From assembly GCA_045612185.1 (NCBI GenBank), contig JAZKYO010000100.1, positions 13,606 through 77,605 on the forward strand: 64,000 nucleotides of DNA. Direction: 5' to 3'. Under the pieces are notes generated by a model. The model saw only the letters and a list, made by a program, of their open reading frames with translations. It was not told the DNA's origin and did not search any database. The DNA is from Eubacteriales bacterium. GTDB taxonomy: Bacteria > Bacillota > Clostridia > Oscillospirales > CAG-272. Below are positions 1-64,000 of the stretch, one piece after another. The position numbers and the translations under genes were made by a program. Positions within the stretch are counted from its first letter, which is position 1, and the number at the start of each line of letters is the position of its first letter.

Positions 1-2
1 AC

Positions 3-665
3 TCACTGGCTGACGAGCTTTGCCGCGATTATCTCGCTCAACAGGACTCCACGGCTAACAAAAACGACCTTACCGCTCTTTTCAACATCGGCTACGGTCT
101 TTACGTGGTTACTTCCAACGACGGAAAAAAGGACAACGGACTTATAGTTAACACGGTAACTCAGGTAACAAACACCCCCAACAGAATCGCGGTTACAATC
201 AACAAGGAAAATTACTCTCACCACATTATCAAGCAAACGGGCAAAATGAACATCAACTGCCTTACGGTTGACGCTCCCTTCAAGGTGTTTGAGGTGTTCG
301 GATTCCAAAGCGGAAGAAACGTAAACAAGTTTGCGGACTGCGAGCCTCTCCGTTCCGACAACGGACTTGTATTCCTTCCCCGATACATCAACTCCTTTAT
401 GTCTCTCAAGGTTGAGCAGTATATAGACCTTGACACCCACGGAATGTTTATTTGCTCTGTTACAGAGGCAAGAGTGCTTTCAGACAGAGAAACCATGACC
501 TATACCTATTACCACGAAAACGTTAAGCCCAAACCCGAAACCGACGGCAAGAATGGCTACGTTTGCAAGATATGCGGCTACGTTTACGAAGGCGAGCCGT
601 TGCCCGATGACTTTGTATGTCCGCTTTGCAAGCACGGCGCGGCGGATTTTGAAAAAATTCAATAA
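3..665 (+). CDS. 3' part of a flavin-reductase + rubredoxin-domain protein, probably the C-terminus of a multidomain flavodiiron protein (5' truncated by window)
   Basis: Frame is open from position 3 (SLADELCRDY...ALFNIGYGLYVVTS); flavin reductase motifs followed by C-terminal YVCKICGYVY...CPLCKH rubredoxin motif. Confidence 0.8.
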   Translation, partial: SLADELCRDYLAQQDSTANKNDLTALFNIGYGLYVVTSNDGKKDNGLIVNTVTQVTNTPNRIAVTINKENYSHHIIKQTGKMNINCLTVDAPFKVFEVFGFQSGRNVNKFADCEPLRSDNGLVFLPRYINSFMSLKVEQYIDLDTHGMFICSVTEARVLSDRETMTYTYYHENVKPKPETDGKNGYVCKICGYVYEGEPLPDDFVCPLCKHGAADFEKIQ

Positions 666-679
666 CGGAGGAACAAAAA

Positions 680-1192
680 ATGATGAACGCAAAGGTACAC
701 GAGCTGCTTAATCAGCAGATCAACAAGGAATTTTATTCAGCTTATCTCTATCTCGATTTTTCCAACTACTTCAAGGCCAAGGGTCTTGACGGATTCGCTA
801 ATTGGTACATGGTACAGGCTCAGGAAGAACGCGACCACGCAATGCTTTTCTATCAGTACCTTCAGAACGAAAATCAGATAGTAACGCTTGATGCTATCGC
901 AAAGCCCGACAAGGTTTTTGAGTGCCATATGGACGTACTTAAAGCAGGGCTTGAGCATGAGGAATACGTAACCTCTCTTATCAACGACATATACGCGGCG
1001 GCTTATGAGGTAAAGGACTTCCGCACCATGCAATTCCTTGACTGGTTCGTTAAGGAGCAGGGCGAAGAGGAAACCAACGCCAACGATATGATTACTAAAA
1101 TGGAGCTTTTCGGCAGTGATCCCAAGAGTCTCTACATGCTCAACCAAGAGCTTGCGGCAAGAGTTTACACGGCACCCTCGTTGGTACTGTAA
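680..1192 (+). CDS. ftnA: Non-heme ferritin
   Basis: QINKEFYSAYLY, EERDHA and FLDWFVKEQGEEE ferroxidase motifs; GGAGG RBS. Confidence 0.93.
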   Translation: MMNAKVHELLNQQINKEFYSAYLYLDFSNYFKAKGLDGFANWYMVQAQEERDHAMLFYQYLQNENQIVTLDAIAKPDKVFECHMDVLKAGLEHEEYVTSLINDIYAAAYEVKDFRTMQFLDWFVKEQGEEETNANDMITKMELFGSDPKSLYMLNQELAARVYTAPSLVL

Positions 1193-1225
1193 ACAATATT
1201 AATTTAAATTTTGGAGGAATAAATT

Positions 1226-1387
1226 ATGAAAAAATACGTATGTGACGTATGCGGATGGGTTTATGACGAGGCTGTGGGAGATCCCGACAACGGTATCGCT
1301 CCCGGCACAAAGTTTGAGGACCTTCCCGAGGATTTCGAGTGCCCTCTTTGCGGAGTTGGCAAGGACGACTTCAGCGAAGAAGCTTAA
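1226..1387 (+). CDS. Rubredoxin (53 aa; absent from the ORF track)
   Basis: Manual translation [53 protein letters not shown] with two CxxCG motifs; GGAGG RBS. Confidence 0.95.
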
Positions 1388-1403
1388 AAACACGCAAAAA
1401 ATC

Positions 1404-1433
1404 ACGGCAGGCTTGTAAGCCTGCCGTTTTTTT
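1404..1433 (+). terminator. Intrinsic terminator after rubredoxin
   Basis: ACGGCAGGCTT-GT-AAGCCTGCCGT followed by a T-run. Confidence 0.85.
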
Positions 1434-1525
1434 ACTTTATACAGTTTTTATTTACTCAATTTATTGACTTTTGGCGACACAAGATGTATAATTCAAGCAG
1501 TAACAACAACTTTAGGAGAGATATT

Positions 1526-2224
1526 ATGAAAGAAATCAATCGCTCATTTGGACTTAACAACAATCAATTAAAGCTTATAGCAATGGTCTCAATGCTTATA
1601 GACCACATTGGTGTTCAGCTTTTTCCCGGCGTGCAGATTCTGCGCATATTGGGAAGACTTGCTATGCCGATTTTTGCGTACATGATTACCGAGGGGTGCT
1701 TTTATACAAGAAACAGAGTAAAATACCTTTCACTGATAGCCTTGCTTGCCGCTCTTTGTCAAGTTGTGTATTTCGTGGCAGAGGGCTCGCTGTATATGAG
1801 TATACTTGTTACTTTTTCACTGTCTATCGTTACCATCTTTGCAATCGACGGATTTTTGAAGAAAAAAACAGCTACTTCACTTATTATAGCGGTTGCGGTA
1901 ACGGCAGGCGTGCTTTTTGCGGCTTTGGCTCTGCCTGTGTTACTTAAAGCTAACGGATTTGACATAGATTACGGTATATTCGGTATTTTGCTTCCCGTTG
2001 CGATTTATTTTGCAAAAGGAAAATACGGCAAGCTTATCGCGGCAACAGTCGTTATTACGGCACTTGCCGTAAACAGAGCAACTATTCAATGGTATGCGCT
2101 TGCGGCGATTCCCCTTCTCTATCTGTACAACGGTCAGCGTGGTCGCTTGAATCTGAAATACCTGTTCTATATTTTCTACCCCACACATCTGGCGGTCTTG
2201 CATTTTTTAGATATGCTGTTTTAA
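1526..2224 (+). CDS. TraX-family membrane protein (putative acyltransferase)
   Basis: LKLIAMVSMLIDHIG, GRLAMPIF, YNGQRG and FYIFYPTHL TraX motifs; AGGAG RBS before ATG 1526. Confidence 0.8.
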   Translation: MKEINRSFGLNNNQLKLIAMVSMLIDHIGVQLFPGVQILRILGRLAMPIFAYMITEGCFYTRNRVKYLSLIALLAALCQVVYFVAEGSLYMSILVTFSLSIVTIFAIDGFLKKKTATSLIIAVAVTAGVLFAALALPVLLKANGFDIDYGIFGILLPVAIYFAKGKYGKLIAATVVITALAVNRATIQWYALAAIPLLYLYNGQRGRLNLKYLFYIFYPTHLAVLHFLDMLF

Positions 2225-2319
2225 AACGTCAGATTAAACAAGTTTATTTTCAGTTTATATTGAGCTTGTATAATTTTGTCAAAATAACACGAAAGACGCG
2301 GCAGTAAATTGCCGCACCG

Positions 2320-3969
2320 ATGGTATATTCAATGAACACAAAAAGAATTGACGGAAAATGTTTTGCCCGTATGCTTCTTGGCGGTGCCGCAATGCTTGCG
2401 GAGCATATCGATGAGCTTAACGCACTTAACGTGTTCCCCGTCGCGGACGGAGATACCGGAACAAATATGCTGAAAACTGTAGAAGGGGGACTTGCCGCAG
2501 TCAATGACAAGTCCACGCCGAACATTGGAGAGCTTTCGGATATATTTGCCAAAGGCGTTCTGCTTTCGGCTCGAGGAAATTCGGGCGTTATTCTCTCACA
2601 AATATTTGCTGGAATAAACGATGGGCTCAAGACGTTGAACGACGTAAGCGCGACCGAGCTTGTAGGCGCATATCGCCACGGAGTGGAAAAGTCCTATGCG
2701 GCTGTTAAAACCCCTACGGAGGGCACTATTCTTACGGTCTTTCGCGAAAGTACGGAATTTGCGGCAGCTAATATTGACGACAACTCAAGCATTGAGGATT
2801 TCTTTAAGCTCCACATAGACGAGGCGCGGCGCTCGCTTGCCTCCACCAAGGAGAGATTACCCGTACTTGCCGAGGCTGACGTGGTTGACTCGGGCGCAGC
2901 GGGATATTTCTACATAGCCGAAGGAATGTACAAGGCGTTAAACAGCGATTTTGTGACATATGACTTACCAAACTCAGAAGAAAAAGGCAATGTAAACATC
3001 GACCTTTTCACCCGCAACAGCAAGCTTGAGTTCGGCTATTGCACCGAATTTCTTATAAGACTTACAACCGACAAGGTCGATCCCGACAGCTTCGATGTTC
3101 AAACGGCTCTTTCGGTGCTTGACACTCTTGGCGGTGAAAGCGTAGTAGCTTACAAGCAAGATGATATTCTCAAAATTCATGTTCACACCTTCCGTCCGGG
3201 CGAAATTATGAACGCAATGCAAGCTTTCGGAGAGTTTTTGACTGTCAAAATAGAGAATATGTCCTTGGGACACTCGGAATCCGTGAAACCGAAGAAAAAA
3301 AAGGCTAAAAAATTCTCTGTGGTTGCGGTGGCTACGGGTGAGGGCTTATCGGCGCTTTTCACCCACATGGGTGCCGAACAGATAATTTCGGGCGGTCAGA
3401 CCGCCAATCCCTCTGTTGAGGATTTCGTAAAGGCGTTTAAAAAATGTGACGGTGAAAACATTATAGTTCTTCCCAACAACAAAAATATCATTCTCGCCGC
3501 GAAACATGCGGCAGAGCTATATGAGGACGCCAGGGTTCACGTCATAGAAAGCAAAAATCTTATGCAAGGCTTTGGGGCACTTTCGGTCATCACCCCTGGA
3601 TTCACCGACGTTGACGCGCTTATTGCCAGCGCGCAAAGAGCAGCCGCGGGAGTAACAGACGGAGAAATAACCAAGGCTATAAGAGACACAACTGTCGACG
3701 GAAAGGTTATAAAAAGCGGCGACTACATTTCAATAAGCGACGGCAAAATCACCGCTGTCGCAAAAAATGCAGAGGACGCGGCACTTGCCATGCTTGAAGC
3801 ATCCGACACCGATTTGTGTGAGATAATTACTCTGTTTGTCGGCAAAAACGTTTCGGCAGACAAGCGTATTGAGCTATTGGAACGCTTGGAGGAAAGCTAC
3901 CCGGACTGCGAAATTACCGTTTACGACGGCGGTCAGGATGTTTACGACTACCTAATTGCTGTAGAATAG
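2320..3969 (+). CDS. fakA: DAK2-domain fatty acid kinase catalytic subunit (FakA/YloV family)
   Basis: LNALNVFPVADGDTGTNM, ARGNSGVILSQ, VVDSGA, GYCTEF and GGQTANPS motifs. Confidence 0.88.
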   Translation: MVYSMNTKRIDGKCFARMLLGGAAMLAEHIDELNALNVFPVADGDTGTNMLKTVEGGLAAVNDKSTPNIGELSDIFAKGVLLSARGNSGVILSQIFAGINDGLKTLNDVSATELVGAYRHGVEKSYAAVKTPTEGTILTVFRESTEFAAANIDDNSSIEDFFKLHIDEARRSLASTKERLPVLAEADVVDSGAAGYFYIAEGMYKALNSDFVTYDLPNSEEKGNVNIDLFTRNSKLEFGYCTEFLIRLTTDKVDPDSFDVQTALSVLDTLGGESVVAYKQDDILKIHVHTFRPGEIMNAMQAFGEFLTVKIENMSLGHSESVKPKKKKAKKFSVVAVATGEGLSALFTHMGAEQIISGGQTANPSVEDFVKAFKKCDGENIIVLPNNKNIILAAKHAAELYEDARVHVIESKNLMQGFGALSVITPGFTDVDALIASAQRAAAGVTDGEITKAIRDTTVDGKVIKSGDYISISDGKITAVAKNAEDAALAMLEASDTDLCEIITLFVGKNVSADKRIELLERLEESYPDCEITVYDGGQDVYDYLIAVE

Positions 3970-3977
3970 GAGTTCTT

Positions 3978-4967
3978 ATGGAAAAAATATACAAGGTTGT
4001 AATTGACACAAAGGGCGGAGACAAGGGCGCTTCCGCTATGATAAAGGGCGCTGTGCTTGCCTTAAAAAAACACACGTCGTTAGGGGTACTGTTGGTAGGC
4101 AACAAAGAGGAAATAGATAAAGAGCTTGCTCAATACGACTTTCCTGCAGACCGCGTTGAAATACTTGACGCGCGCGACGAGGTAACAAACTACGATTCTC
4201 CCGCAGACGCGCTCTATCACAAGCCCGAAGCCTCTATGTTAAAAGGATTGAACGAGCTTTCGTCACGTGAAGAGCTTATAGGCATGCTCTCTGCCGGCAA
4301 CACCGGAATATTGCTTACGGGGGCTATGAGGTATCTTCCTCTCAAAGTGCGCGTAAGACCCGCTCTCGCGGCAGTGCTTCCTGCGCAGAACGGTGCTTTC
4401 ACCTGCCTTGTTGACACCGGCGCCACAGTAGACTGCACCCCCGATATGCTTCAGCACTTCGCGCGTCTCGGATCTGAGTTCATGAGAAATATGTACGGTA
4501 TAGAAAGACCAAAGGTGGCTCTTTTGTCCAACGGAGCCGAGTCCTCAAAGGGCAACAAGCTGGTTAAGGAAACCTATCCTATTCTGGCGGCTGACGAAAC
4601 TATTAATTTTGTGGGCAACGTAGAGGGAAACACTGCCCTTTCGGGCTCTTGCGACGTGCTTGTGTGCGACGGATTTGCGGGCAATCAGGTGCTTAAGGTT
4701 ACCGAGGGTACGGCAACGCGCATTATTACCGACATTATGAAATACGCTCATAAAAACGGAAGTGACGAAATCAAAAAGCTTGCCGCGCACCTTATGGGTA
4801 TATACGACATCAGCTCGCTTGGCGGTGGAATAATACTCGGCGTTTCAAAGACAGTTATCAAAATACGCGGAAACGCAGGCGAGGAAGCGGTGGTCAACAC
4901 ATCCGAAATGCTCCTTAACATGGCGCAGAACAAGGCGGTATTTGACCAAAACAAAAACAAGATTTAA
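3978..4967 (+). CDS. plsX: Phosphate acyltransferase PlsX-like (divergent)
   Basis: IDTKGGD, SAGNTG, RPALA, NFVGNVEG, DVLVCDGFAGN; the canonical DAMGGD and KSHG motifs are altered. Confidence 0.8.
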   Translation: MEKIYKVVIDTKGGDKGASAMIKGAVLALKKHTSLGVLLVGNKEEIDKELAQYDFPADRVEILDARDEVTNYDSPADALYHKPEASMLKGLNELSSREELIGMLSAGNTGILLTGAMRYLPLKVRVRPALAAVLPAQNGAFTCLVDTGATVDCTPDMLQHFARLGSEFMRNMYGIERPKVALLSNGAESSKGNKLVKETYPILAADETINFVGNVEGNTALSGSCDVLVCDGFAGNQVLKVTEGTATRIITDIMKYAHKNGSDEIKKLAAHLMGIYDISSLGGGIILGVSKTVIKIRGNAGEEAVVNTSEMLLNMAQNKAVFDQNKNKI

Positions 4968-4979
4968 TGAGGTAGAAAA

Positions 4980-5882
4980 ATGCCAAATATTAAAATTATA
5001 TGCACGTCAACCGGATGCATTGAATACGCGCCCGAGAGATACAGAAATCTCGGCATAGATATTTTGCGTATTCACGTTTTCTGGCAAGGCAAGGAATACA
5101 GAGAAGGACTTGACCTTGACCCGATAGATTTTTACGACCAGCTTGAAAAGCTGGAGGACCCAAAAAACAATCTACCCTACACCGGTATGCCCGAAACCGA
5201 GGAAATCCGCGCTTGCTTTGACAACGCTATAAAAGAGGGGTGCGACGAGGCAATGGTATTTGTGCTGTCGGCGGCTCTCGGTGGCACGTACAATAAGATT
5301 TGCCTTATTGCAAAGGAGTATGAAAGCAAACTGAAAATCAGCGTCATAGACACAAAGTTAACCTGTTTTGGCGAAGGTTTACTTGCTATAAAGGCATCTG
5401 AGTTCGCACGAAAAGGAATGTCAAGCGACGAGATAATGAAAGAGATAAAGTGGATGATGAAGCATCAGCTCTTTATGGGAGTTGACGGCAAACTTGACTA
5501 CCTCATCTACAACGGCAGACTTAAAGGCGGCAAAGCATTCCTTGGTCAGCTTTTCAACATCTGTCCCGTTATACACTTCTCTCCCGAGGGCGAGATTGTA
5601 CCCCTTGAGAGCGTTCGTACTCCCAAGAAAGCATTGGCACGCACCTGCGAGCTTCTTAAGGAAAGAATAGGCGACCGTTCACCCGAGGACTACCTGCTCT
5701 GGCACATTTACACAGGTCCGTCTCTTATCGAAACCCTTAAGGGTATTGAAGGTAAATTCGGCATTGAAACCAACCACGAGGCGGTAATTATGTCTCCCGT
5801 AAGCGGAGCTCACAACGGGCCGTGGCTTGCGGGCTACGGATTGGCATTTATACGCCGAGATGACGAGCCCTTGGAGGATTGA
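4980..5882 (+). CDS. DegV/FakB fatty-acid-binding protein
   Basis: DegV fold motifs LSAALGGTY, VIDT, LDYLIYNGRL, PVSGAHNGP. Confidence 0.85.
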   Translation: MPNIKIICTSTGCIEYAPERYRNLGIDILRIHVFWQGKEYREGLDLDPIDFYDQLEKLEDPKNNLPYTGMPETEEIRACFDNAIKEGCDEAMVFVLSAALGGTYNKICLIAKEYESKLKISVIDTKLTCFGEGLLAIKASEFARKGMSSDEIMKEIKWMMKHQLFMGVDGKLDYLIYNGRLKGGKAFLGQLFNICPVIHFSPEGEIVPLESVRTPKKALARTCELLKERIGDRSPEDYLLWHIYTGPSLIETLKGIEGKFGIETNHEAVIMSPVSGAHNGPWLAGYGLAFIRRDDEPLED

Positions 5883-7009
5883 GCATGGTAGAAATAAGAG
5901 AGGTAAAGACCTCGTATGACGTCAAGGAATTTATAGAATTGCCCTTACGGCTATACCAAGACTGCCCATATTTCGTTCCCCCACTTTACACAGACGAGAA
6001 AAAACTGTTAAAATCCGGGGGAAACAGCGATACCGCCGAATCTGTATTTTATCTTGCCGAAAAGGAAGGAAAAACGGTAGGCAGAATACACGGAATTATT
6101 CAAAAGCAGTTTAACGCCAATCACGACAAAAATCAGATGCGTTTCACACGCTTTGACAGTACGGACGACCAAGAGGTTGCCGACGCACTCTTTGCGGCGC
6201 TTGAAAGTTGGGGAAAATCCAGAGGCATGACAGAAATTTGCGGTCCGCTTGGCTTTAACGACCTTGACCGCGAGGGTTTGCTTGTTGAGGGCTTTGACGA
6301 GGATTCCACCTTTGAGGAGCAATATAATTACGATTATTATAGCAGGCTAATAGAAATCGCAGGCTTCAAAAAAGACGTTGATTGGGTGGAATACGAGCTT
6401 AAACTGCCCAAAGAACGAAACGTCATGCTTGCCCGTGTGGCACAGCGCACGCTTGAAATAAACAAGCTACACGTTGCTGACACGAGTCTTTCCAAGAAAG
6501 CCTACATAAACAAGTACCGCGACGGATTTTTTGAGTGTCTTGACGAGTGTTACAGCAAGCTTTACGGCACTGTTCCCATTTCCAAAAGTGCTCAGGACGA
6601 GCTTATAAATCAGTTTATGATGATAGTAAACAAGGAATATGCTGTTTTTATATGCGATGAAAACGAGCGAGTTGTTGCCTTTGGTCTTTGCTTTCCAAGC
6701 ATAGGTAACGCGGTTAAAAAAAGCGGAGGCAGGCTAACACTTCCCACGCTTTTCAGAATACTTAGCGCGGTCAAGAATTCCGACACCATAGACCTGGGTC
6801 TCGTGGCTGTGCGCCCCGAATATCAGAGCACGGGTGTAAACGCGGTTATTCTGAACGGCTTGCTTGACATTCTTGAAAAAGGAAAGGTTAAAAAGTGCGA
6901 GACCAATCTCAACCTTGAAACCAACACAGCGGTTCAAGCACAGTGGAAATATTTTGACGCGCGCCAGCACAAGCGCAGACGCTCATACATTAAAGAAATA
7001 GGAGAATGA
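5879..7009 (+). CDS. Tandem-GNAT N-acyltransferase of the YghO / bacterial ceramide synthase (bCerS)-like family
   Basis: FIELPLRLY..PYFVPPL, GRI.GII, GPLGFNDLDREGLLVEGFD, YNYDYY and VAVRPEYQSTG; family recognised from memory. Confidence 0.7.
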   Translation: MSMVEIREVKTSYDVKEFIELPLRLYQDCPYFVPPLYTDEKKLLKSGGNSDTAESVFYLAEKEGKTVGRIHGIIQKQFNANHDKNQMRFTRFDSTDDQEVADALFAALESWGKSRGMTEICGPLGFNDLDREGLLVEGFDEDSTFEEQYNYDYYSRLIEIAGFKKDVDWVEYELKLPKERNVMLARVAQRTLEINKLHVADTSLSKKAYINKYRDGFFECLDECYSKLYGTVPISKSAQDELINQFMMIVNKEYAVFICDENERVVAFGLCFPSIGNAVKKSGGRLTLPTLFRILSAVKNSDTIDLGLVAVRPEYQSTGVNAVILNGLLDILEKGKVKKCETNLNLETNTAVQAQWKYFDARQHKRRRSYIKEIGE

Positions 7010-7233
7010 TTATGCTTGAAAAACTTAAAGAGATACTTGGCAAAGTACTGCCAAACGTAGATATGTCAAAGGTTACCGAAGACACCAAAATGGTAGAGGA
7101 TTTGGGCTTTGACTCGCTTGCTATGATGATGATGTCAATGGAAATTGAGGACGCCTTCAACTTCAAGTTTGCGGAATTTGTCAAGTTTGAAACAGTAGGA
7201 GACGTTTGCAAATATCTCGAAAGCAGAATATAA
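7006..7233 (+). CDS. Acyl carrier protein
   Basis: DLGFDSL phosphopantetheine motif, acidic 75-aa protein, ETVGDV. Confidence 0.9.
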   Translation: MIMLEKLKEILGKVLPNVDMSKVTEDTKMVEDLGFDSLAMMMMSMEIEDAFNFKFAEFVKFETVGDVCKYLESRI

Positions 7234-7237
7234 CGCC

Positions 7238-7272
7238 AAAGGGCCGAGTTAACAAACTCGGCTTCTTTGTTT
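7238..7272 (+). terminator. Intrinsic terminator of the lipid operon
   Basis: GCCGAGTT-AACA-AACTCGGC followed by TTCTTTGTTT. Confidence 0.75.
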
Positions 7273-7304
7273 AAATAATTTCAACACATCTGAGGAGGTA
7301 TAAA

Positions 7305-8147
7305 ATGAAAGACAAAAAATTGACGGCAAAAAAGACAGAAGCTTTCAAGAGTTTTCTCACAAATGAGGAAAAAAGTGCGGCAACAATCGACAAATATATG
7401 CGAGATTTGCGTACTTTCAAGGATTTCATTGCCGAAAAACCCATAAACAAGCAATTGATTATGGAATACAAAAAATTGCTTGGCAACAGCTACGCTGTAG
7501 CAAGCGCCAACTCTATGATAGCCGCTCTTAACTCTTTTTTCAGGTTTTGCGGTTGGTACGAGCTGTGCATAAAGCAATTCCGAGTCCAAAAGCCCGCCTT
7601 CTGCTCCGAAGAAAAGGAGCTGAGCAAGGCTGAATATTTTCGACTTCTTGAAGCTTCAAGAAAAAGCAACAACGAAAGATTGAATTTAATAATCCAAACT
7701 ATCTGCTCAACAGGAATAAGGGTAAGCGAACTTGAATATGTAACGGTAGAAGCCCTTTATCAAGACAAGGTAACCGTAGACTGTAAAAATAAAACCCGTC
7801 ACATTTTCATTATATCGGAGCTTAAAAAACGGCTGATAAAATACGCACAAAAGCATGGCATAACTGCAGGTCCGGTGTTTGTGACAAGAAGCGGCAAACC
7901 TATAAGCAGATCAAACATCTGGCGTGAAATGAAGGGCTTGTGCGAGCAGGCACGTGTTTCGCCCAACAAGGTATTCCCCCATAACCTGAGACATCTGTTC
8001 GCCCGCACCTTTTACAGCATAGAAAAGGACATTGCCAAGTTAGCGGACATTCTCGGACACACCAACATAAACACCACTCGAATTTATATTATTACCACCG
8101 GCGCCGAACACAAAAGAAAGATGGAGAATTTACGGCTGATAAGCTGA
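7305..8147 (+). CDS. Tyrosine site-specific recombinase (putative DNA invertase)
   Basis: Complete catalytic set: TGIRVSEL (R), CKNK (K), HNLRH (HxxR), LGH, RIY (Y); 280 aa with no arm-binding domain. Confidence 0.92.
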   Translation: MKDKKLTAKKTEAFKSFLTNEEKSAATIDKYMRDLRTFKDFIAEKPINKQLIMEYKKLLGNSYAVASANSMIAALNSFFRFCGWYELCIKQFRVQKPAFCSEEKELSKAEYFRLLEASRKSNNERLNLIIQTICSTGIRVSELEYVTVEALYQDKVTVDCKNKTRHIFIISELKKRLIKYAQKHGITAGPVFVTRSGKPISRSNIWREMKGLCEQARVSPNKVFPHNLRHLFARTFYSIEKDIAKLADILGHTNINTTRIYIITTGAEHKRKMENLRLIS

Positions 8148-8159
8148 CCGTCCTCCCAC

Positions 8160-8192
8160 CGCTAAAATATAACATAACGAGAGTTATGTTGT
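8160..8192 (+). repeat. Left inverted repeat L1 (recombination site)
   Basis: CGCTAAAATATAACATAACGAGAGTTATGTTGT matches the reverse complement of 8440-8472 at 31/33 positions. Confidence 0.9.
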
Positions 8193-8202
8193 TTGAGTAC
8201 GG

Positions 8203-8221
8203 AACATAACGAGAGTTATGT
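8203..8221 (+). repeat. Second left site L2 (direct copy of the L1 core)
   Basis: AACATAACGAGAGTTATGT, identical to the L1 core. Confidence 0.85.
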
Positions 8222-8268
8222 ATCAAAAATTCGAGATGCGTACCATAATTTAGCTTTTAGTGGTGTCT

Positions 8269-8297
8269 ATTTTACCATATATAAACAAAAAAATCAA
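8269..8297 (-). promoter_or_regulatory. Sigma-A promoter inside the invertible segment, pointing away from the fibre operon
   Basis: Minus strand TTGATT-17 bp-TAAAAT with extended -10 TGG. Confidence 0.75.
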
Positions 8298-8439
8298 TAG
8301 GTTCGGCAAAATTTCTTCACATTATTTATAAACGTATACCCTTTTTATAAATTTTTTGTAAAAAACAACGAAAGGGGTCTTTTTTTTCGCCATTTTTTAA
8401 AAAGAAAGTGGCTTTTTTTGATATTGACGTTTTAGGGTT

Positions 8440-8472
8440 ACAACATAACTCTCGTTATGTTGTTTTTTAGCG
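8440..8472 (-). repeat. Right inverted repeat R (recombination site)
   Basis: ACAACATAACTCTCGTTATGTTGTTTTTTAGCG; core spacer CTCTCG is the reverse complement of CGAGAG in L1/L2. Confidence 0.9.
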
Positions 8473-8544
8473 TAGGGCAACCTACTATATATTGGTCAAT
8501 TCTCAAAATTTGACGTTACTTGTTATTCCGAGGAGGTGAAGTAA

Positions 8545-9696
8545 TTGTCACAAAAGCCCAACAGCACAAAAGAACGCGTTTTGTTTATCGCCATCATAGT
8601 CGTAGCTGTACTGTTGATTTTAAGCATTTCACTTTTGATTGCCGTTAAAGTCAGAGATTCGTCTGACATTCCCGTGTCGTCCGACAACGTGATCGGTATT
8701 TCGGGAAAAGCTGACCTGCCCGTTGTCAGACTTGGAGACTTTTCTTTAAGCAATCAGTATTTCGATTCCTCTGCCACGGCTGTTTTTCTTACGTCCACAA
8801 ATGAAGATAAGCTGACTTTGTCTTGGTGGACGGGTTACGGCGCGAAAAAAAGTTTTACCGCGACAAATCTTATGCCGGGTGACGTTGTGTCGCAACAGTT
8901 TACCGTTACAGAAAAAAACAACCGCGCTCAAAGCATGCGTTTCGACATCAAAAACATTACCGAAAAAAGCAGCGTGTCTTCGGGAGCAAACGTTAAGCTT
9001 GCCGATATTCTCAACGTTACCGTTGCAGTCGGAGAAAAAGCCCTTTATAACGGACCTTTTTCTCAAGCTCAGGATATCCGTTGCGATCTTCTCCCCGGTG
9101 CGTCGCCTCAGTCGGTTACATACTCGATAACGGTAAGCATGCCCAAGTCGGCAGGTAACGAATACGCCTACAAATCACTTACCGCTGATTTTTCGTGGAC
9201 ACTTGAGGAGCTTCCCTATCCGTCGCCCGGAGAAAACTATTTCCCCGAATATGACGAAACGACGCATGTGCCCGATACCGAGCCGATAGCCCCCCCCGAT
9301 ACTGAGCCTATCGACCCGCCCGACACCGAGCCAATAGAGCCCCCCGATACCGAGCCTATCGATCCGCCCGATACCGAGCCAATTGAGCCCCCCGATACTG
9401 AGCCTATCGACCCGCCCGACACCGAGCCGATTGAGCCGCCGATAACAGTCGACGAACACGAGGACTGTTGCAGCTGTATCATCTGTCACGGACTTGCGGG
9501 GCTGTTCGGTATACACAACGAAACCTGCTTTACGTGTAATATAATCACAGCTATAAGCGGTTCGGAAGAATTTGTTTGTCTGTGTCCCATAGACTGTCTC
9601 TTTCTTCTCATTGTAGTAATTGCGCTTGCGGCAGTCGTTATCAGAATTCTCTGGGTAAAGAGAAAAGTTAAACAAATTACCAAAAATCAAGAATAA
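8545..9696 (+). CDS. TasA/CalY-like domain protein with acidic Pro-rich stalk, Cys-rich segment and C-terminal membrane anchor
   Basis: N-terminal hydrophobic segment, NLMPGD and AGNEY motifs shared with the neighbouring subunits, PDTEPI(D/E)P repeats, C-terminal TM plus basic tail; TTG start with GGAGG. Confidence 0.7.
   Translation: MSQKPNSTKERVLFIAIIVVAVLLILSISLLIAVKVRDSSDIPVSSDNVIGISGKADLPVVRLGDFSLSNQYFDSSATAVFLTSTNEDKLTLSWWTGYGAKKSFTATNLMPGDVVSQQFTVTEKNNRAQSMRFDIKNITEKSSVSSGANVKLADILNVTVAVGEKALYNGPFSQAQDIRCDLLPGASPQSVTYSITVSMPKSAGNEYAYKSLTADFSWTLEELPYPSPGENYFPEYDETTHVPDTEPIAPPDTEPIDPPDTEPIEPPDTEPIDPPDTEPIEPPDTEPIDPPDTEPIEPPITVDEHEDCCSCIICHGLAGLFGIHNETCFTCNIITAISGSEEFVCLCPIDCLFLLIVVIALAAVVIRILWVKRKVKQITKNQE
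9271..9438 (+). repeat. Coding tandem repeat, 7 x 24 bp (PDTEPI[A/D/E]P)
   Basis: Repeat units read directly in DNA and protein. Confidence 0.95.
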
Positions 9697-9708
9697 CTCA
9701 AAGGAGAA

Positions 9709-10257
9709 ATGTCAGTGAAAAATTTAAGCATATCGAAAAAGCTGGCAATCAGCGTAGTGCTTCTGACAGTACTGTCACTCTGCCTTTGCGTTACCACCTT
9801 TGCGTTAACCTATTCAATCGTCACGGTAGAAAACAACATATTTTCATCCGGATACGTCAGTATTAACCTCAACGACGGAAAGCCGATTATTGAAGAAGAC
9901 GAATTTATCTTTGAACCCGGTATGACCGTAAAGAAAGATTTCTTTATCAAAAACAACAGCTCGTGGAGCGTTTATTATAAACTTTACTTTGACAACGTTG
10001 ACGGAGAGCTTGCTGACAGCCTGCTCATATCCATATCTGATGGAGATAGAATCCTTTATTCGGGAACGGCGAAAACCCTTGACAAATCGGTGCTCGCCGC
10101 CGATGACGAGCTTGCTATAGGTGAAAAACGCGAGCTTACGGTAACCTTCCATTTCCCAAACAACTTGGGAGACAAATTGCAAAACCAAGAATTGACCTTT
10201 GACCTCTGCGCCGACGCGGTGCAAACCAAGAATAATACTGAAAAATTATTTAATTAG
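9709..10257 (+). CDS. Small TasA/CalY-like SipW-substrate protein
   Basis: Signal peptide ending TTFA; ENNIFSSG, FEPG, YKLYF and DAVQTKNN motifs typical of SipW-cluster proteins. Confidence 0.7.
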   Translation: MSVKNLSISKKLAISVVLLTVLSLCLCVTTFALTYSIVTVENNIFSSGYVSINLNDGKPIIEEDEFIFEPGMTVKKDFFIKNNSSWSVYYKLYFDNVDGELADSLLISISDGDRILYSGTAKTLDKSVLAADDELAIGEKRELTVTFHFPNNLGDKLQNQELTFDLCADAVQTKNNTEKLFN

Positions 10258-10265
10258 GAGTATTT

Positions 10266-10988
10266 ATGACAAAGGAAAACAACAAAAAAAGCGTTTGGAG
10301 TATCATAAAGACGGTTTTTGTATGGCTTATCGTAGCCATTACGGTGCTTATTATGATATTCACCATTATCTCGGTCACAACATTTGACCAGAACGACAGA
10401 AATCTGTTCGGATTTAAGTTCTTCATCGTACAAACAGACTCAATGGCAGCAACCGATTTTGATGCGGGTGACGTTATCATTTCAAAAAACGTTGACGTTA
10501 CAAGCCTTAAAGAAGGCGACATCATTACCTTTATCTCTCAAGACCCCACCAACTACGGCGAAACCGTAACCCATAAAATCCGTGAGGTTACAAGAGATAC
10601 AGACGGCACAATAGCCTTCGTTACATACGGTACTACAACTAACGTAAACGACGAAACACTCGCTACTATCGTAGTAGGTAAATACATAGGCAAAATTCCC
10701 AATCTGGGCGCGTTTTTTCTCTTTCTTAAAACAACACCCGGTTATATTCTTTGCGTTCTTGTTCCTTTCCTTATTCTTATATTGTTTCAAGGAATTAACG
10801 TTATTGTTCTGTTCCGCAAATACAAAAAAGAACAGCTTGACGAAATGAACGCGGAAAAAGAAAAGCTTGAGCAAGAGCGTGCAGAAAGCCAGCGTATGAT
10901 GGCGGAGCTTATGGAGCTGAGAGCTCAACTTGCAAAACAGGAAGGCGGCAACACCGATAAACCCGAGGAGCAACCGCCCCAAGAATAA
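10266..10988 (+). CDS. sipW: Signal peptidase I, SipW/S26B (ER-type)
   Basis: Catalytic Ser in QTDSM, GDII, His in VTHKI, N- and C-terminal TM segments; located among SipW-class substrates. Confidence 0.85.
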   Translation: MTKENNKKSVWSIIKTVFVWLIVAITVLIMIFTIISVTTFDQNDRNLFGFKFFIVQTDSMAATDFDAGDVIISKNVDVTSLKEGDIITFISQDPTNYGETVTHKIREVTRDTDGTIAFVTYGTTTNVNDETLATIVVGKYIGKIPNLGAFFLFLKTTPGYILCVLVPFLILILFQGINVIVLFRKYKKEQLDEMNAEKEKLEQERAESQRMMAELMELRAQLAKQEGGNTDKPEEQPPQE

Positions 10989-11027
10989 TTAGTTGTATTG
11001 CGGAAAATCCGCTTTGCATAAAGTTAG
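10989..11027 (+). promoter_or_regulatory. Conserved leader stem-loop, copy 1 (also at 13500-13538 and 14324-14363)
   Basis: TGTA-TT-GCGGA-AAA-TCCGC-TT-TGCA hairpin upstream of the RBS of three subunit genes. Confidence 0.6.
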
Positions 11028-11055
11028 CCACACCACAATAAAGGAGGAAAAGACA

Positions 11056-13401
11056 ATGACTAACAAGAAGACAACCAAGCGCGCGTTGCTCCTTAGCGTT
11101 GTAGCACTTTTGCTTTGCTTCACAATGCTTATGGGTACAACTTACGCATGGTTCACAGACTCTGTTACGAGCACAGGAAACAAGATCGTAGCAGGAACAC
11201 TTGACGTCAAGCTTTTGATGTACAACGCAAACACAGGAGATTATGAGGACATCTCCACAACAACCGATCCCGTTATCGGTGCTGCTATCTTTGGCGAGGG
11301 CACAACAGCAAACGCTGACACCGCAGCTACCCTTTGGGAGCCCGGCAAGACTCAGACTGTATACCTTGCTATCGAGAACGCAGGCTCGCTTGATCTCAAG
11401 TATCAGGTAGCTCTTGAAGTTAAGAACGTTGAGAAGAATCTCACAGACGTTGTTAGCTACGCGATCTCTCCCGATGCAAAGCCCGACTCACAGCCCGTCA
11501 ACGGTTGGGTTGGTAACGGCATTCAGGTTGGCATGGGTATCAACCCCACAGCTTCTCAGAACGTAGCTCTTGCAGCAGGTAACACTCACTACTTCGCACT
11601 CTCCGTACATATGGACGAGGATGCAGGCAATGACTACATGAACGGCTCTATCGAGTTCGACATCAAGGTACTTGCTACTCAGCTTAATGCAGAAAATGAC
11701 AGCTTTGGTCCCGATTATGACGAGGATTCCACATATTATATAGAGTCCGAGTCGGTAGACACCACACAGGAAGTAACTAACAACATTATGTTTACATCTC
11801 ACAGCTCTAACAATTCGGTTAAGCTTGCTGTAAGTAAGGAAATACTCAATAATCTTCCTGCTGAAGTTGAATCCGTAGTTTTCTCTCACTCCGATCCTAA
11901 AGTTGACGAAGTAAACAAGATTATCTCTTACAATCACTTCGAGCTTGAGGATCAGAACGGCGCGGCTATCGACCTTACAAGCAACACTACTCCCATCGTC
12001 GTAACACTTCCCGCACAGGACTTCTTCCCTGCCGGCGAGTACGTTACAGTTAAGCACGACGGTGAAATTATAGGCGTAGGTCTTGTAAACGACGACACAA
12101 CTATCACCTATGAGGCAGTTCACTTCTGCGAGGTAGAGATTAGTGAAGCTGACGCGGCTTTCATTGCCGTTATCGCAAGCAAGCCCTATAACACTCTTCA
12201 GGATGCTATCAACGACGCAAAAGACGGCGACGTTATCAACCTTATGAGAGGCAGAGTGTCCGAAATCAGCGAAACTCTAAACGTTACGACAAACGCCAAC
12301 ATCAACGGTAACGGAAACGTTATCAAGAGAGCCGATGGTGCTGAAAATATAGTTATGTTTAGCGTAAACGACGGAAAGACACTTACTCTTTCCAACATCA
12401 CCCTTGACGGTGGCGCAGTTTGGACAGGTGAAATAAACCCCCACCTTCTTCGCGGAACTGAAAACAGCGGTAAAACAACAGGCGGTTATTTGATTTCTAC
12501 AGCCAAAGGCCATATCGTACTTGAAGAAGGTGCAATTCTTCAGAACAATGACGGTGCAAACGCAGTTTTCCCCGGAACTCGTACCGGTGGCACGCTCACA
12601 ATTAACGGCGGCGAGATTATCAACAATCATTCCGCTGCAGGTGCAATTTGGGGCGGTGGTGCTATCACTCTCAACTCCGGTAAAATAAACGGAAATCACG
12701 GCGGTATCGGCGGTGCTATCCGCGTAGTTACAAACATAGGCACAGTTCTTACTATGAACGGCGGTGAGATGAACCATAATATGTCTGATGCCGTCGGCGG
12801 CGCTATCTGGGCCGGTTCCAGCAGAAGCACCAACGTATACGTTCTCAACGGCGGTGAAATGGCTTACAACTATTCCGCATCAACAGGCGGTGCTATCTAC
12901 GCAGGCTACTACGAAACAGTTAAGATTGGCGGAGATTTCAAGATGCACGATAACAGCTGTTCGGCAAATATCGGCGCTGAAATCAGATTCCACGATCACG
13001 CAAGCCTTATTATGACGGGCGGTGAGGTTTCCAACGAGGCAGATAACGCATTCTACCTCAACAACAACTCCGCATCTATAACGGGCGGTAAGTACGTTGG
13101 TAACCTCGGTTACTCCGGCGGTCTTGGTCTTACCATCGGTGAGGCTGACATTGAAGGTGTTATCGCGTACGATCTTGCCACTAACCACAATACAGCAAAC
13201 CTTGCTACAAGCTTTAACAGCTTCAAGTTTACAGTTAACGAAAGCGCGGCTAACTTCGCACAGTTCAACTTCAAACCCGCCGCAGGTTACGTATACACCG
13301 AAGGCGACGAAGCTAAGCTTGTTTGCATGAACGAGGGTTACGAAACCTATTGGGATGCAGCGGCAGGAGTGTTCAAGCTTCAGACAGTTGCTGAAAACTA
13401 A
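11056..13401 (+). CDS. SipW-dependent TasA/CalY-type subunit with C-terminal beta-helix adhesin-like region
   Basis: SipW-class signal TTYAWFTDS, LWEPG, AGNDY, ATQ; GGAI-repeat beta-helix; AAGGAGG RBS places the start at 11056. Confidence 0.82.
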   Translation: MTNKKTTKRALLLSVVALLLCFTMLMGTTYAWFTDSVTSTGNKIVAGTLDVKLLMYNANTGDYEDISTTTDPVIGAAIFGEGTTANADTAATLWEPGKTQTVYLAIENAGSLDLKYQVALEVKNVEKNLTDVVSYAISPDAKPDSQPVNGWVGNGIQVGMGINPTASQNVALAAGNTHYFALSVHMDEDAGNDYMNGSIEFDIKVLATQLNAENDSFGPDYDEDSTYYIESESVDTTQEVTNNIMFTSHSSNNSVKLAVSKEILNNLPAEVESVVFSHSDPKVDEVNKIISYNHFELEDQNGAAIDLTSNTTPIVVTLPAQDFFPAGEYVTVKHDGEIIGVGLVNDDTTITYEAVHFCEVEISEADAAFIAVIASKPYNTLQDAINDAKDGDVINLMRGRVSEISETLNVTTNANINGNGNVIKRADGAENIVMFSVNDGKTLTLSNITLDGGAVWTGEINPHLLRGTENSGKTTGGYLISTAKGHIVLEEGAILQNNDGANAVFPGTRTGGTLTINGGEIINNHSAAGAIWGGGAITLNSGKINGNHGGIGGAIRVVTNIGTVLTMNGGEMNHNMSDAVGGAIWAGSSRSTNVYVLNGGEMAYNYSASTGGAIYAGYYETVKIGGDFKMHDNSCSANIGAEIRFHDHASLIMTGGEVSNEADNAFYLNNNSASITGGKYVGNLGYSGGLGLTIGEADIEGVIAYDLATNHNTANLATSFNSFKFTVNESAANFAQFNFKPAAGYVYTEGDEAKLVCMNEGYETYWDAAAGVFKLQTVAEN

Positions 13402-13417
13402 TTCATTTTAATATGTC

Positions 13418-13484
13418 CCCAAGCCCCCGGGGCTTGGGCGGCAATCAAAGGGCATAAGCAAGCTCTTATGCTTTTTGATTGCTG
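13418..13484 (+). repeat. Intergenic double stem-loop, copy A (copy B at 16078-16146; degenerate copy near 21506-21565)
   Basis: CCCAAGCCC...GGGCTTGGG then CGGCAATCAAAGGGCATAAG...CTTATGCTTTTTGATTGCTG. Confidence 0.8.
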
Positions 13485-13572
13485 AATGCAAATTACATCG
13501 TTGTACTGCGGAAAATCCGCCTTACATATAAGTTAGTCTACCAAAAAAATTAAAAACATAAGGAGGAAGAAA

Positions 13573-14274
13573 ATGACTAACACAATTTCAACCAAACGCA
13601 CACTTCTTTTTAGTGTAGTGGCTCTGTTCCTTTGCTTTGCTATGCTTCTCGGAACAACCTTTGCGTGGTTCACAGACTCTGTTACGAGCACAGGAAACAA
13701 GATCGTAGCAGGTAACCTCGATGTACAACTTTTGATGTACAACGCAAACACAGGAGATTATGAGGACATCTCCACAGCCACCGATCCCGTAATCGGAGCA
13801 GCTATCTTTGGCACAGGCGAAACAGCTAACGCTGATACTGCCGCTACCCTTTGGGAGCCCGGTAAGACTCAGACTGTTTACCTTGCTATCAAGAACAACG
13901 GTAACCTTGACCTTAAATATCAGGTTATTCTTGTGGTTGCTGACATTGTCAACAGCCTTACAGACGTTGTTAAGTACTCTATCACCCCCGACGCTACCCC
14001 CAACAATCCTGTAAGCCCTTGGAATACAGGTTTCACAGTTAATTCCGGTGCTAATATTGTCAGTGATCCCGCCGACGTTAGCCTTGAAAAGGACGCTATC
14101 CATTACTTTGCTCTCTCGGTTCATATGGACGAGACAGCCGGTAATGAGTACAAGAACGGTTCTATCACTTTTGATATCAACGTACTTGCTACTCAGCTCA
14201 ACTCCGAGCTTGACAGCTTTGATCCCGACTACGACAAGGACGCTGAAAACGTACTTGATACCACCACTCCCTAA
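13573..14274 (+). CDS. SipW-dependent TasA/CalY-type subunit, pilin domain only (likely major subunit)
   Basis: TTFAWFTDS signal motif, LWEPG, AGNEY, ATQ; 233 aa with no passenger domain. Confidence 0.82.
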   Translation: MTNTISTKRTLLFSVVALFLCFAMLLGTTFAWFTDSVTSTGNKIVAGNLDVQLLMYNANTGDYEDISTATDPVIGAAIFGTGETANADTAATLWEPGKTQTVYLAIKNNGNLDLKYQVILVVADIVNSLTDVVKYSITPDATPNNPVSPWNTGFTVNSGANIVSDPADVSLEKDAIHYFALSVHMDETAGNEYKNGSITFDINVLATQLNSELDSFDPDYDKDAENVLDTTTP

Positions 14275-14395
14275 GCAAGAAAAGTTTAGGGCTTAACTGC
14301 TCTACTCTTTTTTAACACTCTATTTAGTTGTATTGCGGGAAATCCGCTTTGCATAAGTTAGTCCATCAAAAATTTTATTTAAGGAGGAAAAGACA

Positions 14396-16063
14396 ATGAC
14401 TAACAAGAAGACAACCAAGCGCGCGTTGCTCCTTAGCGTTGTAGCACTTTTGCTTTGCTTCACAATGCTTATGGGTACAACCTACGCATGGTTCACAGAC
14501 TCTGTTACGAGCACTGGAAACAAGATCGTAGCAGGTGAGCTTGACGTTCAGCTTTTGATGCATGACGGCACAAACTATGTTGACATCTCCAACGTTAACG
14601 ATCCCATAATCGGTGCCGCTATCTTTGGCGAGGGCACAACAGCAAACGCTAACACCGCAGCTACCCTTTGGGAGCCCGGCAAGACCCAGACTGTATATCT
14701 TTCTATCAAGAATGCAGGCACACTTGACCTCAAGTACATGGTTGCTATCGAGGTTACCGATGTAACCAATAACCTTACAGAGGTTATGCAGTACGCTATC
14801 ACTCCCGATGCTAAACCCGACAACGGTCTCGTTACAGGTTGGGTTGCGGACGCAGGCAAGTACGTTGTTAAAGGCACTAACCCCACAGATGCTGTAAACG
14901 TTGTTCTTGGCAAGGGCGCTGAGCACTTCTTCGCTCTTTCCGTTCACATGGACGAGGATGCAGGCAATGACTACATGAACGGTTCTATCACATTCGACAT
15001 CAAGGTACTTGCTACTCAGCTTAACTCTGAGGAAGACAGCTTTGGTAAGGACTACGACAAGAATGCCGTATATCCTCAGGGTACAGCAGTTATCGCTGCC
15101 CAGACTATTACCGGAACAGCTGTTGCAGGCGAAACAGCAAACCTCACTAACGCAGACGGAACATTCACAGTAGAAGCAACTGCAGGTGCAACCGGTGAAG
15201 TTAAGGCTACCATTGCTCCCATAAGCGCAACAAATGAAGCTTTCACCGCTGCAGGTTCAACCGGCAAGAGCCTTGTTTCCTATGACGTTGAGGTTACAGG
15301 TCATGAAGACGGTACTCCCGTTACCTTCAGCTTCTTTGTAGGTGAAGATCTTGCAGATGTAGTAATCTTCCACAAGGGTGCTCCTATGACAGATGGCACA
15401 TACTCTTACTCTGCAAGCACAGGTTACGTAACAGTTACCACAAGTGACTTCTCCCCCTTTGAGGCAGCTTTCTACTATGCTGGCGATCTTCCCGTTGCAA
15501 AGGTTTCGTCCTTGACCGACATTCCCGAGGAACTTGAAGTTGGTTATCTCTTCGAAGCAACCGAAGAGATCCCCGAGCCCGAAGGCGAGAATGGCGAATT
15601 CACCGATGAGCAGATCGAAGCTTTCCTTGAAAAAGTTGCTCCCTACGGTCTCTGGCACGCTGACTTCGTTGTTTCCTTTGATAAGGACGTAGCTGAGGGC
15701 GCTGTTGTTCTCGGCGGTCAGTACGATGAATGGAGCGAGACCTGGGTATGCTTCAACACCTACAGAGACATCAAAGCAGGTGAGCGTCTCCGTTTGCTCG
15801 GTCAGGCTTATGCAGAATTGACTAACAACGAAAACAACAAAATCTACATGAATTACGCTGAGCTTTGCGGCTTTGTTCGTGAATTCAGCTGCGGCGTTGG
15901 TGCTAACGATGAAAGCGTAAGCGGTACAACTGTTACCGTCGAGCTTCGTCTTTACGAGACATATTCTGAGGAAGAGTGTCTTGAAAAGTTCGGTTATTCT
16001 TCTATAAACGAAGAAACAGGCAAATCTGTAGTAATCGCTACATACAACTACACATTCAAGTAA
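14396..16063 (+). CDS. SipW-dependent TasA/CalY-type subunit with C-terminal passenger domains
   Basis: TTYAWFTDS; N-terminal ~220 aa very similar to the 11056 gene, C-terminus unrelated. Confidence 0.82.
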   Translation: MTNKKTTKRALLLSVVALLLCFTMLMGTTYAWFTDSVTSTGNKIVAGELDVQLLMHDGTNYVDISNVNDPIIGAAIFGEGTTANANTAATLWEPGKTQTVYLSIKNAGTLDLKYMVAIEVTDVTNNLTEVMQYAITPDAKPDNGLVTGWVADAGKYVVKGTNPTDAVNVVLGKGAEHFFALSVHMDEDAGNDYMNGSITFDIKVLATQLNSEEDSFGKDYDKNAVYPQGTAVIAAQTITGTAVAGETANLTNADGTFTVEATAGATGEVKATIAPISATNEAFTAAGSTGKSLVSYDVEVTGHEDGTPVTFSFFVGEDLADVVIFHKGAPMTDGTYSYSASTGYVTVTTSDFSPFEAAFYYAGDLPVAKVSSLTDIPEELEVGYLFEATEEIPEPEGENGEFTDEQIEAFLEKVAPYGLWHADFVVSFDKDVAEGAVVLGGQYDEWSETWVCFNTYRDIKAGERLRLLGQAYAELTNNENNKIYMNYAELCGFVREFSCGVGANDESVSGTTVTVELRLYETYSEEECLEKFGYSSINEETGKSVVIATYNYTFK

Positions 16064-16174
16064 TATCTCAAAGCCTACCCAAGCCCCTCGGGGCTTGGGC
16101 GGCAATCAAAGGGCATAAGATTTACACTTATACCTTTTGATTACCGTTAAAATTAATTTTAAAAGGAGATAAAA

Positions 16175-19100
16175 ATGAAAAACACACGCAAGTCATTGTT
16201 TTGCAGCATAATTGCTCTCTTGCTCTGCTTTTCCATGCTTCTCGGTACAACCTACGCTTGGTTTACCGACTCGGTAACCAGTGTAAACAACATTATCAAG
16301 GCAGGTAACCTTGATATCGCTATGTACTGGAACGAGGACCTTACGGGCAGCTGGAAAAACATTGAAAACGAAAACAAGCTTTTCGACTATGACAAATGGG
16401 AACCCGGCTACACCGAGGTAAGATACGTAAAAATCGTTAACGAAGGCAATCTTGCTTTCAGATACGCAATGAGCGTTCTTCCTTTGGGTGAGGTAGGAAT
16501 ACTTGCCAATGTAATCGACGTTTACTACGTTGAAAATCCCACAGCTCCCATAGGCGACAGAACACAGCTGACCGCTCCCGTTGGCACACTTGCTCAGGTT
16601 ATCGCGGGTGAGTTTGTCACAAGTGGAAAAATGGAGAACAAGGGCGACGAGCTTATCGTCGGTATCGCTCTCAAAATGCGCGAGGATGCGGGCAACGAGT
16701 ATCAGGGCAAGTCTGTTGGAGACGCTTTCTCCATTCAGATCGTAGCAACACAGCTTGCGCACGAAAACGACTCCTTTGACAATACGTATGACGAAAACGC
16801 AACCTTCCCCGATGCTCCCGTAAACGAGGGCGTAACGGCTCCCGTTGAAAACGAGAACGGATTGGCTAAGAACGACGTTGCGCTTAACGGCACGAACGCT
16901 TCCGCAACCGTTCCCGCAGGCACCAAGCTTGAGGATGGCGCGTCAAAGCTCACACTTACAGTTACCGAGCTTAACGAAAGCGGCGCAAATATCGCGCTGG
17001 GTGAAAACGATGAGACAAAGTCTCTCGACGTCCATATCGACGGCGTTGCGGCTACAAACGACAAGCCTATAGTTATATCTCTCGGAGCTATTGCTCCCAT
17101 AGGACAGAACAGCGGCAACTTCAAGCTCTATCACGTAGAAAACGGTCAGAGCAACCAAATGACTGCTGTTGCAAGCGTTGCGGAGCTTGTAGCTCACAAC
17201 CAATTCTACTATGACCCCGCAACGGGCGAAGTAACAGTTGCTATGGCAACTTTCTCCGAGGTCGCTCTCGTGGCTGACACCGTAAACGCTTGGGAAGGCG
17301 TAGTTGCGACCGCTTTCGCGCGCGGTACAGGTACTGAAGACGACCCCTACATTATCGCAAACGCTGACCAGTTCGTATATTTAGGCGATCTTATTTCCAA
17401 CTATAATGAGAATTATGGAGACAAATACTACAAGCTCGTTGCCGACATAAACCTCGGCGGTGAGGAAAACGCAAACGAGGGACACATTTTCTATCCCATA
17501 GGTTATCACAAGGTAGGCGGTGAAATCGCGCCTGCAGACCTTGATGACGCTCCCGTTTTCGATTATTTTGATGACGCGGGCGAGGATTATGCGGTTTCTC
17601 ACGTCAGCGCAATAGCTGATAATGGTACAACTTGGTACACCTACGGCGGTGCTTTTCAAGGCACTTTTGACGGAAACGGACACACCATTTCCAACATCTA
17701 TCAGAACACCTGGCAATTGAAGGGTAACTACAGCGGTAATTACTGGAACGCCGCAATGGGTCTGTTCGGCTACGTAAACGGCGGTACTGTAAAGAACCTT
17801 ACGGTTGACAACTTCTCTTCCGACGGCGAGTTTACCCCCACGGGCGTTATCGCGGCTTACGCGGTTAACTCCACCTTTGAAAATATTGCTATCACAAACT
17901 GCAATCCCCGCGTTTACAACACGGGTAACGGCGGTATCGTAGGTATCGGCGGTAATTCAAGTGACCCCGACACTTATGCGCTCACGTTCACCAATATCAC
18001 TATAGACAACACCAACAAGATTTCGGCTCTTTGGGGCTCTTGGGACGTTGCCTGCGGCGGTCTTGTAGGTATGTTCCGCGGTGCGGGTCAAGTATACATG
18101 ACCAACTGCCACGTTGCGGCGCAGATCGACGTTTTCAACGACGTTTGCGGTAACTATCAGTATTATTGGTACCGCTACTCGGGCATGATGATCGGTACAA
18201 ATAAGAACATGATTACCGACACAAACGGTTACACCGTTCCCGAAACAAGCAAGTTCCACGCCGAGAACTGCACGGTTCACTTTGGCGATTGGAACGACTA
18301 CTACTACTGCGAGCTTGTAGCCAACTCTCTCGCATCCTATACTCACGACCACCAGTTCAGCCGTTTGACACAGATTCAGAACGTTTCCGAAATTCAGGAC
18401 GCAAACGGCAATTGGATAACGACCGGCAACTACATTTTGATGAACGGCAAGACTCCTACAGAGACCTGCTACCACATAGTAAACCAAAACGGAACGCTTA
18501 CACAGCATCTTCACACCGACGCGGGTGAGGAGACAGTAAACGGTGAAACTGTTCTTAAGGAAAATAATCAGCGCGTTTACCTTCCCTTTAACCAGCTCTT
18601 CACGGGCTACGGCTGGGGCGTAAAGCACATTCCCGTATATAACGGCGAGGACTACGCGTTTGATGGAATTACCATTCTTGACCGCGAAGTGGCTGATTCT
18701 GTTAAGAAGTTTGAAACCAAGTTTACAGGTGACTTCCTCTACCGTATAGGTAATCAGAATACAGTTTCTCTCGGTTCACTCTTTAAGGAAATAGACAATG
18801 TCAAACCTTCTGTGACAGATTCCGGCGTTTGGGTAACTGTCGAAGCAATTGACGAAAACTCCAACGTCAGCGGTGTATTCACAAAGGATACCGATACTTG
18901 GACTAACGGCACACTCAAATTCAGCGGCACAGGCGTTGTAAAGGTAACTATTCAGGACTATAACTACTGCAAGCCTACCGTTCTCTACCTTGAAGTTGTT
19001 GATGCAACCAACTTGACTTCCGCAACCGGAACAATAACCGGCGGTACGTTCGTATTGCTTTGTGATGTTAATACTTCAACTTATGTAAACTATTGGGACT

Positions 19101-21499
19101 GCACACTTTACGGAAACGGTTTCACATACTCTCTTAACGGTGCGCCCACGGCATACAACTCCAAGCAGGGACACGGTATACTTATTACCAAAAACGCGAC
19201 CCTTGACAACCTTGTAATTGTCGGTGATGTATACAACTCCTACGGAGCTTATACAAATCAGGATTATTACAATTCCGCAGTTGACGTTGTAGGCGACACT
19301 GTAATTCAGAACTGCTATATCTCCGGTTGTTCTGCGCCTATATCCACCCGTGCAAATGCTACGATTACTAATACCACCTTGTACGGTGGAACAGTAGCTA
19401 ACTTGATTATCAAATCAGGCACCGTTACGTTGGAAGACGTAACTACAGCCAATTACGACGACGGCAGATCACTTGTAGGAATGGGTATTGTTATCCACTC
19501 CGAAGCGACAGAATCCGCAAAGCTTATTCTTAACGGAACGCTTACTCAGTACAACTTTATAAGCGAAAGCAAAGTTCCTACCGACACATACGCAAAAAAT
19601 TTGCATACCGCAATGTTTGGTAATTCCTGCAGTAAGTATCATTTTGGAACAAGTCCTAACCGTTACGTTAACGCCGGTATTATCTCTCTGACAGCTTTGT
19701 TTAACGAATATGACATCACGGACAACGCTAATACAGGATACGTAGGAAATGCTGTAACCGTAAGTGGAGTAAACGGCTACGTATATACACAGCCCAATAC
19801 AAGCGGCTCTGTAAACAACAACTGTCCCGAGTATAAGCCCACCACCCAAGGAGCGGTTTCGCCGAGCTATAGCTTTGACCACACTATAAATGAGGTGGCA
19901 AAAACCGATGGTAGCAATGACTATTGCTACGAGGAAAGCGGCACCGTATATATCTCAATGGACGAGGGCGATTCTTTCGATTGGAATACTTCCATTTTGA
20001 CAGTAACCAAGCTTGGCAACAAGCTCGATTATACGGTTACTATGAATGCCACCGACTATACGGGAAAAACTATTACCTTTAACACCGCCGGTGATTATAC
20101 GGTGACGTATACTTATACAGATGGATACAATAGCAAGCTTAATGAAAAAGGCGACGTTACAACTTACGAAATAACGTATACGAAAACCGTTGCAATCAAC
20201 GTATCTATTATCAAACCGACTACCAAGCACGCGGAGTTTACTTTTGGTAGCGCAGGAACAGCCTCCACTTCGACAACTGTTGGGAATAATACCTACATTA
20301 TGCCTAACGTTACCGCGACAAGCTCCACGGTTGGAAGCATAACGGTTAGTGGAACAACAATTTACTATCCTATTGTCAATGCGTATACGTCAGACGGCGC
20401 AACCGCACATTCTTCTTTGAATAGTTGGTATATGTGCTATCCTGTGTTCAAAAACGTTATTTCGATTACAGATTATGAAAGTGCAGGAACAGGAAACGCC
20501 GTCACATATGGCAGTTCTACCACGACTATGCCCAGCGGCTTGTCGTTGACAGCGTATTCTAATTATTTCTCGCAGACAACGGCTCCCAGTGGTGCGGTAA
20601 GCTTTACTTCGGGTGGTGCGGATATCGCTTTTAAGTATCAGGCAAGTAACAGCGCGTCAAGCACACCGACAACGCTGAGTAACGTTTTGATATATGCTTC
20701 TCCTACATTAAGCAACAACGCACGTAACGAGATGTATCTGTTGGTACAGTACAAATATCAGGACAATGCCGGCGCGACTTACTATTACTATGTGGGATAT
20801 CATATGCCACAGACAACGGTGAAAAACGTATGCGTAACCCCCGATACACCTGTAACACTCGCTGACGGAAGCCAAAAGCGCATCGACCAAGTGACATATG
20901 AAGATCAACTTCTGGTTTGGGATTTCTTCAACGGCGAATATACCGTTGTTCCTTCCGCTATCATTTTCGATCACGGATATGATAATCGCAGAGTTCTGAA
21001 CTTGAATTTTGAGAATGGTATCACAGTTAAAGTTATTACAAATCACGGATTTTATCATGCACAAAGCGATTCGTTCGTATTCATTGACGAGGAGAACGTT
21101 GAATCGTATATCGGTTCAGACTTTGTGAGAATGAGCGGAGACAGTTACGATACGGTTAAGCTTATTGGATATTCTGTAACAGAAGAATATACCGGCGCAT
21201 ATTCGATACAGACTGCGTTGCATAACAACTTTATGGTTGAAGGAATGTTCTCGATCACTGAGCCGGAATTTGACGGCTGGTTCGACTACTTCGTAATCGG
21301 TGAGGGAATGAAGTATGACGAGGAAAAAATGCAGGCTGATATTGAAAAGTACGGCTTATACACCTATGAGGAATTTGCCGAGTATGTAACTTATGAACAA
21401 TTCATCGCATTTAACGGACCGTACTTGAAGGTATTGGTAGGTAGAGGCGTTGTTACTTATGAGCAGATTCTCGCACTCATTGATGCCTACGTAAATTAA
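16175..21499 (+). CDS. Large SipW-dependent subunit/adhesin (1774 aa) with GLUG-like/beta-helix region and C-terminal Hint domain
   Basis: TTYAWFTDS, WEPG, GTGTEDDPYII, FQGTFDGNGHTISN; Hint motifs CVTPDTPVTLADG, ITNHGF and AYSIQTALHNNFMVEG. Confidence 0.82.
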   Translation: MKNTRKSLFCSIIALLLCFSMLLGTTYAWFTDSVTSVNNIIKAGNLDIAMYWNEDLTGSWKNIENENKLFDYDKWEPGYTEVRYVKIVNEGNLAFRYAMSVLPLGEVGILANVIDVYYVENPTAPIGDRTQLTAPVGTLAQVIAGEFVTSGKMENKGDELIVGIALKMREDAGNEYQGKSVGDAFSIQIVATQLAHENDSFDNTYDENATFPDAPVNEGVTAPVENENGLAKNDVALNGTNASATVPAGTKLEDGASKLTLTVTELNESGANIALGENDETKSLDVHIDGVAATNDKPIVISLGAIAPIGQNSGNFKLYHVENGQSNQMTAVASVAELVAHNQFYYDPATGEVTVAMATFSEVALVADTVNAWEGVVATAFARGTGTEDDPYIIANADQFVYLGDLISNYNENYGDKYYKLVADINLGGEENANEGHIFYPIGYHKVGGEIAPADLDDAPVFDYFDDAGEDYAVSHVSAIADNGTTWYTYGGAFQGTFDGNGHTISNIYQNTWQLKGNYSGNYWNAAMGLFGYVNGGTVKNLTVDNFSSDGEFTPTGVIAAYAVNSTFENIAITNCNPRVYNTGNGGIVGIGGNSSDPDTYALTFTNITIDNTNKISALWGSWDVACGGLVGMFRGAGQVYMTNCHVAAQIDVFNDVCGNYQYYWYRYSGMMIGTNKNMITDTNGYTVPETSKFHAENCTVHFGDWNDYYYCELVANSLASYTHDHQFSRLTQIQNVSEIQDANGNWITTGNYILMNGKTPTETCYHIVNQNGTLTQHLHTDAGEETVNGETVLKENNQRVYLPFNQLFTGYGWGVKHIPVYNGEDYAFDGITILDREVADSVKKFETKFTGDFLYRIGNQNTVSLGSLFKEIDNVKPSVTDSGVWVTVEAIDENSNVSGVFTKDTDTWTNGTLKFSGTGVVKVTIQDYNYCKPTVLYLEVVDATNLTSATGTITGGTFVLLCDVNTSTYVNYWDCTLYGNGFTYSLNGAPTAYNSKQGHGILITKNATLDNLVIVGDVYNSYGAYTNQDYYNSAVDVVGDTVIQNCYISGCSAPISTRANATITNTTLYGGTVANLIIKSGTVTLEDVTTANYDDGRSLVGMGIVIHSEATESAKLILNGTLTQYNFISESKVPTDTYAKNLHTAMFGNSCSKYHFGTSPNRYVNAGIISLTALFNEYDITDNANTGYVGNAVTVSGVNGYVYTQPNTSGSVNNNCPEYKPTTQGAVSPSYSFDHTINEVAKTDGSNDYCYEESGTVYISMDEGDSFDWNTSILTVTKLGNKLDYTVTMNATDYTGKTITFNTAGDYTVTYTYTDGYNSKLNEKGDVTTYEITYTKTVAINVSIIKPTTKHAEFTFGSAGTASTSTTVGNNTYIMPNVTATSSTVGSITVSGTTIYYPIVNAYTSDGATAHSSLNSWYMCYPVFKNVISITDYESAGTGNAVTYGSSTTTMPSGLSLTAYSNYFSQTTAPSGAVSFTSGGADIAFKYQASNSASSTPTTLSNVLIYASPTLSNNARNEMYLLVQYKYQDNAGATYYYYVGYHMPQTTVKNVCVTPDTPVTLADGSQKRIDQVTYEDQLLVWDFFNGEYTVVPSAIIFDHGYDNRRVLNLNFENGITVKVITNHGFYHAQSDSFVFIDEENVESYIGSDFVRMSGDSYDTVKLIGYSVTEEYTGAYSIQTALHNNFMVEGMFSITEPEFDGWFDYFVIGEGMKYDEEKMQADIEKYGLYTYEEFAEYVTYEQFIAFNGPYLKVLVGRGVVTYEQILALIDAYVN

Positions 21500-21611
21500 A
21501 AAAACTCCCCGCCGCCTTCAGGTGGGAAAATCAAAGGGTGCAAAAAGAGATTTGAACCTTTTGAACACTAAAAATATTAACTCATGTAGATACTCGAAAG
21601 GAGGAAACGCT

Positions 21612-22424
21612 TTGGAAAAACAGAATAAATTTGAAAAGCTTACTGACAAGGCGTTTTCTCGCTTGATAGTCACTTCGATGCTTGGAATATTTATTTCCAT
21701 CATATCGCTTTGCTCGGTAACGTGGGCGTGGTTCAGTCAGGATATTACTGTTCCGTCCAACACTATAAAGGCAGGTTATTACGAGGCTAACCTTTCGGTA
21801 GCTAACGTGACCTATTCAACGTCAGTAACCGCTGACAACAAAACCGTTACCGTGCAAAACGAGTCACCGATAGACGCTGACACCTCTGTTCAAGGCTTTT
21901 ACAGGTATATGTTTGACGGAAATTCAGTATACAAGGTTAACATTCCCTACACTGCCAACGGCAGCAACGGATACTGCAAAATCCATATAGAGGGCTTGAC
22001 TGCGCCGTTATTTGCAAACATTTCGTCAAACGACAGCGAGTTTGATTTCTTGATTAAGCTATCAAGCGCAGCTGAGGTTCGCTTTGAGCTTCGTTGGGGT
22101 ACACACAGCGGAGAAAACGCTGTTGCTGACGGTGAGTTGCTGGAAGTTACCATTCCGGGCGACCAAGCCGAGAAACCGGCTGAAGAGCCACAACCCGTAG
22201 AGACTGAGCCCGTTGAAACTCAGCCTGTCGAGACTGAGCCCGTCGAAACCGAGCCAGTTGAGACTCAGCCTGTTGAAACCGAGCCCGTTGAGACCGAGCC
22301 TGTTGAAACTCAGCCTGTCGAGACCGAGCCTGTTGAAACCGAGCCCGTCGAGACCGAGCCCGTCGAGACCGAGCCTGTTGAAATTAACAACGACGCTTCG
22401 GAAGCTTCAGAAACAAACGAATAA
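21612..22424 (+). CDS. SipW-class protein with acidic PVET(E/Q) repeat tail
   Basis: VTWAWFS signal motif, NTIKAG; AAAGGAGG RBS before TTG 21612. Confidence 0.75.
22194..22382 (+). repeat. Coding tandem repeat, ~12.6 x 15 bp ([10 protein letters not shown])
   Basis: Repeat units read directly. Confidence 0.95.
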
Positions 22425-22433
22425 TACAATGCA

Positions 22434-22471
22434 AAAGGCGAAGGAGATTTTTCCTTCGCCTTTACTTATTT
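22434..22471 (+). terminator. Terminator of the fibre operon
   Basis: AAAGGCGAAGGA-GATTTT-TCCTTCGCCTTT hairpin. Confidence 0.75.
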
Positions 22472-22542
22472 GGTTAAAATCTCGACACTTTGCCGAGACG
22501 GTACAAAAACAAAAAAGCATAGCGCTTTCTTCTTTTTCTTCT

Positions 22543-22846
22543 CGCGCGTGCCCTCCCCAGTCGCATAGTCGCAGTGTGTCGCTCGGGGACTCGCATAAAA
22601 CAGATAAAGCCGAATGAGATTGACTCTTTCTTTTTATTTCTGCCCGCGCGTTGCCCTCCCCAGTCGCATAGTCGCCGCGCGTCGCTCGGGGACTCGCTTC
22701 CTTCGGCTCCTTGCTTTGAGGGGTATCGCTTCGCCAAAACGCCACCCGTGGCGGTTTAGCTTGCTCACCCTACCACCCCGCTTGGGGTGGCATAATGACC
22801 GCACGTTCGAGCAGAATCGCATAAAACAGATAAAGACGAATGAGAT
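22543..22846. repeat. Intergenic GC-rich REP-like repeat cluster
   Basis: ~52-bp unit at 22543-22594 and 22645-22697; 30-bp unit at 22591-22620 and 22817-22846. Confidence 0.7.
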
Positions 22847-22865
22847 AAACTCATTCGGCTTTATC

Positions 22866-22941
22866 TGGTCTAAGTGACACGACTTGAACGTGCGGCCTCT
22901 ACCACCCCAAGGTAGCGCTCTCCCAACTGAGCTACACCTAG
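22866..22941 (-). tRNA. tRNA-Pro (GGG)
   Basis: 76-nt cloverleaf CTAGGTG...CACTTAG-ACCA; anticodon arm CTACC-TTGGGGT-GGTAG; TTCAA T-loop. Confidence 0.95.
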
Positions 22942-22960
22942 ATGTCTTAACGACTTGGAT

Positions 22961-22989
22961 ATTATACCACAACTATGAGAGAAAGTCAA
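22961..22989 (-). promoter_or_regulatory. Sigma-A promoter of tRNA-Pro
   Basis: TTGACT-17-TATAAT with TG extension. Confidence 0.85.
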
Positions 22990-23191
22990 GTGTTTTTTGG
23001 AATTTTTTTAAAAGTTTTTTGTGTTTTTTTGTCGAAAAATTTATTTTGATTTGTCAATCGGCAAAGTGTACAAAATACCCCCCGTTTTAGTGGATATTTT
23101 TCTATGCTATGTAATTTTAACCAAACTTTTCGCTAAAAAAACGTCACTTTTAACAATTTACAAATCGACAAATATGTGGTACAATGTTAAT

Positions 23192-23377
23192 CGTGGAAAT
23201 CAGGCATGGGCCAACAGCCTGCTTTGCCAAAATAAGAGCACAACGTTTTTCTCCGTAATTTGCGAGGTATCAAGCTTATGATATTGGGAACGCTTATACG
23301 GCACACGTTGTGTTTTTTATTTTTTATTATCAGGGCAGACATTTACAGAACTAACCTACTAAGGTTGGTTCTTTTTT
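23192..23377 (+). ncRNA. Candidate ~185-nt structured small RNA (6S-like size)
   Basis: Own promoter TTTACA-17-TACAAT (23157-23185), long imperfect hairpin, terminator at 23347-23377, no ORF with an RBS. Confidence 0.5.
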
Positions 23378-23519
23378 ATTCCCTTGACCCGATATTTACG
23401 GATATTTAATAATAAATTGTAAAAATTCGAAAAAGATATAGCAATTTGGAAAAGTTTGTGGTATAATATATTCTGTATATTTATATTTACGAAGAAAATT
23501 TTCCCGAAAGGTTTTAAAT

Positions 23520-25946
23520 ATGAGCAATTACAACAACTACATAGAAAAAGCCGAAAATCTTACACTTCCCGTTGTCGTTCTCAACGGAACGGTTGCGTTT
23601 CCTTCGGTTAACCTTAACTTTGAGATAAGCGAGAAAGCCTCTATTGCGGCGGCGCAGGCAGCCCTTGAGAGCAACTCCTTCATTCTACTCATAGCCAACG
23701 AAAAAAGCCCTCTCCCCTACGAGTCATTTGACGATCTTTACAAGGTAGGATGCGTGGCGAAAATAAAACAGTCTTTAAAGACGCCCGACAAGCACCTCAG
23801 ACTTATCGTTGAGGGCTATTCGCGCGCCACGGTAACCAAGTACAGTCAATTTGCCGAATACGTTATGGCTGATGCAATATGCAAAACCATACATCTAAAG
23901 GAGGACGGTGGCTTCCGCGGAGAAGCTCTTATAAGAGAAGGCATTTCCGCGATTGAAAGCATTATAAAATTCCTTCCCTCCTCCAGCTCCGACATGCTTA
24001 TGACAGCAAAGTCCATCAAGAACCCCGGACTTTTTGCTGACTTTGTGGCTTCTCATTTCCTTGTAAAATTCGGAGACAAGCAGACTGTTCTCGAATGCTT
24101 TGAGCCCATTGAACGCCTTGAGTGTCTTATCGTTTTACTTGAGCAGGAGCTTGACCTTCTCAACTGCGAGTTCGACATTCACAGACAAGTCAGAGAGGCA
24201 CTTAACAGACATCAGCAGGAGTACTATCTAAGAGAGCAAATCAAGGTTATAAGAGAAAAGCTCGGCGACGATTCGGAATCCGAATGCGAGGAATACGAGG
24301 AAAAAATCCACGCAGCGGGACTTCCCGTGGAGCTTGAAGAAAAGCTTCTCAAGGAAAACGCACGCATTGCCAAAATGCCCTTTGGCACGTCGGAGGGGGC
24401 GCTTTTAAGGAACTATATAGACGTTTGCCTTGAGCTTCCTTGGAACAAACGCTCCGCTGATTGCGTAAACATTGCCAAGGCCAAAAAGATACTTGACGCA
24501 GACCACGACGGACTTGAAAAGGTTAAGGAGCGAATCCTTGAATACCTTGCGGTAAAGCAGCTTTCGCCCGACCTTAAAAACCAGATAATCTGTCTTGTTG
24601 GCCCTCCCGGTGTGGGTAAAACCTCTATCGCGGCTTCTATCGCGCGTGCCATGAACCGCAAGTACGTTCGCGTATCGCTTGGCGGTGTCCGCGATGAGGC
24701 TGATATCAGAGGCCACAGAAAAACCTACATCGGCGCTATGCCCGGCAGAATAATCAACGCTCTCACCGAGGCAAAGGTGTCTAATCCCCTGATACTTCTT
24801 GACGAAATAGACAAGCTTACGAGAGACGCTCACGGAGACCCCTCGTCGGCGCTTCTTGAGGTGCTTGATGCCGAACAAAACAAGAATTTCCGAGACCATT
24901 TCGTGGAATATCCCTTTGACCTTTCCGAATGTCTCTTTATCGCGACAGCAAACAGCTACGAGGGTATTCCCCGTCCGCTGCTTGACAGAATGGAAGTTAT
25001 CGAGCTGAAAATATACACCAAGCGCGAAAAGCTGAACATTGCCAAAAACCATCTTATCCCCAAGCAGCTTAAGCGTCACGGACTCTCAAAACGCGCGTTT
25101 AAAATCAGTGACGACGCCATTTGCGAGATAATTGATTTCTATACCCGGGAGGCGGGCGTCAGAAACTTGGAGCGCACCGTTGCCGAGCTTTGCAGAAAAG
25201 CGGCTAAAAAGATTGTTGAAGAAGGTGTAAAGAGCGTTAGCGTAAGTACCCTAAATCTCGACAGCTTTTTGGGTGCTCGCAAGCTGCTTCCCGAAAATAT
25301 TTCGGCAGAGGACGAAGTTGGCGTTGTAAACGGTCTTGCCTACACTGAGCTTGGCGGCTCAATGCTTAAAATAGAAGTAGCTGTTCTTGACGGTACGGGC
25401 AAGATTGAGATAACAGGCTCGCTTGGCGAAGTTATGCAGGAGTCGGCAAAAATTGCCGTAAGCTACGTCCGCTCCATAGCCAAGGAATACGGTATTGACA
25501 GCGATTTCTACAAAACCAAGGACATACATATTCACGCGCCCGAGGGGGCCGTTCCCAAGGACGGACCGTCGGCAGGCGTTACCATCACAACCGCACTTGT
25601 AAGTGCGCTTACAGGGCGTCCCGTGCGCCGAGACGTGGCAATGACGGGTGAGATAACTCTTCGCGGAAACGTGCTTGCCATAGGCGGACTCAAAGAGAAA
25701 ACTATGGCGGCTTATAATGCGGGTGTAAAGTGTGTACTTATCCCGAGCGACAACTTGAAGGACCTTGAGGAGATAGATCCGCTTGCAAAGGACAATCTTG
25801 AATTTATCCCATGCAGAAAAATCTCGACGGTGCTTGAAACGGCGCTTTGCACCCTTTCCACCGACCAAGAGATGCGTTTAGGCGACGAAAAGCTTCCCGA
25901 AATTTCGGGCAAAATAGGAATAGGCGCAAGCGCGTCCTCAAAATAA
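23520..25946 (+). CDS. lon: ATP-dependent protease La
   Basis: GPPGVGKTS Walker [22 protein letters not shown] catalytic Ser, IGGLKEK. Confidence 0.97.
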
Positions 25947-25967
25947 CACGCAAGAAAGGAGCTTTGT

Positions 25968-26576
25968 ATGGCATTAAATCTTCAGAACGTAAATCTTCGG
26001 ATAAGTGCGGGTACAGCTAAGCAGTTTCCCACTGACGCTATTCCGCAGGTAGCGCTTTCGGGACGCTCAAACGTCGGAAAAAGCTCACTGATAAATAATT
26101 TGCTCAACAGAAAAAGTTTGGCGAGAGTAAGCTCGTCACCCGGAAAAACTATCACCATAAACTTCTACGACATCGACAAAAAGTTGTTTCTTGTAGACCT
26201 TCCGGGATACGGTTTTGCTAAGCGCACCTTCAGCGACAAGGAACAATGGTCAACTCTGACCGATGGCTATTTCACGCAGAACAAGAATATTGACCTGCTT
26301 GCCGTTGTGGTTCAGCTTATTGACAGCCGCGCTTGCATAACCAAGGACGACGAGATGATGCTTGAGTTTATGAACTCCGCTGAAATTCCTTATATAATAG
26401 TTGTAACCAAAACCGACAAGCTGAACGCTACAGAGCGAAAGGCTAACCTTGAAGCTATCGCCTCTCACCCCGCGGTTGCAGAGGGCACGCCTATAGTTCC
26501 CTATTCGTCCTTGAAAAACGAGGGCAGAAACGAGCTTTGGCGCGAGATTTCCAAATTTACCAATATCAAACCCTGA
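25968..26576 (+). CDS. engB: Ribosome biogenesis GTPase YihA/YsxC
   Basis: GRSNVGKSS, DLPGYG, TKTDK; follows lon. Confidence 0.95.
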   Translation: MALNLQNVNLRISAGTAKQFPTDAIPQVALSGRSNVGKSSLINNLLNRKSLARVSSSPGKTITINFYDIDKKLFLVDLPGYGFAKRTFSDKEQWSTLTDGYFTQNKNIDLLAVVVQLIDSRACITKDDEMMLEFMNSAEIPYIIVVTKTDKLNATERKANLEAIASHPAVAEGTPIVPYSSLKNEGRNELWREISKFTNIKP

Positions 26577-26595
26577 TTGAAAGGAGTGCCGCGTA

Positions 26596-27366
26596 ATGTT
26601 CAGTTTGAGCAACATAATGCTGTACCTGCTTTCGTTGCCGATAGTACTTATTGCGCTTTCGGTGCACGAGGCGTCTCACGGATACGCCGCCTACAAGTTG
26701 GGTGACCCCACCGCAAAGAACCTTGGCAGGCTTACCCTTAACCCAATAAAGCACATTGAGCCATTCGGTTTTCTGTGCATGCTTATATTCCGCTTCGGTT
26801 GGGCAAAGCCCGTGCCGATTTCCACCAGACATTTCAAAAAGCCACGCAGAGATATGGCAATTACCGCCGCAGCGGGTCCCGTGTCAAACGTAGTTTTGTC
26901 CTTTGTTTTCGCAATTCTTCTGAGACTTCAGATGATATTAATGGAATCATTCTTTCAAAAGGATATTAACAACGTTCTTCTGTATTTCAGCGGTTACGCG
27001 GTTGATTTTTCGGCGGGCTTCAACATTATGGCGGCGCTTACCTATATTCTTTACATCGGCGTTGTGCTTAACATAAGCCTGGCCATTTTCAACCTTATTC
27101 CGATACCGCCCTTTGACGGATCGAGAATCGCTTATATTTTCCTGCCCGTAGACCTCTATTTCAGAGTTATGAGATACGAGCGCATCATTCAAGCCGTCGT
27201 GCTTGTACTTCTTATAGGCGTGCCCTTTTTCGGCGACCTTATAAGCAGCGCGACAAGCGGTCTCGCGTCGCTTATCCTCACAATTTTCGGTCTTAACGGC
27301 GACAACTCCGCAACCTACGGTCTTAACTATATTCTTTTCTACGTTTCCGCAGTTTTCTCATTTTAA
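26596..27366 (+). CDS. Site-2 protease family (M50) metalloprotease
   Basis: HEASH, AGPVSN, FNLIPIPPFDG. Confidence 0.92.
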   Translation: MFSLSNIMLYLLSLPIVLIALSVHEASHGYAAYKLGDPTAKNLGRLTLNPIKHIEPFGFLCMLIFRFGWAKPVPISTRHFKKPRRDMAITAAAGPVSNVVLSFVFAILLRLQMILMESFFQKDINNVLLYFSGYAVDFSAGFNIMAALTYILYIGVVLNISLAIFNLIPIPPFDGSRIAYIFLPVDLYFRVMRYERIIQAVVLVLLIGVPFFGDLISSATSGLASLILTIFGLNGDNSATYGLNYILFYVSAVFSF

Positions 27367-27384
27367 CTATGAAAGGCAATTCAA

Positions 27385-28167
27385 ATGGCTGAACTGACAT
27401 ATAAGCTTGAGCTTTTTGAGGGTCCGCTTGACCTTCTGCTCTCGCTTATCCACAAAAACAAAGTTAATATTGAAGATATCCCGATCGTCCTGATATTCGA
27501 CCAGTACATGGAGTATATCAACGAGGCGCAAAGACTTGACCTTGACCTTGCCAGCGAATTTATCGTTATGGCAAGCGAGCTTATGCTGATAAAAAGCAAG
27601 ATGCTTCTCCCACGCAACGAGGAGCTTGAGGAAGACCCCAGAAAACAGCTTGCCGATGCCCTTATCAAATATCAGCAGGCAAAGGCGGCGGCTTTGGTGC
27701 TAGCGCCTATGTACGTGGCTTACAGCGGACGTTTTGTAAAGGATACCGATGAAATTTCGGTAGACAAAACCTTTGTTGAGGACCAGGACGTGGAGCAACT
27801 CTGTCTTGCGGCACGCCGTATTATGGACTACAACGCTCTTGCCGAAAAGGCAAAAAGCAAAGAACCGTTTACTCCCATGATAAGCAAGCCTATCGTACCC
27901 GTTGAGATTAAAATAGAGGAAATCCTCTCCCACCTTGACGAGCATCACAGAGCTTCGCTTGAAACCTTGCTTATGAACTCGGTTTCGCTTCCCGATATGA
28001 TTGCGATATTTATAGGAGTTCTTGAGCTGATTAAAATAAAGAAGATTAATATCGTTGACAATGACGAAACAAGACAGGACAGTATGAGAATGATATTTGA
28101 GGTCAACGAGGACTACGTTCCCGAAGAGGCAAACGAAAAAGCAGAGGAGGCTGACACCGATGAGTGA
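27385..28167 (+). CDS. scpA: Segregation and condensation protein A
   Basis: FEGPLDLLLSLI, EFIVMASELMLIKSKMLLP. Confidence 0.95.
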   Translation: MAELTYKLELFEGPLDLLLSLIHKNKVNIEDIPIVLIFDQYMEYINEAQRLDLDLASEFIVMASELMLIKSKMLLPRNEELEEDPRKQLADALIKYQQAKAAALVLAPMYVAYSGRFVKDTDEISVDKTFVEDQDVEQLCLAARRIMDYNALAEKAKSKEPFTPMISKPIVPVEIKIEEILSHLDEHHRASLETLLMNSVSLPDMIAIFIGVLELIKIKKINIVDNDETRQDSMRMIFEVNEDYVPEEANEKAEEADTDE

Positions 28168-28783
28168 ACAGTTAGATCAGATAAACAACGTGCAAGCGGC
28201 GATTGAGGCTATTCTTTACGCCGCGGGATACCCGGTTACTTACGAAAAGCTCTCCGAAGTATTGGGTCTCGCCAAGAAAGACGTCAAGGCTATGGTCAAA
28301 CATATGGCAAGCGAGTTCAACGAAGAAAACTCCAAGCGCGGAATTATGCTTCTTGTATTTGACGACTCCTGCCAATTCTGCACCAAGGAGGTTTTTGCCC
28401 CCTACATACGCGAGGCGCTTGAAATACGCCGCGGAGGCAATCTTTCGGCTTCATCCATGGAAGTACTTACCGTTGTGGCATACAATCAGCCTGTGACCAG
28501 AACCTATATTGATACTATCAGAGGCGTTGACAGTAACTACGCGGTCAACTCGCTTATTGACAAGGAGCTTATTCATGCGGTGGGCAGACTTGACGCCCCC
28601 GGACGTCCCATGCTCTACGGAACTACCGAAAAGTTTCTCAGGGTATTCGGTCTGAACTCACTTTCCGAGCTTCCCAACACAGAGCTTATGTCGCTTGGCA
28701 TTGACGCCTCAGGCGACGTAGATACCACTCAGCTGGTTATGCAAATCCCCACAGAGGAAACTGCCGAAAAGCCCGAGGAATAA
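28160..28783 (+). CDS. scpB: Segregation and condensation protein B
   Basis: AIEAILY, VAYNQPVTR, IRGVDS, GRPMLYGTT; GAGGAGG RBS places the start at 28160. Confidence 0.95.
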   Translation: MSEQLDQINNVQAAIEAILYAAGYPVTYEKLSEVLGLAKKDVKAMVKHMASEFNEENSKRGIMLLVFDDSCQFCTKEVFAPYIREALEIRRGGNLSASSMEVLTVVAYNQPVTRTYIDTIRGVDSNYAVNSLIDKELIHAVGRLDAPGRPMLYGTTEKFLRVFGLNSLSELPNTELMSLGIDASGDVDTTQLVMQIPTEETAEKPEE

Positions 28784-28845
28784 AGGTCACCTAAAGATTG
28801 AACCGACAAAATTCGGTCAATAATCAATCCGAAAGGAATTATTCA

Positions 28846-29472
28846 ATGATAGCGCTTTATATAATAACGGCAGTATTATTACTGCTGCTTGCCATTGCTA
28901 TGTTGCCGATTGCGCTTACCTTAAAATACAAAGATGAGGTTTCGGTACGTCTGTCGCTTTGGGATATAAAACTAAAAGAGTTTCCCAAGAAGAAAAAGAA
29001 AATAAAAATATCCGACTATTCCCAAAAAGCTATCAAAAAGCGGCAGAAAAAAGCCCAAAAGCCACAAAAAGAAAAGCCGAAGTCAAGCGATAAAGCTCAG
29101 ACGCCCAAAAAGGGATTGCTTGACAACCTCGGGCTCATAAAAGAACTTTTGACGGTGATTGTCAAGGGTGTTTGGGGCAAGCTTAAAATTAAAGCTTCAA
29201 AAATAGTGATAACCGTAGCTACCGATGACGCCGCAAAAACAGCAATGCTCTTTCCCGCGGTAAACACCGCTGTACTTGGCATAGTCACATTTTTGGACAA
29301 CGAGTCAAAATTAAAAAGTCTTGACAAATCGGATATCGCGGTGCGCGCCGATTTTACGGCGCAAAAATCCACCGCCGATATTGAAATTTCGTTTTCTATG
29401 CGGTTATGGCAAATACTTGGAATACTTTTTGCCACCGCGTTAAAATACGTATCACAAAAAACAAAAAAATGA
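28846..29472 (+). CDS. YtfI/DUF2953-like membrane-anchored protein
   Basis: N-terminal TM, DDAAKTA motif, position between scpB and ytfJ. Confidence 0.65.
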   Translation: MIALYIITAVLLLLLAIAMLPIALTLKYKDEVSVRLSLWDIKLKEFPKKKKKIKISDYSQKAIKKRQKKAQKPQKEKPKSSDKAQTPKKGLLDNLGLIKELLTVIVKGVWGKLKIKASKIVITVATDDAAKTAMLFPAVNTAVLGIVTFLDNESKLKSLDKSDIAVRADFTAQKSTADIEISFSMRLWQILGILFATALKYVSQKTKK

Positions 29473-29484
29473 GAGGACTATACT

Positions 29485-29967
29485 ATGGCTAACGAAAACA
29501 AATTAGAGGAGATTATACGCACTTCCTTAGAAAACATACGCTCTATGGTAGATGCCAACACCGTAATCGGCACACCCATATCCACAGATAACGGAGTTAC
29601 GGTAATACCGATTTCCAAGGTATCGGTAGGCTATGCTTCTGGAGGATTGGATTTTAACGGAAAGAACAAGCCCGTAGGCGACCCGCAGAATTTCGGTGCG
29701 GGCGGCGGAACCGGTGTTTCGGTTACTCCCGTCGGCTTCCTTGTAGTTAAAAGCAACGGCAACGTTGAGATGATTAACGTGGGACAGGCTCCTGCCGCAA
29801 ATGATCCTCTTGAGCAGATAGTAGCACTTATAGAGCGTTGCCCCGAGCTTATTGGCAGAGTTAAAAAAGTTTTTGCCAAGAAAGACGGCAAAAAAGCCGA
29901 TAACATCGAAATAATCATCGACGAAGAAGCTGACATCGCAGCGGAAGAATCCGAGGAAAACGAATAA
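29485..29967 (+). CDS. ytfJ: Sporulation protein YtfJ/GerW
   Basis: DANTVIGTPI, VIPISKVSVG, FGAGGGTGVSVTPVGFLV. Confidence 0.92.
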   Translation: MANENKLEEIIRTSLENIRSMVDANTVIGTPISTDNGVTVIPISKVSVGYASGGLDFNGKNKPVGDPQNFGAGGGTGVSVTPVGFLVVKSNGNVEMINVGQAPAANDPLEQIVALIERCPELIGRVKKVFAKKDGKKADNIEIIIDEEADIAAEESEENE

Positions 29968-30027
29968 ACGAATAATCCCCCCTTCGTAACAATATATTTT
30001 AATATATTGTTATGTGAGGGGAAAAAA

Positions 30028-31149
30028 ATGAAAAAAACCGTCTGTTTGACTATGGCAGTTATTTGTCTGCTTCCTTTTTTCGCGGTCTTTTCGGTCGCTG
30101 TCGAAGGAATTTCGATTTCCGCAAAAAGTGCCATACTCATCGAAGCCGAAAGCGGAACAGTTCTGTATCAGAAAAACGCCTTTGTCAAGCTTCCGATGGC
30201 TTCGACCACGAAAATTATGACCGCGCTGGTGGCTATCGAAAGCGGAGATATCGACAGAAAAGTTAAAACAGACAGCCGTGCGCGAGGAGTTGAGGGCTCT
30301 TCAATTTATCTCGCGGAGGGAGAGACGCTTACAATGCGACAGCTCATTTACGCGCTGATGCTTGCCTCAGCAAACGACGCGGCGGCGGCTATCGCCTATG
30401 AAGTGTCGGGCGGAATTGATGGTTTTTCCGCGCTGATGAATAAAAAAGCCGAAGAGATTGGGCTTTCCTCCACGCATTTTACCAATCCCCACGGATTACA
30501 CGATAAAGAGCATTACACCACCGCCTCCGACCTAGCCAAGCTGGCGTCAAAAGCCCTTGAAAACGATATTTTCTTTGAAATATGCTCCTCAAAAAGCCAA
30601 AAAATTCCGCTTAACTGCGATGAAGGAGTAAGATACCTAAGCAATCACAACAAGCTTTTGCGGCTTTACAAGGACTGTATAGGCGTTAAAACGGGATTTA
30701 CCAAGGCAAGCGGAAGATGTCTTGTAAGTGCCGCGGAACGCGACGGGCTTAGGCTTGTGGCGGTTACGCTTAACGCCCCCGATGACTGGCGAGACCACAC
30801 CGCTATGCTTGATTTTGGTTTTGAGCGTTACACAAGGCTTACTCTTGCCGTCAAGGGAGAGCTTACAGCTACGCTTCCTGTTATGGGAGGCGATGTTTCC
30901 GAGGTTATAGTCACCAACTCTGAACGGCTCTCGGCATTTCTCCCCAAGGACGGCGGCGACGTCTATTATAAAATTGAGGCAAACCGTCCGCTGATTGCGC
31001 CGATAGCGCGAAATACCAAGGTCGGAAAAATAACCTATTTCAGAGACGGTCAAGAAATAGCCTCTTCCCCGCTTTTGGCGGTAAGCGAGGTAAAAGCCGT
31101 GCAGAAAAAAAACTTTTTTTTCGATTGGTTGAAAGGACTTTTTTACTAA
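30028..31149 (+). CDS. dacB: D-alanyl-D-alanine carboxypeptidase (S11, DacB-like)
   Basis: STTK, SAN and KTG motifs; signal peptide; conserved ytfJ-dacB-rluB order. Confidence 0.8.
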   Translation: MKKTVCLTMAVICLLPFFAVFSVAVEGISISAKSAILIEAESGTVLYQKNAFVKLPMASTTKIMTALVAIESGDIDRKVKTDSRARGVEGSSIYLAEGETLTMRQLIYALMLASANDAAAAIAYEVSGGIDGFSALMNKKAEEIGLSSTHFTNPHGLHDKEHYTTASDLAKLASKALENDIFFEICSSKSQKIPLNCDEGVRYLSNHNKLLRLYKDCIGVKTGFTKASGRCLVSAAERDGLRLVAVTLNAPDDWRDHTAMLDFGFERYTRLTLAVKGELTATLPVMGGDVSEVIVTNSERLSAFLPKDGGDVYYKIEANRPLIAPIARNTKVGKITYFRDGQEIASSPLLAVSEVKAVQKKNFFFDWLKGLFY

Positions 31150-31163
31150 AAGCTAAGAAATTT

Positions 31164-31898
31164 ATGGAACAAATAAGACTGCAAAAATTTTTTACCGACT
31201 GCGGTATTCTTTCCAGACGCGCGGCTGAGGCTGAAATTGCGGCCGGAAAGGTAAAGGTAAACGGTGAAATTGCCGAAATCGGGCAGAAAATAGACCCCGA
31301 AAACGACGTTGTCGAATACAAGGGAAAAATAATAAACACCTACGAAAAACCGCACTTCACCTATATTATGCTCAACAAACCGCGCGGATATCTTTCAAGC
31401 GTTACCGATGACCGTGGGCGCAAATGCGTTACAGAGTTGGTTGAGGGGGCGGGTGTAAGGCTGTACCCCATAGGGAGGCTTGACATGGACTCCGACGGCT
31501 TGTTGCTTATGACTAATGACGGAGAGCTTACAAACAAGCTGACTCACCCCAAACATGAAATCCCAAAAATTTATCACGTAAGAATCAAGGGCGCGGTAAG
31601 CGAAGAACTGATTAAAGAGCTTTCCAAGCCTATGGAAATAGACGGATACACTATTTTACCGGTAGAAACCCACCCCGTCACCGTAAAACAGGACTTTTCG
31701 GTGCTTGAGATGACGCTTTACGAGGGCAGAAACCGCCAAATAAGAAAAATGTGCGACAAAGTTGGACTTAAGATTCTGAGACTTTGCCGCGTAGCCGTCG
31801 GAAACATAAAACTTGGAGATTTAGCCCCCGGAAAGTGGCGCTATTTAACCAAAACTCAAGTATCATACTTAAAAGGCCCAAAGCAGAAAGGAAATTGA
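31164..31898 (+). CDS. rluB: 23S rRNA pseudouridine synthase
   Basis: S4 domain RLQKF..SRR, GRLDMDSDGLLL, EGRNRQIRKM. Confidence 0.88.
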   Translation: MEQIRLQKFFTDCGILSRRAAEAEIAAGKVKVNGEIAEIGQKIDPENDVVEYKGKIINTYEKPHFTYIMLNKPRGYLSSVTDDRGRKCVTELVEGAGVRLYPIGRLDMDSDGLLLMTNDGELTNKLTHPKHEIPKIYHVRIKGAVSEELIKELSKPMEIDGYTILPVETHPVTVKQDFSVLEMTLYEGRNRQIRKMCDKVGLKILRLCRVAVGNIKLGDLAPGKWRYLTKTQVSYLKGPKQKGN

Positions 31899-31899
31899 A

Positions 31900-32322
31900 A
31901 TGCTTAAAGTTTTACCTATACAGACAAAAGAGGAGCAGGAAATAGCCGCCTCAAGATGCGGTATCAGCTTCAGACCCGATGCCCTCGCATACGCCGCAAC
32001 GGTTGACGATGTTTTTGTAGGCGTGGGGCAGTTCAAGCTCACTCCAAACGGCGGTGAGGTTTACGACATCGCCCTTCTCCCCGACAAAGAGGATTTTGAG
32101 GCAACCTTTGTTATGGGACGCGCCATGCTCAACTTTATAGACCTGTGCGGTGTTCATTACGCAAAATATCTTTCCGACAAGGTTGACGACACACTTCTGC
32201 GCGCCATTGGCTTTGAGAAAAATGATGACGGAATCTACGATATTGACCTTACCGATTTCTTCAAGCACCCATGTCAACACCATAAAAACGGACCTAATCC
32301 TTGTGACACGCCCAAGAAATAA
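31900..32322 (+). CDS. Hypothetical protein (possible degenerate GNAT fold)
   Basis: 140-aa ORF abutting rluB, AAAGGA RBS. Confidence 0.7.
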   Translation: MLKVLPIQTKEEQEIAASRCGISFRPDALAYAATVDDVFVGVGQFKLTPNGGEVYDIALLPDKEDFEATFVMGRAMLNFIDLCGVHYAKYLSDKVDDTLLRAIGFEKNDDGIYDIDLTDFFKHPCQHHKNGPNPCDTPKK

Positions 32323-32450
32323 TCGGTTTCGACAGCATTTTACCAAATAATACTTGATTTTTTCTCTTTTTACAACAAGCTCTGCTTTAATTGTCAATTT
32401 TTACCAATTAAAGCAGGGCATTTTTGTTTATTATTTCGACTGGAAACCAC

Positions 32451-32479
32451 TTGCAATTTTTACCAATTTATGGTAAAAT
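32451..32479 (+). promoter_or_regulatory. Sigma-A promoter of spo0A; 0A box (TTCGACA) upstream at 32328-32334
   Basis: TTGCAA-17-TAAAAT with TG extension. Confidence 0.65.
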
Positions 32480-32519
32480 ATAGCAGTAAACCAAATTACT
32501 CAACATAAAGGAGAAAATC

Positions 32520-33299
32520 ATGACAAACCCAAACGCCAAAATTCTTATCGCAGACGAAAACCCCATGCAAAGACAGTCGCTTAAGGACGGACTTAGAAAC
32601 GCGGGCTACCGCAACATTGACGATGCCGCCAATGGCGAGGACGCGCTGGTAAAAATAAACAGATATCACCCCGACATCGTCTTAATAGACCTTTGCCTCT
32701 CAAAGCTTGACGGTATAGGAGTTCTCAGAAACAGCAAGCAGATAAATTTCGGCAACGACGCCGCCCCTGCTTTTATCATTTTCTCGGTATTCGCCAACTC
32801 CAACACCTTTCTTGAGGCGGCAAACGCGGGTGCGGAGCTTTGCCTTATGAAGCCATACAATATCGGAAGTCTGTGCGAACACATAGAAGCTATTCTTCGC
32901 AACAGAGAAAAAGGCATTACCGCAAGCACCGCCGAAAATCAAGCGCCCGATATTGAAACCCAGGTAACAAAAATCATTCATCAAATCGGTGTACCCGCGC
33001 ACATAAAGGGCTATCAGTACCTCCGAAGTGCGATTATGATGACCATAAAGGACTCGGACATCATAAATTCCGTGACCAAGGTTCTCTACCCCACCGTGGC
33101 AAAGCAGTATCAGACCACCACAAGCCGCGTGGAGCGCGCCATTCGCCACGCCATTGAGGTTGCGTGGGACAGAGGCGACGTTGATACCCTCAACTCCTAT
33201 TTCGGCTACACTATACAGAACAACCGCGGAAAGCCCACAAATTCGGAATTTATCGCCATGATTGCCGATAACCTGAGACTTAAATACAAAATCAAATAA
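32520..33299 (+). CDS. spo0A: Sporulation master regulator Spo0A
   Basis: Receiver domain plus [41 protein letters not shown]. Confidence 0.98.
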
Positions 33300-33627
33300 A
33301 TATAAAAAAAGAACTGAGTCATTAGGGTCGTACCCTAAAGGACAGTTTTGCAAGAATACGGTATATCTCGAAAGAGGTATGCCGTATTTTTGTATTTGTG
33401 GATACAAATGCAGTGCTTGTCAAGAAAAAATGATGTCGTTAAATTCACGCTCTTTTTCAAAAAGTAAAAAGCCAAAACATAGTTTAAAATCTTAACAGGC
33501 GTAGTGAATTTGCTACGCCCTATCTGTTTGTCATACGAAATAGACCCATCACCAAGGTAGATTGTCCGCATAAGTCCAACAAAGTCCTTAAAAGTACATA
33601 TAAATAACAAAAGTTCCTCAAAAGGTC

Positions 33628-33656
33628 TTTACATTCCAAAATAATTGTGATATAAT
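33628..33656 (+). promoter_or_regulatory. Sigma-A promoter of the R-M cassette
   Basis: TTTACA-17-TATAAT with TG extension. Confidence 0.75.
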
Positions 33657-33688
33657 TATTTTGTATATCATTGTTTTAGGAGGATTTT

Positions 33689-33886
33689 ATGACAGAGGAG
33701 CTATTTACGGTCTTACAAGCTGCTGAATATTTGCAAGTTTGTGAAAAAACTGTTCGTAGACTTATTAATTCTAAAACACTTGCCGCGTCGAAGGTGGGCA
33801 AAAGCTGGAGAATAAAAAAGTCTGATATAGATAATTATTTATCCGCGACATCAAATTTATCGAAAGGAGCAATCGTCAATGAGTGA
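33689..33886 (+). CDS. Excisionase-family (HTH_17) DNA-binding protein
   Basis: FTVLQAAEYLQVCEKTVRRLI...KVGKSWRI winged-HTH pattern. Confidence 0.85.
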   Translation: MTEELFTVLQAAEYLQVCEKTVRRLINSKTLAASKVGKSWRIKKSDIDNYLSATSNLSKGAIVNE

Positions 33887-36476
33887 AGAATTGATTCAAC
33901 GCAATTTGGTAGAAGCTCCCGAGAAAATGGGAGATTGGAATTTTTATAATATAGGCGCTACCTCTCTTAAAGCATTAAAGGGTGCAAAAATTATACCTGA
34001 TCGCGACTATGAAGAGTATGAAAGCAAAAAGCCAGATGCGCTTATTGTGAAAAAACCTTTGGTTATTGCGGCTATCGAGTACAAAAAGCCATCCGAACTT
34101 CGCACGGAAAAGCAAATTGAAAAAGCAATTGCTCAAGAACTTGGTACAGCTCAAGCACTACAAGCCAAAATTTACATTGTAACTGATGGTAAAAAATCAT
34201 TTTGGATTAATCCTGCAACGGGTAAAGAAATCATCCAAGAGGATGGAAGTAAAATAACCTTTAACTTTGATAAGAGAAGCACGGATTGTATTACATTAAT
34301 TAATAAGATTCGTTCTTCCATAAGTGCGACAAACGATCAACTTAAGGAAGCTGCTTCTGTTGACCCTCTGCCTCTCGCTGAAAAGGTTTGGCAAGATTTG
34401 TGGGCGGTTTCCGGTGCGACGCCAGAAAACTGCTTGTATACCTTTGTTGAGATCTTCATATTCAAATATTTGAGTGACCTTAGTGTGCTCAAAGGAATGT
34501 ATTCGTTCTATAATTTGCTCGGAATGTATTCAGGTAATAACGAAAATGAAGTTTTGGAATACTATGCTTCTACGGTTCGTGTTAAGATCAAAGAACTGTT
34601 TCCCGGCAACCCTAAAGATAAGACTACTATTATAAACGGGACGATTTTTGTTTCTAAAGATGACAAGGCTGTTTCGGGATATGCAACGGTCTTTCACAAG
34701 ATACTTAAACGATTTAATGAGTTCGGAACACTTGAAAATATCGACTATGATTTTAAGAGTAAGCTTTTTGAAACGTTCTTAAAGGAATCTATCAGCAAGA
34801 AGAATTGGGGACAATATTTTACTCCTTTGAAGGTTGTAAGAGCTATCGTAAATATGGTAGAGCTTACTTCGGGTATGGAAATATGCGACCCCGCTTGTGG
34901 TGTTGGAAAGTTCCTTCTTGAGCCTATTTTACACGACTTGCATAAATTCTATCTTGTGCAGGGTGATGAGTTAAAGCCGCAGATTACGCTTTATGGTTAT
35001 GACAAGGGCTTTGATAAGGATGAACAAAAAACCATTATCTTGGCAAAAGCGAATATGCTGATTTATATGTCTGGTATGATTCGCGAGCATCCCGATATGA
35101 CCCAAAAGTTTGCGCAACTTTTTAATGACACGTTCCTATTGCAGACCAACTCAATTTTAGGAACATTGGCTAAGCCGATAGAGGATAAATTTGATTTGAT
35201 TCTGACAAATCCGCCGTATGTTATGAGCGGAAGTAGCAATTTAAAAGAAGAAATTGCGAAGCAAGATGAACTCAAAAAGTATTTTTCTGTCAGCGCTATG
35301 GGTATCGAAGGTCTGTTTATGGAGTGGATCGTTCGTGCATTAAAGCCGGGTGGAAAGGCTTTTGTGGTTGTTCCCGATGGTATTATGAATCGTAGCAACG
35401 ACAAGAAGCTTAGAGATTTTATTCTTGAAAAATGTAATATCGATGCGGTTATTTCTCTTCCGCTTAACACTTTCTTTACGACTAATAAGAAAACGTATAT
35501 TCTTGCCTTAACGAAAAAAACAACTGTAAATATCGGTGGAATAGAAACCCTTGAAAGGCAGACTACTCCTGTATTCACATATCTTTGCTCTGAAATCGGC
35601 GAAACAAGGGATGTATATCGTTTCGATATAGATCAAAACGATTTGGAAACTGCTTCTGACTTGTTCAATATGTTCAAAGGTGCAAAAACAAAATTCAAGA
35701 CATCGGATAAGCGCTGTAAAATTGTTGGTATCGACGATTTTTACAATGGTAGCCATTGGTCTGTTGATAGGTGGTGGTCGGACGAAGAAAAAATCGAATT
35801 GGGAATTAATGACGAGGAATCTGTGGTAACAATTGATTCTTTTGCCTCAATGTTGGGTGATGTTTCGAATTCACTTTTGGAGTGTCAAGATTTAATATCT
35901 GGTTTCAATATCGACAATAGTCAGAGCACTAAAACTATTAAACTAACAGATGAAGAATATTTTCACTTTTTCCAGAAAGAACAACTTGGGAAAACCAAAA
36001 GCGAGCTAATAAAATTGCCTACTGGAAATATTCCTGTATATACAGCAAATAAAGAACCGATATTATATATAGCCAGAACAACGAAAGATCCTATTTTCGC
36101 TTCTCAGGATGAACCTATAATATCGTTTGCAAACGACGGCGATGGTTCAGCCGGACGTAATTTTGTTTTGCATTTAGAGCCATTCTATATTAATGCTAGC
36201 CGTACTGCGTTTAAACTTATAGATTCAAATATTTTACCTGAATATGTGTTGAGCCAGATATTCGATATGAAAGAAAAATATGGATTCAACTATGGTTTTA
36301 AGGCAAACAAAAATAATCTGGCTGTTGTTACAATAGAAGTTCCGATTAATGATGATGGTGAATTTGATGTGGTTGCGCAAAAACAAATCGCAGCCAAACA
36401 TTCCGCTATTCAACAATGCAAGCAAGAAATTTCAGAAAAATTGAACGCGTTATTAGGACAAAAAATAAATATATGA
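33879..36476 (+). CDS. Fused restriction endonuclease / N6-adenine methyltransferase / specificity-domain protein (type IIG-like)
   Basis: N-terminal PD...EYK nuclease motif, GQYFTP, DPACGVGKFL, NPPY, C-terminal HsdS-like TRD. Confidence 0.85.
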   Translation: MSEELIQRNLVEAPEKMGDWNFYNIGATSLKALKGAKIIPDRDYEEYESKKPDALIVKKPLVIAAIEYKKPSELRTEKQIEKAIAQELGTAQALQAKIYIVTDGKKSFWINPATGKEIIQEDGSKITFNFDKRSTDCITLINKIRSSISATNDQLKEAASVDPLPLAEKVWQDLWAVSGATPENCLYTFVEIFIFKYLSDLSVLKGMYSFYNLLGMYSGNNENEVLEYYASTVRVKIKELFPGNPKDKTTIINGTIFVSKDDKAVSGYATVFHKILKRFNEFGTLENIDYDFKSKLFETFLKESISKKNWGQYFTPLKVVRAIVNMVELTSGMEICDPACGVGKFLLEPILHDLHKFYLVQGDELKPQITLYGYDKGFDKDEQKTIILAKANMLIYMSGMIREHPDMTQKFAQLFNDTFLLQTNSILGTLAKPIEDKFDLILTNPPYVMSGSSNLKEEIAKQDELKKYFSVSAMGIEGLFMEWIVRALKPGGKAFVVVPDGIMNRSNDKKLRDFILEKCNIDAVISLPLNTFFTTNKKTYILALTKKTTVNIGGIETLERQTTPVFTYLCSEIGETRDVYRFDIDQNDLETASDLFNMFKGAKTKFKTSDKRCKIVGIDDFYNGSHWSVDRWWSDEEKIELGINDEESVVTIDSFASMLGDVSNSLLECQDLISGFNIDNSQSTKTIKLTDEEYFHFFQKEQLGKTKSELIKLPTGNIPVYTANKEPILYIARTTKDPIFASQDEPIISFANDGDGSAGRNFVLHLEPFYINASRTAFKLIDSNILPEYVLSQIFDMKEKYGFNYGFKANKNNLAVVTIEVPINDDGEFDVVAQKQIAAKHSAIQQCKQEISEKLNALLGQKINI

Positions 36477-36553
36477 CTTTCTGTTAAGTTCAAATTAGCC
36501 GCTATCAAAGCGTGATACACACGCCGCGATAGCGGCTTTTCCATGTCAAAAGT

Positions 36554-36585
36554 AAAAGCATCGTATTTCAAGATACGATGCTTTT
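36554..36585. terminator. Bidirectional terminator at the right end of the cassette
   Basis: AAAAGCATCGTAT-TTCAAG-ATACGATGCTTTT. Confidence 0.75.
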
Positions 36586-36658
36586 GTGGTATTGCCTTCG
36601 CAATGCTCATAATTATTAAATTCTAAAAAACTGTCCTTAAGAGCACATTCCGTTCGAC

Positions 36659-37243
36659 TCAGTTCTTTTTTATGCGCACAGCGCAGAGCTTCAGCCTCAT
36701 TATTTCTTCGTTTTTAGCTGAGAATTTAAAGCTTGACGCTTCGCCGTTTATAACCGCGGTACAGGTACATTTGTTGCCGTTACACTCAAAGCTTACGCTG
36801 TCGAAAACCATAGTGTTATAGGTTTTGATTTTAAAATCAAAAACTCTGATTTTGCCCTTTTCGTAAACCGCGATTCCACGGTAAACCGATGCGTATATCA
36901 CAAACAGCCCCACAAGCGCGCCTAAAATCACAAACGAGATTTTAAGCACGGCGCTTTCAAGCATAGCAACGGCAATAACAAGGCCTAAAAACGCCAATAT
37001 CACCGCCACCACTACCGCAAACACTACACCGCCGTCAACAAAGCAATAAAATATTCTTGGATTAACAGTTTCAAAATAGAATATTATGTTATAGATTACA
37101 AACGCGCTTATGAAAACGGTAAGCCAATATTCGGGGCTTGTGTAGGACTCGTAAAAGTTCATTCTGTCGGTGAAAGGATAGACCACACCGAGAATCAGCG
37201 TGTAAACAAGCAATTTTGCAAGATATGCCAATACTTTTTTCAT
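36659..37243 (-). CDS. Hypothetical membrane protein (about 4 TM)
   Basis: Hydrophobic ORF at the distal end of the his operon. Confidence 0.7.
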   Translation of the reverse strand: MKKVLAYLAKLLVYTLILGVVYPFTDRMNFYESYTSPEYWLTVFISAFVIYNIIFYFETVNPRIFYCFVDGGVVFAVVVAVILAFLGLVIAVAMLESAVLKISFVILGALVGLFVIYASVYRGIAVYEKGKIRVFDFKIKTYNTMVFDSVSFECNGNKCTCTAVINGEASSFKFSAKNEEIMRLKLCAVRIKKN

Positions 37244-37247
37244 ATAA

Positions 37248-38606
37248 TCAGTTTTTAAGGCTGTGGATAGGCGCGGGGATTCGTCCGCCACGTGCGATAA
37301 AAGCCTCGGAGGAATTTTGGTTAAGCTTCATAATAGGAGCGTAACCGAGAAGTCCACCAAACTCTACCGACTCGCCAACTCCCTTTCCGTGTACGGGAAT
37401 AACGCGCACGGCGGTGGTCTTATTATTGACAACGCCTATGGCAATCTCGTCCGCGATGATCGCGCTAAGCGTGGATGCGGGGGTATCACCGGGAACTGCG
37501 AACATATCAAGTCCAACAGAGCAAACCGCGGTCATTGCCTCAAGCTTTTCAAGCGACAGCGAGCCACACTCTACGGCGTGAATCATGCCCGCATCCTCAG
37601 AAACGGGAATAAACGCGCCCGAAAGGCCGCCTACGTGCGAGGAAGCCATTACGCCGCCCTTTTTAACCGCGTCGTTAAGCATGGCAAGCGCAGCGGTCGT
37701 TCCATGAGTACCGCAGCATTCAAGCCCCATATTCTCAAGAATATGCGCCACGCTATCTCCCTGCGCGGGTGTGGGCGCAAGCGATAGGTCTACTATGCCG
37801 TAGGGTGTGTCAAGTCTCTTGGACGCCTCGTAAGCGATAAGCTGACCTACGCGGGTAATTTTAAACGCAATTTTTTTAATAGTCTCGGCAAGCGTACCAA
37901 AGTCACAGTCTCCCGCTTTTTTAACCGCGCAAGCCACAACTCCGGGACCAGAAACGCCAACGTTGATAACCGTGTCGGGTTCGCCAATTCCGTGAAGCGC
38001 GCCCGCCATAAAGGGGTTATCCTCGGGTACGTTTGCAAAAACAACAAGCTTAGCGCAGCCTATCGAGTCGTTTTCCTTCGTAAGGTACGCCGTCTTTTTT
38101 ATAACCTCGCCCATAAGCTTTACCGCGTCCATATTTATGCCCGCCTTGGTGGTTGCCACGTTTACGGAAGAACAAACGCAGGCGGTGGTTGCGAGCGCCT
38201 CGGGAATAGATTCTATAAGGTTCTTTGCTCCTATTGTCATTCCCTTTTGTACAAGCGCCGAATAGCCGCCTATAAAGTTGATTCCAAGTGTATCGGCAGC
38301 GCGCTGGAGGGTATGCGCCAATCTGACGTATCCATCGGGGCCAATAGAGCCGCCAATCATCGAAATCGGAGTTACCGAAACCCGTTTATTGATGATCGGA
38401 ACGCCGTAGCTTTTTTCCATATCCTCGCAAACGCTTACCAGCTTTTCAGCTTTTTTGGTTATCTTATCGTAAATTTTGGTTTCAAGTCTTGATAAGTCGT
38501 CGCTTACGCAATCGAGAAGCGAAATGCCCATAGTTACGGTACGGACATCAAGATTCTCCTCACTTATCATATGAATAGTTTCAAGAATATCAGACGTATT
38601 AAGCAT
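37248..38606 (-). CDS. UPF0210/DUF711 PFL-like family protein
   Basis: [39 protein letters not shown]. Confidence 0.93.
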
Positions 38607-38617
38607 TTTTACACCTC

Positions 38618-38887
38618 TTATATTCTGTGCATGGAATTAAAAATATCCTCATGCATAGCACGGATATCAAGTTTTTTACTCTTGCCAAGCTCTGCGAGAG
38701 CCTCCGCAAAATTTGCGAAAGGAACACCAAGCTCCTTGATGTCGACAAGCATTATCATCGCGAAATACTCGTGAAGAACGCTCTGGCTGATTTCAAGAAT
38801 ATTGCCGCCGAATTTTGCGCACTCCGCGCTGACCGCGGCGATAATTCCTACCGTGTCTTTTCCTGTTACTGTTACAACTGCTTTCAT
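38618..38887 (-). CDS. ACT domain protein (UPF0237)
   Basis: [16 protein letters not shown]...[11 protein letters not shown]; GGAGG RBS; known pairing with DUF711. Confidence 0.92.
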
Positions 38888-38909
38888 TTTATTCCTCCAA
38901 AAATTAAAT

Positions 38910-39719
38910 TTATAATTCTTCGTCCACCCAACCGTTTCGGGTGAACTTTTTAAACGATTTAAATCCTGCTTTTTTAGCCTTTTTGACCGCATCCTCAAAG
39001 CCTAACACCAAATAACGCGCGTCGTGCGCGTCACTTGAATAGGTCACGCTTCCGCCCATTTCTCGGATCACATTGAGAAAATAATCGTTCGGATACGCCT
39101 CCGTGCGGTATCCACGGGATATCGCGCCCGTGTTTATCTCGAATGCCGCCCCGGTAGGAACAAGCTTTTCAAGGGCTTTTTCAGCAGCCCTTATATAACG
39201 CTTATCACTTTCATCGAAAAGCTTTCCGCCCTCGTTAAACTTTGTAACCAAATCAAAATGCCCCACTATATCAAATTTGAATTTTTCGGGCATTTTCGCG
39301 AGAATCCCGTAATAGTTCTTTGCAAGCTCTATAAAGTCGCCGCCAAAATATCTGTTTGCGGCATCTATCTGCTTTTGGGCAGTGTGGTCAACGTCAATAA
39401 ACTCGCCCTCAATCTCAAAGAAATGCACCGAGCCGATGACGTAGTCATATCCCTTTGCGATAGGCGAGGTGTAATCCGCCTCCGTTCCCAAGAAAAGCTC
39501 AATATCGTTTCCGTATTTTGCCTTTACGCGTTCAAACTCAGCGCGGTACGCCTGCTCCCTTTCGGGCTTGAGACTATAAGACGAGCCCTTTACGCTGACG
39601 TAATGCTCCGAAATTCCAAAAGAGTCACAGCCGTTCTCTATTGCCGCCGCAACCATTTCAGCTATCGTGTTTTTTCCGTCACTGAATTCGGCGTGGCAAT
39701 GATAATTAAAAGGTCTCAC
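38910..39719 (-). CDS. hisJ: Histidinol-phosphatase, PHP family
   Basis: [29 protein letters not shown]; lies in the his operon. Confidence 0.85.
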
Positions 39720-40366
39720 TTGGTCATTTTCTCCTGTTTTACCTTATGATCTATGACGTGTCTTGAGGCAAGCTCACTCTTGATATCGTCAATGCTGATA
39801 CCCATTTGCACCATAAGCACCATTACGTGATACACAAGATCGGAGATTTCATATATGGTTTCTGCCTTATCGTCAGCCTTGCCCGCAATTATTACCTCGG
39901 TAGACTCCTCGCCCACCTTTTTGAGGATTTTATCAATTCCTTTTTCAAAGAGGTAGGTTGTATAAGAGCCCTCTTTTTTCTCAGTCTTTCTGCCCTCAAT
40001 AAGCTCCATAAGCCCGTCAAGCGAAAACTCATTAAGCGTTTCGCTGTGGAATATTTCCTCGTTAAAGCAAGAATCAGCTCCCGTGTGACATGCGGGACCG
40101 TCCTTTTGGACAAGCACGGTAAGTGCGTCACGGTCACAGTCGGCGGTTATCTTTACGATATGCTGATAGTTGCCCGAGGTCTCACCCTTGCGCCAAAGTT
40201 CCTGACGTGAACGCGACCAAAAGCAGGTCTTTCCCTCCTCCATACTGATTTTAAGGCTCTCGCGGTTCATATAAGCGAGTGTAAGAACCTTTCCGGATTT
40301 TGCATCAACCACAATGGCGGGTATAAGCCCTTTTTCATCAAATTTAAGTGTTTCTATATCAAACAT
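39716..40366 (-). CDS. hisIE: Phosphoribosyl-AMP cyclohydrolase / phosphoribosyl-ATP pyrophosphatase
   Basis: [32 protein letters not shown]. Confidence 0.96.
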
Positions 40367-40376
40367 GGTTTACCTC

Positions 40377-41135
40377 TCATATTCTCATATTTATATTATT
40401 TTCTACAAGATAACGCTTGAGTGTGGGTATCTCCACCTCGGAGTAGTGGAATATAGATGCCGCCAGACCCGCGTCAACGCCCTTTACGCTATTGAACAGG
40501 GTTACAAAGTCCTCCATTCGCCCCGCGCCGCCAGAAGCAATTACGGGCACGTCTACAAGGTCACAGACAGCGTTCAGCATTTCAAGATCGAAACCTTTTT
40601 TTACTCCGTCGGTGTCTATGCTGTTTACAACGATTTCACCCGCACCGCTATCCACGCAACGCTTTATCCATTCAAGGGCGTCCATACCGGTGTTTTCACG
40701 CCCTCCCTTGGCAAACACTCGGAAAACTCCGTCAACGCGTTTAACGTCAACCGAAAGCACCACGCATTGGTCACCGTAGCGTTTTGCCGCTTCTTCAACA
40801 AGCCCCGGATTTCTTATAGCGCCCGAATTTACGCTTACCTTATCTGCACCGCATTTAAGAACTCGGTCAAAGTCGTCAAGGGTGTTGATTCCTCCGCCTA
40901 CCGTAAGCGGAATAAATATCTTGCTTGCCACCTCGCAAAGAATATCGGTGAAGAGCTTGCGTCCATCACTTGATGCTGTAATATCATAGAAAACAAGCTC
41001 GTCAGCGCCGTTTTGGCTGTAATACTCCGCAAGCTTTACAGGCGATGAAACGTCAACAAGCCCCATAAAGTTCGTTCCCTTTACCACTCTGCCGTCCTTG
41101 ACGTCAAGGCAAGGGATTATTCTTTTCGTTACCAT
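40377..41135 (-). CDS. hisF: Imidazole glycerol phosphate synthase, cyclase subunit
   Basis: KRIIPCLDV, GADELVFYDI, IPLTVGGG, ASGGAG. Confidence 0.97.
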   Translation of the reverse strand: MVTKRIIPCLDVKDGRVVKGTNFMGLVDVSSPVKLAEYYSQNGADELVFYDITASSDGRKLFTDILCEVASKIFIPLTVGGGINTLDDFDRVLKCGADKVSVNSGAIRNPGLVEEAAKRYGDQCVVLSVDVKRVDGVFRVFAKGGRENTGMDALEWIKRCVDSGAGEIVVNSIDTDGVKKGFDLEMLNAVCDLVDVPVIASGGAGRMEDFVTLFNSVKGVDAGLAASIFHYSEVEIPTLKRYLVENNINMRI

Positions 41136-41143
41136 AGCTCCTC

Positions 41144-41854
41144 CTACTTTGCCGCTCTGATAGCATCTCTGAGGTCGATATTGCCCGTATAAATGGCTTT
41201 TCCGACAATTGCGCCGTACATTCCCATTGCCGAGAGCTTTTCTATATCCTCAACGGTAGAAACTCCGCCCGAAGCCACAAAATTCATTGTGAATCTCTCC
41301 GAAAGCCTTTTATAAAGCTCGGTATTTGTACCGCCAAGCATTCCGTCCTTTGAGATGTCGGTGCAAATTATTGTGGAAACACCGTCCTTTTGCAGTTTTT
41401 CGCAAAAGTCAAAGCATTCAAGCGTCGAAATTTCCTTCCACCCCTTAATTGCCACCATTCCGTCCTTGATATCAACTCCTACGGCAATTATTTCGCCGTA
41501 AAGCGCAAGCGCCTCTTTAAGAAACTCGGGGTCGGACACCGCCGCCGTACCTATTATAACGCGAGACACACCTGCCTCAATATAGCGTTTTACAGTCTCC
41601 AGACTGCGGATTCCGCCGCCTATCTCAACCTTTAGTCCAACTTTGGCAATTTCGGCAACCGTTGCGAAATTTGCGGTACTTCCGTCACGCGCTCCGTCAA
41701 GGTCGACAACGTGTATCCACTCTGCGCCAGATTCCTTGAATTTCTTTGCCATCTCGGGGGGACAGTCGCTGTACACCGTTACCTCGTTGTAATCGCCTTT
41801 TTTTAATCTGACGGCTTTGCCGCCAAGCAAATCTATTGCGGGAAAAATTTTCAT
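41144..41854 (-). CDS. hisA: ProFAR isomerase
   Basis: IFPAIDL, HVVDLDGA, GGGIR, TDISKDGML. Confidence 0.96.
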   Translation of the reverse strand: MKIFPAIDLLGGKAVRLKKGDYNEVTVYSDCPPEMAKKFKESGAEWIHVVDLDGARDGSTANFATVAEIAKVGLKVEIGGGIRSLETVKRYIEAGVSRVIIGTAAVSDPEFLKEALALYGEIIAVGVDIKDGMVAIKGWKEISTLECFDFCEKLQKDGVSTIICTDISKDGMLGGTNTELYKRLSERFTMNFVASGGVSTVEDIEKLSAMGMYGAIVGKAIYTGNIDLRDAIRAAK

Positions 41855-41872
41855 TTGACAATCCTTTTCACA

Positions 41873-42490
41873 TCAAAGCTCACAAAACGCCTTGAGAATT
41901 TTGAGTCCCACATCACCGCTTTTTTCGGGGTGGAACTGACAGCCGTACACGTTGCGCGAGGCAACCGCGGCTGTAAGCGGAGCGCCATACTCTGAGGTGG
42001 CGATAACCGACTCTTCGCAATAAGCTCCATAATACGAATGGACGAAGTACACAAAATCGCCCTCGTTCAAATATTTGAATATCTCGTTTTTTTCTTTGTT
42101 TTTGGGAAAATTCAGTGAGTTCCAGCCTATGTGCGGAATTTTCAAACCATCTCCGATGACCTCGGATATGGGGCGAACCTCTCCTTTGATAAGCCCAAGC
42201 CCCTTATGCTCACCGTACTCAAAGCTTTTATCAAAAAGCATTTGCATACCAAGACATATGCCGAGAATCGGCTTACCTTTTGCCGCCTCGTCACATATAA
42301 CCCTATCAAGTCCGCAATCGCGAAGCTTTTTTGCCGCGTCCTCAAATGCGCCCACACCGGGGAGCAAAATTTTGTCGGCTCTTCTAATCACGGCTTCGTC
42401 TCCGCTTACAACCGCATCCGCTCCGATTGCCGCCAGAGAGCTTTTTAGCGAGAAAAGATTTCCCACTCCGTAATCAACCACAGCTATCAT
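41873..42490 (-). CDS. hisH: Imidazole glycerol phosphate synthase, glutaminase subunit
   Basis: DYGVGNL, LPGVGAF, GICLGMQ, QFHPEKS. Confidence 0.97.
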   Translation of the reverse strand: MIAVVDYGVGNLFSLKSSLAAIGADAVVSGDEAVIRRADKILLPGVGAFEDAAKKLRDCGLDRVICDEAAKGKPILGICLGMQMLFDKSFEYGEHKGLGLIKGEVRPISEVIGDGLKIPHIGWNSLNFPKNKEKNEIFKYLNEGDFVYFVHSYYGAYCEESVIATSEYGAPLTAAVASRNVYGCQFHPEKSGDVGLKILKAFCEL

Positions 42491-43077
42491 AAAAGCACTC
42501 CTTTTGTTGAGGATACCTCTCCCGCAAACCTCGGGTCTGTTTCCACAGCCTTTGCAAGTGCTCTCGCAACGCCCTTAAATGCGCCCTCAATGATGTGGTG
42601 CGAATTCTTTCCGTCAAGCTGCTTGATATGGAGAGTGATTCCCGCGCGTCTTACAAACGCAACGAAGAACTCCTCCACAAGCTCGGTATCAAAGTCACCG
42701 ACCTTCTGCGTGGGAATATCAAGTCCATAATTAAGCACGCTTCTGCCCGAAACGTCAACCGCTACCATAACGAGCGCCTCGTCCATTGGAAGAATAATAT
42801 CACCGTAACGGATTATTCCGCGCGCCTCGCCAAGGGCCGCTTTGAAAGCGTCTCCAAGGCAGATTCCTATATCCTCGGCCGTGTGATGATAGTCGACATT
42901 TACATCCCCCACACACTTTACAGAGAGATCAAAACGCCCATGGTGCGCAAAAAGCTCAAGCATATGGTCAAGGAATCCGCAGCCTGTGTCAATCTCGCTT
43001 TTTCCGGTTCCGTCAATCTCTATTTTAAGGGCAATATCGGTTTCACCCGTTTTTCTAATAATCTCGTTATTTCTCAT
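42487..43077 (-). CDS. hisB: Imidazoleglycerol-phosphate dehydratase
   Basis: FLDHML, DYHHTAED, PMDE, NSHHIIE, STKG. Confidence 0.97.
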   Translation of the reverse strand: MRNNEIIRKTGETDIALKIEIDGTGKSEIDTGCGFLDHMLELFAHHGRFDLSVKCVGDVNVDYHHTAEDIGICLGDAFKAALGEARGIIRYGDIILPMDEALVMVAVDVSGRSVLNYGLDIPTQKVGDFDTELVEEFFVAFVRRAGITLHIKQLDGKNSHHIIEGAFKGVARALAKAVETDPRFAGEVSSTKGVLL

Positions 43078-43080
43078 AAA

Positions 43081-44136
43081 TTACTCTCCTTTAAGAATAT
43101 CCGAAACGGCGTTTACAAGGGCTTCCATCTGCTCCTTTGTACCCACGGTTATTCTCACGAAATTACTTATTCTGTCGCTTCCGAAGTATCTGACAAGGAT
43201 TCCTCTCGCTTTCAGTCTTTCGTAAAGCTCCTTGCCGCTTATGCGGTCGCTTTCGGCAAAGATGAAGTTAGCCTTTGAATCAAGCACTCTGAATCCCATA
43301 CCGCCAAGAGCCTCCGTGGCATATTCACGCGCGGCAATTACCAACTTGCAATTGTCCATGTAATATTTATTATCTCTAACAGCCGCAATTCCCGCCGCCA
43401 AGGTGAGACGGTTTATTGAATACGGGTTGGTTGAATACTTGATTTTTTCAAGGTCGGCAATAACTTCTTTATCAGCTATGGCAAATCCAAGTCTGCCACC
43501 TGCCAGCGAGCGTGATTTTGAAAAAGTTCCCACAACGAGAAGATTGCCATATTTCTTTGTAAGCTCAACACAGCTCTCACCGCCGAAATCGACGTACGCC
43601 TCGTCAACAAGCACCATATTGTCCTTGTTGCTTTTAAGTATATTCTCGATTACGTCAAGTCCCAGCGAAAGCCCCGTAGGCGCGTTGGGATTTGCGATAA
43701 CCACGTTTTTGCCGACGTTCACATAATCCTCGGGATTTATTGTGAAATCCGCGCGAAGCGGAATTTTTTTATATTCAACCCCGTAAAGCTCGGCATATAC
43801 CTTATAAAATCCGTAGGTTATATCGGGAAAAACCGCGCCGCCGTCGCAAAAGCCAAGGAAAAAGAAATTAAGAATATCGTCAGAGCCGTTCGAGACGTAG
43901 ACGTTTTCCTTTTTCACTCCGTAAAGCTTTGCAAGCTCCTCTTTAAGCACCGCACAATCGGGGTCGGGATAGAGATTAAGCTTATCGGCGTTTTCCGTCA
44001 CCGCCTCAAGCACGCCTTTTGATGGCGGAAAGGGTGATTCGTTGGTATTTAATTTTATATACTGCATGTCCTTTGGCTGTTCACCCGGAGTGTACGCCTC
44101 AAGACCCGCATACTTTTTATTGATAAATTTACTCAT
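43081..44136 (-). CDS. hisC: Histidinol-phosphate aminotransferase
   Basis: KLNTNESP, NPNAPTG, VDEAYVDF, TFSKSRSLAGGRLG. Confidence 0.95.
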   Translation of the reverse strand: MSKFINKKYAGLEAYTPGEQPKDMQYIKLNTNESPFPPSKGVLEAVTENADKLNLYPDPDCAVLKEELAKLYGVKKENVYVSNGSDDILNFFFLGFCDGGAVFPDITYGFYKVYAELYGVEYKKIPLRADFTINPEDYVNVGKNVVIANPNAPTGLSLGLDVIENILKSNKDNMVLVDEAYVDFGGESCVELTKKYGNLLVVGTFSKSRSLAGGRLGFAIADKEVIADLEKIKYSTNPYSINRLTLAAGIAAVRDNKYYMDNCKLVIAAREYATEALGGMGFRVLDSKANFIFAESDRISGKELYERLKARGILVRYFGSDRISNFVRITVGTKEQMEALVNAVSDILKGE

Positions 44137-44145
44137 TACGTCCTC

Positions 44146-45426
44146 TTATTTTTTGATATCTTTTCTGACCGTAGCGCTTCTTGCGTGTGCCGACAGCCCT
44201 TCCTTTTCGGCAAAATACGCCACGTCGTCGCACACCTTAAGAAGCGCGTCCTCAGTATAGTAGGTAAACTGCGATTTCTTTACAAAATCGTCAACCGACA
44301 GAGGGCTTGAGAAGCGAGCCGTACCGCTTGTGGGAAGCGTATGGTTAGGGCCGGCGAAATAGTCGCCAAGCGCCTCGGGGCAGTTCTTTCCGAGGAATAT
44401 TGAGCCTGCGTGCTTAACAGCGTCAAGGTAGTCAAAGGGGTTGTCAACGCAAACCTCAAGATGCTCGGGAGCGAGGCGGTTGGAAATCTCTATTGCCTCG
44501 GGAATGTCCTTCGTAATAATGATCTTTCCGTTGTTGTCAATAGAAGCTCTTGCGATTTCAGCTCTGGGAAGAAGCGCTATCTGTCTGTCAAGCTCCGCGG
44601 CAACCTCGTTTGCGAGCGTCTCGGAATCGGTAACAAGCACCGCGCTTGCAAGCTTATCGTGTTCAGCCTGCGAAAGCATATCAGCCGCTACTACGCGCGC
44701 GTCGCAGGTTTCGTCGGCAACGATGAGAATTTCGCTTGGGCCTGCTATCATATCAATAGCAACTCTGCCAAACACCTGCTTTTTAGCCTCGGCTACGAAG
44801 GCGTTACCGGGACCGACAATTTTATCTACCTTGGGAACACTCTCGGTTCCGTAAGCGAGAGCCGCCACAGCCTGAGCGCCTCCAATTTTGAAAACTCTGT
44901 CAACGCCAGCTATTTTTGCCGCTGCCAAAATCACGGGATTAACCTTTCCGTCCTTTGATGGGGGCGTTACCATAACTATCTCGGCACACCCCGCAATTTT
45001 TGCGGGAATACAGTTCATAAGCACCGATGAAGGGTAAGCCGCCGTACCTCCCGGCACGTAAAGCCCCACCTTTTCTATGGGCATTACCTTTTGTCCCTTA
45101 ACCACTCCGTTTTCTTCGGACATAACAAAGCTGTTTCTTACCTGACGTCTGTGAAAAGCCTCGATATTTACCGCCGCACGGCGGATAACGTCCTTGAACT
45201 CACCGTCCACAAGCGCCAACGCCTCGTCAAACTCAGCCTCGCTGACTTCAAGTGAGTCAAGCACCGCTTTATCAAATTTCTCGCAATATCTGTAAAGCGC
45301 CTCATCACCGTTTTTTACTACGTCGGCAATTATCTCCGAAACCACAGCCGAGGTATCAAGTCCCTTGATATCTCGAAGAAATATCTCGTTTTCGTTTACT
45401 TCGTTGTATTTGTAGATCTTAATCAT
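44146..45426 (-). CDS. hisD: Histidinol dehydrogenase
   Basis: GLYVPGG, GGAQA, IDMIAGPSE, SQAEHD, APEHLE, GPNHTLPT. Confidence 0.97.
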   Translation of the reverse strand: MIKIYKYNEVNENEIFLRDIKGLDTSAVVSEIIADVVKNGDEALYRYCEKFDKAVLDSLEVSEAEFDEALALVDGEFKDVIRRAAVNIEAFHRRQVRNSFVMSEENGVVKGQKVMPIEKVGLYVPGGTAAYPSSVLMNCIPAKIAGCAEIVMVTPPSKDGKVNPVILAAAKIAGVDRVFKIGGAQAVAALAYGTESVPKVDKIVGPGNAFVAEAKKQVFGRVAIDMIAGPSEILIVADETCDARVVAADMLSQAEHDKLASAVLVTDSETLANEVAAELDRQIALLPRAEIARASIDNNGKIIITKDIPEAIEISNRLAPEHLEVCVDNPFDYLDAVKHAGSIFLGKNCPEALGDYFAGPNHTLPTSGTARFSSPLSVDDFVKKSQFTYYTEDALLKVCDDVAYFAEKEGLSAHARSATVRKDIKK

Positions 45427-46064
45427 TGTTTTTTCTTTTCCTCTGCTCTGCAATATTCCTCTACCTTTTCGCAAAGCGCGCTGATTTCGGAATTTTTGAA
45501 TTTATAGCTTGCCTTATTGGCAATAAGTCTCGCGCTGATGGGCACGATAGTTTCAATTGGCTCAAGATTGTTCTCAAGCAAGGTCTTTCCGGTTTCTACT
45601 ATATCCACGATAACGTCGGAAAGTCCGAGTATGGGCGCAAGCTCTATTGAGCCGTTGAGCTTGATTATATCAATAATTCTGCTCTTTTGAGCGTAGTAAG
45701 TCTTTGCGATCCGCGTAAATTTTGTAGCTACACGGAGAGTTTTTTGCGGGTCGTCCCTGAAATCCTTTTTAGCGGCAACCGCCATACGGCACTTGCCCAT
45801 TCCAAGGTCGCAAAGCTCGTAAACGTCGGGCTCGTACTCAAGCAAAATATCTTTGCCCGCTACGCCTATATCCGCCGCTCCCCTCTCGACGTAAATGGCA
45901 ACGTCCGAAGGCTTTACCCAGAAATATCTTACTCCTGCTTCCTCATTTTCGAAAATAAGCTTTCGGTTTTCCTCGCGAATAGAGGGGCATTCATAGCCCG
46001 CCGCCGCGAATATATCATACACCTTCTCGCCAAGTCTGCCCTTGGGGAGAGCCACATTAATCAT
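45423..46064 (-). CDS. hisG: ATP phosphoribosyltransferase (short form)
   Basis: ALPKGRL, RVATKF, GSIELAP, IVDIVETGKTL. Confidence 0.96.
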   Translation of the reverse strand: MINVALPKGRLGEKVYDIFAAAGYECPSIREENRKLIFENEEAGVRYFWVKPSDVAIYVERGAADIGVAGKDILLEYEPDVYELCDLGMGKCRMAVAAKKDFRDDPQKTLRVATKFTRIAKTYYAQKSRIIDIIKLNGSIELAPILGLSDVIVDIVETGKTLLENNLEPIETIVPISARLIANKASYKFKNSEISALCEKVEEYCRAEEKKKQ

Positions 46065-47181
46065 TGTTTTCAAGGATTTCAAAGCCTCCTCTTCTTACTG
46101 CGGCAAGCTGTCTGTACTTAACCCTGCCGTCGTTGGTCTTTTGCACCTTTACGCTCTTCCCATAGCTTGACAGCAGCTTTACCGCATCGATTATATCTTT
46201 TGCCGACGCCTCGTCATAGGTAAGAAGCACGTCAACATCAAAATATTCTCCGCTGTCGCCAAAGCGTTCAAGCAGGTCAAGATACACTGCAAAGCCTATG
46301 GCACTTGAGCTTTTGCCCATTTTTTTAAGCAGATTGTCGTAGCGCCCGCCCGAAAGCACGCCCGTGGGAATTCCGTCAATAAATCCTCGGAATATAATTC
46401 CGTTATAATAGTTCATATCGTTGACAATTGAGAAATCAAGGAACACTCTGTCCTCAAAGCCGTACACCCTGATTATCTCAACTAGTGACGCAAGCTCCTC
46501 GTACGCGCCGCGCATCTCGTCGTTGCGCACCAATGGCAAAAGCTCTCCAAGCATTTTTGAAATAGGACCGTAAAGCTTTGCGAGCTTACAGATGTCCTCG
46601 CATCCGTCCGCAGCTATTCCCGCGTTTTCGCAAAGGGAGCGGATAGAGTGAATGTTTTTATCTCCCATGAGTCTGAGAAGCTCTCTGCGAGTTATCTCAT
46701 TATCCGAAAGGCTTTCAAGAAGCGCCGAAACAAATCCGAGATGCGAAAGGTCAAGCACGTATTTTTTGCTTATCGACTCAAGGCTTTTTGCCGCCAGCAT
46801 AATAACCTCCCCCACCGAATAGGTATCGATATCACCTATGCACTCAAGACCGGTCTGCATTATTTCCTTGAACTCGCCCGAGCCCTGTGAGGTACGGTAA
46901 ACGTTCTCATTATAGTATACCTTCTGTATACTGTTCGCCTCGTCGATTGAGTTCTTTACGATAGAAAGCGTTACGTCAGGCTTAAGCGCCATAAGCTTTC
47001 CATCGGTATCGGTAAAGGTCAGCACGTTATCGCTTACAAGAAAACTCTTGTTCTGCACGTAGAGGTCGTATTCCTCGAATTTGCTGACTTTATATCTTAT
47101 ATATCCGTACTTTCGGTAAAGCTGACCCAGCCCAAACGCTGCGCGCTCACCGTTTTCAAGCACCTTTTCGTCAAATTTCAT
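46057..47181 (-). CDS. hisZ: ATP phosphoribosyltransferase regulatory subunit
   Basis: HisRS-like LKPDVT, QTGLECIG, YYNGIIF, GGRYD, AIGFA; precedes short hisG. Confidence 0.92.
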   Translation of the reverse strand: MKFDEKVLENGERAAFGLGQLYRKYGYIRYKVSKFEEYDLYVQNKSFLVSDNVLTFTDTDGKLMALKPDVTLSIVKNSIDEANSIQKVYYNENVYRTSQGSGEFKEIMQTGLECIGDIDTYSVGEVIMLAAKSLESISKKYVLDLSHLGFVSALLESLSDNEITRRELLRLMGDKNIHSIRSLCENAGIAADGCEDICKLAKLYGPISKMLGELLPLVRNDEMRGAYEELASLVEIIRVYGFEDRVFLDFSIVNDMNYYNGIIFRGFIDGIPTGVLSGGRYDNLLKKMGKSSSAIGFAVYLDLLERFGDSGEYFDVDVLLTYDEASAKDIIDAVKLLSSYGKSVKVQKTNDGRVKYRQLAAVRRGGFEILENND

Positions 47182-47193
47182 ATTACTCTCCAA

Positions 47194-47487
47194 TCAGTTC
47201 TTTTTCACAATCCGTTCAAGAACGGCTTTATAAGCGCCTGTACCGTAGCTGTAGCTTCTGTTTACTCTGCTTATAGTAGCGGTGCTTGCGCCTGTCTCCT
47301 CGGCTATTTTGTTATAAACAGCCTGCTCGGAAAGCATCTTTGCCACTACAACGCGCTGAGATATGTCAAGTATTTCCTTTGTTGTCATTATGTCCTCAAG
47401 AAAAGCCTTGCATTCTTCTTCGCTTTCAAGGCTCATTAACGCCTTCACAAGAAGGTCTACACTTTCATTGTCAAGTATATGTGCCAA
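47194..47487 (-). CDS. TrpR-like repressor (YerC/HisR family)
   Basis: FLEDIMT..E...SQR, TGASTATISRVNR; first gene of the his operon. Confidence 0.88.
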   Translation of the reverse strand: MAHILDNESVDLLVKALMSLESEEECKAFLEDIMTTKEILDISQRVVVAKMLSEQAVYNKIAEETGASTATISRVNRSYSYGTGAYKAVLERIVKKN

Positions 47488-47504
47488 TATTATTCCCTCT
47501 CTTT

Positions 47505-47550
47505 CGCTTTATCGCTTTAATATGATAACACAATAAACTGATAAAGTCAA
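47505..47550 (-). promoter_or_regulatory. his operon promoter overlapped by two HisR-like 20-bp operators
   Basis: TTGACT-17-TATCAT; boxes 47505-47524 and 47529-47548 resemble CACTTTA-N6-TAAAGTG. Confidence 0.65.
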
Positions 47551-47696
47551 GAGCTTTTGCGGATTTTTATACATATTTGTACATATAAACAAAACAACAG
47601 CAAAAAAGTGGGCAGAATAATAAAAAATGCTGATTTTTTGGAAAACTTTCGGCATAATAATATTGATAGGCAAAGATGCGGAAAGGGGGGCTATAC

Positions 47697-48815
47697 GTGA
47701 AAACCGATTGGCAAAAGCTTGCCTCAATAGGAATATGTATCACGCTGGCGTTTTTGGCTATTTTTCTGCTCGGCAAATACATGATAGCCATTTTTCTTCC
47801 CTTTATTATCGCGTGGATAATGGCATGTCTGACAAACGCCATTTCAAACGGAATTCGCACCAAAATAAAAATTCCCAAAAGGCTTTGCGCCGTTGCGGTT
47901 CTTATACTGCTTTTCGTTGCTGTCGGCTGGCTTTTATTTTTTGGCGCAAACAAGTTTTTTACCGAGATTGAAAACTTTATCGGCAGGCTTACCTCCGAGG
48001 GAGGCTCGCTTTCTCAAAGACTTTCCGAAATAGCGCAAGTATTCAACGATTTGGGCTCACACATTCCGTTAGTGAACGAATTGAAAAACAACGAGCAGTT
48101 TTTACTTGGCGGAGAAAAGATAGACGAGGTACTGATATCTTTTTTAAAGGGACTTGCCGCCGATTTGGGAACGGCGCTAACCTCTTTCGCCACTGCCGCG
48201 GTAAAGGCACTGCCTTCAATAGCCCTCTTCGTTATAATCAGCATAATCGCGTCTTTTTATTTTGCTATTGACTTTGAGACTATAAACGATTGGATATTGC
48301 GCGTTTTGCCAAAATCATTAAGACGAAAAGTACCGCGGATAAAAGCGCATACGAAATCTTTGGCGGCTCGCTATTTGAAGGCCTATTCAATCCTCATGGC
48401 TCTTACCTTTTTTGAGCTTTATATCGGGCTTGGGATAATGGGAGTGGATTACTCATTTTTGTTGGCACTCGGCATTTCTTTTCTTGATGCGCTCCCCATT
48501 TTCGGCGTGGGAACGGTGCTTATTCCATGGGCTGTTCTGTCCTTTATCACCCACGATTTCGCACTCGGCTTTGGATTGGTAATTCTTTGGGCGTTAGTAA
48601 GCGTTATAAGGCAGATTATTGAGCCGCGAATTATTGGCGGCACTATCGGACTTCACCCAATTGTCACGCTTATCGGAATGTACGTGGGATTCAGGCTTTT
48701 CAGCATTGTGGGCATGTTCCTTGCCCCTGCCGTCATAATTGCCGCAAGGACTTATTTTGGAAAAAAGGTGATAGAAAGCCCGATATCTGCTATTGACAGC
48801 GAACAAAAAAAGTGA
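47697..48815 (+). CDS. ytvI: Sporulation integral membrane protein YtvI (AI-2E family)
   Basis: FLPFIIA, DALPIFGVGTVLIPWA, RQIIEPRIIG..IGLHP. Confidence 0.88.
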   Translation: MKTDWQKLASIGICITLAFLAIFLLGKYMIAIFLPFIIAWIMACLTNAISNGIRTKIKIPKRLCAVAVLILLFVAVGWLLFFGANKFFTEIENFIGRLTSEGGSLSQRLSEIAQVFNDLGSHIPLVNELKNNEQFLLGGEKIDEVLISFLKGLAADLGTALTSFATAAVKALPSIALFVIISIIASFYFAIDFETINDWILRVLPKSLRRKVPRIKAHTKSLAARYLKAYSILMALTFFELYIGLGIMGVDYSFLLALGISFLDALPIFGVGTVLIPWAVLSFITHDFALGFGLVILWALVSVIRQIIEPRIIGGTIGLHPIVTLIGMYVGFRLFSIVGMFLAPAVIIAARTYFGKKVIESPISAIDSEQKK

Positions 48816-48849
48816 TATGATATTCTTATCCTAAAACCGAGGTAAAACA

Positions 48850-49779
48850 ATGAAAACAGCAAAAAGTATAATTGAACTTATAGGAAAAACTCCGATTTTA
48901 GAGCCCACCAATTACGAAAAGGACAACGGTGTAAACGCAACTTTACTTTGCAAGCTTGAATATCTCAATCCCGCGGGAAGCGTTAAGGACCGCGCGGCGC
49001 TTGGTATGATAGAGGCGGCAGAGGCCGAAGGCAAGCTGAAAAAAGGCTCTGTAATTATTGAGCCCACAAGCGGCAACACGGGCATAGGACTTGCCGCTAT
49101 TTCCGCTTACAAGGGCTACAAGGTTATTTTGACAATGCCCGAAACCATGAGTATTGAGCGCAGAAAGCTGCTTGCGGCATACGGTGCCGAAATTGTGCTT
49201 ACAGACGGAACAAAAGGCATGCAAGGCGCGGTAGAAAAGGCTGAAGAACTTGCGAAAAATATTGAAAACAGCTTTATTCCATCTCAGTTTGATAACCGTG
49301 AAAACGCAAACGCTCACATAAAAACAACGGGTCCCGAAATTTGGGAGGACACCGACGGAAAGGTTGACTTTTTCGTGGCGGGCGTTGGCACGGGCGGCAC
49401 GCTTACGGGAGTTGGTGAATATCTGAAATCCAAAAATCCAAACATCAAAATTGTAGCGGTTGAGCCCGAAACGTCACCGCTTTTGTCAAAGGGCTACGCG
49501 GGCGCGCACGGACTTCAGGGCATTGGAGCAAACTTTGTTCCCTCTCTGTTAAACCGCGATATTTATGACGAAATAATAACAGTTACCAACGACGAGGCGT
49601 ATACTGCTGCCCGCGCGTTGGCAAAGCGCGAGGGAATACTTGTGGGGATCACGTCGGGGGCAGCGCTTCACGCGGCAACGTGTATTGCCAAGCGCAAAGA
49701 AAATATTGGTAAAACAATTGTGGTACTTCTTCCCGACACGGGTGACAGATATTTGTCCACCCCATTGTTTGAGAATTAA
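48850..49779 (+). CDS. cysK: Cysteine synthase A
   Basis: [12 protein letters not shown]-lysine, [29 protein letters not shown]. Confidence 0.96.
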
Positions 49780-49949
49780 AAAAATTTGTAATCAAACAGC
49801 CAAAGATTACAAACTTATTCAAACAATTGTGCCAAAAATTAATTTTTTTAAAACAATTATTGAAAATCGCAAAAAATCCTTGAATTTTACAAAGATTTGT
49901 AGTATAATATACTTGTTAAATAAAAATTGAAAGAAAGGAGGCCCAAACA

Positions 49950-50183
49950 ATGCAAAAGAAACTCTGCAAAGTCGTTTACGACACAGACAACGCTACCCTC
50001 GTTAAGAAGGTTACTTTCGGTGAATTCGGTGATAGCACAGGATACGAAGAAACACTTTACCAGACCCCCAACGGTCTTTATTTTGTATATGTAAACGGCG
50101 GCCCCGACTCGATCTATCCCAAGGAAGATATTATGCGTCTTTCCAAGGAAAAGGCTGAGGCTTGGCTTAAAGAACATAACTGA
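49950..50183 (+). CDS. Small hypothetical protein
   Basis: AGGAGG RBS, own promoter-like sequence upstream and hairpin downstream; YDT...ETLY motif. Confidence 0.75.
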   Translation: MQKKLCKVVYDTDNATLVKKVTFGEFGDSTGYEETLYQTPNGLYFVYVNGGPDSIYPKEDIMRLSKEKAEAWLKEHN

Positions 50184-50254
50184 TAAAACCAAAAAAGGAC
50201 GTCTGTTTGCAGGCGTCCTTTTGCTTTGATTACCATTGGAGAGGAATTAACAAC

Positions 50255-50821
50255 ATGCAATTCGGTCAATACGTAAATTTCTTAAACGCTATCGAAAAAT
50301 TAAAGTGCAACACAAGACACTCATGGAACTCAAACGGACGACAAGAAAGCGTTGCGGAGCATTCGTGGCGCTTGGCGGTAATGGCTATGCTCTGCCGCGA
50401 CGAGTACCCAGAGTTTGATATTGACAAAGTAATAAAAATGTGCCTTATCCACGATTTTGGCGAAGCAATTACGGGAGACGTCCCCGCCTTTTTCAAAACC
50501 GACGCGGACGAGGCAAAAGAAGAAGACGCCATAGCTTCGCTTTTAAAAATGCTCCCCACAGAAACCGCCACCGAGCTTGGCGCGCTTTTTGAGGAAATGA
50601 GCGCTATGGAAACATCCGAAGCCAAACTATATAAGGCGCTTGACAATCTTGAAGCTCTTGTGGCGCATAATGAGGCTGATATATCCACGTGGCTCCCCCG
50701 AGAGTACGAGGACAACCTTACCTACGGTCAAAAGAATTGCGAATTCAGCGAGTGGACCAAAGGGCTGAAAGCCTACATAAAATCCCAAGCCATCGAGAAA
50801 ATGAAAAACGAAGGAAAATAA
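50255..50821 (+). CDS. HD-domain phosphohydrolase
   Basis: ESVAEHSWR, IHDFGEAITGD, LDNLE. Confidence 0.88.
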   Translation: MQFGQYVNFLNAIEKLKCNTRHSWNSNGRQESVAEHSWRLAVMAMLCRDEYPEFDIDKVIKMCLIHDFGEAITGDVPAFFKTDADEAKEEDAIASLLKMLPTETATELGALFEEMSAMETSEAKLYKALDNLEALVAHNEADISTWLPREYEDNLTYGQKNCEFSEWTKGLKAYIKSQAIEKMKNEGK

Positions 50822-50841
50822 AACGCGCTTATAACAAAGAA

Positions 50842-50867
50842 AAGGAGCTGTCCGAGGACAGCTCCTT
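50842..50867. terminator. Bidirectional terminator
   Basis: AAGGAGCTGTCC-GA-GGACAGCTCCTT between convergent genes. Confidence 0.85.
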
Positions 50868-50876
50868 AGTTTTTAA

Positions 50877-53800
50877 TTATTCGGATTTTCCGTAAAGCGC
50901 GGGGTTGTAGTCAAGGAAATAAGAGTTACTTATGTTCCAAATCTCACCCATAGGAACGGTAGTTCCGTTGTACGTATCAAAAGATGCGTACCACTTATTG
51001 TCACCCTCTTTAAGTCTTACGTCAAGTCTTGTACTGTCAACCTTAACGCTTCCGTCGTCAATAACGAAGCCTACAAGACCGTAAAGCCCCTCGTAAGAGC
51101 CCCCGGGATTACCAAGATACTCAATGTATCTGTTTTCCGTGGATTTACCCACTTTAACGTTTGTGGTATTTGCAAGATCACGGTCATAATTATACTCATC
51201 AGCGGTAAGGTCCGCCTCAACCCTTACAGTTCCGTTAGCGTCAAGCAGATTTGCGTATGCGCCAACCATATTGGAGTCGATATTAAGCTCATCATCTGTC
51301 GCGCCCGCACTTCTCAACGCCCAGTTGACACGGTACACAGTTGCCATCTGCAAGAAAGTTTGATCCACTTTCGGACCGTAGTCACCAACAAGGAATTCAA
51401 CCTGCTGCTCAAGCTTAATACCATTGGTGTTGACAAGGTACTTCTGGTTGTGATTCATTACGTCGGTCTCCTCGGTATCGCATCTGTTGATAACCGTTGA
51501 CTGAACCATCTCAAAATTGGTTCCGTTGTTATAAACACCGGGCTTTGAGGAGTCAATTCTTGCTCCGTCCAGGTAGAAATCAACACAAATAAGGTTTTCA
51601 TCACCGTGGAATCCACCCACAAAGTCTTTTGCGTCTACACCGTTCCATCTTTCACTCATAGCAAGCGAAATTTCTCCCGTATTAAGCACGTTAAAGACAA
51701 GAGAATAATAATTTTCGCTTTCTCGCTTTACAAGCTCCGCCCCCTTGATTCGGTAAAGGCTCTTGTTATCCGGTGTATTGGCTTTTCCATTGGTATAATC
51801 GTAAGAGTTGATATTGTTTCTCTCGTAGTCAAAATTATACCTGATATAATAGTCTCCGCTTGCCTCGCTGGTCTGAACAAAGACGTCAATATCACCAAGC
51901 TCCTGTATACCCGACGCATTGTGTACGATAACGTTTACCGCCCCCTCTTTAACAAGTGTGGGAGGCGCAGAAATCACACCGCAAAGGCTCATATAATTGA
52001 TTCTTACGAAATCGCCGCCCGTGCGCTTAACTATCTTAAAGGTATGAGTTCCATTTTCGATATTTTCTGCAAGCACGAGAGTGTGGTGACCAAACGCCAA
52101 CTCAACGCCCTCTCTTACAAGTATGCCGTCAACGTAAATATCAAACTTGCTGCTCTCAGCTACCTCTCCGTAAGCGTTTGTAAGATTTACGCTTACCTCA
52201 CCCTCGCAGTCTGCCGCAAAAGCAAACGCAGCGTTAAGTCCGTTAAGCTCAAGCGCGCCGTCGTTAGTATAAGCAACGTACTCGGTAGTTTTGAAGTTAG
52301 CGTTTATGTTGTCGCCCGCAGGCTTAATCTGCTTAAATTCGGTATCACATACCCATTCCGTCACCACTTCCTCAACGAAATCAAGATCTATGGTAGCCGA
52401 AGCGGCATAAAACTTTTTGTCGTTAACGGTTGTAAAGGGAGTAACCACAAGCTTAACAGCTTCTTCAGAGGTAATTCCCGTTATGTTTGCCGTAGCAAAG
52501 TATCTGTAACCGTAGTCGGCGGGATAAATCGTTTTTGCGTTTCCGCCTATCCACTCGTCGATAGAAGAATATACGATATTCGTTTCGTAGGTGGTTTGAC
52601 CGTTAGAGATAACCGCGCCGTTTGAGTCGTACGCCTTAACCTCAAAGCCTACACTACCGTAGTAGAGCATATCAAGTCCCGCTACAAGACGGATATCACG
52701 ATCGCTTGTAGACTTTTGAACGCCCACAAACTCAACGTTTGCGCTTGCGTCAAGCTGATAAATATCAATAGACTTCAAGTCAAGCGTTCCAAGAGAACCG
52801 GTATTGAAGCTTGCCGTTCTCACCCTCGTTTCAAGAGAATTTCTTCTATACCCTCTTACGTCCTTAAGTTGAATTTTGTCGGCAAGCAAAACGCTGTCTC
52901 CGCTCTTATAATAGGGAATCTGTCCTCCTATTCTGTAGCTTGCCAAGCCTGCGTCGGCGTCATAAATAACCACCAACTTTTGCCACTTGTCGGACGAAAC
53001 CTTTATCTCATCTCCGTTTTCATCAACAAGAAGTCCAAACGGAGTAGAAATATAGCCGAGAGCGGTTATATTGAGCATAGAGTCAAAAATGCCCGTTCCG
53101 CTTGTGTCGGTCCTTCTTATAGAAGACAGCTCGAATAGCGCCTTATTCTCTGCTGTTGCCGTAGCTGCAGGAGTAAATCTTACGTCGTACTCAAACACGG
53201 TAGCGTGATCCTCAAGATAATCGGTAAGATATATGTCGGAGAAGATATGATCTGTACGTGCCGTATCAAAGCTCCATCTGTAATAGCCTTCACCGTCCTC
53301 GTCCACAAGCATATTAGAAATAGAGGCGTGCTTGGAAAGAGTGTTCATATTGATAATTCCATTAGTTACGTATCTGCTAGAATCAGCCGCCGCAAGAATA
53401 TCGGGGTCAAGTTTCAAAATCTGACCTCTTCGCTCCGAAAGCTCACGCTTAAGATCTGCGTGAATATAAAGCTCAGTAAGCTCGGTATTTGATGCAATAC
53501 GGAACGCCACGTGATGTGTGTCTTTCACCTCATTGACCGCAGATGAAGCAACACCAACCAAAGCGCCATCAACAAACACGCTTGCGGTTTCGTCCTTTGT
53601 CCACATCGTTACCGAGATATCATTGTACTCATCCGAATCAAGCCCGTTAAGATGAACGTTACTTACAAGCTGACCGCCAACAAGTATATTTTGGGTGGAC
53701 TTGTCAATATAACCCATGCTGGCTTTCTTGGTATTGTAAAGAAGAGAAGCCACGTATCCGTCGGTTGTTTCGGTTTTAGCTCTCATCTCAACGTTAAATC

Positions 53801-56800
53801 CGTCGGTAGTGGTGTTATTATTCTGAAGGAATTTGTAGAAAACGTTATTATAGTCAATCCAAGCAAAAACCTCGCCATTGGGGATAGAAAGCACGCCGTT
53901 CTCAAGGGTAACGCCTGCGCTTCTGTAGAACTGGGGGCTAAGGTCGTCTATACTCTCATAATCCGAAAAATCCACCATTGCAGAATCCGCCCACAGTGGG
54001 AAAGGATTATTTTCAAGCAACTCACACTTAAAGGACTTCAAATCAACCGAGAAATTTGAGCTTTGGAAAACTCTTACTCTTTGGTCAATAGCGCCTATAC
54101 GCTGAGTTTGATCGTCACTAACAACACCTTCAATATTTACCGCCATAATGGGATAAGGGAATTTAGAGGTTTTGCAATAAGCCGCCTCGCCGTTTATCAT
54201 ATACGAAACGAGAGGAGTATCGGTGCTTTCATCCACAATCACCTTAATGGTAAGCCACTCGTTTGTATTAGCTTTATATTCCATTCCACTTGCGTCACAG
54301 AGATAATAGGTTTCGGAATTCCCGGTGAAGTACAGTTTTCCGGAGGAGTTCACTCGCATATAAGCAAGTGCATGTTGTGCTTGACCAGCGTGCTGACGTC
54401 TTACATTGAAAATAGGAACAGAGGAACCAGACGGAATTACAACGTTTCTCAAAACAGTTTCCATGGCAAAAATCTTACCCGCAACGTTTGGTGTAAATAC
54501 GTCGTAATAGCAGTCTTTGTCGCTTCCCGACAGCATAACGTAATCAATATTATTAGTAGTGTCCTTTTTATTGGTAGCGAAACTGTTGGACCAAGCTGTA
54601 AATCCTACAACACCTACGTCACCACCATCTTGGTTTTGAAGCGTCACTGCGGAATTACTTGTGGAAATGTTAACAGTCGAAAAATCAACGTAGTTTACCA
54701 ATCCCGACTTGTCATTTTCACCGGTTGCGTACTCATAAGGCAAAACGCCCTCGTATATTTTAATGTTATCAATTGCGCCGCTTACCGCATCTGTGGTGTT
54801 GTTGTGAAAAAATCCCCAAAGATCTTGATGCGAAACAGAGCCTGCTTTAAGCATTACGCTTCCTTTTACCGATCTCTGCGCATCGAACCACGAACAAGAA
54901 GAAACAGCTCCCTCTCCGTCGTATTTAACAACAAAATAGTCTCCGATAACATAGTCGCCGGTTGCCTTTATAACCTCATATACCTTTTCACTTTCGGTAT
55001 CCTTGGTGTTCTTGAAATTGTCGGTCTTTGAAAAATCGGGAAGCTTATCTAACGCCACACTTTTTTCGGTATACTTCAAGCTTCCGGGCACAAAGTTTCC
55101 GTTGGCATCATAGACAAGCTGATACATGTCGCCCGTAGCCTCGTCTATATACTGCTTTAAGGTTGCGGTATTGGTAACTTGTCTAAAGCCACTAACGTCT
55201 ACCGAATCTTCAGATGCGAGAAGGCTGCGCTTATAGCTTCTGTCGTTTATAAAGCGTCCGTCGTACCAGGTTTTTTCAAACAACATCTCGTGTCTGCTTA
55301 CTTGATTATGAGCTCCCACAAAAACGTCGTCTACCCACAATGCTACACTGTAATTCAAAGACTTGCTGCCCTGATAACCCGTCCAATCATCAAACAATCC
55401 CTTATTATCTGCACCAACGTCAACAGTTACAGAAAGAACGATGTGCGTCCACTCATTGGAGCTTGCGGATTTCATTTTTATATTTGGAACAGTTCTTGCG
55501 CCGCTACCAAATATAATAGTCCCGTCTTTATTCAGTGTCAAAAACTGAGGAGTGTTGGTATTATCATAAATTCTGAAGAACGGAAGATTATCCTTTGCGG
55601 AGGTAGCTCTTATGTCAAACTCAACAGTCCAGTTACCGTTTTGGATTATCTGATACTTATCGTTGATATTAAGACGGCTTCCTGCCGCAAAGGTAAGGAA
55701 CTTGTTAGTCTTACCGTTCACGGTTTCACTGCCTACCTTTATACCGCTTGTTTCTGCGTATCTGTACGCGGTAGAGCCGCCTAATTTACCGTCAACAAGA
55801 TTACCGATAGTCCCCTCAAAGCTATTCTCGTAGTATGCCGTTCTTCCGTCAGCAAGCTCTACCTCTCTTATGTACAGGTTGTCAACGTCTATAATGCACG
55901 GAGTCTGACTTGAAGAACTGTAATCCATGCGCGCAAAGGTAAAGGAAAGATTATCGCCCGCCTTTTCTTCACGGCTTGTTATCATACCGTCATCATCGTA
56001 TGTATAATTTATAAAGGTCTCGGAGCTAAGCCATGAGTCCTCACTTTTCAAATTCTTTGCCGCCTGCGACTCTACCACAAGAACGTTGTCTATATATATG
56101 CTGAATGTCTGGGTAGCATCGTAATATATTACCTTAAAAGACACGAAATCCGAAGCGGATTTATCAAGAGTGATAACGTCCTTTTCGATAAGAGTGGTCT
56201 GTTTGTTCGAGTTGGTATTTCCGTCGGGAACGTATATTCTGAGATACTTATCGGGAACGGTAACCTCTTTTCCGTCAACCATCTCTTTTCCCGCTACAAC
56301 CTTTGCGTCCAAGAATTTGATAGGCGCGTTGGACGAACGTCTGAAACGCAAAAGCGCCATTGTTTGAGAGTAATTTATTTTACTTGTATCCTTAACTCCA
56401 TGCCAACGCAAATCAAACTCAAAGGAAAGAGTGTTTCCTATGGTATAGGACTTACCGTTCTTGCTCATTACAAAGCGAGTACCGTGCCAGCCACCGGTCT
56501 TTCCGTAAGTAGCGCGTACAAAGTTACCCATATAGTTTCCATTCTCGTCGTAACGAGCCATAGAAACACCGGATATACCTCCGTTTGAGTCATATCCAAA
56601 TCCATATGGGTTGGAATCTGCACCTGCTTTGCTATACCATTGGTTAAGTGCCGTTCCTTCCGATATTTCATCAAACACATACTTGTAGAAGTAGTCGTAA
56701 TCAGCTTCTTCCACCAATGTGTCTTGTGTATGTACGGGGAATGAAAAAGCTCCCACCGGCAATGCTGACAAAAGCATTACAGCGCACAAAACAAAAGACA

Positions 56801-56822
56801 AGCTTACTTTCAAGAATTTCAT
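50877..56822 (-). CDS. Very large secreted beta-rich multidomain protein (1981 aa)
   Basis: Sec signal peptide, repeated LamG/ConA-like segments, a CE2-N-like segment; promoter TTGACT-17-TAGAAT at 56864-56892. Confidence 0.75.
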   Translation of the reverse strand: MKFLKVSLSFVLCAVMLLSALPVGAFSFPVHTQDTLVEEADYDYFYKYVFDEISEGTALNQWYSKAGADSNPYGFGYDSNGGISGVSMARYDENGNYMGNFVRATYGKTGGWHGTRFVMSKNGKSYTIGNTLSFEFDLRWHGVKDTSKINYSQTMALLRFRRSSNAPIKFLDAKVVAGKEMVDGKEVTVPDKYLRIYVPDGNTNSNKQTTLIEKDVITLDKSASDFVSFKVIYYDATQTFSIYIDNVLVVESQAAKNLKSEDSWLSSETFINYTYDDDGMITSREEKAGDNLSFTFARMDYSSSSQTPCIIDVDNLYIREVELADGRTAYYENSFEGTIGNLVDGKLGGSTAYRYAETSGIKVGSETVNGKTNKFLTFAAGSRLNINDKYQIIQNGNWTVEFDIRATSAKDNLPFFRIYDNTNTPQFLTLNKDGTIIFGSGARTVPNIKMKSASSNEWTHIVLSVTVDVGADNKGLFDDWTGYQGSKSLNYSVALWVDDVFVGAHNQVSRHEMLFEKTWYDGRFINDRSYKRSLLASEDSVDVSGFRQVTNTATLKQYIDEATGDMYQLVYDANGNFVPGSLKYTEKSVALDKLPDFSKTDNFKNTKDTESEKVYEVIKATGDYVIGDYFVVKYDGEGAVSSCSWFDAQRSVKGSVMLKAGSVSHQDLWGFFHNNTTDAVSGAIDNIKIYEGVLPYEYATGENDKSGLVNYVDFSTVNISTSNSAVTLQNQDGGDVGVVGFTAWSNSFATNKKDTTNNIDYVMLSGSDKDCYYDVFTPNVAGKIFAMETVLRNVVIPSGSSVPIFNVRRQHAGQAQHALAYMRVNSSGKLYFTGNSETYYLCDASGMEYKANTNEWLTIKVIVDESTDTPLVSYMINGEAAYCKTSKFPYPIMAVNIEGVVSDDQTQRIGAIDQRVRVFQSSNFSVDLKSFKCELLENNPFPLWADSAMVDFSDYESIDDLSPQFYRSAGVTLENGVLSIPNGEVFAWIDYNNVFYKFLQNNNTTTDGFNVEMRAKTETTDGYVASLLYNTKKASMGYIDKSTQNILVGGQLVSNVHLNGLDSDEYNDISVTMWTKDETASVFVDGALVGVASSAVNEVKDTHHVAFRIASNTELTELYIHADLKRELSERRGQILKLDPDILAAADSSRYVTNGIINMNTLSKHASISNMLVDEDGEGYYRWSFDTARTDHIFSDIYLTDYLEDHATVFEYDVRFTPAATATAENKALFELSSIRRTDTSGTGIFDSMLNITALGYISTPFGLLVDENGDEIKVSSDKWQKLVVIYDADAGLASYRIGGQIPYYKSGDSVLLADKIQLKDVRGYRRNSLETRVRTASFNTGSLGTLDLKSIDIYQLDASANVEFVGVQKSTSDRDIRLVAGLDMLYYGSVGFEVKAYDSNGAVISNGQTTYETNIVYSSIDEWIGGNAKTIYPADYGYRYFATANITGITSEEAVKLVVTPFTTVNDKKFYAASATIDLDFVEEVVTEWVCDTEFKQIKPAGDNINANFKTTEYVAYTNDGALELNGLNAAFAFAADCEGEVSVNLTNAYGEVAESSKFDIYVDGILVREGVELAFGHHTLVLAENIENGTHTFKIVKRTGGDFVRINYMSLCGVISAPPTLVKEGAVNVIVHNASGIQELGDIDVFVQTSEASGDYYIRYNFDYERNNINSYDYTNGKANTPDNKSLYRIKGAELVKRESENYYSLVFNVLNTGEISLAMSERWNGVDAKDFVGGFHGDENLICVDFYLDGARIDSSKPGVYNNGTNFEMVQSTVINRCDTEETDVMNHNQKYLVNTNGIKLEQQVEFLVGDYGPKVDQTFLQMATVYRVNWALRSAGATDDELNIDSNMVGAYANLLDANGTVRVEADLTADEYNYDRDLANTTNVKVGKSTENRYIEYLGNPGGSYEGLYGLVGFVIDDGSVKVDSTRLDVRLKEGDNKWYASFDTYNGTTVPMGEIWNISNSYFLDYNPALYGKSE

Positions 56823-56969
56823 AATCGCTCTCCTTTTAAATCACAAAATAAAAATACATTCTAATTCTACCATATTAAATTGAAAAAGTCAACATAACAA
56901 GAAGAAAAGTTCACGCTTTTTTGAAATTTCAAATAAAAAAGCCGAGCAGATCTCGGCATTTTGTATTTT

Positions 56970-58943
56970 TTAATTTTTAGGAACGATAACCATATCGTCT
57001 ACAAAGACGTAGCTAAGTCTGTTTTCCCCTCTGGTAAAGGAAAACTCGGCTTTTTCTATCGCACCTTCGGGGATACATGAAAGATCCACGCTATGCTCAT
57101 ACCAGCCATTTTTGCCGTTTTCGGCGGCGGTTGCCTTCACTTTATGAACAAGGCTAGTGCCATCTTTTTCTTTGTAGTAAAGCACAAGCTCCACGGTAAG
57201 ATTGCAATGGTGATAAAGCGAGAATTTCAGCTCTTTGTAATTTTCAAAATCAAGCGTATCGTATTGACTTGCTAGGATATAAGCGCCAAATTTCTTATCG
57301 CTGTGATCAAGCGCGTACACACGAAGTGAACGGCTTGTCAGGGCGAAATCGCTATCATAGCACAATCCCGAGCCGACGTTGGGAGTAAATATAGCACGGT
57401 TGAAGAAATCGAAGTAGGTATTGTGAACACTTCCCACAAACTCGGCGTCGTTTTCGTTATTAAGCCAAGGCTTTTTGGAAATTCTGACTACGTTATCAAC
57501 ATCGTCAACAAACTCGGTGCAGAAAGGTGTTACGGGAAATTCGCCCGCAAAAATATTAGTCTTTGGCTCAAGCGAGGAAACCGCGTAGGCTACGTGGCAA
57601 GGTTTATCTATATATGGGTGGTACACGTTCATCACGTTTTTGGAAACAATTTCAAAATATGCGGGAGTATAGACTCCGTCCTTGGAGCGAATATAAAGTC
57701 CTCTCGCCTTTTGCCCCTTAACGTAAAGTCCGTCTCCTACGTTTTCAAAAGTAAGGCGAAGCTTATTTCCGTGTCTCACGCATGACTTGAGCATGGGTGG
57801 CAGAGTTTGAATGTTTTTCACCTTTCTGCCGTAATACTTATTTTCGACAAGAATAGCAATTCTGTCCCCAATTTTATACTTATGTATTGGGTGTATAGGA
57901 TGATTTCCGCCCCATTTACACCATATCAAAGGCAAGTCGCAAATAGGAACAAATGGATATTCGTCGGGGGATTTTTTTGCCATATCCGAAAATGCTTTGT
58001 TGATGTATCCCATTCTTGTGTCGTTGTAGTCGGAGTATTTCCACGCAAAAAGCTGAACCGAAAGCATCGGGAACACCTCGTCCGCAGAAGACGCAAACTT
58101 TGCTTTGTAGCTTTCTCTGAGGGCAATCATATAGTCCTTGTAGGTATGTTTGGTGTTTTCCATAGCTACGTTGCTTTCACCTTGATACCAAAGCATTCCG
58201 CGAGCCTTAACGCCAAGCACAGCCCCCATATGGCGGTTGTAATGAGCGGCAGGCTGTTGATAATTGCTTTCGCCCTTGGTATTCCACTCTTCAAGCTTTG
58301 GAGTCCTTGCGGCAATTCTTTCATTTTTCCCGAATTCCTCGGCAGGAACCCAAGTTTCTATGCAACTGCCGCCGCGGTTGGTATTAAGAAATCCTACCGG
58401 GCATTGTTCGCCTTTCGCGGCAAGAAACTCGTAAAGGTTATTGGAGAACTTTGTGGCAATAGCAGAAACGCCTATAAAGTTGTCATCAGAGGATTTTCTC
58501 CATTCTCCCTCCGTCTCACACGAGGGTTCAAAAGGATAATCGTCGGAATGAGCCAAGCGAGGTTGATAAAAAGCACGAATGTGCTTATCCTTTATCATTT
58601 CGCGCACCTCGTTCCACTCAGGCTGTTGCGTATTGCTCATTTCCATATTAGACTGACCGCAGGCAAGCCACAGCTCACCGAAAAGCAGATTGCGAATTAC
58701 TTTTTTATCGGTATCGGAGGATACCGATATTTCATATTCATCATATGATGCGACGGGAGTTTCAATAGTAACGCAAAACGCGCCGTTGTCATCTGAAAAT
58801 CCGTTCCATTCACCAACAGTTTCACCGTTTTTTTGAAGCGTAAGGGTGATTTTTTGGTTTTTCTCAGCTTTTCCGCTTATATCAAGATGAGACGAGTGAA
58901 GAAACAAAGCACCGTCTCCGAAAACACAAGGTAAAAACAACAT
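56970..58943 (-). CDS. Sialate O-acetylesterase-like SGNH hydrolase
   Basis: GELWLACGQSNM, GGSCIETW, LWYQGESN, IHP..K..IGDR. Confidence 0.85.
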   Translation of the reverse strand: MLFLPCVFGDGALFLHSSHLDISGKAEKNQKITLTLQKNGETVGEWNGFSDDNGAFCVTIETPVASYDEYEISVSSDTDKKVIRNLLFGELWLACGQSNMEMSNTQQPEWNEVREMIKDKHIRAFYQPRLAHSDDYPFEPSCETEGEWRKSSDDNFIGVSAIATKFSNNLYEFLAAKGEQCPVGFLNTNRGGSCIETWVPAEEFGKNERIAARTPKLEEWNTKGESNYQQPAAHYNRHMGAVLGVKARGMLWYQGESNVAMENTKHTYKDYMIALRESYKAKFASSADEVFPMLSVQLFAWKYSDYNDTRMGYINKAFSDMAKKSPDEYPFVPICDLPLIWCKWGGNHPIHPIHKYKIGDRIAILVENKYYGRKVKNIQTLPPMLKSCVRHGNKLRLTFENVGDGLYVKGQKARGLYIRSKDGVYTPAYFEIVSKNVMNVYHPYIDKPCHVAYAVSSLEPKTNIFAGEFPVTPFCTEFVDDVDNVVRISKKPWLNNENDAEFVGSVHNTYFDFFNRAIFTPNVGSGLCYDSDFALTSRSLRVYALDHSDKKFGAYILASQYDTLDFENYKELKFSLYHHCNLTVELVLYYKEKDGTSLVHKVKATAAENGKNGWYEHSVDLSCIPEGAIEKAEFSFTRGENRLSYVFVDDMVIVPKN

Positions 58944-59012
58944 ACTCAGTTACTCCTTACATTAATCTTTAGGCTAATTGTACACTTAAAGCAAGCAAAA
59001 GTCAATAGTTTT

Positions 59013-59043
59013 TTGCATTTTATATATGCTCAACTCATATATT
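59013..59043 (+). promoter_or_regulatory. Sigma-E-like promoter upstream of the P-type ATPase
   Basis: TTGCATT-N16-CATATATT resembles the mother-cell sigma-E consensus. Confidence 0.45.
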
Positions 59044-59072
59044 TTTTACAGTACGAATAAAGGAGAAACGCA

Positions 59073-59987
59073 ATGATAACGAGATTCAAAACGCAGGAAA
59101 AACAGCGTGGTTTAACCGATGATGAAGTAATCGCCTCGAGACGTGAGCACGGAAGCAACACTATGTCCAAAGTTAAAAGAAAAAGCTTTTGGGCGCATTT
59201 TGCTTCCAATATGAACGACCCAATTATCAAGATTCTAATAGCAGCACTTATTATCAATATAATCTTTGTATTCAGAACCTCAGATTGGGTAGAGACAGCA
59301 GGAATAGCCATATCAGTCTTTCTCGCCACATTCATTTCCACACTCTCGGAATACGGTAGTGAGAACGCATTTGACAGACTTAACGAGGAAAACGAAAATT
59401 ATCTTTGCAAAGCAAGACGTAACGGAAAAATTTGCGAAATCAGAGTCTCGGAAGTAGTGTGTGGAGACATTATACTGCTTTCATCGGGTGACAAAATACC
59501 AGCCGATGGTTTTTTAATAAGCGGAAATTTGGTGGTTGACCAAAGCTCGATGACGGGAGAAAGTGCCGAGGTTCAAAAATCCCCCAAAAAAGGCGAACAG
59601 CTTTCTCCAAAATCAAAATCAGCCTTGCTACGTGGGTGCGCAGTAATATCGGGCGAGGGTGAATTTGAGGTTTCTGTGGTAGGAGACAAAACTTTCATTG
59701 GCGAAATATCACGCGAAATCCAGCTTGACACACGCGAAAGTCCACTAAAGCTTAGACTGTCAAAATTAGCTAAACAAATCAGCCGCCTCGGTTATGCGGC
59801 AGCTTTTCTTGTAGGTGCGGTATATGTTTTTAACGCATTAGTGTTTGACAGTGGCATGAATGCGTCGGTTATATGGATGAAATTGCGGGATTTGCGTTTT
59901 GTGTTTGAAACGTTATTAAACGCATTCACCCTAGGTCTTACCGTAGTCGTCCTTGCTGTTCCTGAAGGATTACTCCTTTTTAACTGA
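59073..59987 (+). pseudogene. 5' half of a Ca2+-type P-type ATPase, interrupted immediately after VPEGL
   Basis: GDKIPADG, DQSSMTGES and TM4 VPEGL are intact, then LLFN-stop; no DKTGT phosphorylation domain follows. Confidence 0.88.
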
Positions 59988-60257
59988 TAACTCCTAACCG
60001 CGCAAGCGGTATTAAAAATTGTCGACTGTGCGAAAAATGTCGAAGCGAGGGACTCGACATTGTGCGCCGCTATGAGCGGCAAATGTAAAATCGGATTACA
60101 TTACGAACATAACGCTCGCACCTTTTCGCCGTCAATCGACAAAATCACTATAATTTTCTTGACAAAACGAAGGAGATATCTACTATGCCGGACCACAAGA
60201 AACTTACGCAAATATTAAAAACAATTCGTAAAAGTTCAAGTAAAGGAGGAAGCAACC

Positions 60258-60515
60258 ATGCCAGAAAGAGAAAAAGTAGCGGACAGGCTCCGAAAAATCC
60301 GCCGAAAGCTTAAAGAGAACCAAGCCGATTTCGCAGCGAACTGCGATATATCAACCGATACACTCAGCCTCATAGAGCGAGAGCAAACCGACATCAAGCT
60401 TTCAACCCTGCAAAAAATTGCGGCTTACACAGGTCTCACGGTTTCCGAACTTCTCGATACAACCACCCCGGATCTGCCGCCAAAGTTCCGTACATTCAAC
60501 ACTAAATTCAAATAA
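60258..60515 (+). CDS. XRE-family HTH regulator
   Basis: LRKIRR...NQADFA..CDIS...LSLIER...TLQKIA; AAAGGAGG RBS; terminator at 60519-60552. Confidence 0.88.
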   Translation: MPEREKVADRLRKIRRKLKENQADFAANCDISTDTLSLIEREQTDIKLSTLQKIAAYTGLTVSELLDTTTPDLPPKFRTFNTKFK

Positions 60516-60730
60516 ACGAAAAGCGGAAAGCCTTCGGGCTTTCCGCCTTTTTCATGACAATAACTTATGCAAACGAAAAATACGGAATATAATCGGTTTT
60601 CATTTTCTAAGTCGGGCGTTATAATTCCACCGTCAATAATCACAAATAAACCAACACACTTCTGATTTTGACAAGAAATAAAAAAGAAAGGAGCGAGAAA
60701 GCCCCAAAGCGTGTTGAGAAAGGAAAGACA

Positions 60731-60940
60731 GTGGAAAAGTACATACTACGGTCAAGCGAAGTCGTAGATGAAGAAGAACACACCCATACCGTGTACGGAA
60801 TAGACGTTCCAACGGAACATATATCTATCCCCGACATATTCACCGACCGCGCCACAGCCGTAAAGTTTGTAAACACCTGCAACGAATTGGAATTATCAAC
60901 GATACACATCTATGACGTTATCGAAGATGTGCTCGCGTAA
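60731..60940 (+). CDS. DUF6514-like small protein
   Basis: YGI...IPDIFTD...FV..CNELELSTIHIYDVIED; terminator at 60942-60971. Confidence 0.7.
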   Translation: MEKYILRSSEVVDEEEHTHTVYGIDVPTEHISIPDIFTDRATAVKFVNTCNELELSTIHIYDVIEDVLA

Positions 60941-61204
60941 GAATCCCCGCCCTCACGGGCGGGGATTTTTTCATTTAACCTTGTACCCGCTGTACTCCAA
61001 GAGTGCCTGCTTTTCAGCCTTTGACAGAGACAAACCGTTAATATAAGTTTTAACCAAAGCCTCGCCGTTCTTGTTTGTATAGCCGAGATAGCCGAGTAAA
61101 AAAACAATTTAGGGCAATTTAAAACAATCGTATCATATTATTATTGACTTTATATTTCTTCCAAAAGCACCAAAACTACTCAAAAACAATCTAAATAAAT
61201 CGTG

Positions 61205-61228
61205 TAATGGGTAAAATAATGGGTAAAA
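61205..61228 (+). repeat. Tandem 12-bp repeat resembling integrase arm-type sites
   Basis: TAATGGGTAAAA x2. Confidence 0.6.
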
Positions 61229-61635
61229 CTTCCGCCCACGTGGACAAGCTGACAGCTCCCCTCTCTGAGGTGGTGAAAAATCGCACTTTGGTCGCCCATC
61301 AGAACCGACGTTCTCCGCGTGCCCTCTCCCCCTCTCGGAGAGCCAAAGCGGCAAAGGTCAGCAAAACGCATTAGATTGTTTTAGATTGTCTATCGCATTT
61401 TTCCCTCTCGTTTTTGCACGTCGAAAAGATAACCGATTAAAATTTAAACGCTCCTCTCGCACGCGAGAACACCCCTACAATGCGATTTCTTGAAGGGGGT
61501 GGACTGCTACACCTATCGCGTGCGCACGAGTAGGGCGTTTTAGGGGCATTGTGAGCGATTTCGAAAAATCCAACAGAAAAGACGGAGACCTCTCGCGGTT
61601 CTCCGTCTGCTTTTTTCGATTTTCTTCTGCTGCTC

Positions 61636-61664
61636 TTGACAAGCTCCCCACGTTGTGATATACT
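61636..61664 (+). promoter_or_regulatory. Sigma-A promoter of the type I toxin mRNA
   Basis: TTGACA-17-TATACT with TG extension. Confidence 0.8.
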
Positions 61665-61803
61665 AACCTCGGCAGTAATGCCCGGGGGACACCAAAACGG
61701 TGGCGGTACGCTCCTTTCATTCCGGAAGGGGTTCTTGCTCCTTCCGAGTTTATCCAGGAAGGAGTGGTGCCTATGACCTATCATTCGCACCTTGTTTTAA
61801 GTC

Positions 61804-61881
61804 GTGGTTACTTACGAAACGCTTTTCGCGTTCGCTATGGTACTTATCGCGCTTGCGGCTCTCTTTATGAATCGCAAGTAA
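61804..61881 (+). CDS. Putative type I (holin-like) toxin peptide, 25 aa
   Basis: (M)VTYETLFAFAMVLIALAALFMNRK: single TM helix plus basic tail; absent from the ORF track. Confidence 0.65.
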   Translation: MVTYETLFAFAMVLIALAALFMNRK

Positions 61882-61882
61882 A

Positions 61883-61967
61883 ACAAAAAGAAAACCGCCT
61901 GACTCTCACATAAGGCGGTTTTCTTAATCGCAATTTTGGGAGCGCACCGTCATCGGTGTCCCTCGTC
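61883..61967 (-). ncRNA. Putative antisense antitoxin RNA (~80 nt)
   Basis: Perfect minus-strand TTGACA-17-TATAAT (61974-62002) and a terminator hairpin at 61888-61925. Confidence 0.7.
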
Positions 61968-62112
61968 ACTGTCATTATACACCACCTGCGCCGAAATGTC
62001 AATAGGTTTGAGCAAACTTTTCGCACAGTTTATAACCGCGCGCCCACGTTCGCCCACTTGGGCCCACACACACGGTGCGCACACATGCACAAAATAAAGA
62101 ATCGGAGAGCCG

Positions 62113-62331
62113 TCACAGCTCCCCGTTTTCTTTTTTCTCGTTGTCGCGCGCGATAGCTTCATCTATCGCACGGTTAATAAACGCGTTTGTGCTTTCGCCT
62201 TGCGTTTCCGCGTGGCTTTTTATTATTTCCTTTTTACCCTTGGGGACTGTCAAATTCACACGGTCGTACTTTTCGGCTATAAAAGCGTTATTGTACTCGA
62301 TTTTATTGAACTTCTTTTTTTCGTCTGGCAT
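62113..62331 (-). CDS. Ribbon-helix-helix (Arc-like) DNA-binding protein
   Basis: YDRVNLTVPKGKKEIIK.HA...GESTNAFINRAIDE; AAGGAG RBS. Confidence 0.82.
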   Translation of the reverse strand: MPDEKKKFNKIEYNNAFIAEKYDRVNLTVPKGKKEIIKSHAETQGESTNAFINRAIDEAIARDNEKKENGEL

Positions 62332-62352
62332 AGTAAAAACCTCCTTGCATAC

Positions 62353-62458
62353 ATTATATCACAAGTTGGAGCTTTGCGCAATGTGCAAAATGTACAAAAT
62401 CATTGCGCAAAGTTTGTGCATTTTACCACTTGACGCATTGCGCAATGTGTGATATAAT
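62353..62458. promoter_or_regulatory. Divergent promoter pair with three TTGCGCAA operators
   Basis: Minus TTGCGC-17-TATAAT (62353-62381); plus TTGACG-17-TATAAT (62430-62458); palindromes at 62374, 62403 and 62438. Confidence 0.75.
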
Positions 62459-62527
62459 GGAGCCACGATAGACAAACGAGCAAAATCGAGTGTCATCGAA
62501 TCCAATCCGATGAAAGGTGGTGCAAAT

Positions 62528-62680
62528 ATGGCGGACTGCTTCACACCCAATACGCAGAGAGAGGATGATGTCGAGATGATGAGCGACAAGACACTCAAAC
62601 GTCTGATAGAGTATCTTAAATCTGTCGGCTGGTCTGACAGTCAGATAGTCGCACTTCTTGACTACATAGCCAAGAAGTAA
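62528..62680 (+). CDS. Small hypothetical protein (50 aa; absent from the ORF track)
   Basis: AAAGGTGG RBS; MADCFTPNTQREDDVEMMSDKTLKRLIEYLKSVGWSDSQIVALLDYIAKK. Confidence 0.6.
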   Translation: MADCFTPNTQREDDVEMMSDKTLKRLIEYLKSVGWSDSQIVALLDYIAKK

Positions 62681-62832
62681 AAAAGAAAGCCGTTCGGACA
62701 CCTACCACAGAACCCGAACGACTAAAGATGTGAGCTTGGGGGGAGCTTCCGCCGCCCCTCTCGCTTCTTCAGTTTAACACACACGGCGGAAAAAGTCAAT
62801 AGAAATTTTTAAAAAACTTGGAGGAATTTAAA

Positions 62833-63108
62833 ATGAGCACAAACGAAATGACAAGCAAAGTAAGAGAGTACAAGGAACTCAAAGCCCTTATGGAGCAGAT
62901 TCAGGGCGAGCTTACCGCCCTCGAGGACGAAATCAAGGCAGAAATGACCGCAAGAGACACCGAGGTCATGGACGTCGACGTCTACAAAATCAGATGGACT
63001 ACCGTCAACAGCAGCCGCCTTGACACCACCGCCCTTAAGAAGGCGCTCCCCGAGATAGCCGAGCAGTACACCAAGACCACCACCTGCCGCCGCTTCAGCA
63101 TAGCTTAA
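62833..63108 (+). CDS. Phage-type coiled-coil protein (resembles the C-terminal part of YqaJ-family proteins)
   Basis: GGAGG RBS; SSRLDTTALKKALPE...YTK.T..RRF. Confidence 0.65.
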   Translation: MSTNEMTSKVREYKELKALMEQIQGELTALEDEIKAEMTARDTEVMDVDVYKIRWTTVNSSRLDTTALKKALPEIAEQYTKTTTCRRFSIA

Positions 63109-63120
63109 GGGGGTGCAGAT

Positions 63121-63435
63121 ATGAAAATGACAGCAACACGTGAGGAGGTCCGCCAGGCGTTCCTGGTGGACGACCTCCACGAACATACACAGCGCGTCTT
63201 CAAAGACCTCTACAAAGAGACAGACAATGACCGCATGATAGAGATAACCGAAAAGGTCATAGACCTTGCAAACGAGCTTCCCGAGGAAGAACGCAACAGC
63301 GAACTGAAGCGCACCACATTCCTTTCCAAAGGCGCGTACATACTCGGCTACCTTGAGGCAGATTTGCACCGCAATATAGCAGCGCGCGAAGCCTTCAACG
63401 AGCTTTTCGGGGTTAAGGAAAGGGGGGAAGTGTGA
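63121..63435 (+). CDS. Hypothetical element protein
   Basis: ORF with RBS in a tightly packed operon. Confidence 0.7.
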   Translation: MKMTATREEVRQAFLVDDLHEHTQRVFKDLYKETDNDRMIEITEKVIDLANELPEEERNSELKRTTFLSKGAYILGYLEADLHRNIAAREAFNELFGVKERGEV

Positions 63436-63695
63436 TGTCTATATTAAACTCAAAAGACGAAGACGAAAGACTCACCGCCATACTGTTTTGCGACAGATTT
63501 GAAAAGCTCCTTGATAGAATCGGCAAAACCAAAAAAGGCGAGCAAGACCTAAATGATTTAAAAGAACTTGCCGCAGAACGGTATGGCATCCCCAAAAAAG
63601 CATTTCTTGCCGCAATGTTTGCTTTTTTCGCCTTCGGGGTTTACGATGGCATAGAAGTATCACGCAAACTTTTTAACGAACACACGGAGGAATAA
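63432..63695 (+). CDS. Hypothetical element protein
   Basis: Start overlaps the upstream stop codon. Confidence 0.7.
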   Translation: MMSILNSKDEDERLTAILFCDRFEKLLDRIGKTKKGEQDLNDLKELAAERYGIPKKAFLAAMFAFFAFGVYDGIEVSRKLFNEHTEE

Positions 63696-63698
63696 ACT

Positions 63699-63911
63699 AT
63701 GTCAATGACAACACTCGTAAATAAAGAAAAACTCGTTCTTAACGTCCAAGAACTCGCCGACGTTCTCGGCATATCCAAGCCCAACGCCTACGAGCTAACC
63801 CGCAAGAACGGCTTCCCCGCTATCCGCGTTTCCGAACGCCGCATCATTATCCCGGTCGACGGTCTTTGCCGTTGGCTTGAAGCGGAGGCACTGAACGGTA
63901 CACGTATATGA
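63699..63911 (+). CDS. Excisionase/AlpA-like HTH protein
   Basis: LNVQELADVLGISKPNAYEL....GFPAIRV..RRIII. Confidence 0.85.
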   Translation: MSMTTLVNKEKLVLNVQELADVLGISKPNAYELTRKNGFPAIRVSERRIIIPVDGLCRWLEAEALNGTRI

Positions 63912-64000
63912 GCAAGAACGCCAAGGGCTTTTGTATGTTCTTTGATTGGGTCGAGGATTTAGACCAGCTCGGCGACAGTGACGGAGCTTGGCAAATCGTC
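63908..64000 (+). CDS. 5' end of a phage-type replication protein (DUF6291-like N-terminus), truncated by window
   Basis: MSKNAKGFCMFFDWVEDLDQL...; follows the excisionase gene with overlapping stop/start. Confidence 0.55.
   Translation, partial: MSKNAKGFCMFFDWVEDLDQLGDSDGAWQIV

Follow-up and report, generated by a model that had tools for sequence, protein, structure and literature searches.

A FakA–PlsX–DegV–GNAT–ACP operon of Clostridia as a candidate module for N-acyl-lipid formation

In Firmicutes such as S. aureus and the streptococci, FakA/FakB and PlsX serve exogenous fatty acids. Bacterial ceramide synthases (bCerS; ccna_01212 in Caulobacter, BF9343_4218 in B. fragilis) and the related YghO proteins have a tandem-GNAT fold and a length of ~375–390 aa. 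In proteobacterial sphingolipid loci a private acyl carrier protein (ACP) and a fatty-acid-activating enzyme lie beside the ceramide genes, and adenylation there supplies serine palmitoyltransferase (Spt) rather than the N-acyltransferase. A like logic, in which a carrier-bound acyl group is passed to an amine, governs the N-acyl amino acid synthase FeeM with its ACP FeeL and the fatty-acid-amide clusters of gut Clostridia. The latter use scavenged fatty acids, and these systems rely on other enzyme families, namely single-domain GNAT-like NAS enzymes and NRPS-type condensation and adenylation domains.

The operon described here lies near the start of a 64,000-nucleotide stretch of DNA, referred to as the window (Table 1). 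We consider it likely, with a rough probability of 0.6, that it is a self-contained N-acyl-lipid module in an uncultured animal-gut bacterium of the Clostridia that is unable to make fatty acids; a scavenged fatty acid would pass through acyl-phosphate and acyl-ACP onto a long-chain amine. Its five plus-strand ORFs encode, from 5′ to 3′, a FakA-like kinase, PlsX, DegV/FakB, a tandem GNAT and an ACP; the first two junctions have gaps of 8 nt and 12 nt, and at each of the last two the genes overlap by 4 nt. The tight layout, the terminator-like hairpin and the motifs quoted in the first-pass annotation were all recovered from the ORF coordinates and translations (IDTKGGD and KIRGN in PlsX; VPPL, GPLGFNDLDREGLLVEGFDE and YNYDYY in the GNAT). 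Its designation of the host as a Clostridium did not hold up, as the nearest named protein comes from a MAG labelled only 'Clostridia bacterium'. The GNAT gene starts with TTG, and an alternative ATG at 5885 would give a 374-aa form. With 22 promoter-like sites found in the region against 9.3 expected, the site upstream of the operon is weakly supported.

Table 1. Features of the operon region, in window coordinates.
Feature	Position	Strand	Basis and remarks
Promoter-like site (TTTTCA, 16 nt, TATAAT)	2247..2274	+	46 nt upstream of fakA-like gene; consensus scan only
FakA-like fatty acid kinase, ATP-binding subunit, YloV family, 549 aa	2320..3969	+	Domains and TIGR03599; second genome copy
PlsX paralogue (acyl-phosphate/acyl-ACP transacylase), 329 aa	3978..4967	+	PF02504; Arg replaces His of K-x-H-G motif
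DegV/FakB-type fatty-acid-binding protein, 300 aa	4980..5882	+	PF02645 and TIGR00762; one of three DegV genes in genome
Tandem-GNAT N-acyltransferase, YghO/bCerS family, 376 aa	5879..7009	+	YghO homology, AF2 model, trees; sole genome copy
Dedicated acyl carrier protein, 75 aa	7006..7233	+	PF00550; DSL phosphopantetheine-attachment motif
Terminator-like hairpin, 10 pairs, at 7241-7264, with T-rich tail	7241..7274	+	Consensus scan; 8 nt past ACP stop codon

By its sequence, the GNAT is a member of the YghO/bCerS-type tandem GNAT family, as had been proposed at first pass. The homology to E. coli YghO is full-length (27% identity over residues 6-374, E 5e-41), and identities to GNATs of Roseomonas and Pseudomonas are 25.5% and 27.6% (99% of the query). 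The genes for these two proteins adjoin Spt, ACP, LptF/G-like and lipid-kinase-like genes in plasmid sphingolipid loci, and YghO-type GNATs hold the bCerS position in both. This synteny agrees with the arrangement given in the accessible part of a preprint on Caulobacter, in which ccna_01212 adjoins lptG2 and lptF2 (bioRxiv 10.64898/2026.04.12.717747), and thereby links the GNAT to the bCerS family. Exactly one homologue was found in each of four Bacteroides/Phocaeicola genomes, and the operon GNAT is 36-40% identical to this single Bacteroidales protein (39.8% for Phocaeicola). In B. salyersiae a CerR-like match lies 25 kb from the homologue, a spacing that agrees with the 22 genes separating BF9343_4218 and BF9343_4240 in B. 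fragilis, according to the accessible text of a second preprint (bioRxiv 10.1101/2023.05.23.541633). The tie to the bCerS proteins of Caulobacter and B. fragilis thus rests on synteny, on the single-copy status in Bacteroides and on the CerR-like match of B. salyersiae. The motifs VGRI, GPxxxN, EGLLxEGFD and LETN are common to bCerS/YghO proteins and the operon GNAT. Pfam returns a weak Acetyltransf_1 match alone, in the C-terminal half; the AF2 model is of high confidence (mean pLDDT 95.5, pTM 0.91), and its best Foldseek matches in the PDB are tandem GNATs (2wpw, 5kf1, 7q3a, MshD and Eis; TM ~0.6).

The four lipid genes around the GNAT are, judged by profile scores and identities, second and diverged copies beside a housekeeping set, to which they are 24-44% identical; fakA, degV, plsX and acp each have a better-scoring housekeeping copy elsewhere in the genome. 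The FakA-like protein carries a DGDTG motif, matches Dak2 (PF02734), FakA-like_M (PF21645) and FakA-like_C (PF13684), and reaches 529 bits against the YloV model TIGR03599 (cut-off 396) while staying below the narrow S. aureus-type equivalog NF038248 (435 bits vs 975); the other copy, on contig C94, scores 571.6 bits with TIGR03599 and is 43.5% identical. The DegV protein (PF02645, 172.6 bits; TIGR00762, 191.9 bits with a cut-off of 99.7) is likewise below the FakB1 equivalog NF038249 (93.9 bits vs 350) and is 24-26% identical to the other DegV copies on C94 and C5. The ACP is recognized by PF00550 (PP-binding, 38 bits, cut-off 20.8), falls under the cut-off of the AcpP equivalog TIGR00517 (48.6 bits vs 70.45) and is 39.7% identical to the other genome copy on C133; all 11 ACPs aligned share its D-S-L attachment serine.

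The PlsX is a clear family match (PF02504 FA_synthesis/PlsX, 239.5 bits) that is 5 bits short of the TIGR00182 cut-off (238.3 vs 243.4), and it is 33.6% identical to the housekeeping copy on C30, which scores 324.4 bits. The first-pass annotation had taken its altered motifs as the sign of a dedicated paralogue. A diverged second copy it is, but the replacement of the family His by Arg in the K-x-H-G-S/N motif (KIRGN) recurs only in the closest operon, as KTRGN; KIRGN was rejected as a hallmark of the system because the eight other PlsX proteins from operons in the alignment retain K[GA]HG[SN], and the housekeeping copy has the His too. Among the observations that speak against the proposed module are the absence of the conserved His from PlsX and the scores of PlsX and ACP under the NCBIfam cut-offs.

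The five-gene set is shared by at least 12 genomes from four Clostridia families. Among 13 loci with GNAT homologues in relatives, seven carry Fak/PlsX/ACP genes within contig reach, and an eighth has FakA and DegV; among 40 further GNAT loci in a class-wide sample, four hold the full set and one has DegV. Because the same set recurs in other genomes in three gene orders (FakA-PlsX-DegV-GNAT-ACP, FakA-DegV-GNAT-PlsX-ACP and FakA-DegV-GNAT-ACP-PlsX), the linkage is not a matter of chance. All operons on contigs that are long enough, that of the window and nine others, include PlsX and ACP. Fragments of all five genes, some differing at 0-2 sites and one bridging the FakA/PlsX junction, turn up in metatranscriptome contigs from bovine gut (three runs of a single study); contigs of such RNA libraries may contain DNA, and they do not show transcript ends.

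The bCerS genes of sphingolipid loci differ in their setting from the operon GNAT, which lies in a Fak/PlsX/ACP operon of a genome with no recognized spt, cerR or kdsR. Searches of this 92.9%-complete genome with the Spt proteins of Roseomonas and Pseudomonas and with NF047600, the Spt model of NCBIfam, found neither Spt nor any other alpha-oxoamine synthase, which extends to the genome the first-pass remark on the missing Spt. An Spt-like gene was likewise found in none of 13 searched genomes of the same genus and in none of four operon carriers (G349, G371, G213 and G417); as far as homology searches can tell, most operon carriers, that of the window included, lack serine palmitoyltransferase. 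The earlier statement that sphingolipid synthesis is little described in Bacillota needs qualification in that Spt-like genes are not rare in the Clostridia survey (53 of 399 sampled genomes). They are present in 29 of 50 GNAT-bearing genomes vs 24 of 349 without the GNAT; Fisher tests overstate such associations, since related genomes do not count as independent samples. In 11 of 21 loci the Spt-like gene adjoins an SDR whose best NCBIfam match is 3-ketodihydrosphingosine reductase, and stand-alone YghO-family GNATs elsewhere in Clostridia co-occur with Spt-like and KdsR-like genes. Two genomes in which the Fak-linked GNAT is the only YghO-type one have an Spt-like gene as well, namely G027 (549.6 bits, with a KdsR-like SDR next to it) and G018 (483.9 bits).

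A ketoacyl-synthase domain was found in none of six operon carriers tested, vs all five genomes in which a stand-alone GNAT accompanies an Spt-like gene; in an order-level sample the figures were 0 of 13 GNAT-bearing genomes vs 12 of 28 others. With no FASII detected in this way, the six carriers are probably fatty-acid auxotrophs.

In the pathway proposed, the DegV/FakB paralogue would bind a scavenged fatty acid, the FakA paralogue would phosphorylate it to acyl-phosphate, and the PlsX paralogue would load the acyl group onto the ACP encoded in the operon. With it the tandem GNAT would then N-acylate a long-chain amine, probably a sphingoid base, with sphinganine or 3-ketosphinganine the likeliest acceptors. 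From gene content we infer three points: that PlsX runs towards acyl-ACP, that the GNAT draws on acyl-ACP, and which amine it acylates. The CoA-independent route to an N-acyl amine put forward at first pass is thus supported by the family membership of the GNAT, the second gene copies and the missing Spt. The operon draws on the same three families as the Fak-PlsX systems of Firmicutes, and the same passage from fatty acid through acyl-phosphate to acyl-ACP is expected; it differs in that these genes are predicted to be co-transcribed with those of a private ACP and an N-acyltransferase instead of feeding PlsY/PlsC. In the proteobacterial loci, the Pseudomonas locus holds a PP-binding protein and a fatty acyl-AMP ligase and the Roseomonas locus an ACP; activation is by adenylation there and would be by kinase and PlsX, without Spt, here. 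Our literature search found no description of Fak/PlsX/ACP genes wired to a GNAT.

Lacking serine palmitoyltransferase, the bacterium would have to import a sphingoid base from the gut, and neither a transporter nor a gene for sphingolipid degradation was identified. In the accessible part of a dietary sphinganine study, 99% of labelled cells were Bacteroides, and Firmicutes, Tenericutes and Deferribacteres were the cells without uptake in the mouse gut (PMC7910519). A more specific proposition is possible but tentative: gut Clostridia that have lost FASII and Spt may still make ceramide-type lipids, wholly by salvage. A bCerS-family enzyme, having exchanged acyl-CoA for a private acyl-ACP that FakA, FakB and PlsX load, would join a scavenged fatty acid to a scavenged sphingoid base. 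If true, the source of the base would be the host, the diet or Bacteroidota living alongside; Bacillota would have their first ceramide-salvage pathway, and the GNAT would be the first N-acyltransferase fed by a kinase and PlsX.

The GNAT does not group away from bCerS, judging by homology and synteny, and it sits in a derived sub-clade: all Fak-linked GNATs form one clade in the trees (SH-aLRT 99 and 100). The alignment has 75 columns with at least 92% conservation among 25 references (Bacteroidota and Spt-associated Clostridia GNATs); the 16-member Fak-linked clade keeps 49 of them, and 26 are changed or variable. Among the changes are T147E, N222D and P344L, at positions that are kept even in other, Spt-less stand-alone GNATs, and the new acidic residues E146, E147 and D222 adjoin the conserved YN..YY motif. 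As read from the alignment, these 26 positions would fit a changed donor and, equally, a changed acceptor. The acyl supply may be the same and the acceptor another, if the GNAT has been re-tooled for a different amine (say a polyamine, an amino acid, a lyso-aminolipid or an amino sugar), and the operon would then yield an N-acyl amide signal or aminolipid. The acidic residues beside YN..YY, the lack of Spt in most carriers and the place of Firmicutes among the cells without uptake of labelled sphinganine in the accessible mouse-gut account would all suit such an acceptor, as would the breadth of the YghO family, which includes an Ensifer plasmid copy that adjoins a ThiF-type adenylyltransferase, away from any sphingolipid genes. 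We nevertheless regard this as rather unlikely, given that G027 and G018 combine an Spt-like gene with the Fak-linked GNAT, that 49 conserved positions are retained and that no conserved gene for making another amine acceptor was seen beside the operon loci examined.

A sphingoid acceptor fed by acyl-ACP remains our preferred reading, and a GNAT donor other than acyl-ACP is distinctly unlikely. FakB-bound acyl-phosphate or acyl-CoA would then acylate the amine directly, with PlsX and ACP running in parallel, for instance in channelling a particular fatty acid into phospholipid via PlsC. In favour of such a donor, the gene kept most widely beside the GNAT is DegV, not ACP: GNAT, FakA and DegV occur without PlsX or ACP in G027, and GNAT with DegV alone in G319 and on a Chloroflexota plasmid. 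The Caulobacter enzyme was reportedly assayed with acyl-CoA, which several AMP-binding ligase homologues in the genome could make. The regular presence of PlsX and ACP where contigs reach far enough argues for the ACP route, as does the loop YQSTGV kept by the C-terminal GNAT domain, which we take to be of the Q-x-x-G type that holds the pantetheine pyrophosphate in the superfamily; more speculatively, the clade-fixed R91 and R131 could form a basic patch for ACP docking.

That duplicated housekeeping lipid genes have come to lie beside an unrelated small-molecule or protein acetyltransferase would suit the generic Pfam assignment and the closest solved folds, which are acetyl-CoA-using tandem GNATs (glucosamine N-acetyltransferase, MshD), but is highly improbable, as the five genes stay together through three order rearrangements in four families, the linked GNATs are monophyletic, and the closest context-informative relatives of the GNAT lie in sphingolipid loci or occur with Spt.

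The products encoded by the operon all belong to known families. What seems new is their combination: an enzyme of the bacterial ceramide synthase (bCerS) family wired to a putatively private FakA/FakB/PlsX/ACP cassette, and an operon apparently confined to genomes in which FASII genes and, in most cases, a gene for a serine palmitoyltransferase (Spt)-like protein were not detected. The five ORFs lie head to tail, separated by 8 nt and 12 nt and then joined by two overlaps of 4 nt each. Every PlsX and GNAT motif quoted in the first-pass annotation was found in the translations. The altered PlsX signature was read there as suggesting a dedicated paralogue; its His-to-Arg change is real but occurs only in the window and in one relative (G007), so it is not a feature of the system and would rather cast doubt on the window's own PlsX.

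Features of the operon and its surroundings in the window
Feature	Position	Strand	Length (aa)	Matches and remarks
Flavin reductase domain fused to rubredoxin-like tail	105-665
Ferritin	680-1192
TraX-family membrane protein	1484-2224			5' of operon
Promoter-like site	2247-2274			5' of operon
FakA-like kinase, YloV/FakA type	2320-3969	+	549	TIGR03599 529 bits (cut-off 396)
PlsX	3978-4967	+	329	PF02504 239.5 bits; TIGR00182 238.3 bits, slightly below cut-off of 243.4
DegV/FakB	4980-5882	+	300	TIGR00762 191.9 bits (cut-off 99.7)
Tandem GNAT	5879-7009	+	376	weak generic GNAT match only (Pfam/NCBIfam)
ACP	7006-7233	+	75	PF00550 match, DSL serine motif; score below AcpP equivalog cut-off
Terminator-like hairpin	7241-7264			T-rich tail; 3' of operon
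Tyrosine recombinase (XerC/D-like)	7305-8147			immediately 3' of operon
Cluster of secreted-looking proteins	8545-13401
Tandem PPDTEPI(D/E) repeat	about 9240-9480			within a 383-aa protein of the cluster
Protein with camelysin/TasA-type (Peptidase_M73) N-terminus	9709-10257
Protein with camelysin/TasA-type (Peptidase_M73) N-terminus	10993-13401

The four lipid genes that accompany the GNAT are second copies in the window's genome (2.62 Mb in 154 contigs, 92.9% complete). A further plsX on contig C30 scores above the window copy (324 bits) and its product is 33.6% identical to the window PlsX; a further ACP is encoded on C133 (68.8 bits, 39.7% identity), and a further yloV/fakA on C94 (571.6 bits, 43.5% identity) with an adjoining degV. 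A third degV lies on C5, the window DegV being 24-26% identical to the C94 and C5 copies. The GNAT itself is single-copy.

The GNAT aligns over its whole length with YghO of E. coli K-12 (27% identity, E 5e-41) and is 39.8% identical to a Phocaeicola protein and 35.7% to one from Prevotella. No Pfam or NCBIfam model picks out the YghO/bCerS family, and even YghO is without a Pfam match; a protein atlas search returned only 'GNAT family' clusters. Sequence searches of solved structures with the protein and a 60-sequence profile found no YghO/bCerS structure, only generic RimI/Naa-type matches on the C-terminal GNAT. An AlphaFold2 model from a 60-sequence alignment has high confidence (pLDDT 95.5), and its top PDB matches are tandem-GNAT proteins with a TM of about 0.6.

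Excerpts of two papers name CCNA_01212 of Caulobacter and BF9343_4218 of B. fragilis as ceramide synthases. YghO-type GNATs on Roseomonas and Pseudomonas plasmids occupy the bCerS position within sphingolipid loci, as in Caulobacter, where the sphingolipid operons span ccna_01212 to ccna_01226 with lptG2/lptF2 as CCNA_01213/CCNA_01214 (bioRxiv 10.64898/2026.04.12.717747, in excerpt). The Roseomonas locus encodes an ACP, a PLP aminotransferase-family protein, a DAG-kinase-like protein, a CDP-alcohol phosphatidyltransferase, two LptF/G-family permeases and a sterol-desaturase-family protein; the Pseudomonas locus encodes a class I/II aminotransferase, a PP-binding protein, an NAD-dependent epimerase, a fatty acyl-AMP ligase, LptF, LptG and an acylglycerol-kinase-family protein. 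Each of four Bacteroides/Phocaeicola genomes encodes a single homologue of the Pseudomonas GNAT, and a scan of Bacteroidales gave at least 80 loci, B. fragilis being absent among the matches listed. The best CerR-like match in B. salyersiae lies 25 kb from the GNAT, which fits the 22-gene spacing from BF9343_4218 to BF9343_4240 (bioRxiv 10.1101/2023.05.23.541633, in excerpt); on a 39.5-kb contig of B. finegoldii that carries the GNAT no CerR-like gene was found. The link between the window GNAT and the validated Caulobacter and B. fragilis enzymes is thus one of synteny and single-copy status rather than direct alignment. The K-12 yghO gene (L010:14044-16341) abuts an IS5 element, and a figure legend in a 2026 preprint mentions an E. 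coli UTI89 sphingolipid operon; the K-12 gene may therefore be a remnant of such a locus. On an Ensifer plasmid (L042:7809-11126) a distant YghO-type GNAT has hypothetical genes on one side and a ThiF-family adenylyltransferase on the other, and its neighbourhood contains no sphingolipid genes. The functions of the YghO family probably extend beyond ceramide synthesis.

A GNAT homologue is encoded in 13 of 41 relatives, the window's genome included, and 13 loci in other genomes were inspected for linkage. The window's order, FakA-PlsX-DegV-GNAT-ACP, recurs in G007 (79% identity); five others (G002, G013, G009, G001 and G010; 47-48%) read FakA-DegV-GNAT-PlsX-ACP as far as their contigs extend, G018 (51%) reads FakA-DegV-GNAT-ACP-PlsX, and in G027 the GNAT is flanked by FakA and DegV alone. 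DegV is about 2 kb off in one further locus, and the GNAT stands alone in four. Class-wide, 50 of 399 scored genomes carry a homologue (E <= 1e-40); among 40 fetched loci the gene set is present in four (G371, G349, G213 and G417), DegV in one (G319) and an ACP-like match 1.6 kb away in one, the GNAT being alone in the remaining 34. A copy on a Chloroflexota plasmid also adjoins a DegV gene. The G319 GNAT (L138, G319:C74:52266-53387) contains one in-frame TGA and may be a pseudogene or reflect a sequencing error.

The GNATs linked to Fak genes form one clade in both trees, which were quick searches without bootstraps: 12 rows group together in the first (66 rows, LG+G4, SH-aLRT 99) and 16 in the second (57 rows, PMSF mixture model, SH-aLRT 100), the latter clade taking in two stand-alone f85-family copies. 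The Fak-linked clade sits within a Bacteroidota/Clostridia radiation that a long branch separates from the proteobacterial sphingolipid-locus clade. The nearest grouping of the window-type GNAT is with an f85 copy, not with the other operons found in its genus, and the TraX and recombinase neighbours are not kept beside the operons of relatives; together, these observations hint at horizontal acquisition of the window operon. The neighbours of stand-alone GNATs were considered as a clue to substrate and dropped, since these housekeeping genes, specific to each lineage (PGM, HD-domain, SPFH/NfeD, or a PaaK-like ligase together with an ACT protein), give no hint.

The ketoacyl-synthase domain (PF00109) or FabF was not found in the window's genome (92.9% complete), nor in five other carriers that are 94-99% complete; the domain is present in all five tested genomes that pair a stand-alone GNAT with an Spt-like gene, and in 14 of 14 control genomes. 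On these grounds the operon carriers are probably fatty-acid auxotrophs, for which the kinase route is the obvious means of acyl-chain activation. In the order-level sample the domain occurs in none of 13 GNAT-bearing genomes versus 12 of 28 others (0/6 versus 12/22 by genus). It is missing from 29 of the 41 relatives sampled order-wide, and fatty acid synthesis seems to have been lost often in the window's order. An Spt-like gene was likewise not found in the window's genome, in any of 13 genomes of the genus, or in the class-wide carriers G349, G371, G213 and G417. Two carriers differ: an Spt-like gene is present in G027 (549.6 bits, with an adjoining SDR resembling the 3-ketodihydrosphingosine reductase KdsR) and in G018 (483.9 bits, beside a FadD-like ligase), and in both the Fak-linked GNAT is the sole YghO-type GNAT.

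Beyond the operon, many Clostridia encode an Spt-like alpha-oxoamine synthase. Scores of the CFB-type Spt model NF047600, one of several Spt models in NCBIfam, are two-peaked in the class sample: the best match lies at 456-597 bits in 53 of 399 genomes, 51 of them at or above 511 bits, and the next group lies at or below 414 bits, while no genome reaches the curated cut-off of 640. In all five proteins scanned (G018, G027, G298, G312 and G151) the Spt model outscores those for KBL and BioF, with margins of 53-170 bits. At 11 of 21 loci (L174-L194; e.g. L175:6196-8176 and L177:6968-9204), in many families, the Spt-like gene directly adjoins an SDR of about 270 aa, and KdsR is the best NCBIfam match of the two SDRs scanned (220.6 and 288.5 bits, below the cut-off of 400). 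The Spt-like gene is found in 29 of 50 genomes with the GNAT versus 24 of 349 without it, counts that include related and hence non-independent genomes. Both genes occur in seven families, and the GNAT only in another seven. The 24 genomes with the Spt-like gene but no YghO-type GNAT at E <= 1e-40 may use another N-acyltransferase or halt at the long-chain base. Given this co-occurrence with Spt-like and KdsR-like genes, the stand-alone YghO-type GNATs of Clostridia look like ordinary ceramide synthases, and complete predicted sets of Spt, KdsR-like and bCerS-type genes are common in several families. Our literature search found no paper on sphingolipid synthesis or such gene sets in Clostridia.

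The best-supported reading of the operon remains the N-acyl-lipid route put forward in the first-pass annotation. FakB would bind a scavenged fatty acid, FakA would convert it to acyl-phosphate, PlsX would load the private ACP, and the bCerS-family GNAT would N-acylate a long-chain amine. Most simply, the acceptor would be a sphingoid base, which G027 and G018 would make themselves and the window's genus would import. Import is counted against by a sphinganine-uptake study, an excerpt of which places Firmicutes among the unlabelled cells (PMC7910519). A serious rival is that the GNAT has been re-tooled for a different acceptor. Among 75 columns at least 92% conserved in a reference set of 25 GNATs (six from Bacteroidota and 19 Spt-associated ones from Clostridia), 49 are kept and 26 altered in the 16 members of the Fak-linked clade. 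N75Q, T147E, N222D and P344L are among the fixed replacements, and R91, R131, E146 and Q148 are clade-specific fixed residues; other stand-alone GNATs from Spt-less genomes retain the reference residues. This pattern marks a functional shift, in which a change of donor and a change of acceptor are alike possible. A complex prediction for GNAT and ACP, run without controls, gave scores of 0.17 and 0.22, where the mark is 0.32, and is no evidence either way.

Under the four-step route, we propose that FakA, FakB and PlsX have found a new use in private acyl loading that serves a secondary lipid instead of phospholipid; no description of such a cassette was found in our literature search. Gut bacterial sphingolipids affect host immunity and lipid metabolism, and to our knowledge their production in bacteria has been attributed almost wholly to Bacteroidota. 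The operon is a testable candidate for making N-acyl lipids, possibly ceramides, from scavenged parts, and the candidate makers are abundant, uncultured, genome-reduced Clostridia of animal guts.

Near-identical DNA is present in animal gut metagenomes (largest word share 0.42; shares below 0.2 from unaligned runs were left out of the habitat evidence). One DNA run and three bovine-gut metatranscriptome runs, the latter all from a single study, were aligned to the operon. Contigs from the RNA libraries match portions of each of the five genes, several of them with 0-2 differences, and one piece (3863-4045) spans the FakA/PlsX junction; as RNA libraries can contain DNA, this is only a hint of expression.

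Elsewhere in the window, a 240-aa membrane protein without a Pfam match is encoded between the two Peptidase_M73-type genes of the secreted-looking cluster, and the flavin reductase-rubredoxin fusion and the ferritin that follows it are probably an oxidative-stress pair.

What the first reader, a model, noticed from the sequence alone, without database searches (positions are those of the whole stretch)
7305..8472. Invertible promoter switch (tyrosine invertase + 33-bp IRs) upstream of a SipW/TasA-type fibre operon, captured OFF
Seen: just after the recombinase stop lies L1 (8160-8192), which matches the reverse complement of R (8440-8472) at 31/33 bp. Each site has the dif-like form AACATAA-CGAGAG-TTATGTT, with palindromic arms and an asymmetric 6-bp spacer that has opposite orientation in L and R. 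Between them a TTGATT-17-TAAAAT extended -10 promoter (8297-8269) points away from the operon, and a weak hairpin plus T7 (8389-8419) faces it. I found no other good promoter before the first gene at 8545. Established: inverted tyrosine-recombinase sites give inversion, as in the fimS-type and C. difficile switches. Inference: inversion turns on the 14-kb operon, giving phase-variable TasA-like pili or biofilm fibres. I know of no description of this for SipW systems.
Basis: partly seen in the sequence, partly recalled or inferred. Interest (0 to 1): 0.88.

Follow-up and report, generated by a model that had tools for sequence, protein, structure and literature searches.

The report
Invertible promoter switch for TasA-like fibres
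A small DNA segment carrying a promoter sits between inverted recombinase sites next to its own recombinase gene and can flip to turn a 14-kb operon for TasA-like surface fibres on or off in an uncultured gut Clostridia bacterium; the same kind of switch cassette is common across this bacterial class.

Summary
A 280-aa Xer-like tyrosine recombinase (7305-8147) is followed by three identical 18-nt cores, ACATAA-CGAGAG-TTATGT. Two are direct (L1 8172-8189, L2 8204-8221) and one is inverted (R 8443-8460). They are the only such sites in the genome.

The segment between them carries an extended -10 promoter on the minus strand (8297-8269) and two plus-strand hairpins with T-runs. The window is therefore OFF for the operon.

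Contigs from two metagenome DNA runs, 97-99% identical to the window, carry the inverted junctions exactly at the cores: one L1xR and one L2xR.

The cassette is a large family. Among 146 unique relatives, 143 have a site just after the gene. Of 162 further sites, 158 share the exact spacer of their own locus, although 73 different spacers occur. Among 127 complete switches the promoter faces the cargo in 32 and away in 77.

The cargo here is a SipW-type peptidase plus TasA-like proteins.

This is a well-supported new member of a known kind, the inverton. A 2025 survey group may be the same family. I found no paper linking SipW/TasA to an invertible promoter.

The parts
7305..8147 (+). Xer-like tyrosine recombinase, 280 aa, the presumed invertase
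   Evidence: PF00589 E 1.4e-22 and PF02899. The best NCBIfam hits, XerA/XerD/XerC, are all below their cut-offs. R139, K163, H226, R229, H252 and Y261 are invariant in 143 unique relatives. The closest solved structures are XerA/XerC-like 4a8e, 5hxy and XerD 1a0p.
8172..8189 (+). Left core site L1: ACATAA-CGAGAG-TTATGT
   Evidence: It is the crossover point of the X1 contig joint 8171|8462.
8204..8221 (+). Left core site L2, identical to L1 and in the same orientation
   Evidence: It is the crossover point of the X2 contig joint 8222|8443.
8443..8460 (-). Right core site R, the same core in inverted orientation
8222..8442 (.). Inner invertible segment (L2xR, 221 bp). The L1xR inversion flips 8190-8442 and carries L2 to the right side.
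   Evidence: Joints. Homologous segments have a median length of 243 bp.
8269..8297 (-). Switch promoter TTGATT-17-TG-G-TAAAAT, facing the recombinase gene (OFF)
   Evidence: It aligns with the conserved TTGACw-17-TGnTATAAT of relatives.
8338..8387 (+). Hairpin 1 followed by T8 (terminator-like)
   Evidence: It aligns with the conserved hairpin block of relatives.
8389..8419 (+). Hairpin 2 followed by T7 (terminator-like)
8545..9696 (+). First operon gene: 383 aa, with N- and C-terminal hydrophobic stretches, PDTEPI repeats and a Cys-rich stretch. No family match.
   Evidence: Homologues lie in two other switch-linked SipW loci (L035, L053).
9709..10257 (+). TasA-like protein, 182 aa
   Evidence: PF12389 30.7 bits. 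It has 959 homologues, one named 'TasA family protein' by NCBI. The model has pLDDT 85.5 and its top PDB match is the TasA fibre 8aur_A, E 9.9e-6, TMq 0.45.
10266..10988 (+). SipW-type signal peptidase I, 240 aa
   Evidence: TIGR02228 58.8 bits (cut-off 51.85). NF046067 SipW E 3e-21 but below its cut-off.
10993..21499 (+). Four genes (10993-13401, 13573-14274, 14396-16063, 16175-21499) for proteins of 802, 233, 555 and 1774 aa with SipW-dependent-type signal peptides
   Evidence: TIGR04088 scores of 25.1, 27.1, 22.4 and 19.2 bits (cut-off 19). PF12389 matches cover the N-terminal parts only.
21522..22424 (+). Last operon gene, 300 aa, Pro-rich C-terminal part
   Evidence: One search gives only weak hits, below the cut-offs.
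22434..22463 (+). Terminator-like hairpin (13-bp stem) closing the operon

Best explanation
This is a self-contained phase-variation cassette.

The Xer-like tyrosine recombinase encoded at 7305-8147 binds the symmetric arms (ACATAA / TTATGT) of three core sites. It exchanges strands within the asymmetric 6-bp spacer CGAGAG. R is inverted relative to L1 and L2, so recombination inverts the ~220-250-bp segment between them.

The segment carries one outward-firing extended -10 promoter near one end and terminator-like hairpins behind it. In the orientation captured in the window the promoter fires leftwards, through L2 and L1 and antisense into the 3' end of the recombinase gene. The hairpins face the operon, so the 13.9-kb SipW/TasA-type operon (8545-22424) is OFF.

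After L2xR or L1xR inversion the promoter lies about 140-175 nt upstream of the first gene and reads through R into the operon, which is ON. The population would then be mixed for TasA-like surface fibres.

Shown:
- the sites;
- their exact spacer identity here and in relatives;
- both inverted junctions in natural near-identical populations;
- both orientations among related species;
- the identity of the cargo.

Inferred:
- that the adjacent recombinase is the catalyst;
- that the consensus promoter is the active one and the operon has no other;
- that the proteins form fibres.
For: 1. Sites. Three exact cores are the only ones in the genome.

2. Direct inversion products.
- X1 record 4 (553 nt, depth 4.3) is the reverse complement of 8171-8216 joined to 8462-8968.
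- X2 record 12 (790 nt, depth 5.95) is the reverse complement of 8222-8338 joined to 8443-9115. This places the promoter facing the operon.
- Both joints are scored 'opposite strands', with 22 and 19 letters fitting either side. That stretch is the core.

3. Family conservation.
- 143 of 146 unique loci have a site right after the recombinase gene.
- 158 of 162 further arm-defined sites within 1 kb carry exactly the spacer of their own locus (142 inverted, 16 direct).
- 73 distinct spacers occur and none is palindromic.
- Only 1 arm-defined site lies in 288,876 nt upstream.

4. Orientation polymorphism.
- MAFFT had to flip 10 of 28 segments.
- Of 127 complete switches, 32 are ON, 77 OFF and 18 ambiguous.
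- Sister species L018 and L021 are collinear on both flanks, but the 290-nt switch aligns reversed.

5. Promoter geometry is conserved. The -10 ends a median of 39 nt (range 15-69) from the segment end. The first real gene downstream is co-oriented in 20 of 20 loci.

6. No plus-strand promoter-like site lies between R and the first gene or in the operon's intergenic gaps.

7. The recombinase's catalytic residues are invariant.

8. Cargo identity rests.
Against: - No raw reads were available. The inversion evidence is two low-depth assembled contigs (depth 4.3 and 5.95) from two runs of one study, laid at a 90% threshold.
- No run showed both orientations side by side, so switching within one clone is not shown.
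- Promoter and terminator calls are consensus matches only, and the organism is uncultured.
- My crude terminator scan did not resolve a conserved direction for the hairpin. It was opposite to the promoter in 65 of 109 loci and on the same strand in 47 of 109.
- In 18 of 127 switches the orientation could not be called.
- RNA-library contigs cover the operon, but they are contigs and cannot show a start site or a level.
- The PF12389 matches of the large proteins cover only their N-terminal 45-90 residues, so a TasA fold is supported only for the 182-aa protein, and modestly (TMq 0.45).
Confidence: 0.85

Rival explanations
1. The switch mainly regulates the recombinase itself. In the captured orientation the promoter makes an antisense RNA over the 3' end of the recombinase gene. 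Control of the operon would be secondary, or come from another, non-consensus promoter.
For: - In the OFF state the promoter points at the recombinase gene, whose stop is about 115 nt from the expected start (coordinates).
- The recombinase gene lies 5-138 bp from the first site in 79 of 80 loci, so this geometry is conserved.
- The OFF:ON ratio of 77:32 would fit orientation-dependent feedback.
Against: - This does not exclude operon control. The cargo is co-oriented in 20 of 20 loci.
- The promoter always sits at the end of the segment firing outward, as expected for a cargo switch.
- No alternative plus-strand promoter was found.
Confidence: 0.1
2. The inverted junctions are assembly or library chimeras formed at an inverted repeat, and the locus is a fixed relic that no longer inverts in this organism.
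For: - Only two contigs, of depth 4-6, both from one study.
- Inverted repeats can give fold-back chimeras.
- The reference assembly shows only one orientation.
Against: - The shared core (19-22 nt) is shorter than typical assembly words, as I recall for Logan's contigs. A contig therefore needs real reads across the joint.
- The two runs give two different joints, each exactly at a core site. Their flanks are 97-99% identical to the window over 46-117 nt on one side and 507-673 nt on the other.
- All three cores are perfect and the recombinase is intact.
- Related species are fixed in either orientation.
Confidence: 0.04
3. The sites are a Xer/dif-type chromosome- or plasmid-dimer resolution system, or the ends of a mobile element moved by the recombinase.
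For: - The core resembles dif in form: palindromic arms ending in ...CATAA / TTATG... around a 6-bp spacer. The dif sequence is recalled, not from a call.
- The best profile and structure matches of the enzyme are Xer proteins.
Against: - Scores are far below the XerA/XerC/XerD equivalog cut-offs (134.9 vs 220, 118.4 vs 329.6, 111 vs 335).
- The sites come as inverted pairs 200-350 bp apart enclosing only a non-coding promoter segment, not the recombinase gene.
- Genomes carry up to 6 matches to the recombinase (G207), and the sampled paralogous copies mostly have different spacers.
- Flanks are collinear between species while only the segment flips.
Confidence: 0.01

Closest known systems
E. 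coli fimS switch with FimB/FimE (recalled from established knowledge)
   Same: A tyrosine recombinase is encoded next to a ~300-bp invertible promoter segment that turns a fibre (fimbrial) operon on or off. The geometry here also allows orientation to feed back on recombinase expression.
   Different: - The FimB/FimE profiles score 28 and 25 bits against cut-offs of 221-222.
- There is one recombinase, not two.
- The sites are Xer/dif-like 6-6-6 cores with perfectly symmetric arms.
- The host is Gram-positive and the cargo is SipW/TasA-type, not chaperone-usher.
Clostridioides difficile RecV-dependent switches (flgB, cwpV, pdcB and others). I saw listings and abstracts of PMC7446863, PMC5903667 and 10.1101/2021.10.30.466581.
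   Same: Clostridia, a tyrosine recombinase, and short invertible regulatory segments upstream of surface or motility operons.
   Different: - RecV acts in trans on several dispersed switches. Here each switch has its own adjacent recombinase and its own spacer.
- Some RecV switches work after transcription initiation (abstract of PMC7446863).
- I could not compare sequences because no RecV sequence was available in a tool.
'Inverton group 139' with 'invertase group 35' in a defined human gut community (PMC11892184; passages read)
   Same: - 33 invertons, 32 from Clostridia, nearly all with a tyrosine recombinase nearby.
- The coordinates given imply IRs of 14-26 nt and inner segments of 206-228 bp, like those here.
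- Read-supported flipping was reported in Intestinimonas butyriciproducens and Clostridium sp. D5.
   Different: - Identity with this family is not established.
- The passages I read do not mention SipW/TasA, a variable spacer, or extra sites.
Xer/dif systems with a single recombinase (XerS, XerH, archaeal XerA). Solved relatives are 4a8e, 5hxy and 5jjv. I saw the abstracts of PMC1914069 and PMC2958812.
   Same: One Xer-type recombinase is encoded next to its own dif-like site with a 6-bp spacer. This is the closest sequence and structure family.
   Different: - Here the sites are in inverted pairs and give inversion of a promoter, not dimer resolution.
- There are many paralogous cassettes per genome.
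- The equivalog cut-offs are not reached.
Mycoplasma agalactiae Xer1/vpma inversions (PMC2268961; listing and abstract only)
   Same: A Xer-like recombinase was recruited for phase variation of surface proteins by site-specific inversion.
   Different: That system shuffles one promoter among several lipoprotein genes. Here there is a simple ON/OFF promoter flip.
Bacillus subtilis tapA-sipW-tasA and Clostridium perfringens sipW-bsaA (recalled); TasA fibre structure 8aur
   Same: A SipW-type peptidase is encoded with TasA-like secreted proteins that carry the cognate signal peptide. The fold of the 182-aa protein is TasA-like.
   Different: - As I recall, those operons are controlled by transcription factors (SinR/Spo0A, temperature), not by DNA inversion.
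- This operon is much larger, with giant proteins of 802, 555 and 1774 aa.

Membership tests
Tyrosine site-specific recombinases (PF00589) | Catalytic domain with the R-K-H-R-H/W-Y residues | tested here: met
   PF00589 80.8 bits against a cut-off of 27.1. R139, K163 (and K161), H226, R229, H252 and Y261 are invariant in 143 unique family members.
XerC / XerD / XerA equivalogs | Score above the curated NCBIfam cut-off | tested here: not met
   NF040815 134.9 vs 220; TIGR02225 118.4 vs 329.6; TIGR02224 111 vs 335.15. The protein is Xer-like, not a Xer orthologue.
FimB/FimE-type DNA invertases | Score above the NCBIfam cut-off for NF007370 / NF007371 | tested here: not met
   28 and 25.1 bits against cut-offs of 221 and 222.
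Invertible promoter switch (inverton) | Inverted repeats flanking a short non-coding segment beside a recombinase gene | tested here: met
   The arrangement is conserved in 127 of 146 unique relatives, with a further 13 cut by a contig end.
Invertible promoter switch (inverton) | Both orientations exist in natural populations | tested here: met
   L1xR and L2xR junction contigs occur in runs X1 and X2. Relatives show 32 ON and 77 OFF, and the L018/L021 pair differs by an inversion. Coexistence of both orientations in one sample was not shown.
Invertible promoter switch (inverton) | A promoter inside the segment whose orientation sets expression of the neighbouring genes | tested here: inconclusive
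   A consensus promoter is present and conserved in position. No start-site or expression data could be obtained, because the runs are held only as contigs.
SipW/TasA-type secretion and fibre system | SipW-type (archaeal/ER-type) signal peptidase I | tested here: met
   TIGR02228 58.8 bits against a cut-off of 51.85. The Bacillus SipW equivalog NF046067 scores 75.8 against 190, which is not met.
SipW/TasA-type secretion and fibre system | Substrates with the cognate SipW-type signal peptide and a TasA/camelysin-like fold | tested here: met
   TIGR04088 is at or above its cut-off of 19 in 4 proteins. PF12389 is above its cut-off in 3 proteins. The 182-aa protein model matches the TasA fibre 8aur_A, E 9.9e-6, TMq 0.45. 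The fold of the large proteins was not tested.
SipW/TasA-type secretion and fibre system | Assembly into extracellular fibres | not testable with these tools
   This needs microscopy or biochemistry.
Inverton group 139 / invertase group 35 (PMC11892184) | Shared IR motif and recombinase cluster | not testable with these tools
   The motif and the lists are in supplementary files, which are closed. Only the dimensions and the taxa agree.

The most novel reading that the evidence does not exclude
The window holds one member of a class-wide family of autonomous, Xer-derived invertase cassettes.

- Pairing specificity would be set by a freely evolving 6-bp spacer, with 73 variants seen, plus a few outer-arm bases that track the recombinase clade. 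Several switches could then work independently in one genome.
- Extra core copies would make four-state switches in which a site migrates from one side to the other.
- The OFF-state promoter, antisense to the recombinase gene, would give orientation-dependent feedback that biases populations towards OFF.

If so, TasA-like fibres and many other surface structures of uncultured gut Clostridia would be phase-variable through one portable module.
Probability: 0.3. Interest if true: 0.75.

Novelty: new member of a known kind. Interest (0 to 1): 0.6.

Why it matters
**Phase variation of TasA-like fibres.** Phase variation by promoter inversion is classic in Enterobacteria, Bacteroides and C. difficile. 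It has hardly been described for the uncultured Oscillospirales-type Clostridia that dominate ruminant and human guts. My searches found no paper linking it to SipW/TasA fibres. If the switch works as read, adhesion or biofilm fibres of these bacteria are expressed in only part of each population. That bears on colonisation, on phage and immune escape, and on how metatranscriptomes and assemblies of these taxa are read.

**A compact set of recombination modules.** The family-level picture is one small recombinase, an 18-nt core, and exact spacer matching within each locus but 73 spacers overall. This offers natural, compact and possibly mutually independent recombination modules that could be tested as genetic tools.

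Tried and rejected
**Extra site as a marker of orientation.** I supposed that 2L+1R would always be OFF and 1L+2R always ON. This was rejected. All four combinations occur (7, 5, 5 and 5 loci). L018 and L021 are both 1L+2R but have opposite orientation.

**Selection for distinct spacers within a genome.** In 9 of 11 genomes with several sampled cassettes all spacers differ. G010 and G146 each have two cassettes with the same spacer. With 73 spacers in circulation, distinctness is expected by chance, so I make no claim of selection.

**Contig breaks at the switch as a sign of mixed orientation.** 13 of 80 loci end within 450 bp downstream of the gene, against 6 of 80 within 450 bp upstream. This is only a weak hint.

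**Conserved direction of the hairpin or terminator.** My scan gave 65 of 109 on the strand opposite to the promoter and 47 of 109 on the same strand. The direction is not resolved and the hairpin may be bidirectional.

**RNA evidence.**
- RNA-library contigs (X3, X4) lie on 8450-10800.
- No RNA contig lies on 7068-8407.
- Contigs cannot show a start site or a level.

**Low shares of sampled words.** The runs hold at most 0.33 of the sampled words. I do not use them to name a habitat beyond what was laid.

**Sequence search of PDB.** It found nothing meaningful for the 182-aa and 233-aa proteins.

**Literature.**
- One search was badly posed (generic taxon words) and gave nothing useful.
- (motif words) returned only lox and unrelated papers.
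- Jiang et al. 2019 could not be read. What I say of it comes from passages of PMC11892184 and from recall.

**Rejected readings.** The Xer/dif, mobile-element and chimera readings are treated under rivals.

**Not done.**
- A scan of metagenome contigs for more copies of this species' switch.
- A test of the loose end in X1 at 8171.
- Complex prediction.
Full report
**Observation**

- 8160-8192 matches the reverse complement of 8440-8472 at 31 of 33 positions. The repeat finder extends the pair to 38 nt at 89%.
- The core is ACATAA-CGAGAG-TTATGT: symmetric arms around an asymmetric 6-bp spacer.
- It occurs three times with no mismatch: L1 at 8172-8189 and L2 at 8204-8221 in one orientation, R at 8443-8460 in the other. 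None of 100 shuffles gave three matches even with 3 mismatches allowed.
- These are the only such sites in the 2.62-Mb, 92.9%-complete assembly, both with this spacer and with any spacer.

**Anatomy**

- The gene at 7305-8147 encodes a 280-aa tyrosine recombinase: PF00589 at E 1.4e-22 plus an N-terminal SAM-like domain.
- Its best profile matches are XerA, XerD and XerC, all far below their curated cut-offs. The FimB/FimE profiles barely register.
- The closest solved structures are archaeal XerA/XerC-like proteins and XerD.
- R139, K163, H226, R229, H252 and Y261 are invariant in 143 unique relatives.
- Between L2 and R lie 221 bp at 32% G+C, against 45% for the window.
- On the minus strand sits TTGATT-17-TAAAAT with a TG extension (8297-8269). 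The scan found no promoter-like site on the plus strand anywhere in 7000-9000.
- On the plus strand two hairpins are each followed by a T-run: 8338-8378 with T8 and 8389-8412 with T7.
- The first gene starts at 8545 behind GAGGAGG.
- Eight co-oriented genes follow to 22424, with gaps of 4-171 bp.
- A 13-bp-stem terminator-like hairpin lies at 22434-22463.
- Inside the operon the number of promoter-like sites equals the chance expectation (18 found, 18.4 expected). None lies in an intergenic gap on the plus strand. Two weak terminator-like hairpins sit in the gaps after the 802-aa and 233-aa genes.

**Cargo**

- The 240-aa protein passes the archaeal/ER-type signal peptidase I model (58.8 bits against a cut-off of 51.85) and matches Bacillus SipW at E 3e-21.
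- Four downstream proteins pass the model for SipW-dependent signal peptides. Several match the N-terminal part of camelysin/TasA, PF12389.
- The 182-aa protein has 959 homologues, one labelled 'TasA family protein [Acutalibacteraceae bacterium]' by NCBI.
- Its AlphaFold model (pLDDT 85.5) finds the cryo-EM TasA fibre 8aur_A as best PDB match: E 9.9e-6, TMq 0.45. An archaeal filament, 7pnb, appears lower down.
One caveat: only the small protein's fold was tested, and the match is modest.

**A family of cassettes**

Distribution:
- Homologues of the recombinase at E <= 1e-40 occur in 70 of 201 sampled genomes of the same family. They were not found in the two other genomes of the same genus.
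- At E <= 1e-70 they occur in 96 of 401 sampled genomes of the class, in 58 of 217 genera.
- Named records are all uncultured Clostridia, Eubacteriales, Oscillospiraceae or Acutalibacteraceae MAGs from ruminant and human guts.

Sites: I pooled 159 loci and removed duplicates, leaving 146.
- 143 have an arm-defined site (ACATAA-N6-TTATGT, at most 1 arm mismatch) just after the recombinase gene.
- Of 162 further arm-defined sites in the next 1 kb, 158 carry exactly the same spacer as the first site of their own locus: 142 inverted and 16 direct. Four are unrelated.
- Across loci there are 73 different spacers, none palindromic.
- The 288,876 nt upstream, genes included, hold a single arm-defined site.
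- This locus-by-locus matching of a freely varying spacer is what strand exchange by a tyrosine recombinase requires (established knowledge). It is the strongest comparative sign that the sites are working partners.

Incomplete loci: of the 19 without a complete pair, 13 stop at a contig end 53-308 bp after the gene, 3 have an L site only despite longer sequence, and 3 have none.

Outer arms: the three bases outside each arm differ between recombinase clades. They read ACA...TGT near 60-70% identity and ACC...GGT near 50%.

**Orientation**

- Aligning 28 inner segments, MAFFT had to reverse 10 of them.
- The conserved blocks are a promoter close to TTGACw-17-TGnTATAAT and a hairpin (GCCTTTCG...CGAAAGG with a T-run).
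- The window's TTGATT-17-TGGTAAAAT aligns with that promoter. It sits on the strand facing the recombinase.
- Scoring promoters on both strands of 127 complete, unique switches gave 77 facing the recombinase (OFF), 32 facing the cargo (ON) and 18 undecided.
- The -10 ends a median of 39 nt (range 15-69) from the end of the segment, so the promoter always fires outward through a site.
- In 20 of 20 relatives with longer sequence the first real gene beyond the switch is co-oriented with the recombinase.
- The sister species L018 and L021 share the spacer TGGGTA. They are collinear over 2.4 kb upstream (86% identity) and 1.2 kb downstream (75%). The 290-nt switch aligns in reverse at 76%.

**Direct evidence in this organism's population**

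Only Logan contigs were available. Laid on 6800-10800, two DNA runs of one study each gave one strand-changing joint exactly at the cores.
- X1 record 4 (553 nt, depth 4.3) is the reverse complement of 8171-8216 joined to 8462-8968. This is the L1xR product.
- X2 record 12 (790 nt, depth 5.95) is the reverse complement of 8222-8338 joined to 8443-9115. This is the L2xR product, and it puts the promoter in front of the operon.
- The letters that fit both sides (22 and 19) are the core.
- The flanks differ from the window at 0-7 positions per piece.
- So both left sites are used, and the ON form exists.
- I did not see both orientations in one run, and these are low-depth contigs.
- L1xR moves L2 to the right side. 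Consistent with this, relatives with three sites occur in all four states: 2L+1R OFF 7 and ON 5, 1L+2R OFF 5 and ON 5.
- About a fifth of switches (26 of 127) have three or more sites. These are usually 31-34 bp apart (19 of 29 spacings). What the extra site is for is unexplained.

**Cargo across the family**

- Homologues of the window's operon proteins follow the switch in 8 of 20 relatives, with a SipW homologue in 6. L034 carries a similar peptidase-plus-DUF5305 set by Pfam.
- Other cargos include dockerin or Big_3 giant proteins, CBM plus glycoside hydrolase, a type IV pilin-like protein, a sugar transferase locus, an SPFH protein, and a TrwB-like ATPase with a kinase.
- Cassette and cargo are therefore modular. 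The relative with the most similar operon (L046) has a recombinase only 57% identical, another spacer, and is ON.

**Mechanism**

I read this as a one-enzyme inverton.
- The recombinase binds the symmetric arms.
- The spacer gives direction.
- Inverted sites give inversion.
- The outward promoter then reads either into the operon or antisense into the recombinase gene. The hairpins behind it insulate the operon from read-through.
- From the coordinates the ON leader would be about 143 nt (L2xR) or 175 nt (L1xR). This is inferred.
- The antisense arrangement in OFF is conserved. It could give orientation-dependent feedback and explain the OFF excess, but that is only an idea.

**Comparison with what is known**

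- The kind is classic: fimS; Bacteroides invertible promoters; C. difficile RecV switches (abstracts seen).
- A 2025 survey of a defined gut community reports 'inverton group 139': 33 invertons, 32 from Clostridia, nearly all beside a tyrosine recombinase of 'invertase group 35'. The coordinates it prints imply IRs of 14-26 nt and inner segments of 206-228 bp. Flipping was seen in culture (PMC11892184, passages read).
- This may well be the same family. The motif is in a closed supplement, so I could not test it.
- No paper in the library holds SipW together with invertible promoter or tyrosine recombinase. None of the 15 papers with phase variation plus TasA/SipW terms describes an inversion switch, judged from titles and abstracts. 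The motif words found nothing relevant.

**Verdict**

This is a real, well-supported invertible promoter switch, captured OFF, that most likely gates a SipW/TasA-type fibre operon. It is a new member of a known kind, and part of a very large cassette family in gut Clostridia that deserves description in its own right.

Noticed in passing
window 16175-21499: The 1774-aa SipW-substrate-like protein has a weak match to an intein N-terminal splicing region at residues 1553-1627 (TIGR01445, E 0.001, 20 bits against a cut-off of 24.5). It may be chance or a Hint-like domain.
   Followed up: no
window 8545-9696: The first operon gene encodes a 383-aa protein with hydrophobic stretches at both ends, about eight PDTEPI(A/D/E)P repeats and a Cys-rich stretch. 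It matches no family. It sits where tapA sits in the Bacillus operon (recalled). Homologues occur in two other switch-linked SipW loci.
   Followed up: partly
window 8171 and 8460, run X1 (table 7): One contig maps from 8171 rightwards but has at least 255 unlike letters before it. Another piece ends at 8460 with 8 unlike letters. This is probably another organism's cassette with the same CGAGAG core, which 13 of 143 loci share.
   Followed up: no
L020 and L029: These show a variant switch architecture in which the conserved hairpin and the promoter point the same way. L020 also has a longer, G+C-rich left part (360-nt segment).
   Followed up: no
L022 and L067 (both G070:C51); G207: Two cassettes with different spacers lie about 13 kb apart on one contig. 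One genome (G207) has 6 matches to the recombinase. Cassettes can therefore be numerous and clustered.
   Followed up: partly
L006/L054 (G010) and L072/L073 (G146): In each of these genomes two cassettes share the same spacer, which would permit recombination between cassettes. G010 has 5% contamination, so a strain mixture is possible.
   Followed up: no
Loci: The three bases outside each arm co-vary with the recombinase clade: ACA...TGT in the 60-70% identity clade and ACC...GGT in the ~50% clade. This suggests extended arm recognition.
   Followed up: partly
window 8440-8463 and 8472-8485: On the plus strand the R site itself forms a hairpin followed by T6, and a second small hairpin follows. 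Both were flagged as terminator-like. They would lie in the leader of the ON transcript and might attenuate it.
   Followed up: no
window 22961-22989 (minus strand): A near-consensus extended -10 promoter-like site (TTGACT-17-TATAAT with TG, 11 of 12) lies in the 1.1-kb gap between the operon terminator and the Lon protease gene at 23520. It points towards the operon's end. No obvious gene is assigned to it.
   Followed up: no
window 4980-7233: Upstream of the recombinase lie a DegV-family gene, a 376-aa GNAT-domain gene and a 75-aa phosphopantetheine-binding (ACP-like) gene. These are followed by a terminator-like hairpin at 7241-7264. This leaves only about 40 bp for the recombinase's own promoter.
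   Followed up: no

Follow-up and report, generated by a model that had tools for sequence, protein, structure and literature searches.

The type 1 pilus of Escherichia coli is encoded by a donor-strand pilus operon with an invertible promoter, fimS, and the adjacent tyrosine recombinases FimB-FimE, and type V pili possess protease-freed donor strands together with tip, stalk, and anchor subunits. Among the fibers closest to the locus described here, donor-strand exchange has been described for TasA (PMC9674648), TapA is reported to be a strand donor with an acidic C terminus (PMC10151520), and a model in which assembly precedes the action of SipW has been put forward (PMC11580942). Heteropolymers have a precedent in this superfamily (PMC13082335), for which both they and multiparalogue operons have already been proposed (PMC11580942, PMC13082335), and in the Pyrobaculum pili AbpB is the proposed first-strand donor and bears adhesin domains (PMC9245690). 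Our literature search found no account of the type of operon that we describe here, which lies in a stretch of 64,000 nucleotides (the window) and is likely an eight-gene, switchable, modular TasA-type system of a gut bacterium.

Gene content of the locus

Positions 8545 to 22424 of the window contain eight open reading frames, all on the plus strand, coding for proteins of 383, 182, 240 (SipW), 781, 233, 555, and 1774 aa and for a last, cap-like protein. Other genes of this kind are absent elsewhere in the 2.6-Mb genome, this locus being the sole set. The sequence-only reading had proposed a SipW together with five proteins carrying T(Y/F/W)AWF signals, which agrees with our finding of the T(Y/F/W)A|WF motif in five proteins and with a SipW that passes TIGR02228. 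The TIGR04088 search that it suggested gave four proteins over the cut-off of 19 bits, those of 781, 233, 555, and 1774 aa (25.2, 27.1, 22.4, and 19.2 among the four), and no match in the 182-, 270-, and 383-aa proteins, the first two of which show the motif by eye. Its second search, Peptidase_M73 (PF12389), succeeded in part: the 182-, 781-, and 555-aa proteins are over the cut-off of 22.5, and the 233-aa (22.2) and 1774-aa (22.3) proteins fall just under it.

Several short elements accompany the genes, all on the plus strand. A 36-nt leader repeat (10986 to 11021; other copies at 13494 to 13529 and 14321 to 14356) precedes three pilin genes, and a contig joint from 11004 to 14340 in the public runs X1 and X3 falls within its copies. 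A double-hairpin RNA element occurs 3' of a pilin gene (13417 to 13482; z, -7.25) and again at 16078 to 16145 (z, -6.57), both copies being found with nhmmer, and a terminator-like hairpin stands at the end of the operon (22434 to 22463; z, -5.68). Rfam gave no match in the range from 6500 to 24000.

Relatives in gut Clostridia

Relatives of the 182-aa adaptor were found in 151 stretches of the one-genome-per-species GTDB. The loci that we compared are the best 80 of these 151, and since they were picked by adaptor likeness and are kin, their counts are not independent. In gut Clostridia, the genes recur as base, adaptor, SipW, variable subunits, and cap, in that order; among the best 80 of 151 loci, the base is followed by the adaptor in 74/80, the adaptor by SipW in 73/80, and the cap is the last recognized gene of the operon in all 31 loci where it is present. 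This conserved multigene architecture bears out the earlier view of a system richer than tapA-sipW-tasA, and it points to a common yet unstudied surface appendage of gut Clostridia.

Complete pilins in these best 80 of 151 loci comprise 1 bare protein and 85 passenger-bearing ones, and a single pilin gene is found in 17 of the 31 cap-bearing loci, so long rods of one major pilin are not the norm. Orphan pilin genes apart from sipW occur in genomes G005 and G027. The operon is also carried by cultured relatives, Yeguia hominis (L055) and Merdimmobilis hominis (L076), which leaves the pilus claim open to direct test.

Base, adaptor, and signal peptidase

The base, or anchor, subunit (8545 to 9696, plus strand; 383 aa) has a hydrophobic N terminus without the TFA cleavage motif, a TasA-type core (hhalign, 97.1% to the pilin and 96.4% to the adaptor), PDTEP repeats, and a C-terminal membrane segment. 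It lacks a sortase signal (the combination of C-terminal xPxTG, membrane segment, and basic tail) and has a plain membrane anchor. The bases of the relatives are different: 62/74 carry xPxTG within 60 aa of the C terminus, compared with 0/118 pilins, 0/80 adaptors, 0/77 SipW proteins, and 1/31 caps (best 80 of 151 loci). The sorting signals of 43 bases have the (S/P)PxTG form, reported as the motif of Clostridioides difficile SrtB (PMC4155245), and TIGR01167 is matched at an E of ≤0.01 by 35 of the 70 aligned bases. At the window locus itself, the earlier statement stands, as there is no sortase gene within it and no C-terminal xPxTG in any of the eight proteins; a filter of the whole genome for substrates with xPxTG plus a membrane segment gave none, and the genome has one class B-like sortase outside the locus (C30; above the PF04203 cut-off). 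As a property of the system, "sortase-independent" is unsupported, because 62/74 bases of the relatives carry the sorting signal and the window locus is the exception.

A strand-like motif of the base, VTVPDNLI, is conserved (Asn in 67/70) and aligns with the donor strand of the adaptor, so by sequence the base could donate a strand rather than accept one. In the relatives, a long low-complexity linker comes after the base.

The small conserved adaptor (9709 to 10257, plus strand; 182 aa) has a TFA|L signal and a full TasA-type core (PF12389, 30.7 bits; hhalign, 99.0% to the pilin across residues 3 to 173). It is far under the cut-off of the BsaA family TIGR04090 (13.1 bits; cut-off, 60), which matches 25/80 adaptors weakly, with a best E of 3e-5 (best 80 of 151 loci). 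The residues N43 (77/80), E63 (72/80), E65 (77/80), and K76 (77/80) are kept in the adaptors of the same 80 loci, with an N/E/K spacing that resembles the isopeptide triad N35/E56/K74 of BsaA, a likeness by spacing alone; in the pilin of the window, Val stands where the adaptor has this Lys. The SipW-type (ER/archaeal-type) signal peptidase (10266 to 10988, plus strand; 240 aa) scores 58.8 against a TIGR02228 cut-off of 51.85, and its best match is the Bacillus equivalog NF046067, at 75.8, below the cut-off of 190.

Pilin subunits, passengers, and cap

The bare pilin (13573 to 14274, plus strand; 233 aa; AlphaFold2 pLDDT, 84.7) has as its best Foldseek match the TasA fiber 8AUR (E, 7.3e-6), followed by AbpA 7UEG (E, 4.5e-5); these are the sole matches with an E of ≤0.001, with modest TM-scores of 0.42 and 0.37 and 12% identity to 8AUR, and they support the TasA-like fold expected for the N-terminal domains. 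No strand is assigned to residues 31 to 50 of the monomer model, which is what a strand donated elsewhere would show. The donor-strand residues W32, D35, and N42 are invariant, and near-identical donor strands are predicted for all four bare or large subunits. With those of the 781-, 233-, and 555-aa proteins almost identical, mixed chains are to be expected.

The other pilins carry passengers. The 781-aa subunit (11056 to 13401, plus strand, from ATG 11056; TIGR04088) joins a pilin domain to a likely right-handed beta-helix, for which the Atlas neighbors Chlam_PMP/Beta_helix, at 0.94, are a lead. The 555-aa subunit (14396 to 16063, plus strand; PF12389 and TIGR04088) comprises a pilin domain, a second domain, and a distal domain, and the giant subunit (16175 to 21499, plus strand; 1774 aa) comprises a divergent pilin domain (40 to 42% to the other three), a modular passenger, and a C-terminal Hint domain with a tail. 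The passengers had been thought unrelated, as a BLASTP comparison of the 555- and 1774-aa proteins, which found no likeness, would suggest, but an iterated profile identified a second domain common to both (E, 1.5e-17). Their modular use on a shared pilin domain is supported by the passenger of the 781-aa subunit, which recurs on a different pilin in locus L021 (E, 6e-181).

Neither the profiles of pilin and adaptor nor two of the passengers gave a significant match in sequence searches of the PDB, and Pfam found nothing meaningful on five passenger pieces of the window. No passenger function could be assigned in 45/50 scanned subunits. The proposal that the passengers are adhesins or enzymes has to be narrowed: the second half is unsupported because no enzyme family was found among the 50, and the passengers are probably adhesin-like. 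Single-linkage clustering placed 73/85 passengers in one cluster, which is uninformative because shared subdomains chain the clusters together.

The last gene (21612 to 22424, plus strand; 270 aa) most likely begins at TTG 21612, with a GGAGG site. This donor-only "cap" has a SipW signal, a first strand, an unrelated beta-rich domain, and acidic (E/Q)PVET repeats, and an Atlas look-up of its domain returned unnamed clusters alone, at <0.9. Its hhalign match to the pilin is confined to residues 12 to 68, that is, to the signal and first strand. Of the seven TasA/CalY-like substrates claimed, six of the proteins beside SipW are therefore those with a TasA-type core at the level of profile comparison, the cap being the one without.

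Invertible segment and recombinase

Upstream of the operon we found an invertible promoter segment with its recombinase, neither of which appears in the sequence-only reading. The tyrosine recombinase (7305 to 8147, plus strand; 280 aa; PF00589, 80.8 bits) carries the motifs GIR, HNLR, LGH, and TRIY and is the likely invertase of the switch, its family being followed by an inverted-core site pair in 24/29 other loci. Three palindromic sites follow on the plus strand: site A, ACATAAC-GAGA-GTTATGT (8172 to 8189), and, by sequence match, site B (8204 to 8221), with its core oriented like that of A, and site C (8443 to 8460), with the inverted core TCTC. Three matches were found, compared with 0.16 expected, and the exact copies in the whole genome are these three, all at the locus. 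Within the segment lie a sigma-70-type promoter-like site, TTGATT-17-TAAAAT with TG (8269 to 8297, minus strand), directed away from the operon, and a terminator-like hairpin (8389 to 8412, plus strand), called by a consensus scan alone.

Inverted contigs were found in 3/4 DNA runs compared, from two studies and from different samples rather than one population: run X2 has the segment inverted between A and C, and X4 and X6 have it inverted between B and C. Public runs were matched at 88% likeness, those with a word share of <0.2 being left out; X6 represents a more distant strain, and X5 has no coverage of the switch. Inversion of the segment likely switches the operon promoter on and off, and from the direction of the promoter we infer that the window shows the OFF state. 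RNA runs X1 and X3, which belong to one study, may contain DNA, and are no measure of transcription start or level, have no contig over 7067 to 7633 (recombinase gene), a range covered by the DNA runs, and their first long pieces begin at 8518 and 8450.

Inverted-core pairs are present in 8/9 recombinase-positive loci and 0/71 recombinase-negative ones (best 80 of 151); the site cores vary between loci yet are reverse complementary within each locus. In 12 loci with pairs, the promoter is directed toward the operon in 5, away from it in 5, and was not called in 2, a closely similar promoter site being directed toward the operon in L021. The cassette is absent upstream in 71/80 loci (best 80 of 151), 20 of the 71 having <2 kb of upstream DNA, and it sits upstream of many gene types, which rules out a switch dedicated to this operon. 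We also rejected a genomic island, suggested by the integrase and a tRNA-Pro: the neighboring sites account for the recombinase, and the GC content of the locus is ordinary.

Hint module of the giant subunit

At the C terminus of the giant subunit lies a module that the sequence-only reading of the fiber system does not mention (20831 to 21499, plus strand; AlphaFold2 pLDDT, 95.5): a Hint domain, whose first residue is Cys1553, and behind it a conserved helical tail of ~70 aa. Foldseek matches it to inteins, BIL2, and Hedgehog (E of about 1e-8); limonene epoxide hydrolase matches of the region were ruled out as chance. Its relatives keep the Cys (53/53) and the block-B His (52/53), and the columns facing the terminal Ala-His of BIL2 are mostly S/T, then L/V/I. 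Intein splicing was rejected because the C-terminal His-Asn is absent. The tail is conserved (mean identity to the window's sequence, 0.64 versus 0.48) and matches neither SRR nor any Pfam family. The Hint-plus-tail module, a testable bacterial parallel of Hedgehog autoprocessing, has 2,040 cluster representatives at an E of ≤1e-30. Its fusion partners are TasA pilins (20/119), type IV prepilins (26/119), and further secreted proteins.

The giant would likely self-cleave before Cys1553 without splicing, shedding Hint and tail. A rather improbable extension is that the Hint would form a thioester at Cys1553 for which the tail picks an outside nucleophile, making the giant subunits covalent harpoons that, in the manner of Hedgehog, would attach the fiber to its target. 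Equally speculative as part of that extension, the candidate nucleophiles would be a host or plant glycan, a sterol, or a protein amine, the appendage would be a hybrid pilus with a sortase or membrane base, polymerized by donor-strand exchange that SipW triggers and phase-varied by a portable inverton, and type IV pili would be armed by the same module.

Proposed assembly of the fiber

We consider it reasonably probable, though as a model, that the switched operon builds a cell-anchored TasA-type fiber, linked by donor strands, with swappable and probably adhesive passengers. The recombinase would flip a segment of 239 to 271 bp by joining site C with A or B. SipW would likely cut exported subunits at TxA|WF, releasing an N-terminal strand, WFTDSVTS..N.I..G, that, by analogy with TasA, would complete the beta-sandwich of the following subunit. 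The 270-aa protein, with a donor strand and no detectable acceptor core, would both initiate and cap the chain in the manner of TapA or AbpB, and the base, with a core but no cleavage motif, would terminate it and, via the 182-aa adaptor, tether it to the cell, by the membrane segment at the window locus and likely by sortase attachment to the wall in most relatives. Such an appendage would unite three features that are each known separately, namely self-assembly of the TasA type, attachment to the wall by sortase, and phase variation like that of fimS. Shaft subunits with large passengers of their own would be a convenient scaffold on which to display proteins.

The polarity could also be the opposite, with the base donating VTVPDNLI to the adaptor and nucleating the chain like TapA, and the 270-aa protein plugging the groove of the base near the cell. 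We regard this as fairly unlikely: the base motif does align with the adaptor donor strand, with its Asn kept, and TapA is described as a cell-associated strand donor (PMC10151520), but the base lacks a TxA motif to free a strand and has a full acceptor-type core, with the long linker after it in relatives.

It is unlikely that the subunits polymerize mainly into a shed TasA/BsaA-like matrix, the base being a chaperone or transient tether. The sorting signal in 62/74 bases of the relatives, the C-terminal membrane segment here, the TasA-type core of the base, and the fixed gene order speak against it, even if BsaA polymers are reported as mostly extracellular without need of a sortase (PMC7395162), CapP works as a chaperone (PMC13082335), and the window's base has no sortase motif.

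Quite unlikely, too, is a display of monomers or dimers, in which the TasA-type domain would be a self-complemented export or folding head, or a one-step dock, without any polymer. The rarity of bare subunits, the many operons with one pilin gene, the orphan genes far from sipW (G005 and G027), and the self-complementation of monomeric TasA (PMC9674648) would fit, but the top structural match is the fiber form of TasA, W32, D35, and N42 are invariant, a clean bare subunit is present at the locus, and a donor-only cap makes sense solely with open grooves. That the proteins are secreted metalloproteases of the M73 "camelysin" type, fitted with accessory domains, is most improbable, since, despite the name Peptidase_M73 of PF12389, the 233-aa protein has no HExxH, the Pfam match lies mostly over the signal and first strand, and the peptidase label has been judged a likely misidentification (PMC11580942).

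Comparison with known systems

The anchored donor-strand fiber that we favor shares with tapA-sipW-tasA of Bacillus subtilis (TasA fiber 8AUR) a cognate SipW, SipW-class signals, the TasA-type fold, and an acidic-tailed, donor-only partner, and the B. cereus sipW-tasA-capP-calY locus offers the heteropolymer precedent. Unlike these Bacillus systems, its subunits bear passengers of 300 to 1550 aa, and it has an anchor with its own TasA core (usually sortase tagged in relatives), a conserved adaptor, and DNA inversion. The sipW-bsaABC operon of Clostridium perfringens is likewise clostridial, encodes SipW and several TasA paralogues, and is expressed bimodally, and its preprint mentions multiparalogue operons in the vicinity of LPxTG proteins and proposes heteropolymers; however, the TIGR04090 score here is 13.1 against 60, the acceptor Lys position is missing from our shaft subunits, BsaC stands alone rather than being fused, and bsaABC is regulated by a two-component system. 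The Pyrobaculum AbpA/AbpB pili (7UEG), the second structural match of the 233-aa model, differ in being archaeal, and the portion of their account drawn on here describes no dedicated SipW, wall anchor, or switch. In contrast to sortase-polymerized Gram-positive pili, there is no sortase at the locus and xPxTG is on 0/118 shaft pilins (best 80 of 151 loci).

The Hint module resembles Hedgehog Hog and BIL domains in its fold, N-terminal Cys, block-B His, and C-terminal position on a secreted protein, and Hog in particular in having a conserved tail behind the Hint and no His-Asn. It differs from Hog in being bacterial, in its fusion to TasA pilins, type IV prepilins, and other secreted proteins, and in a tail without a match to SRR. 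As a whole, the locus would work like a fimS switch combined with type V pili, although it has no usher or periplasmic chaperone, its site sequence is unrelated to fimS, and, unlike fimS, its recombinase-site cassette is portable and precedes many types of genes.

Operon and subunit homology

The operon (8545-22424, plus strand) contains eight ORFs, all in the same orientation and each preceded by a purine-rich ribosome site; the last probably starts at 21612, giving a protein of 270 aa. The sequence-only reading of this locus, sipW with SipW-class substrates, proved real, with some corrections. In HMM searches of the window proteins, the 240-aa SipW passed the TIGR02228 cutoff and the 781-, 233-, 555- and 1774-aa pilins passed that of TIGR04088, with three proteins above the PF12389 (Peptidase_M73) cutoff and two below it by 0.2 to 0.3 bits. 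N-terminal domains of the 781-, 233- and 555-aa pilins are 68 to 76% identical, and that of the 1774-aa giant shares 40 to 42% identity with the other three. A whole-genome search found no further genes of this type outside the operon.

The pilin domain is predicted to adopt a TasA-type fold, as had been proposed. The AlphaFold2 model of the bare 233-aa pilin (mean pLDDT, 84.7), built from a 96-sequence alignment (96 of the 120 homologues listed), has a signal helix, then residues 31 to 50 with no strand assignment, and then a beta-sandwich. Its only Foldseek matches at an E value of ≤0.001 were the TasA fibre 8AUR (E, 7.3e-6; TM, 0.42) and Pyrobaculum AbpA 7UEG (E, 4.5e-5); pilin and adaptor sequence profiles found no solved-structure relative in the PDB. 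Profile-profile comparison linked the 182-aa adaptor to the pilin across its full length (99.0%) and the 383-aa base across its core (97.1%). The 270-aa protein resembles the pilin only in the signal and first strand, so that six proteins, not the seven counted earlier, have a TasA-type core.

A lipid operon whose last gene is acyl-carrier-like lies upstream (2320-7233). Between the operon and a downstream 808-aa ORF, Lon-like protease by eye, are two 46-nt repeats, 93% alike (22549-22697), and, on the minus strand, a tRNA-Pro(ggg) (22866-22941). An 865-aa ORF (33879-36476) resembling N6-adenine methyltransferases lies in DNA of low GC (0.376) and is possibly an acquired restriction-modification gene. 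The minus-strand region 50877-58943 has a 1981-aa ORF, for which no Pfam family is clear, beside a 657-aa sialate O-acetylesterase-domain protein.

Gene order in relatives

The 233-aa protein had a match in 12 of the 41 genomes searched, its own included, and 20 regions around such matches were fetched. A GTDB search with the adaptor gave 151 relatives, of which the best 80 formed the locus set, with record titles nearly all of gut Clostridia; as these loci are related by descent and were picked via the adaptor, their counts characterise the family and should not be read as independent tests. Within this set, the base gene precedes the adaptor in 74/80 loci and SipW follows it in 73/80. In all 31 loci where a cap-like gene was called, no recognised operon gene follows it; these loci have zero to five pilin genes (exactly one in 17). 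Complete pilins across the 80 loci number 85 with a passenger versus one bare. Lone pilin-passenger genes, with no sipW within the fetched region, occur in loci L023, L024 and L027 of two genomes that had 11 and 8 matches (G005 and G027, respectively), which suggests that subunits may be supplied in trans. The base domain ends far longer proteins in loci L021 and L034 (871 and 513 aa).

Passengers and the Hint-plus-tail module

Passengers were scanned in 50 subunits (44 of the 85 passenger-bearing pilins and 6 from fetched regions), and five matched a family at an E value of ≤1e-4 (Beta_helix in three, a Pectate_lyase_5 adhesive domain in one and BspA LRR in one). No enzyme family appeared among the 50, against the suggestion that the fibre displays enzymes. 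The 781-aa subunit's passenger, also borne by another pilin in L021, has beta-helix neighbours in Atlas (0.94), which we treat as a lead. The passengers had been called unrelated, yet a second domain is common to the 555- and 1774-aa proteins; segments of the giant also reappear in secreted proteins lacking a pilin domain. In contigs of RNA runs X1 and X3, position 11004 is joined to 14340 at a 36-nt leader repeat, so that two genes are skipped, and a joint from 11429 to 14772 is present in contigs of all four runs compared; both are consistent with other strains having lost cassettes or having mosaic paralogues.

The C terminus of the giant (residues 1553 to 1774) is predicted by AlphaFold2 to be a Hint fold with a helical tail (pLDDT, 95.5), resembling inteins, Tetrahymena BIL2 and Hedgehog in Foldseek (E, about 1e-8). 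An alignment of 53 members shows Cys1 in all, the block-B His in 52 and no terminal His-Asn, with stronger conservation in the tail than in the Hint part. The chemistry is likely N-terminal self-cleavage without splicing, in which either water or a selected nucleophile would resolve the thioester. The profile retrieved 2,040 representatives at an E value of ≤1e-30, and the module lies ≤15 residues from the C terminus in 132 of 139 newly listed proteins. The 119 proteins of at least 700 aa starting with Met include 26 with a type IV prepilin signal and 20 with the pilin domain of this system, three of the latter matching weakly at an internal position. In the related sequences P0207-P0345, the module also terminates giant type IV prepilins, lipoprotein-like proteins and dockerin-bearing proteins.

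Two copies of a double-hairpin RNA element, at 13417-13482 (z, -7.25) and 16078-16145 (z, -6.57), lie directly 3' of pilin genes. Relatives occur in 47/100 loci at an E value of ≤0.01, an Rfam scan of the window region gave no match, and the element may set subunit stoichiometry.

Proposed base anchoring

An xPxTG motif within the last 60 residues, followed by a hydrophobic segment and basic tail, was found in 62/74 base proteins, compared with 0/118 pilins, 0/80 adaptors, 0/77 SipW proteins and 1/31 caps. In 43 of these bases it has the (S/P)PxTG form cleaved by Clostridioides difficile SrtB (PMC4155245). Since the sorting signals are on bases and not on pilins, polymerisation is likely sortase-free, as had been claimed for the whole system, but wall attachment across the family usually would not be. 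The window's base lacks the motif and has, like two relatives, a Cys-rich membrane segment in its place; the genome encodes one class B-like sortase elsewhere, and a motif filter of the whole genome gave no substrate for it. In the adaptor (9709-10257), N43, E63/E65 and K76 are nearly invariant and spaced like the BsaA isopeptide triad, and these residues may form a putative lock of that type at the base junction; at the aligned position, 48/70 bases have Lys and the window's base has Gln.

Proposed invertible promoter

Upstream of the operon lies a tyrosine recombinase (7305-8147) whose catalytic motifs are intact; next come three copies of ACATAAC-N4-GTTATGT (0.16 expected), the only exact copies in the whole genome. 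The cores of sites A and B run in one orientation and that of C in the opposite one. Within the segment, a TG-extended promoter-like site is directed away from the operon, and by computation inversion would place it about 150 to 180 bases ahead of the first gene. Four DNA runs from two studies were compared over 7800-9000 (threshold, 88% likeness), and three contained inverted contigs: A-C in X2 (short side, 46 letters), B-C in X4 (117 letters) and B-C in X6, a more distant strain, in a single 964-nt contig spanning both junctions. X5 had no cover of this region, and the X2 and X4 pieces differ from the window by about 1 to 3%. In the 80 loci, an inverted-core pair accompanies 8/9 recombinases versus 0/71 loci without one; cores differ among loci, but the two of any one locus are in every case reverse complements. 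The promoter points toward the operon in five of 12 loci with pairs, away in five and is uncalled in two, with almost identical promoters in opposite directions in L040 and L067. We infer that the segment exerts ON/OFF control of the operon.

Recombinase and inverton are a portable cassette, with an inverted-core pair in 24/29 further recombinase loci (L121-L149), ahead of varied genes. The sites have the form ACATAA-N6-TTATGT (up to five in some loci), with type IV prepilin-like, secreted, helicase-like and regulator-like genes behind the cassette. A regulator-like ORF, TetR-like by eye, stands between switch and downstream genes in L021 (4200-5100) and L121-L123.

Proposed assembly and comparison with known systems

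By analogy with work on TasA, TapA and BsaA, SipW cleavage would free the donor strand and subunits would then chain, the donor-only 270-aa protein starting the chain and the base, via the adaptor, ending and anchoring it. The same fibre assembled with opposite polarity is less likely. The system is probably a phase-variable, cell-anchored display pilus (a putative fibre), for which type V pili offer a comparison. It is real and widespread and, apparently, an undescribed variant of the TasA superfamily: in the literature searched, mostly open access, we found no description of TasA pilins that bear passengers, a sortase base with a TasA core, the inverton or the Hint-plus-tail family (comparison, in the parts used, with PMC9674648, PMC10151520, PMC9245690, PMC7395162, PMC2362128, PMC11892184, PMC13082335, PMC11580942 and PMC4155245). 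The main text of PMC11892184 mentions neither SipW, TasA nor ACATAA. TapA combines a donor N terminus with a complete core and an acidic C terminus (PMC10151520), and the 270-aa protein is like it in its donor N-terminal strand and its acidic tail. Multi-paralogue TasA operons adjoining genes for LPxTG proteins and sortases have been noted, and heteropolymers suggested (PMC11580942).
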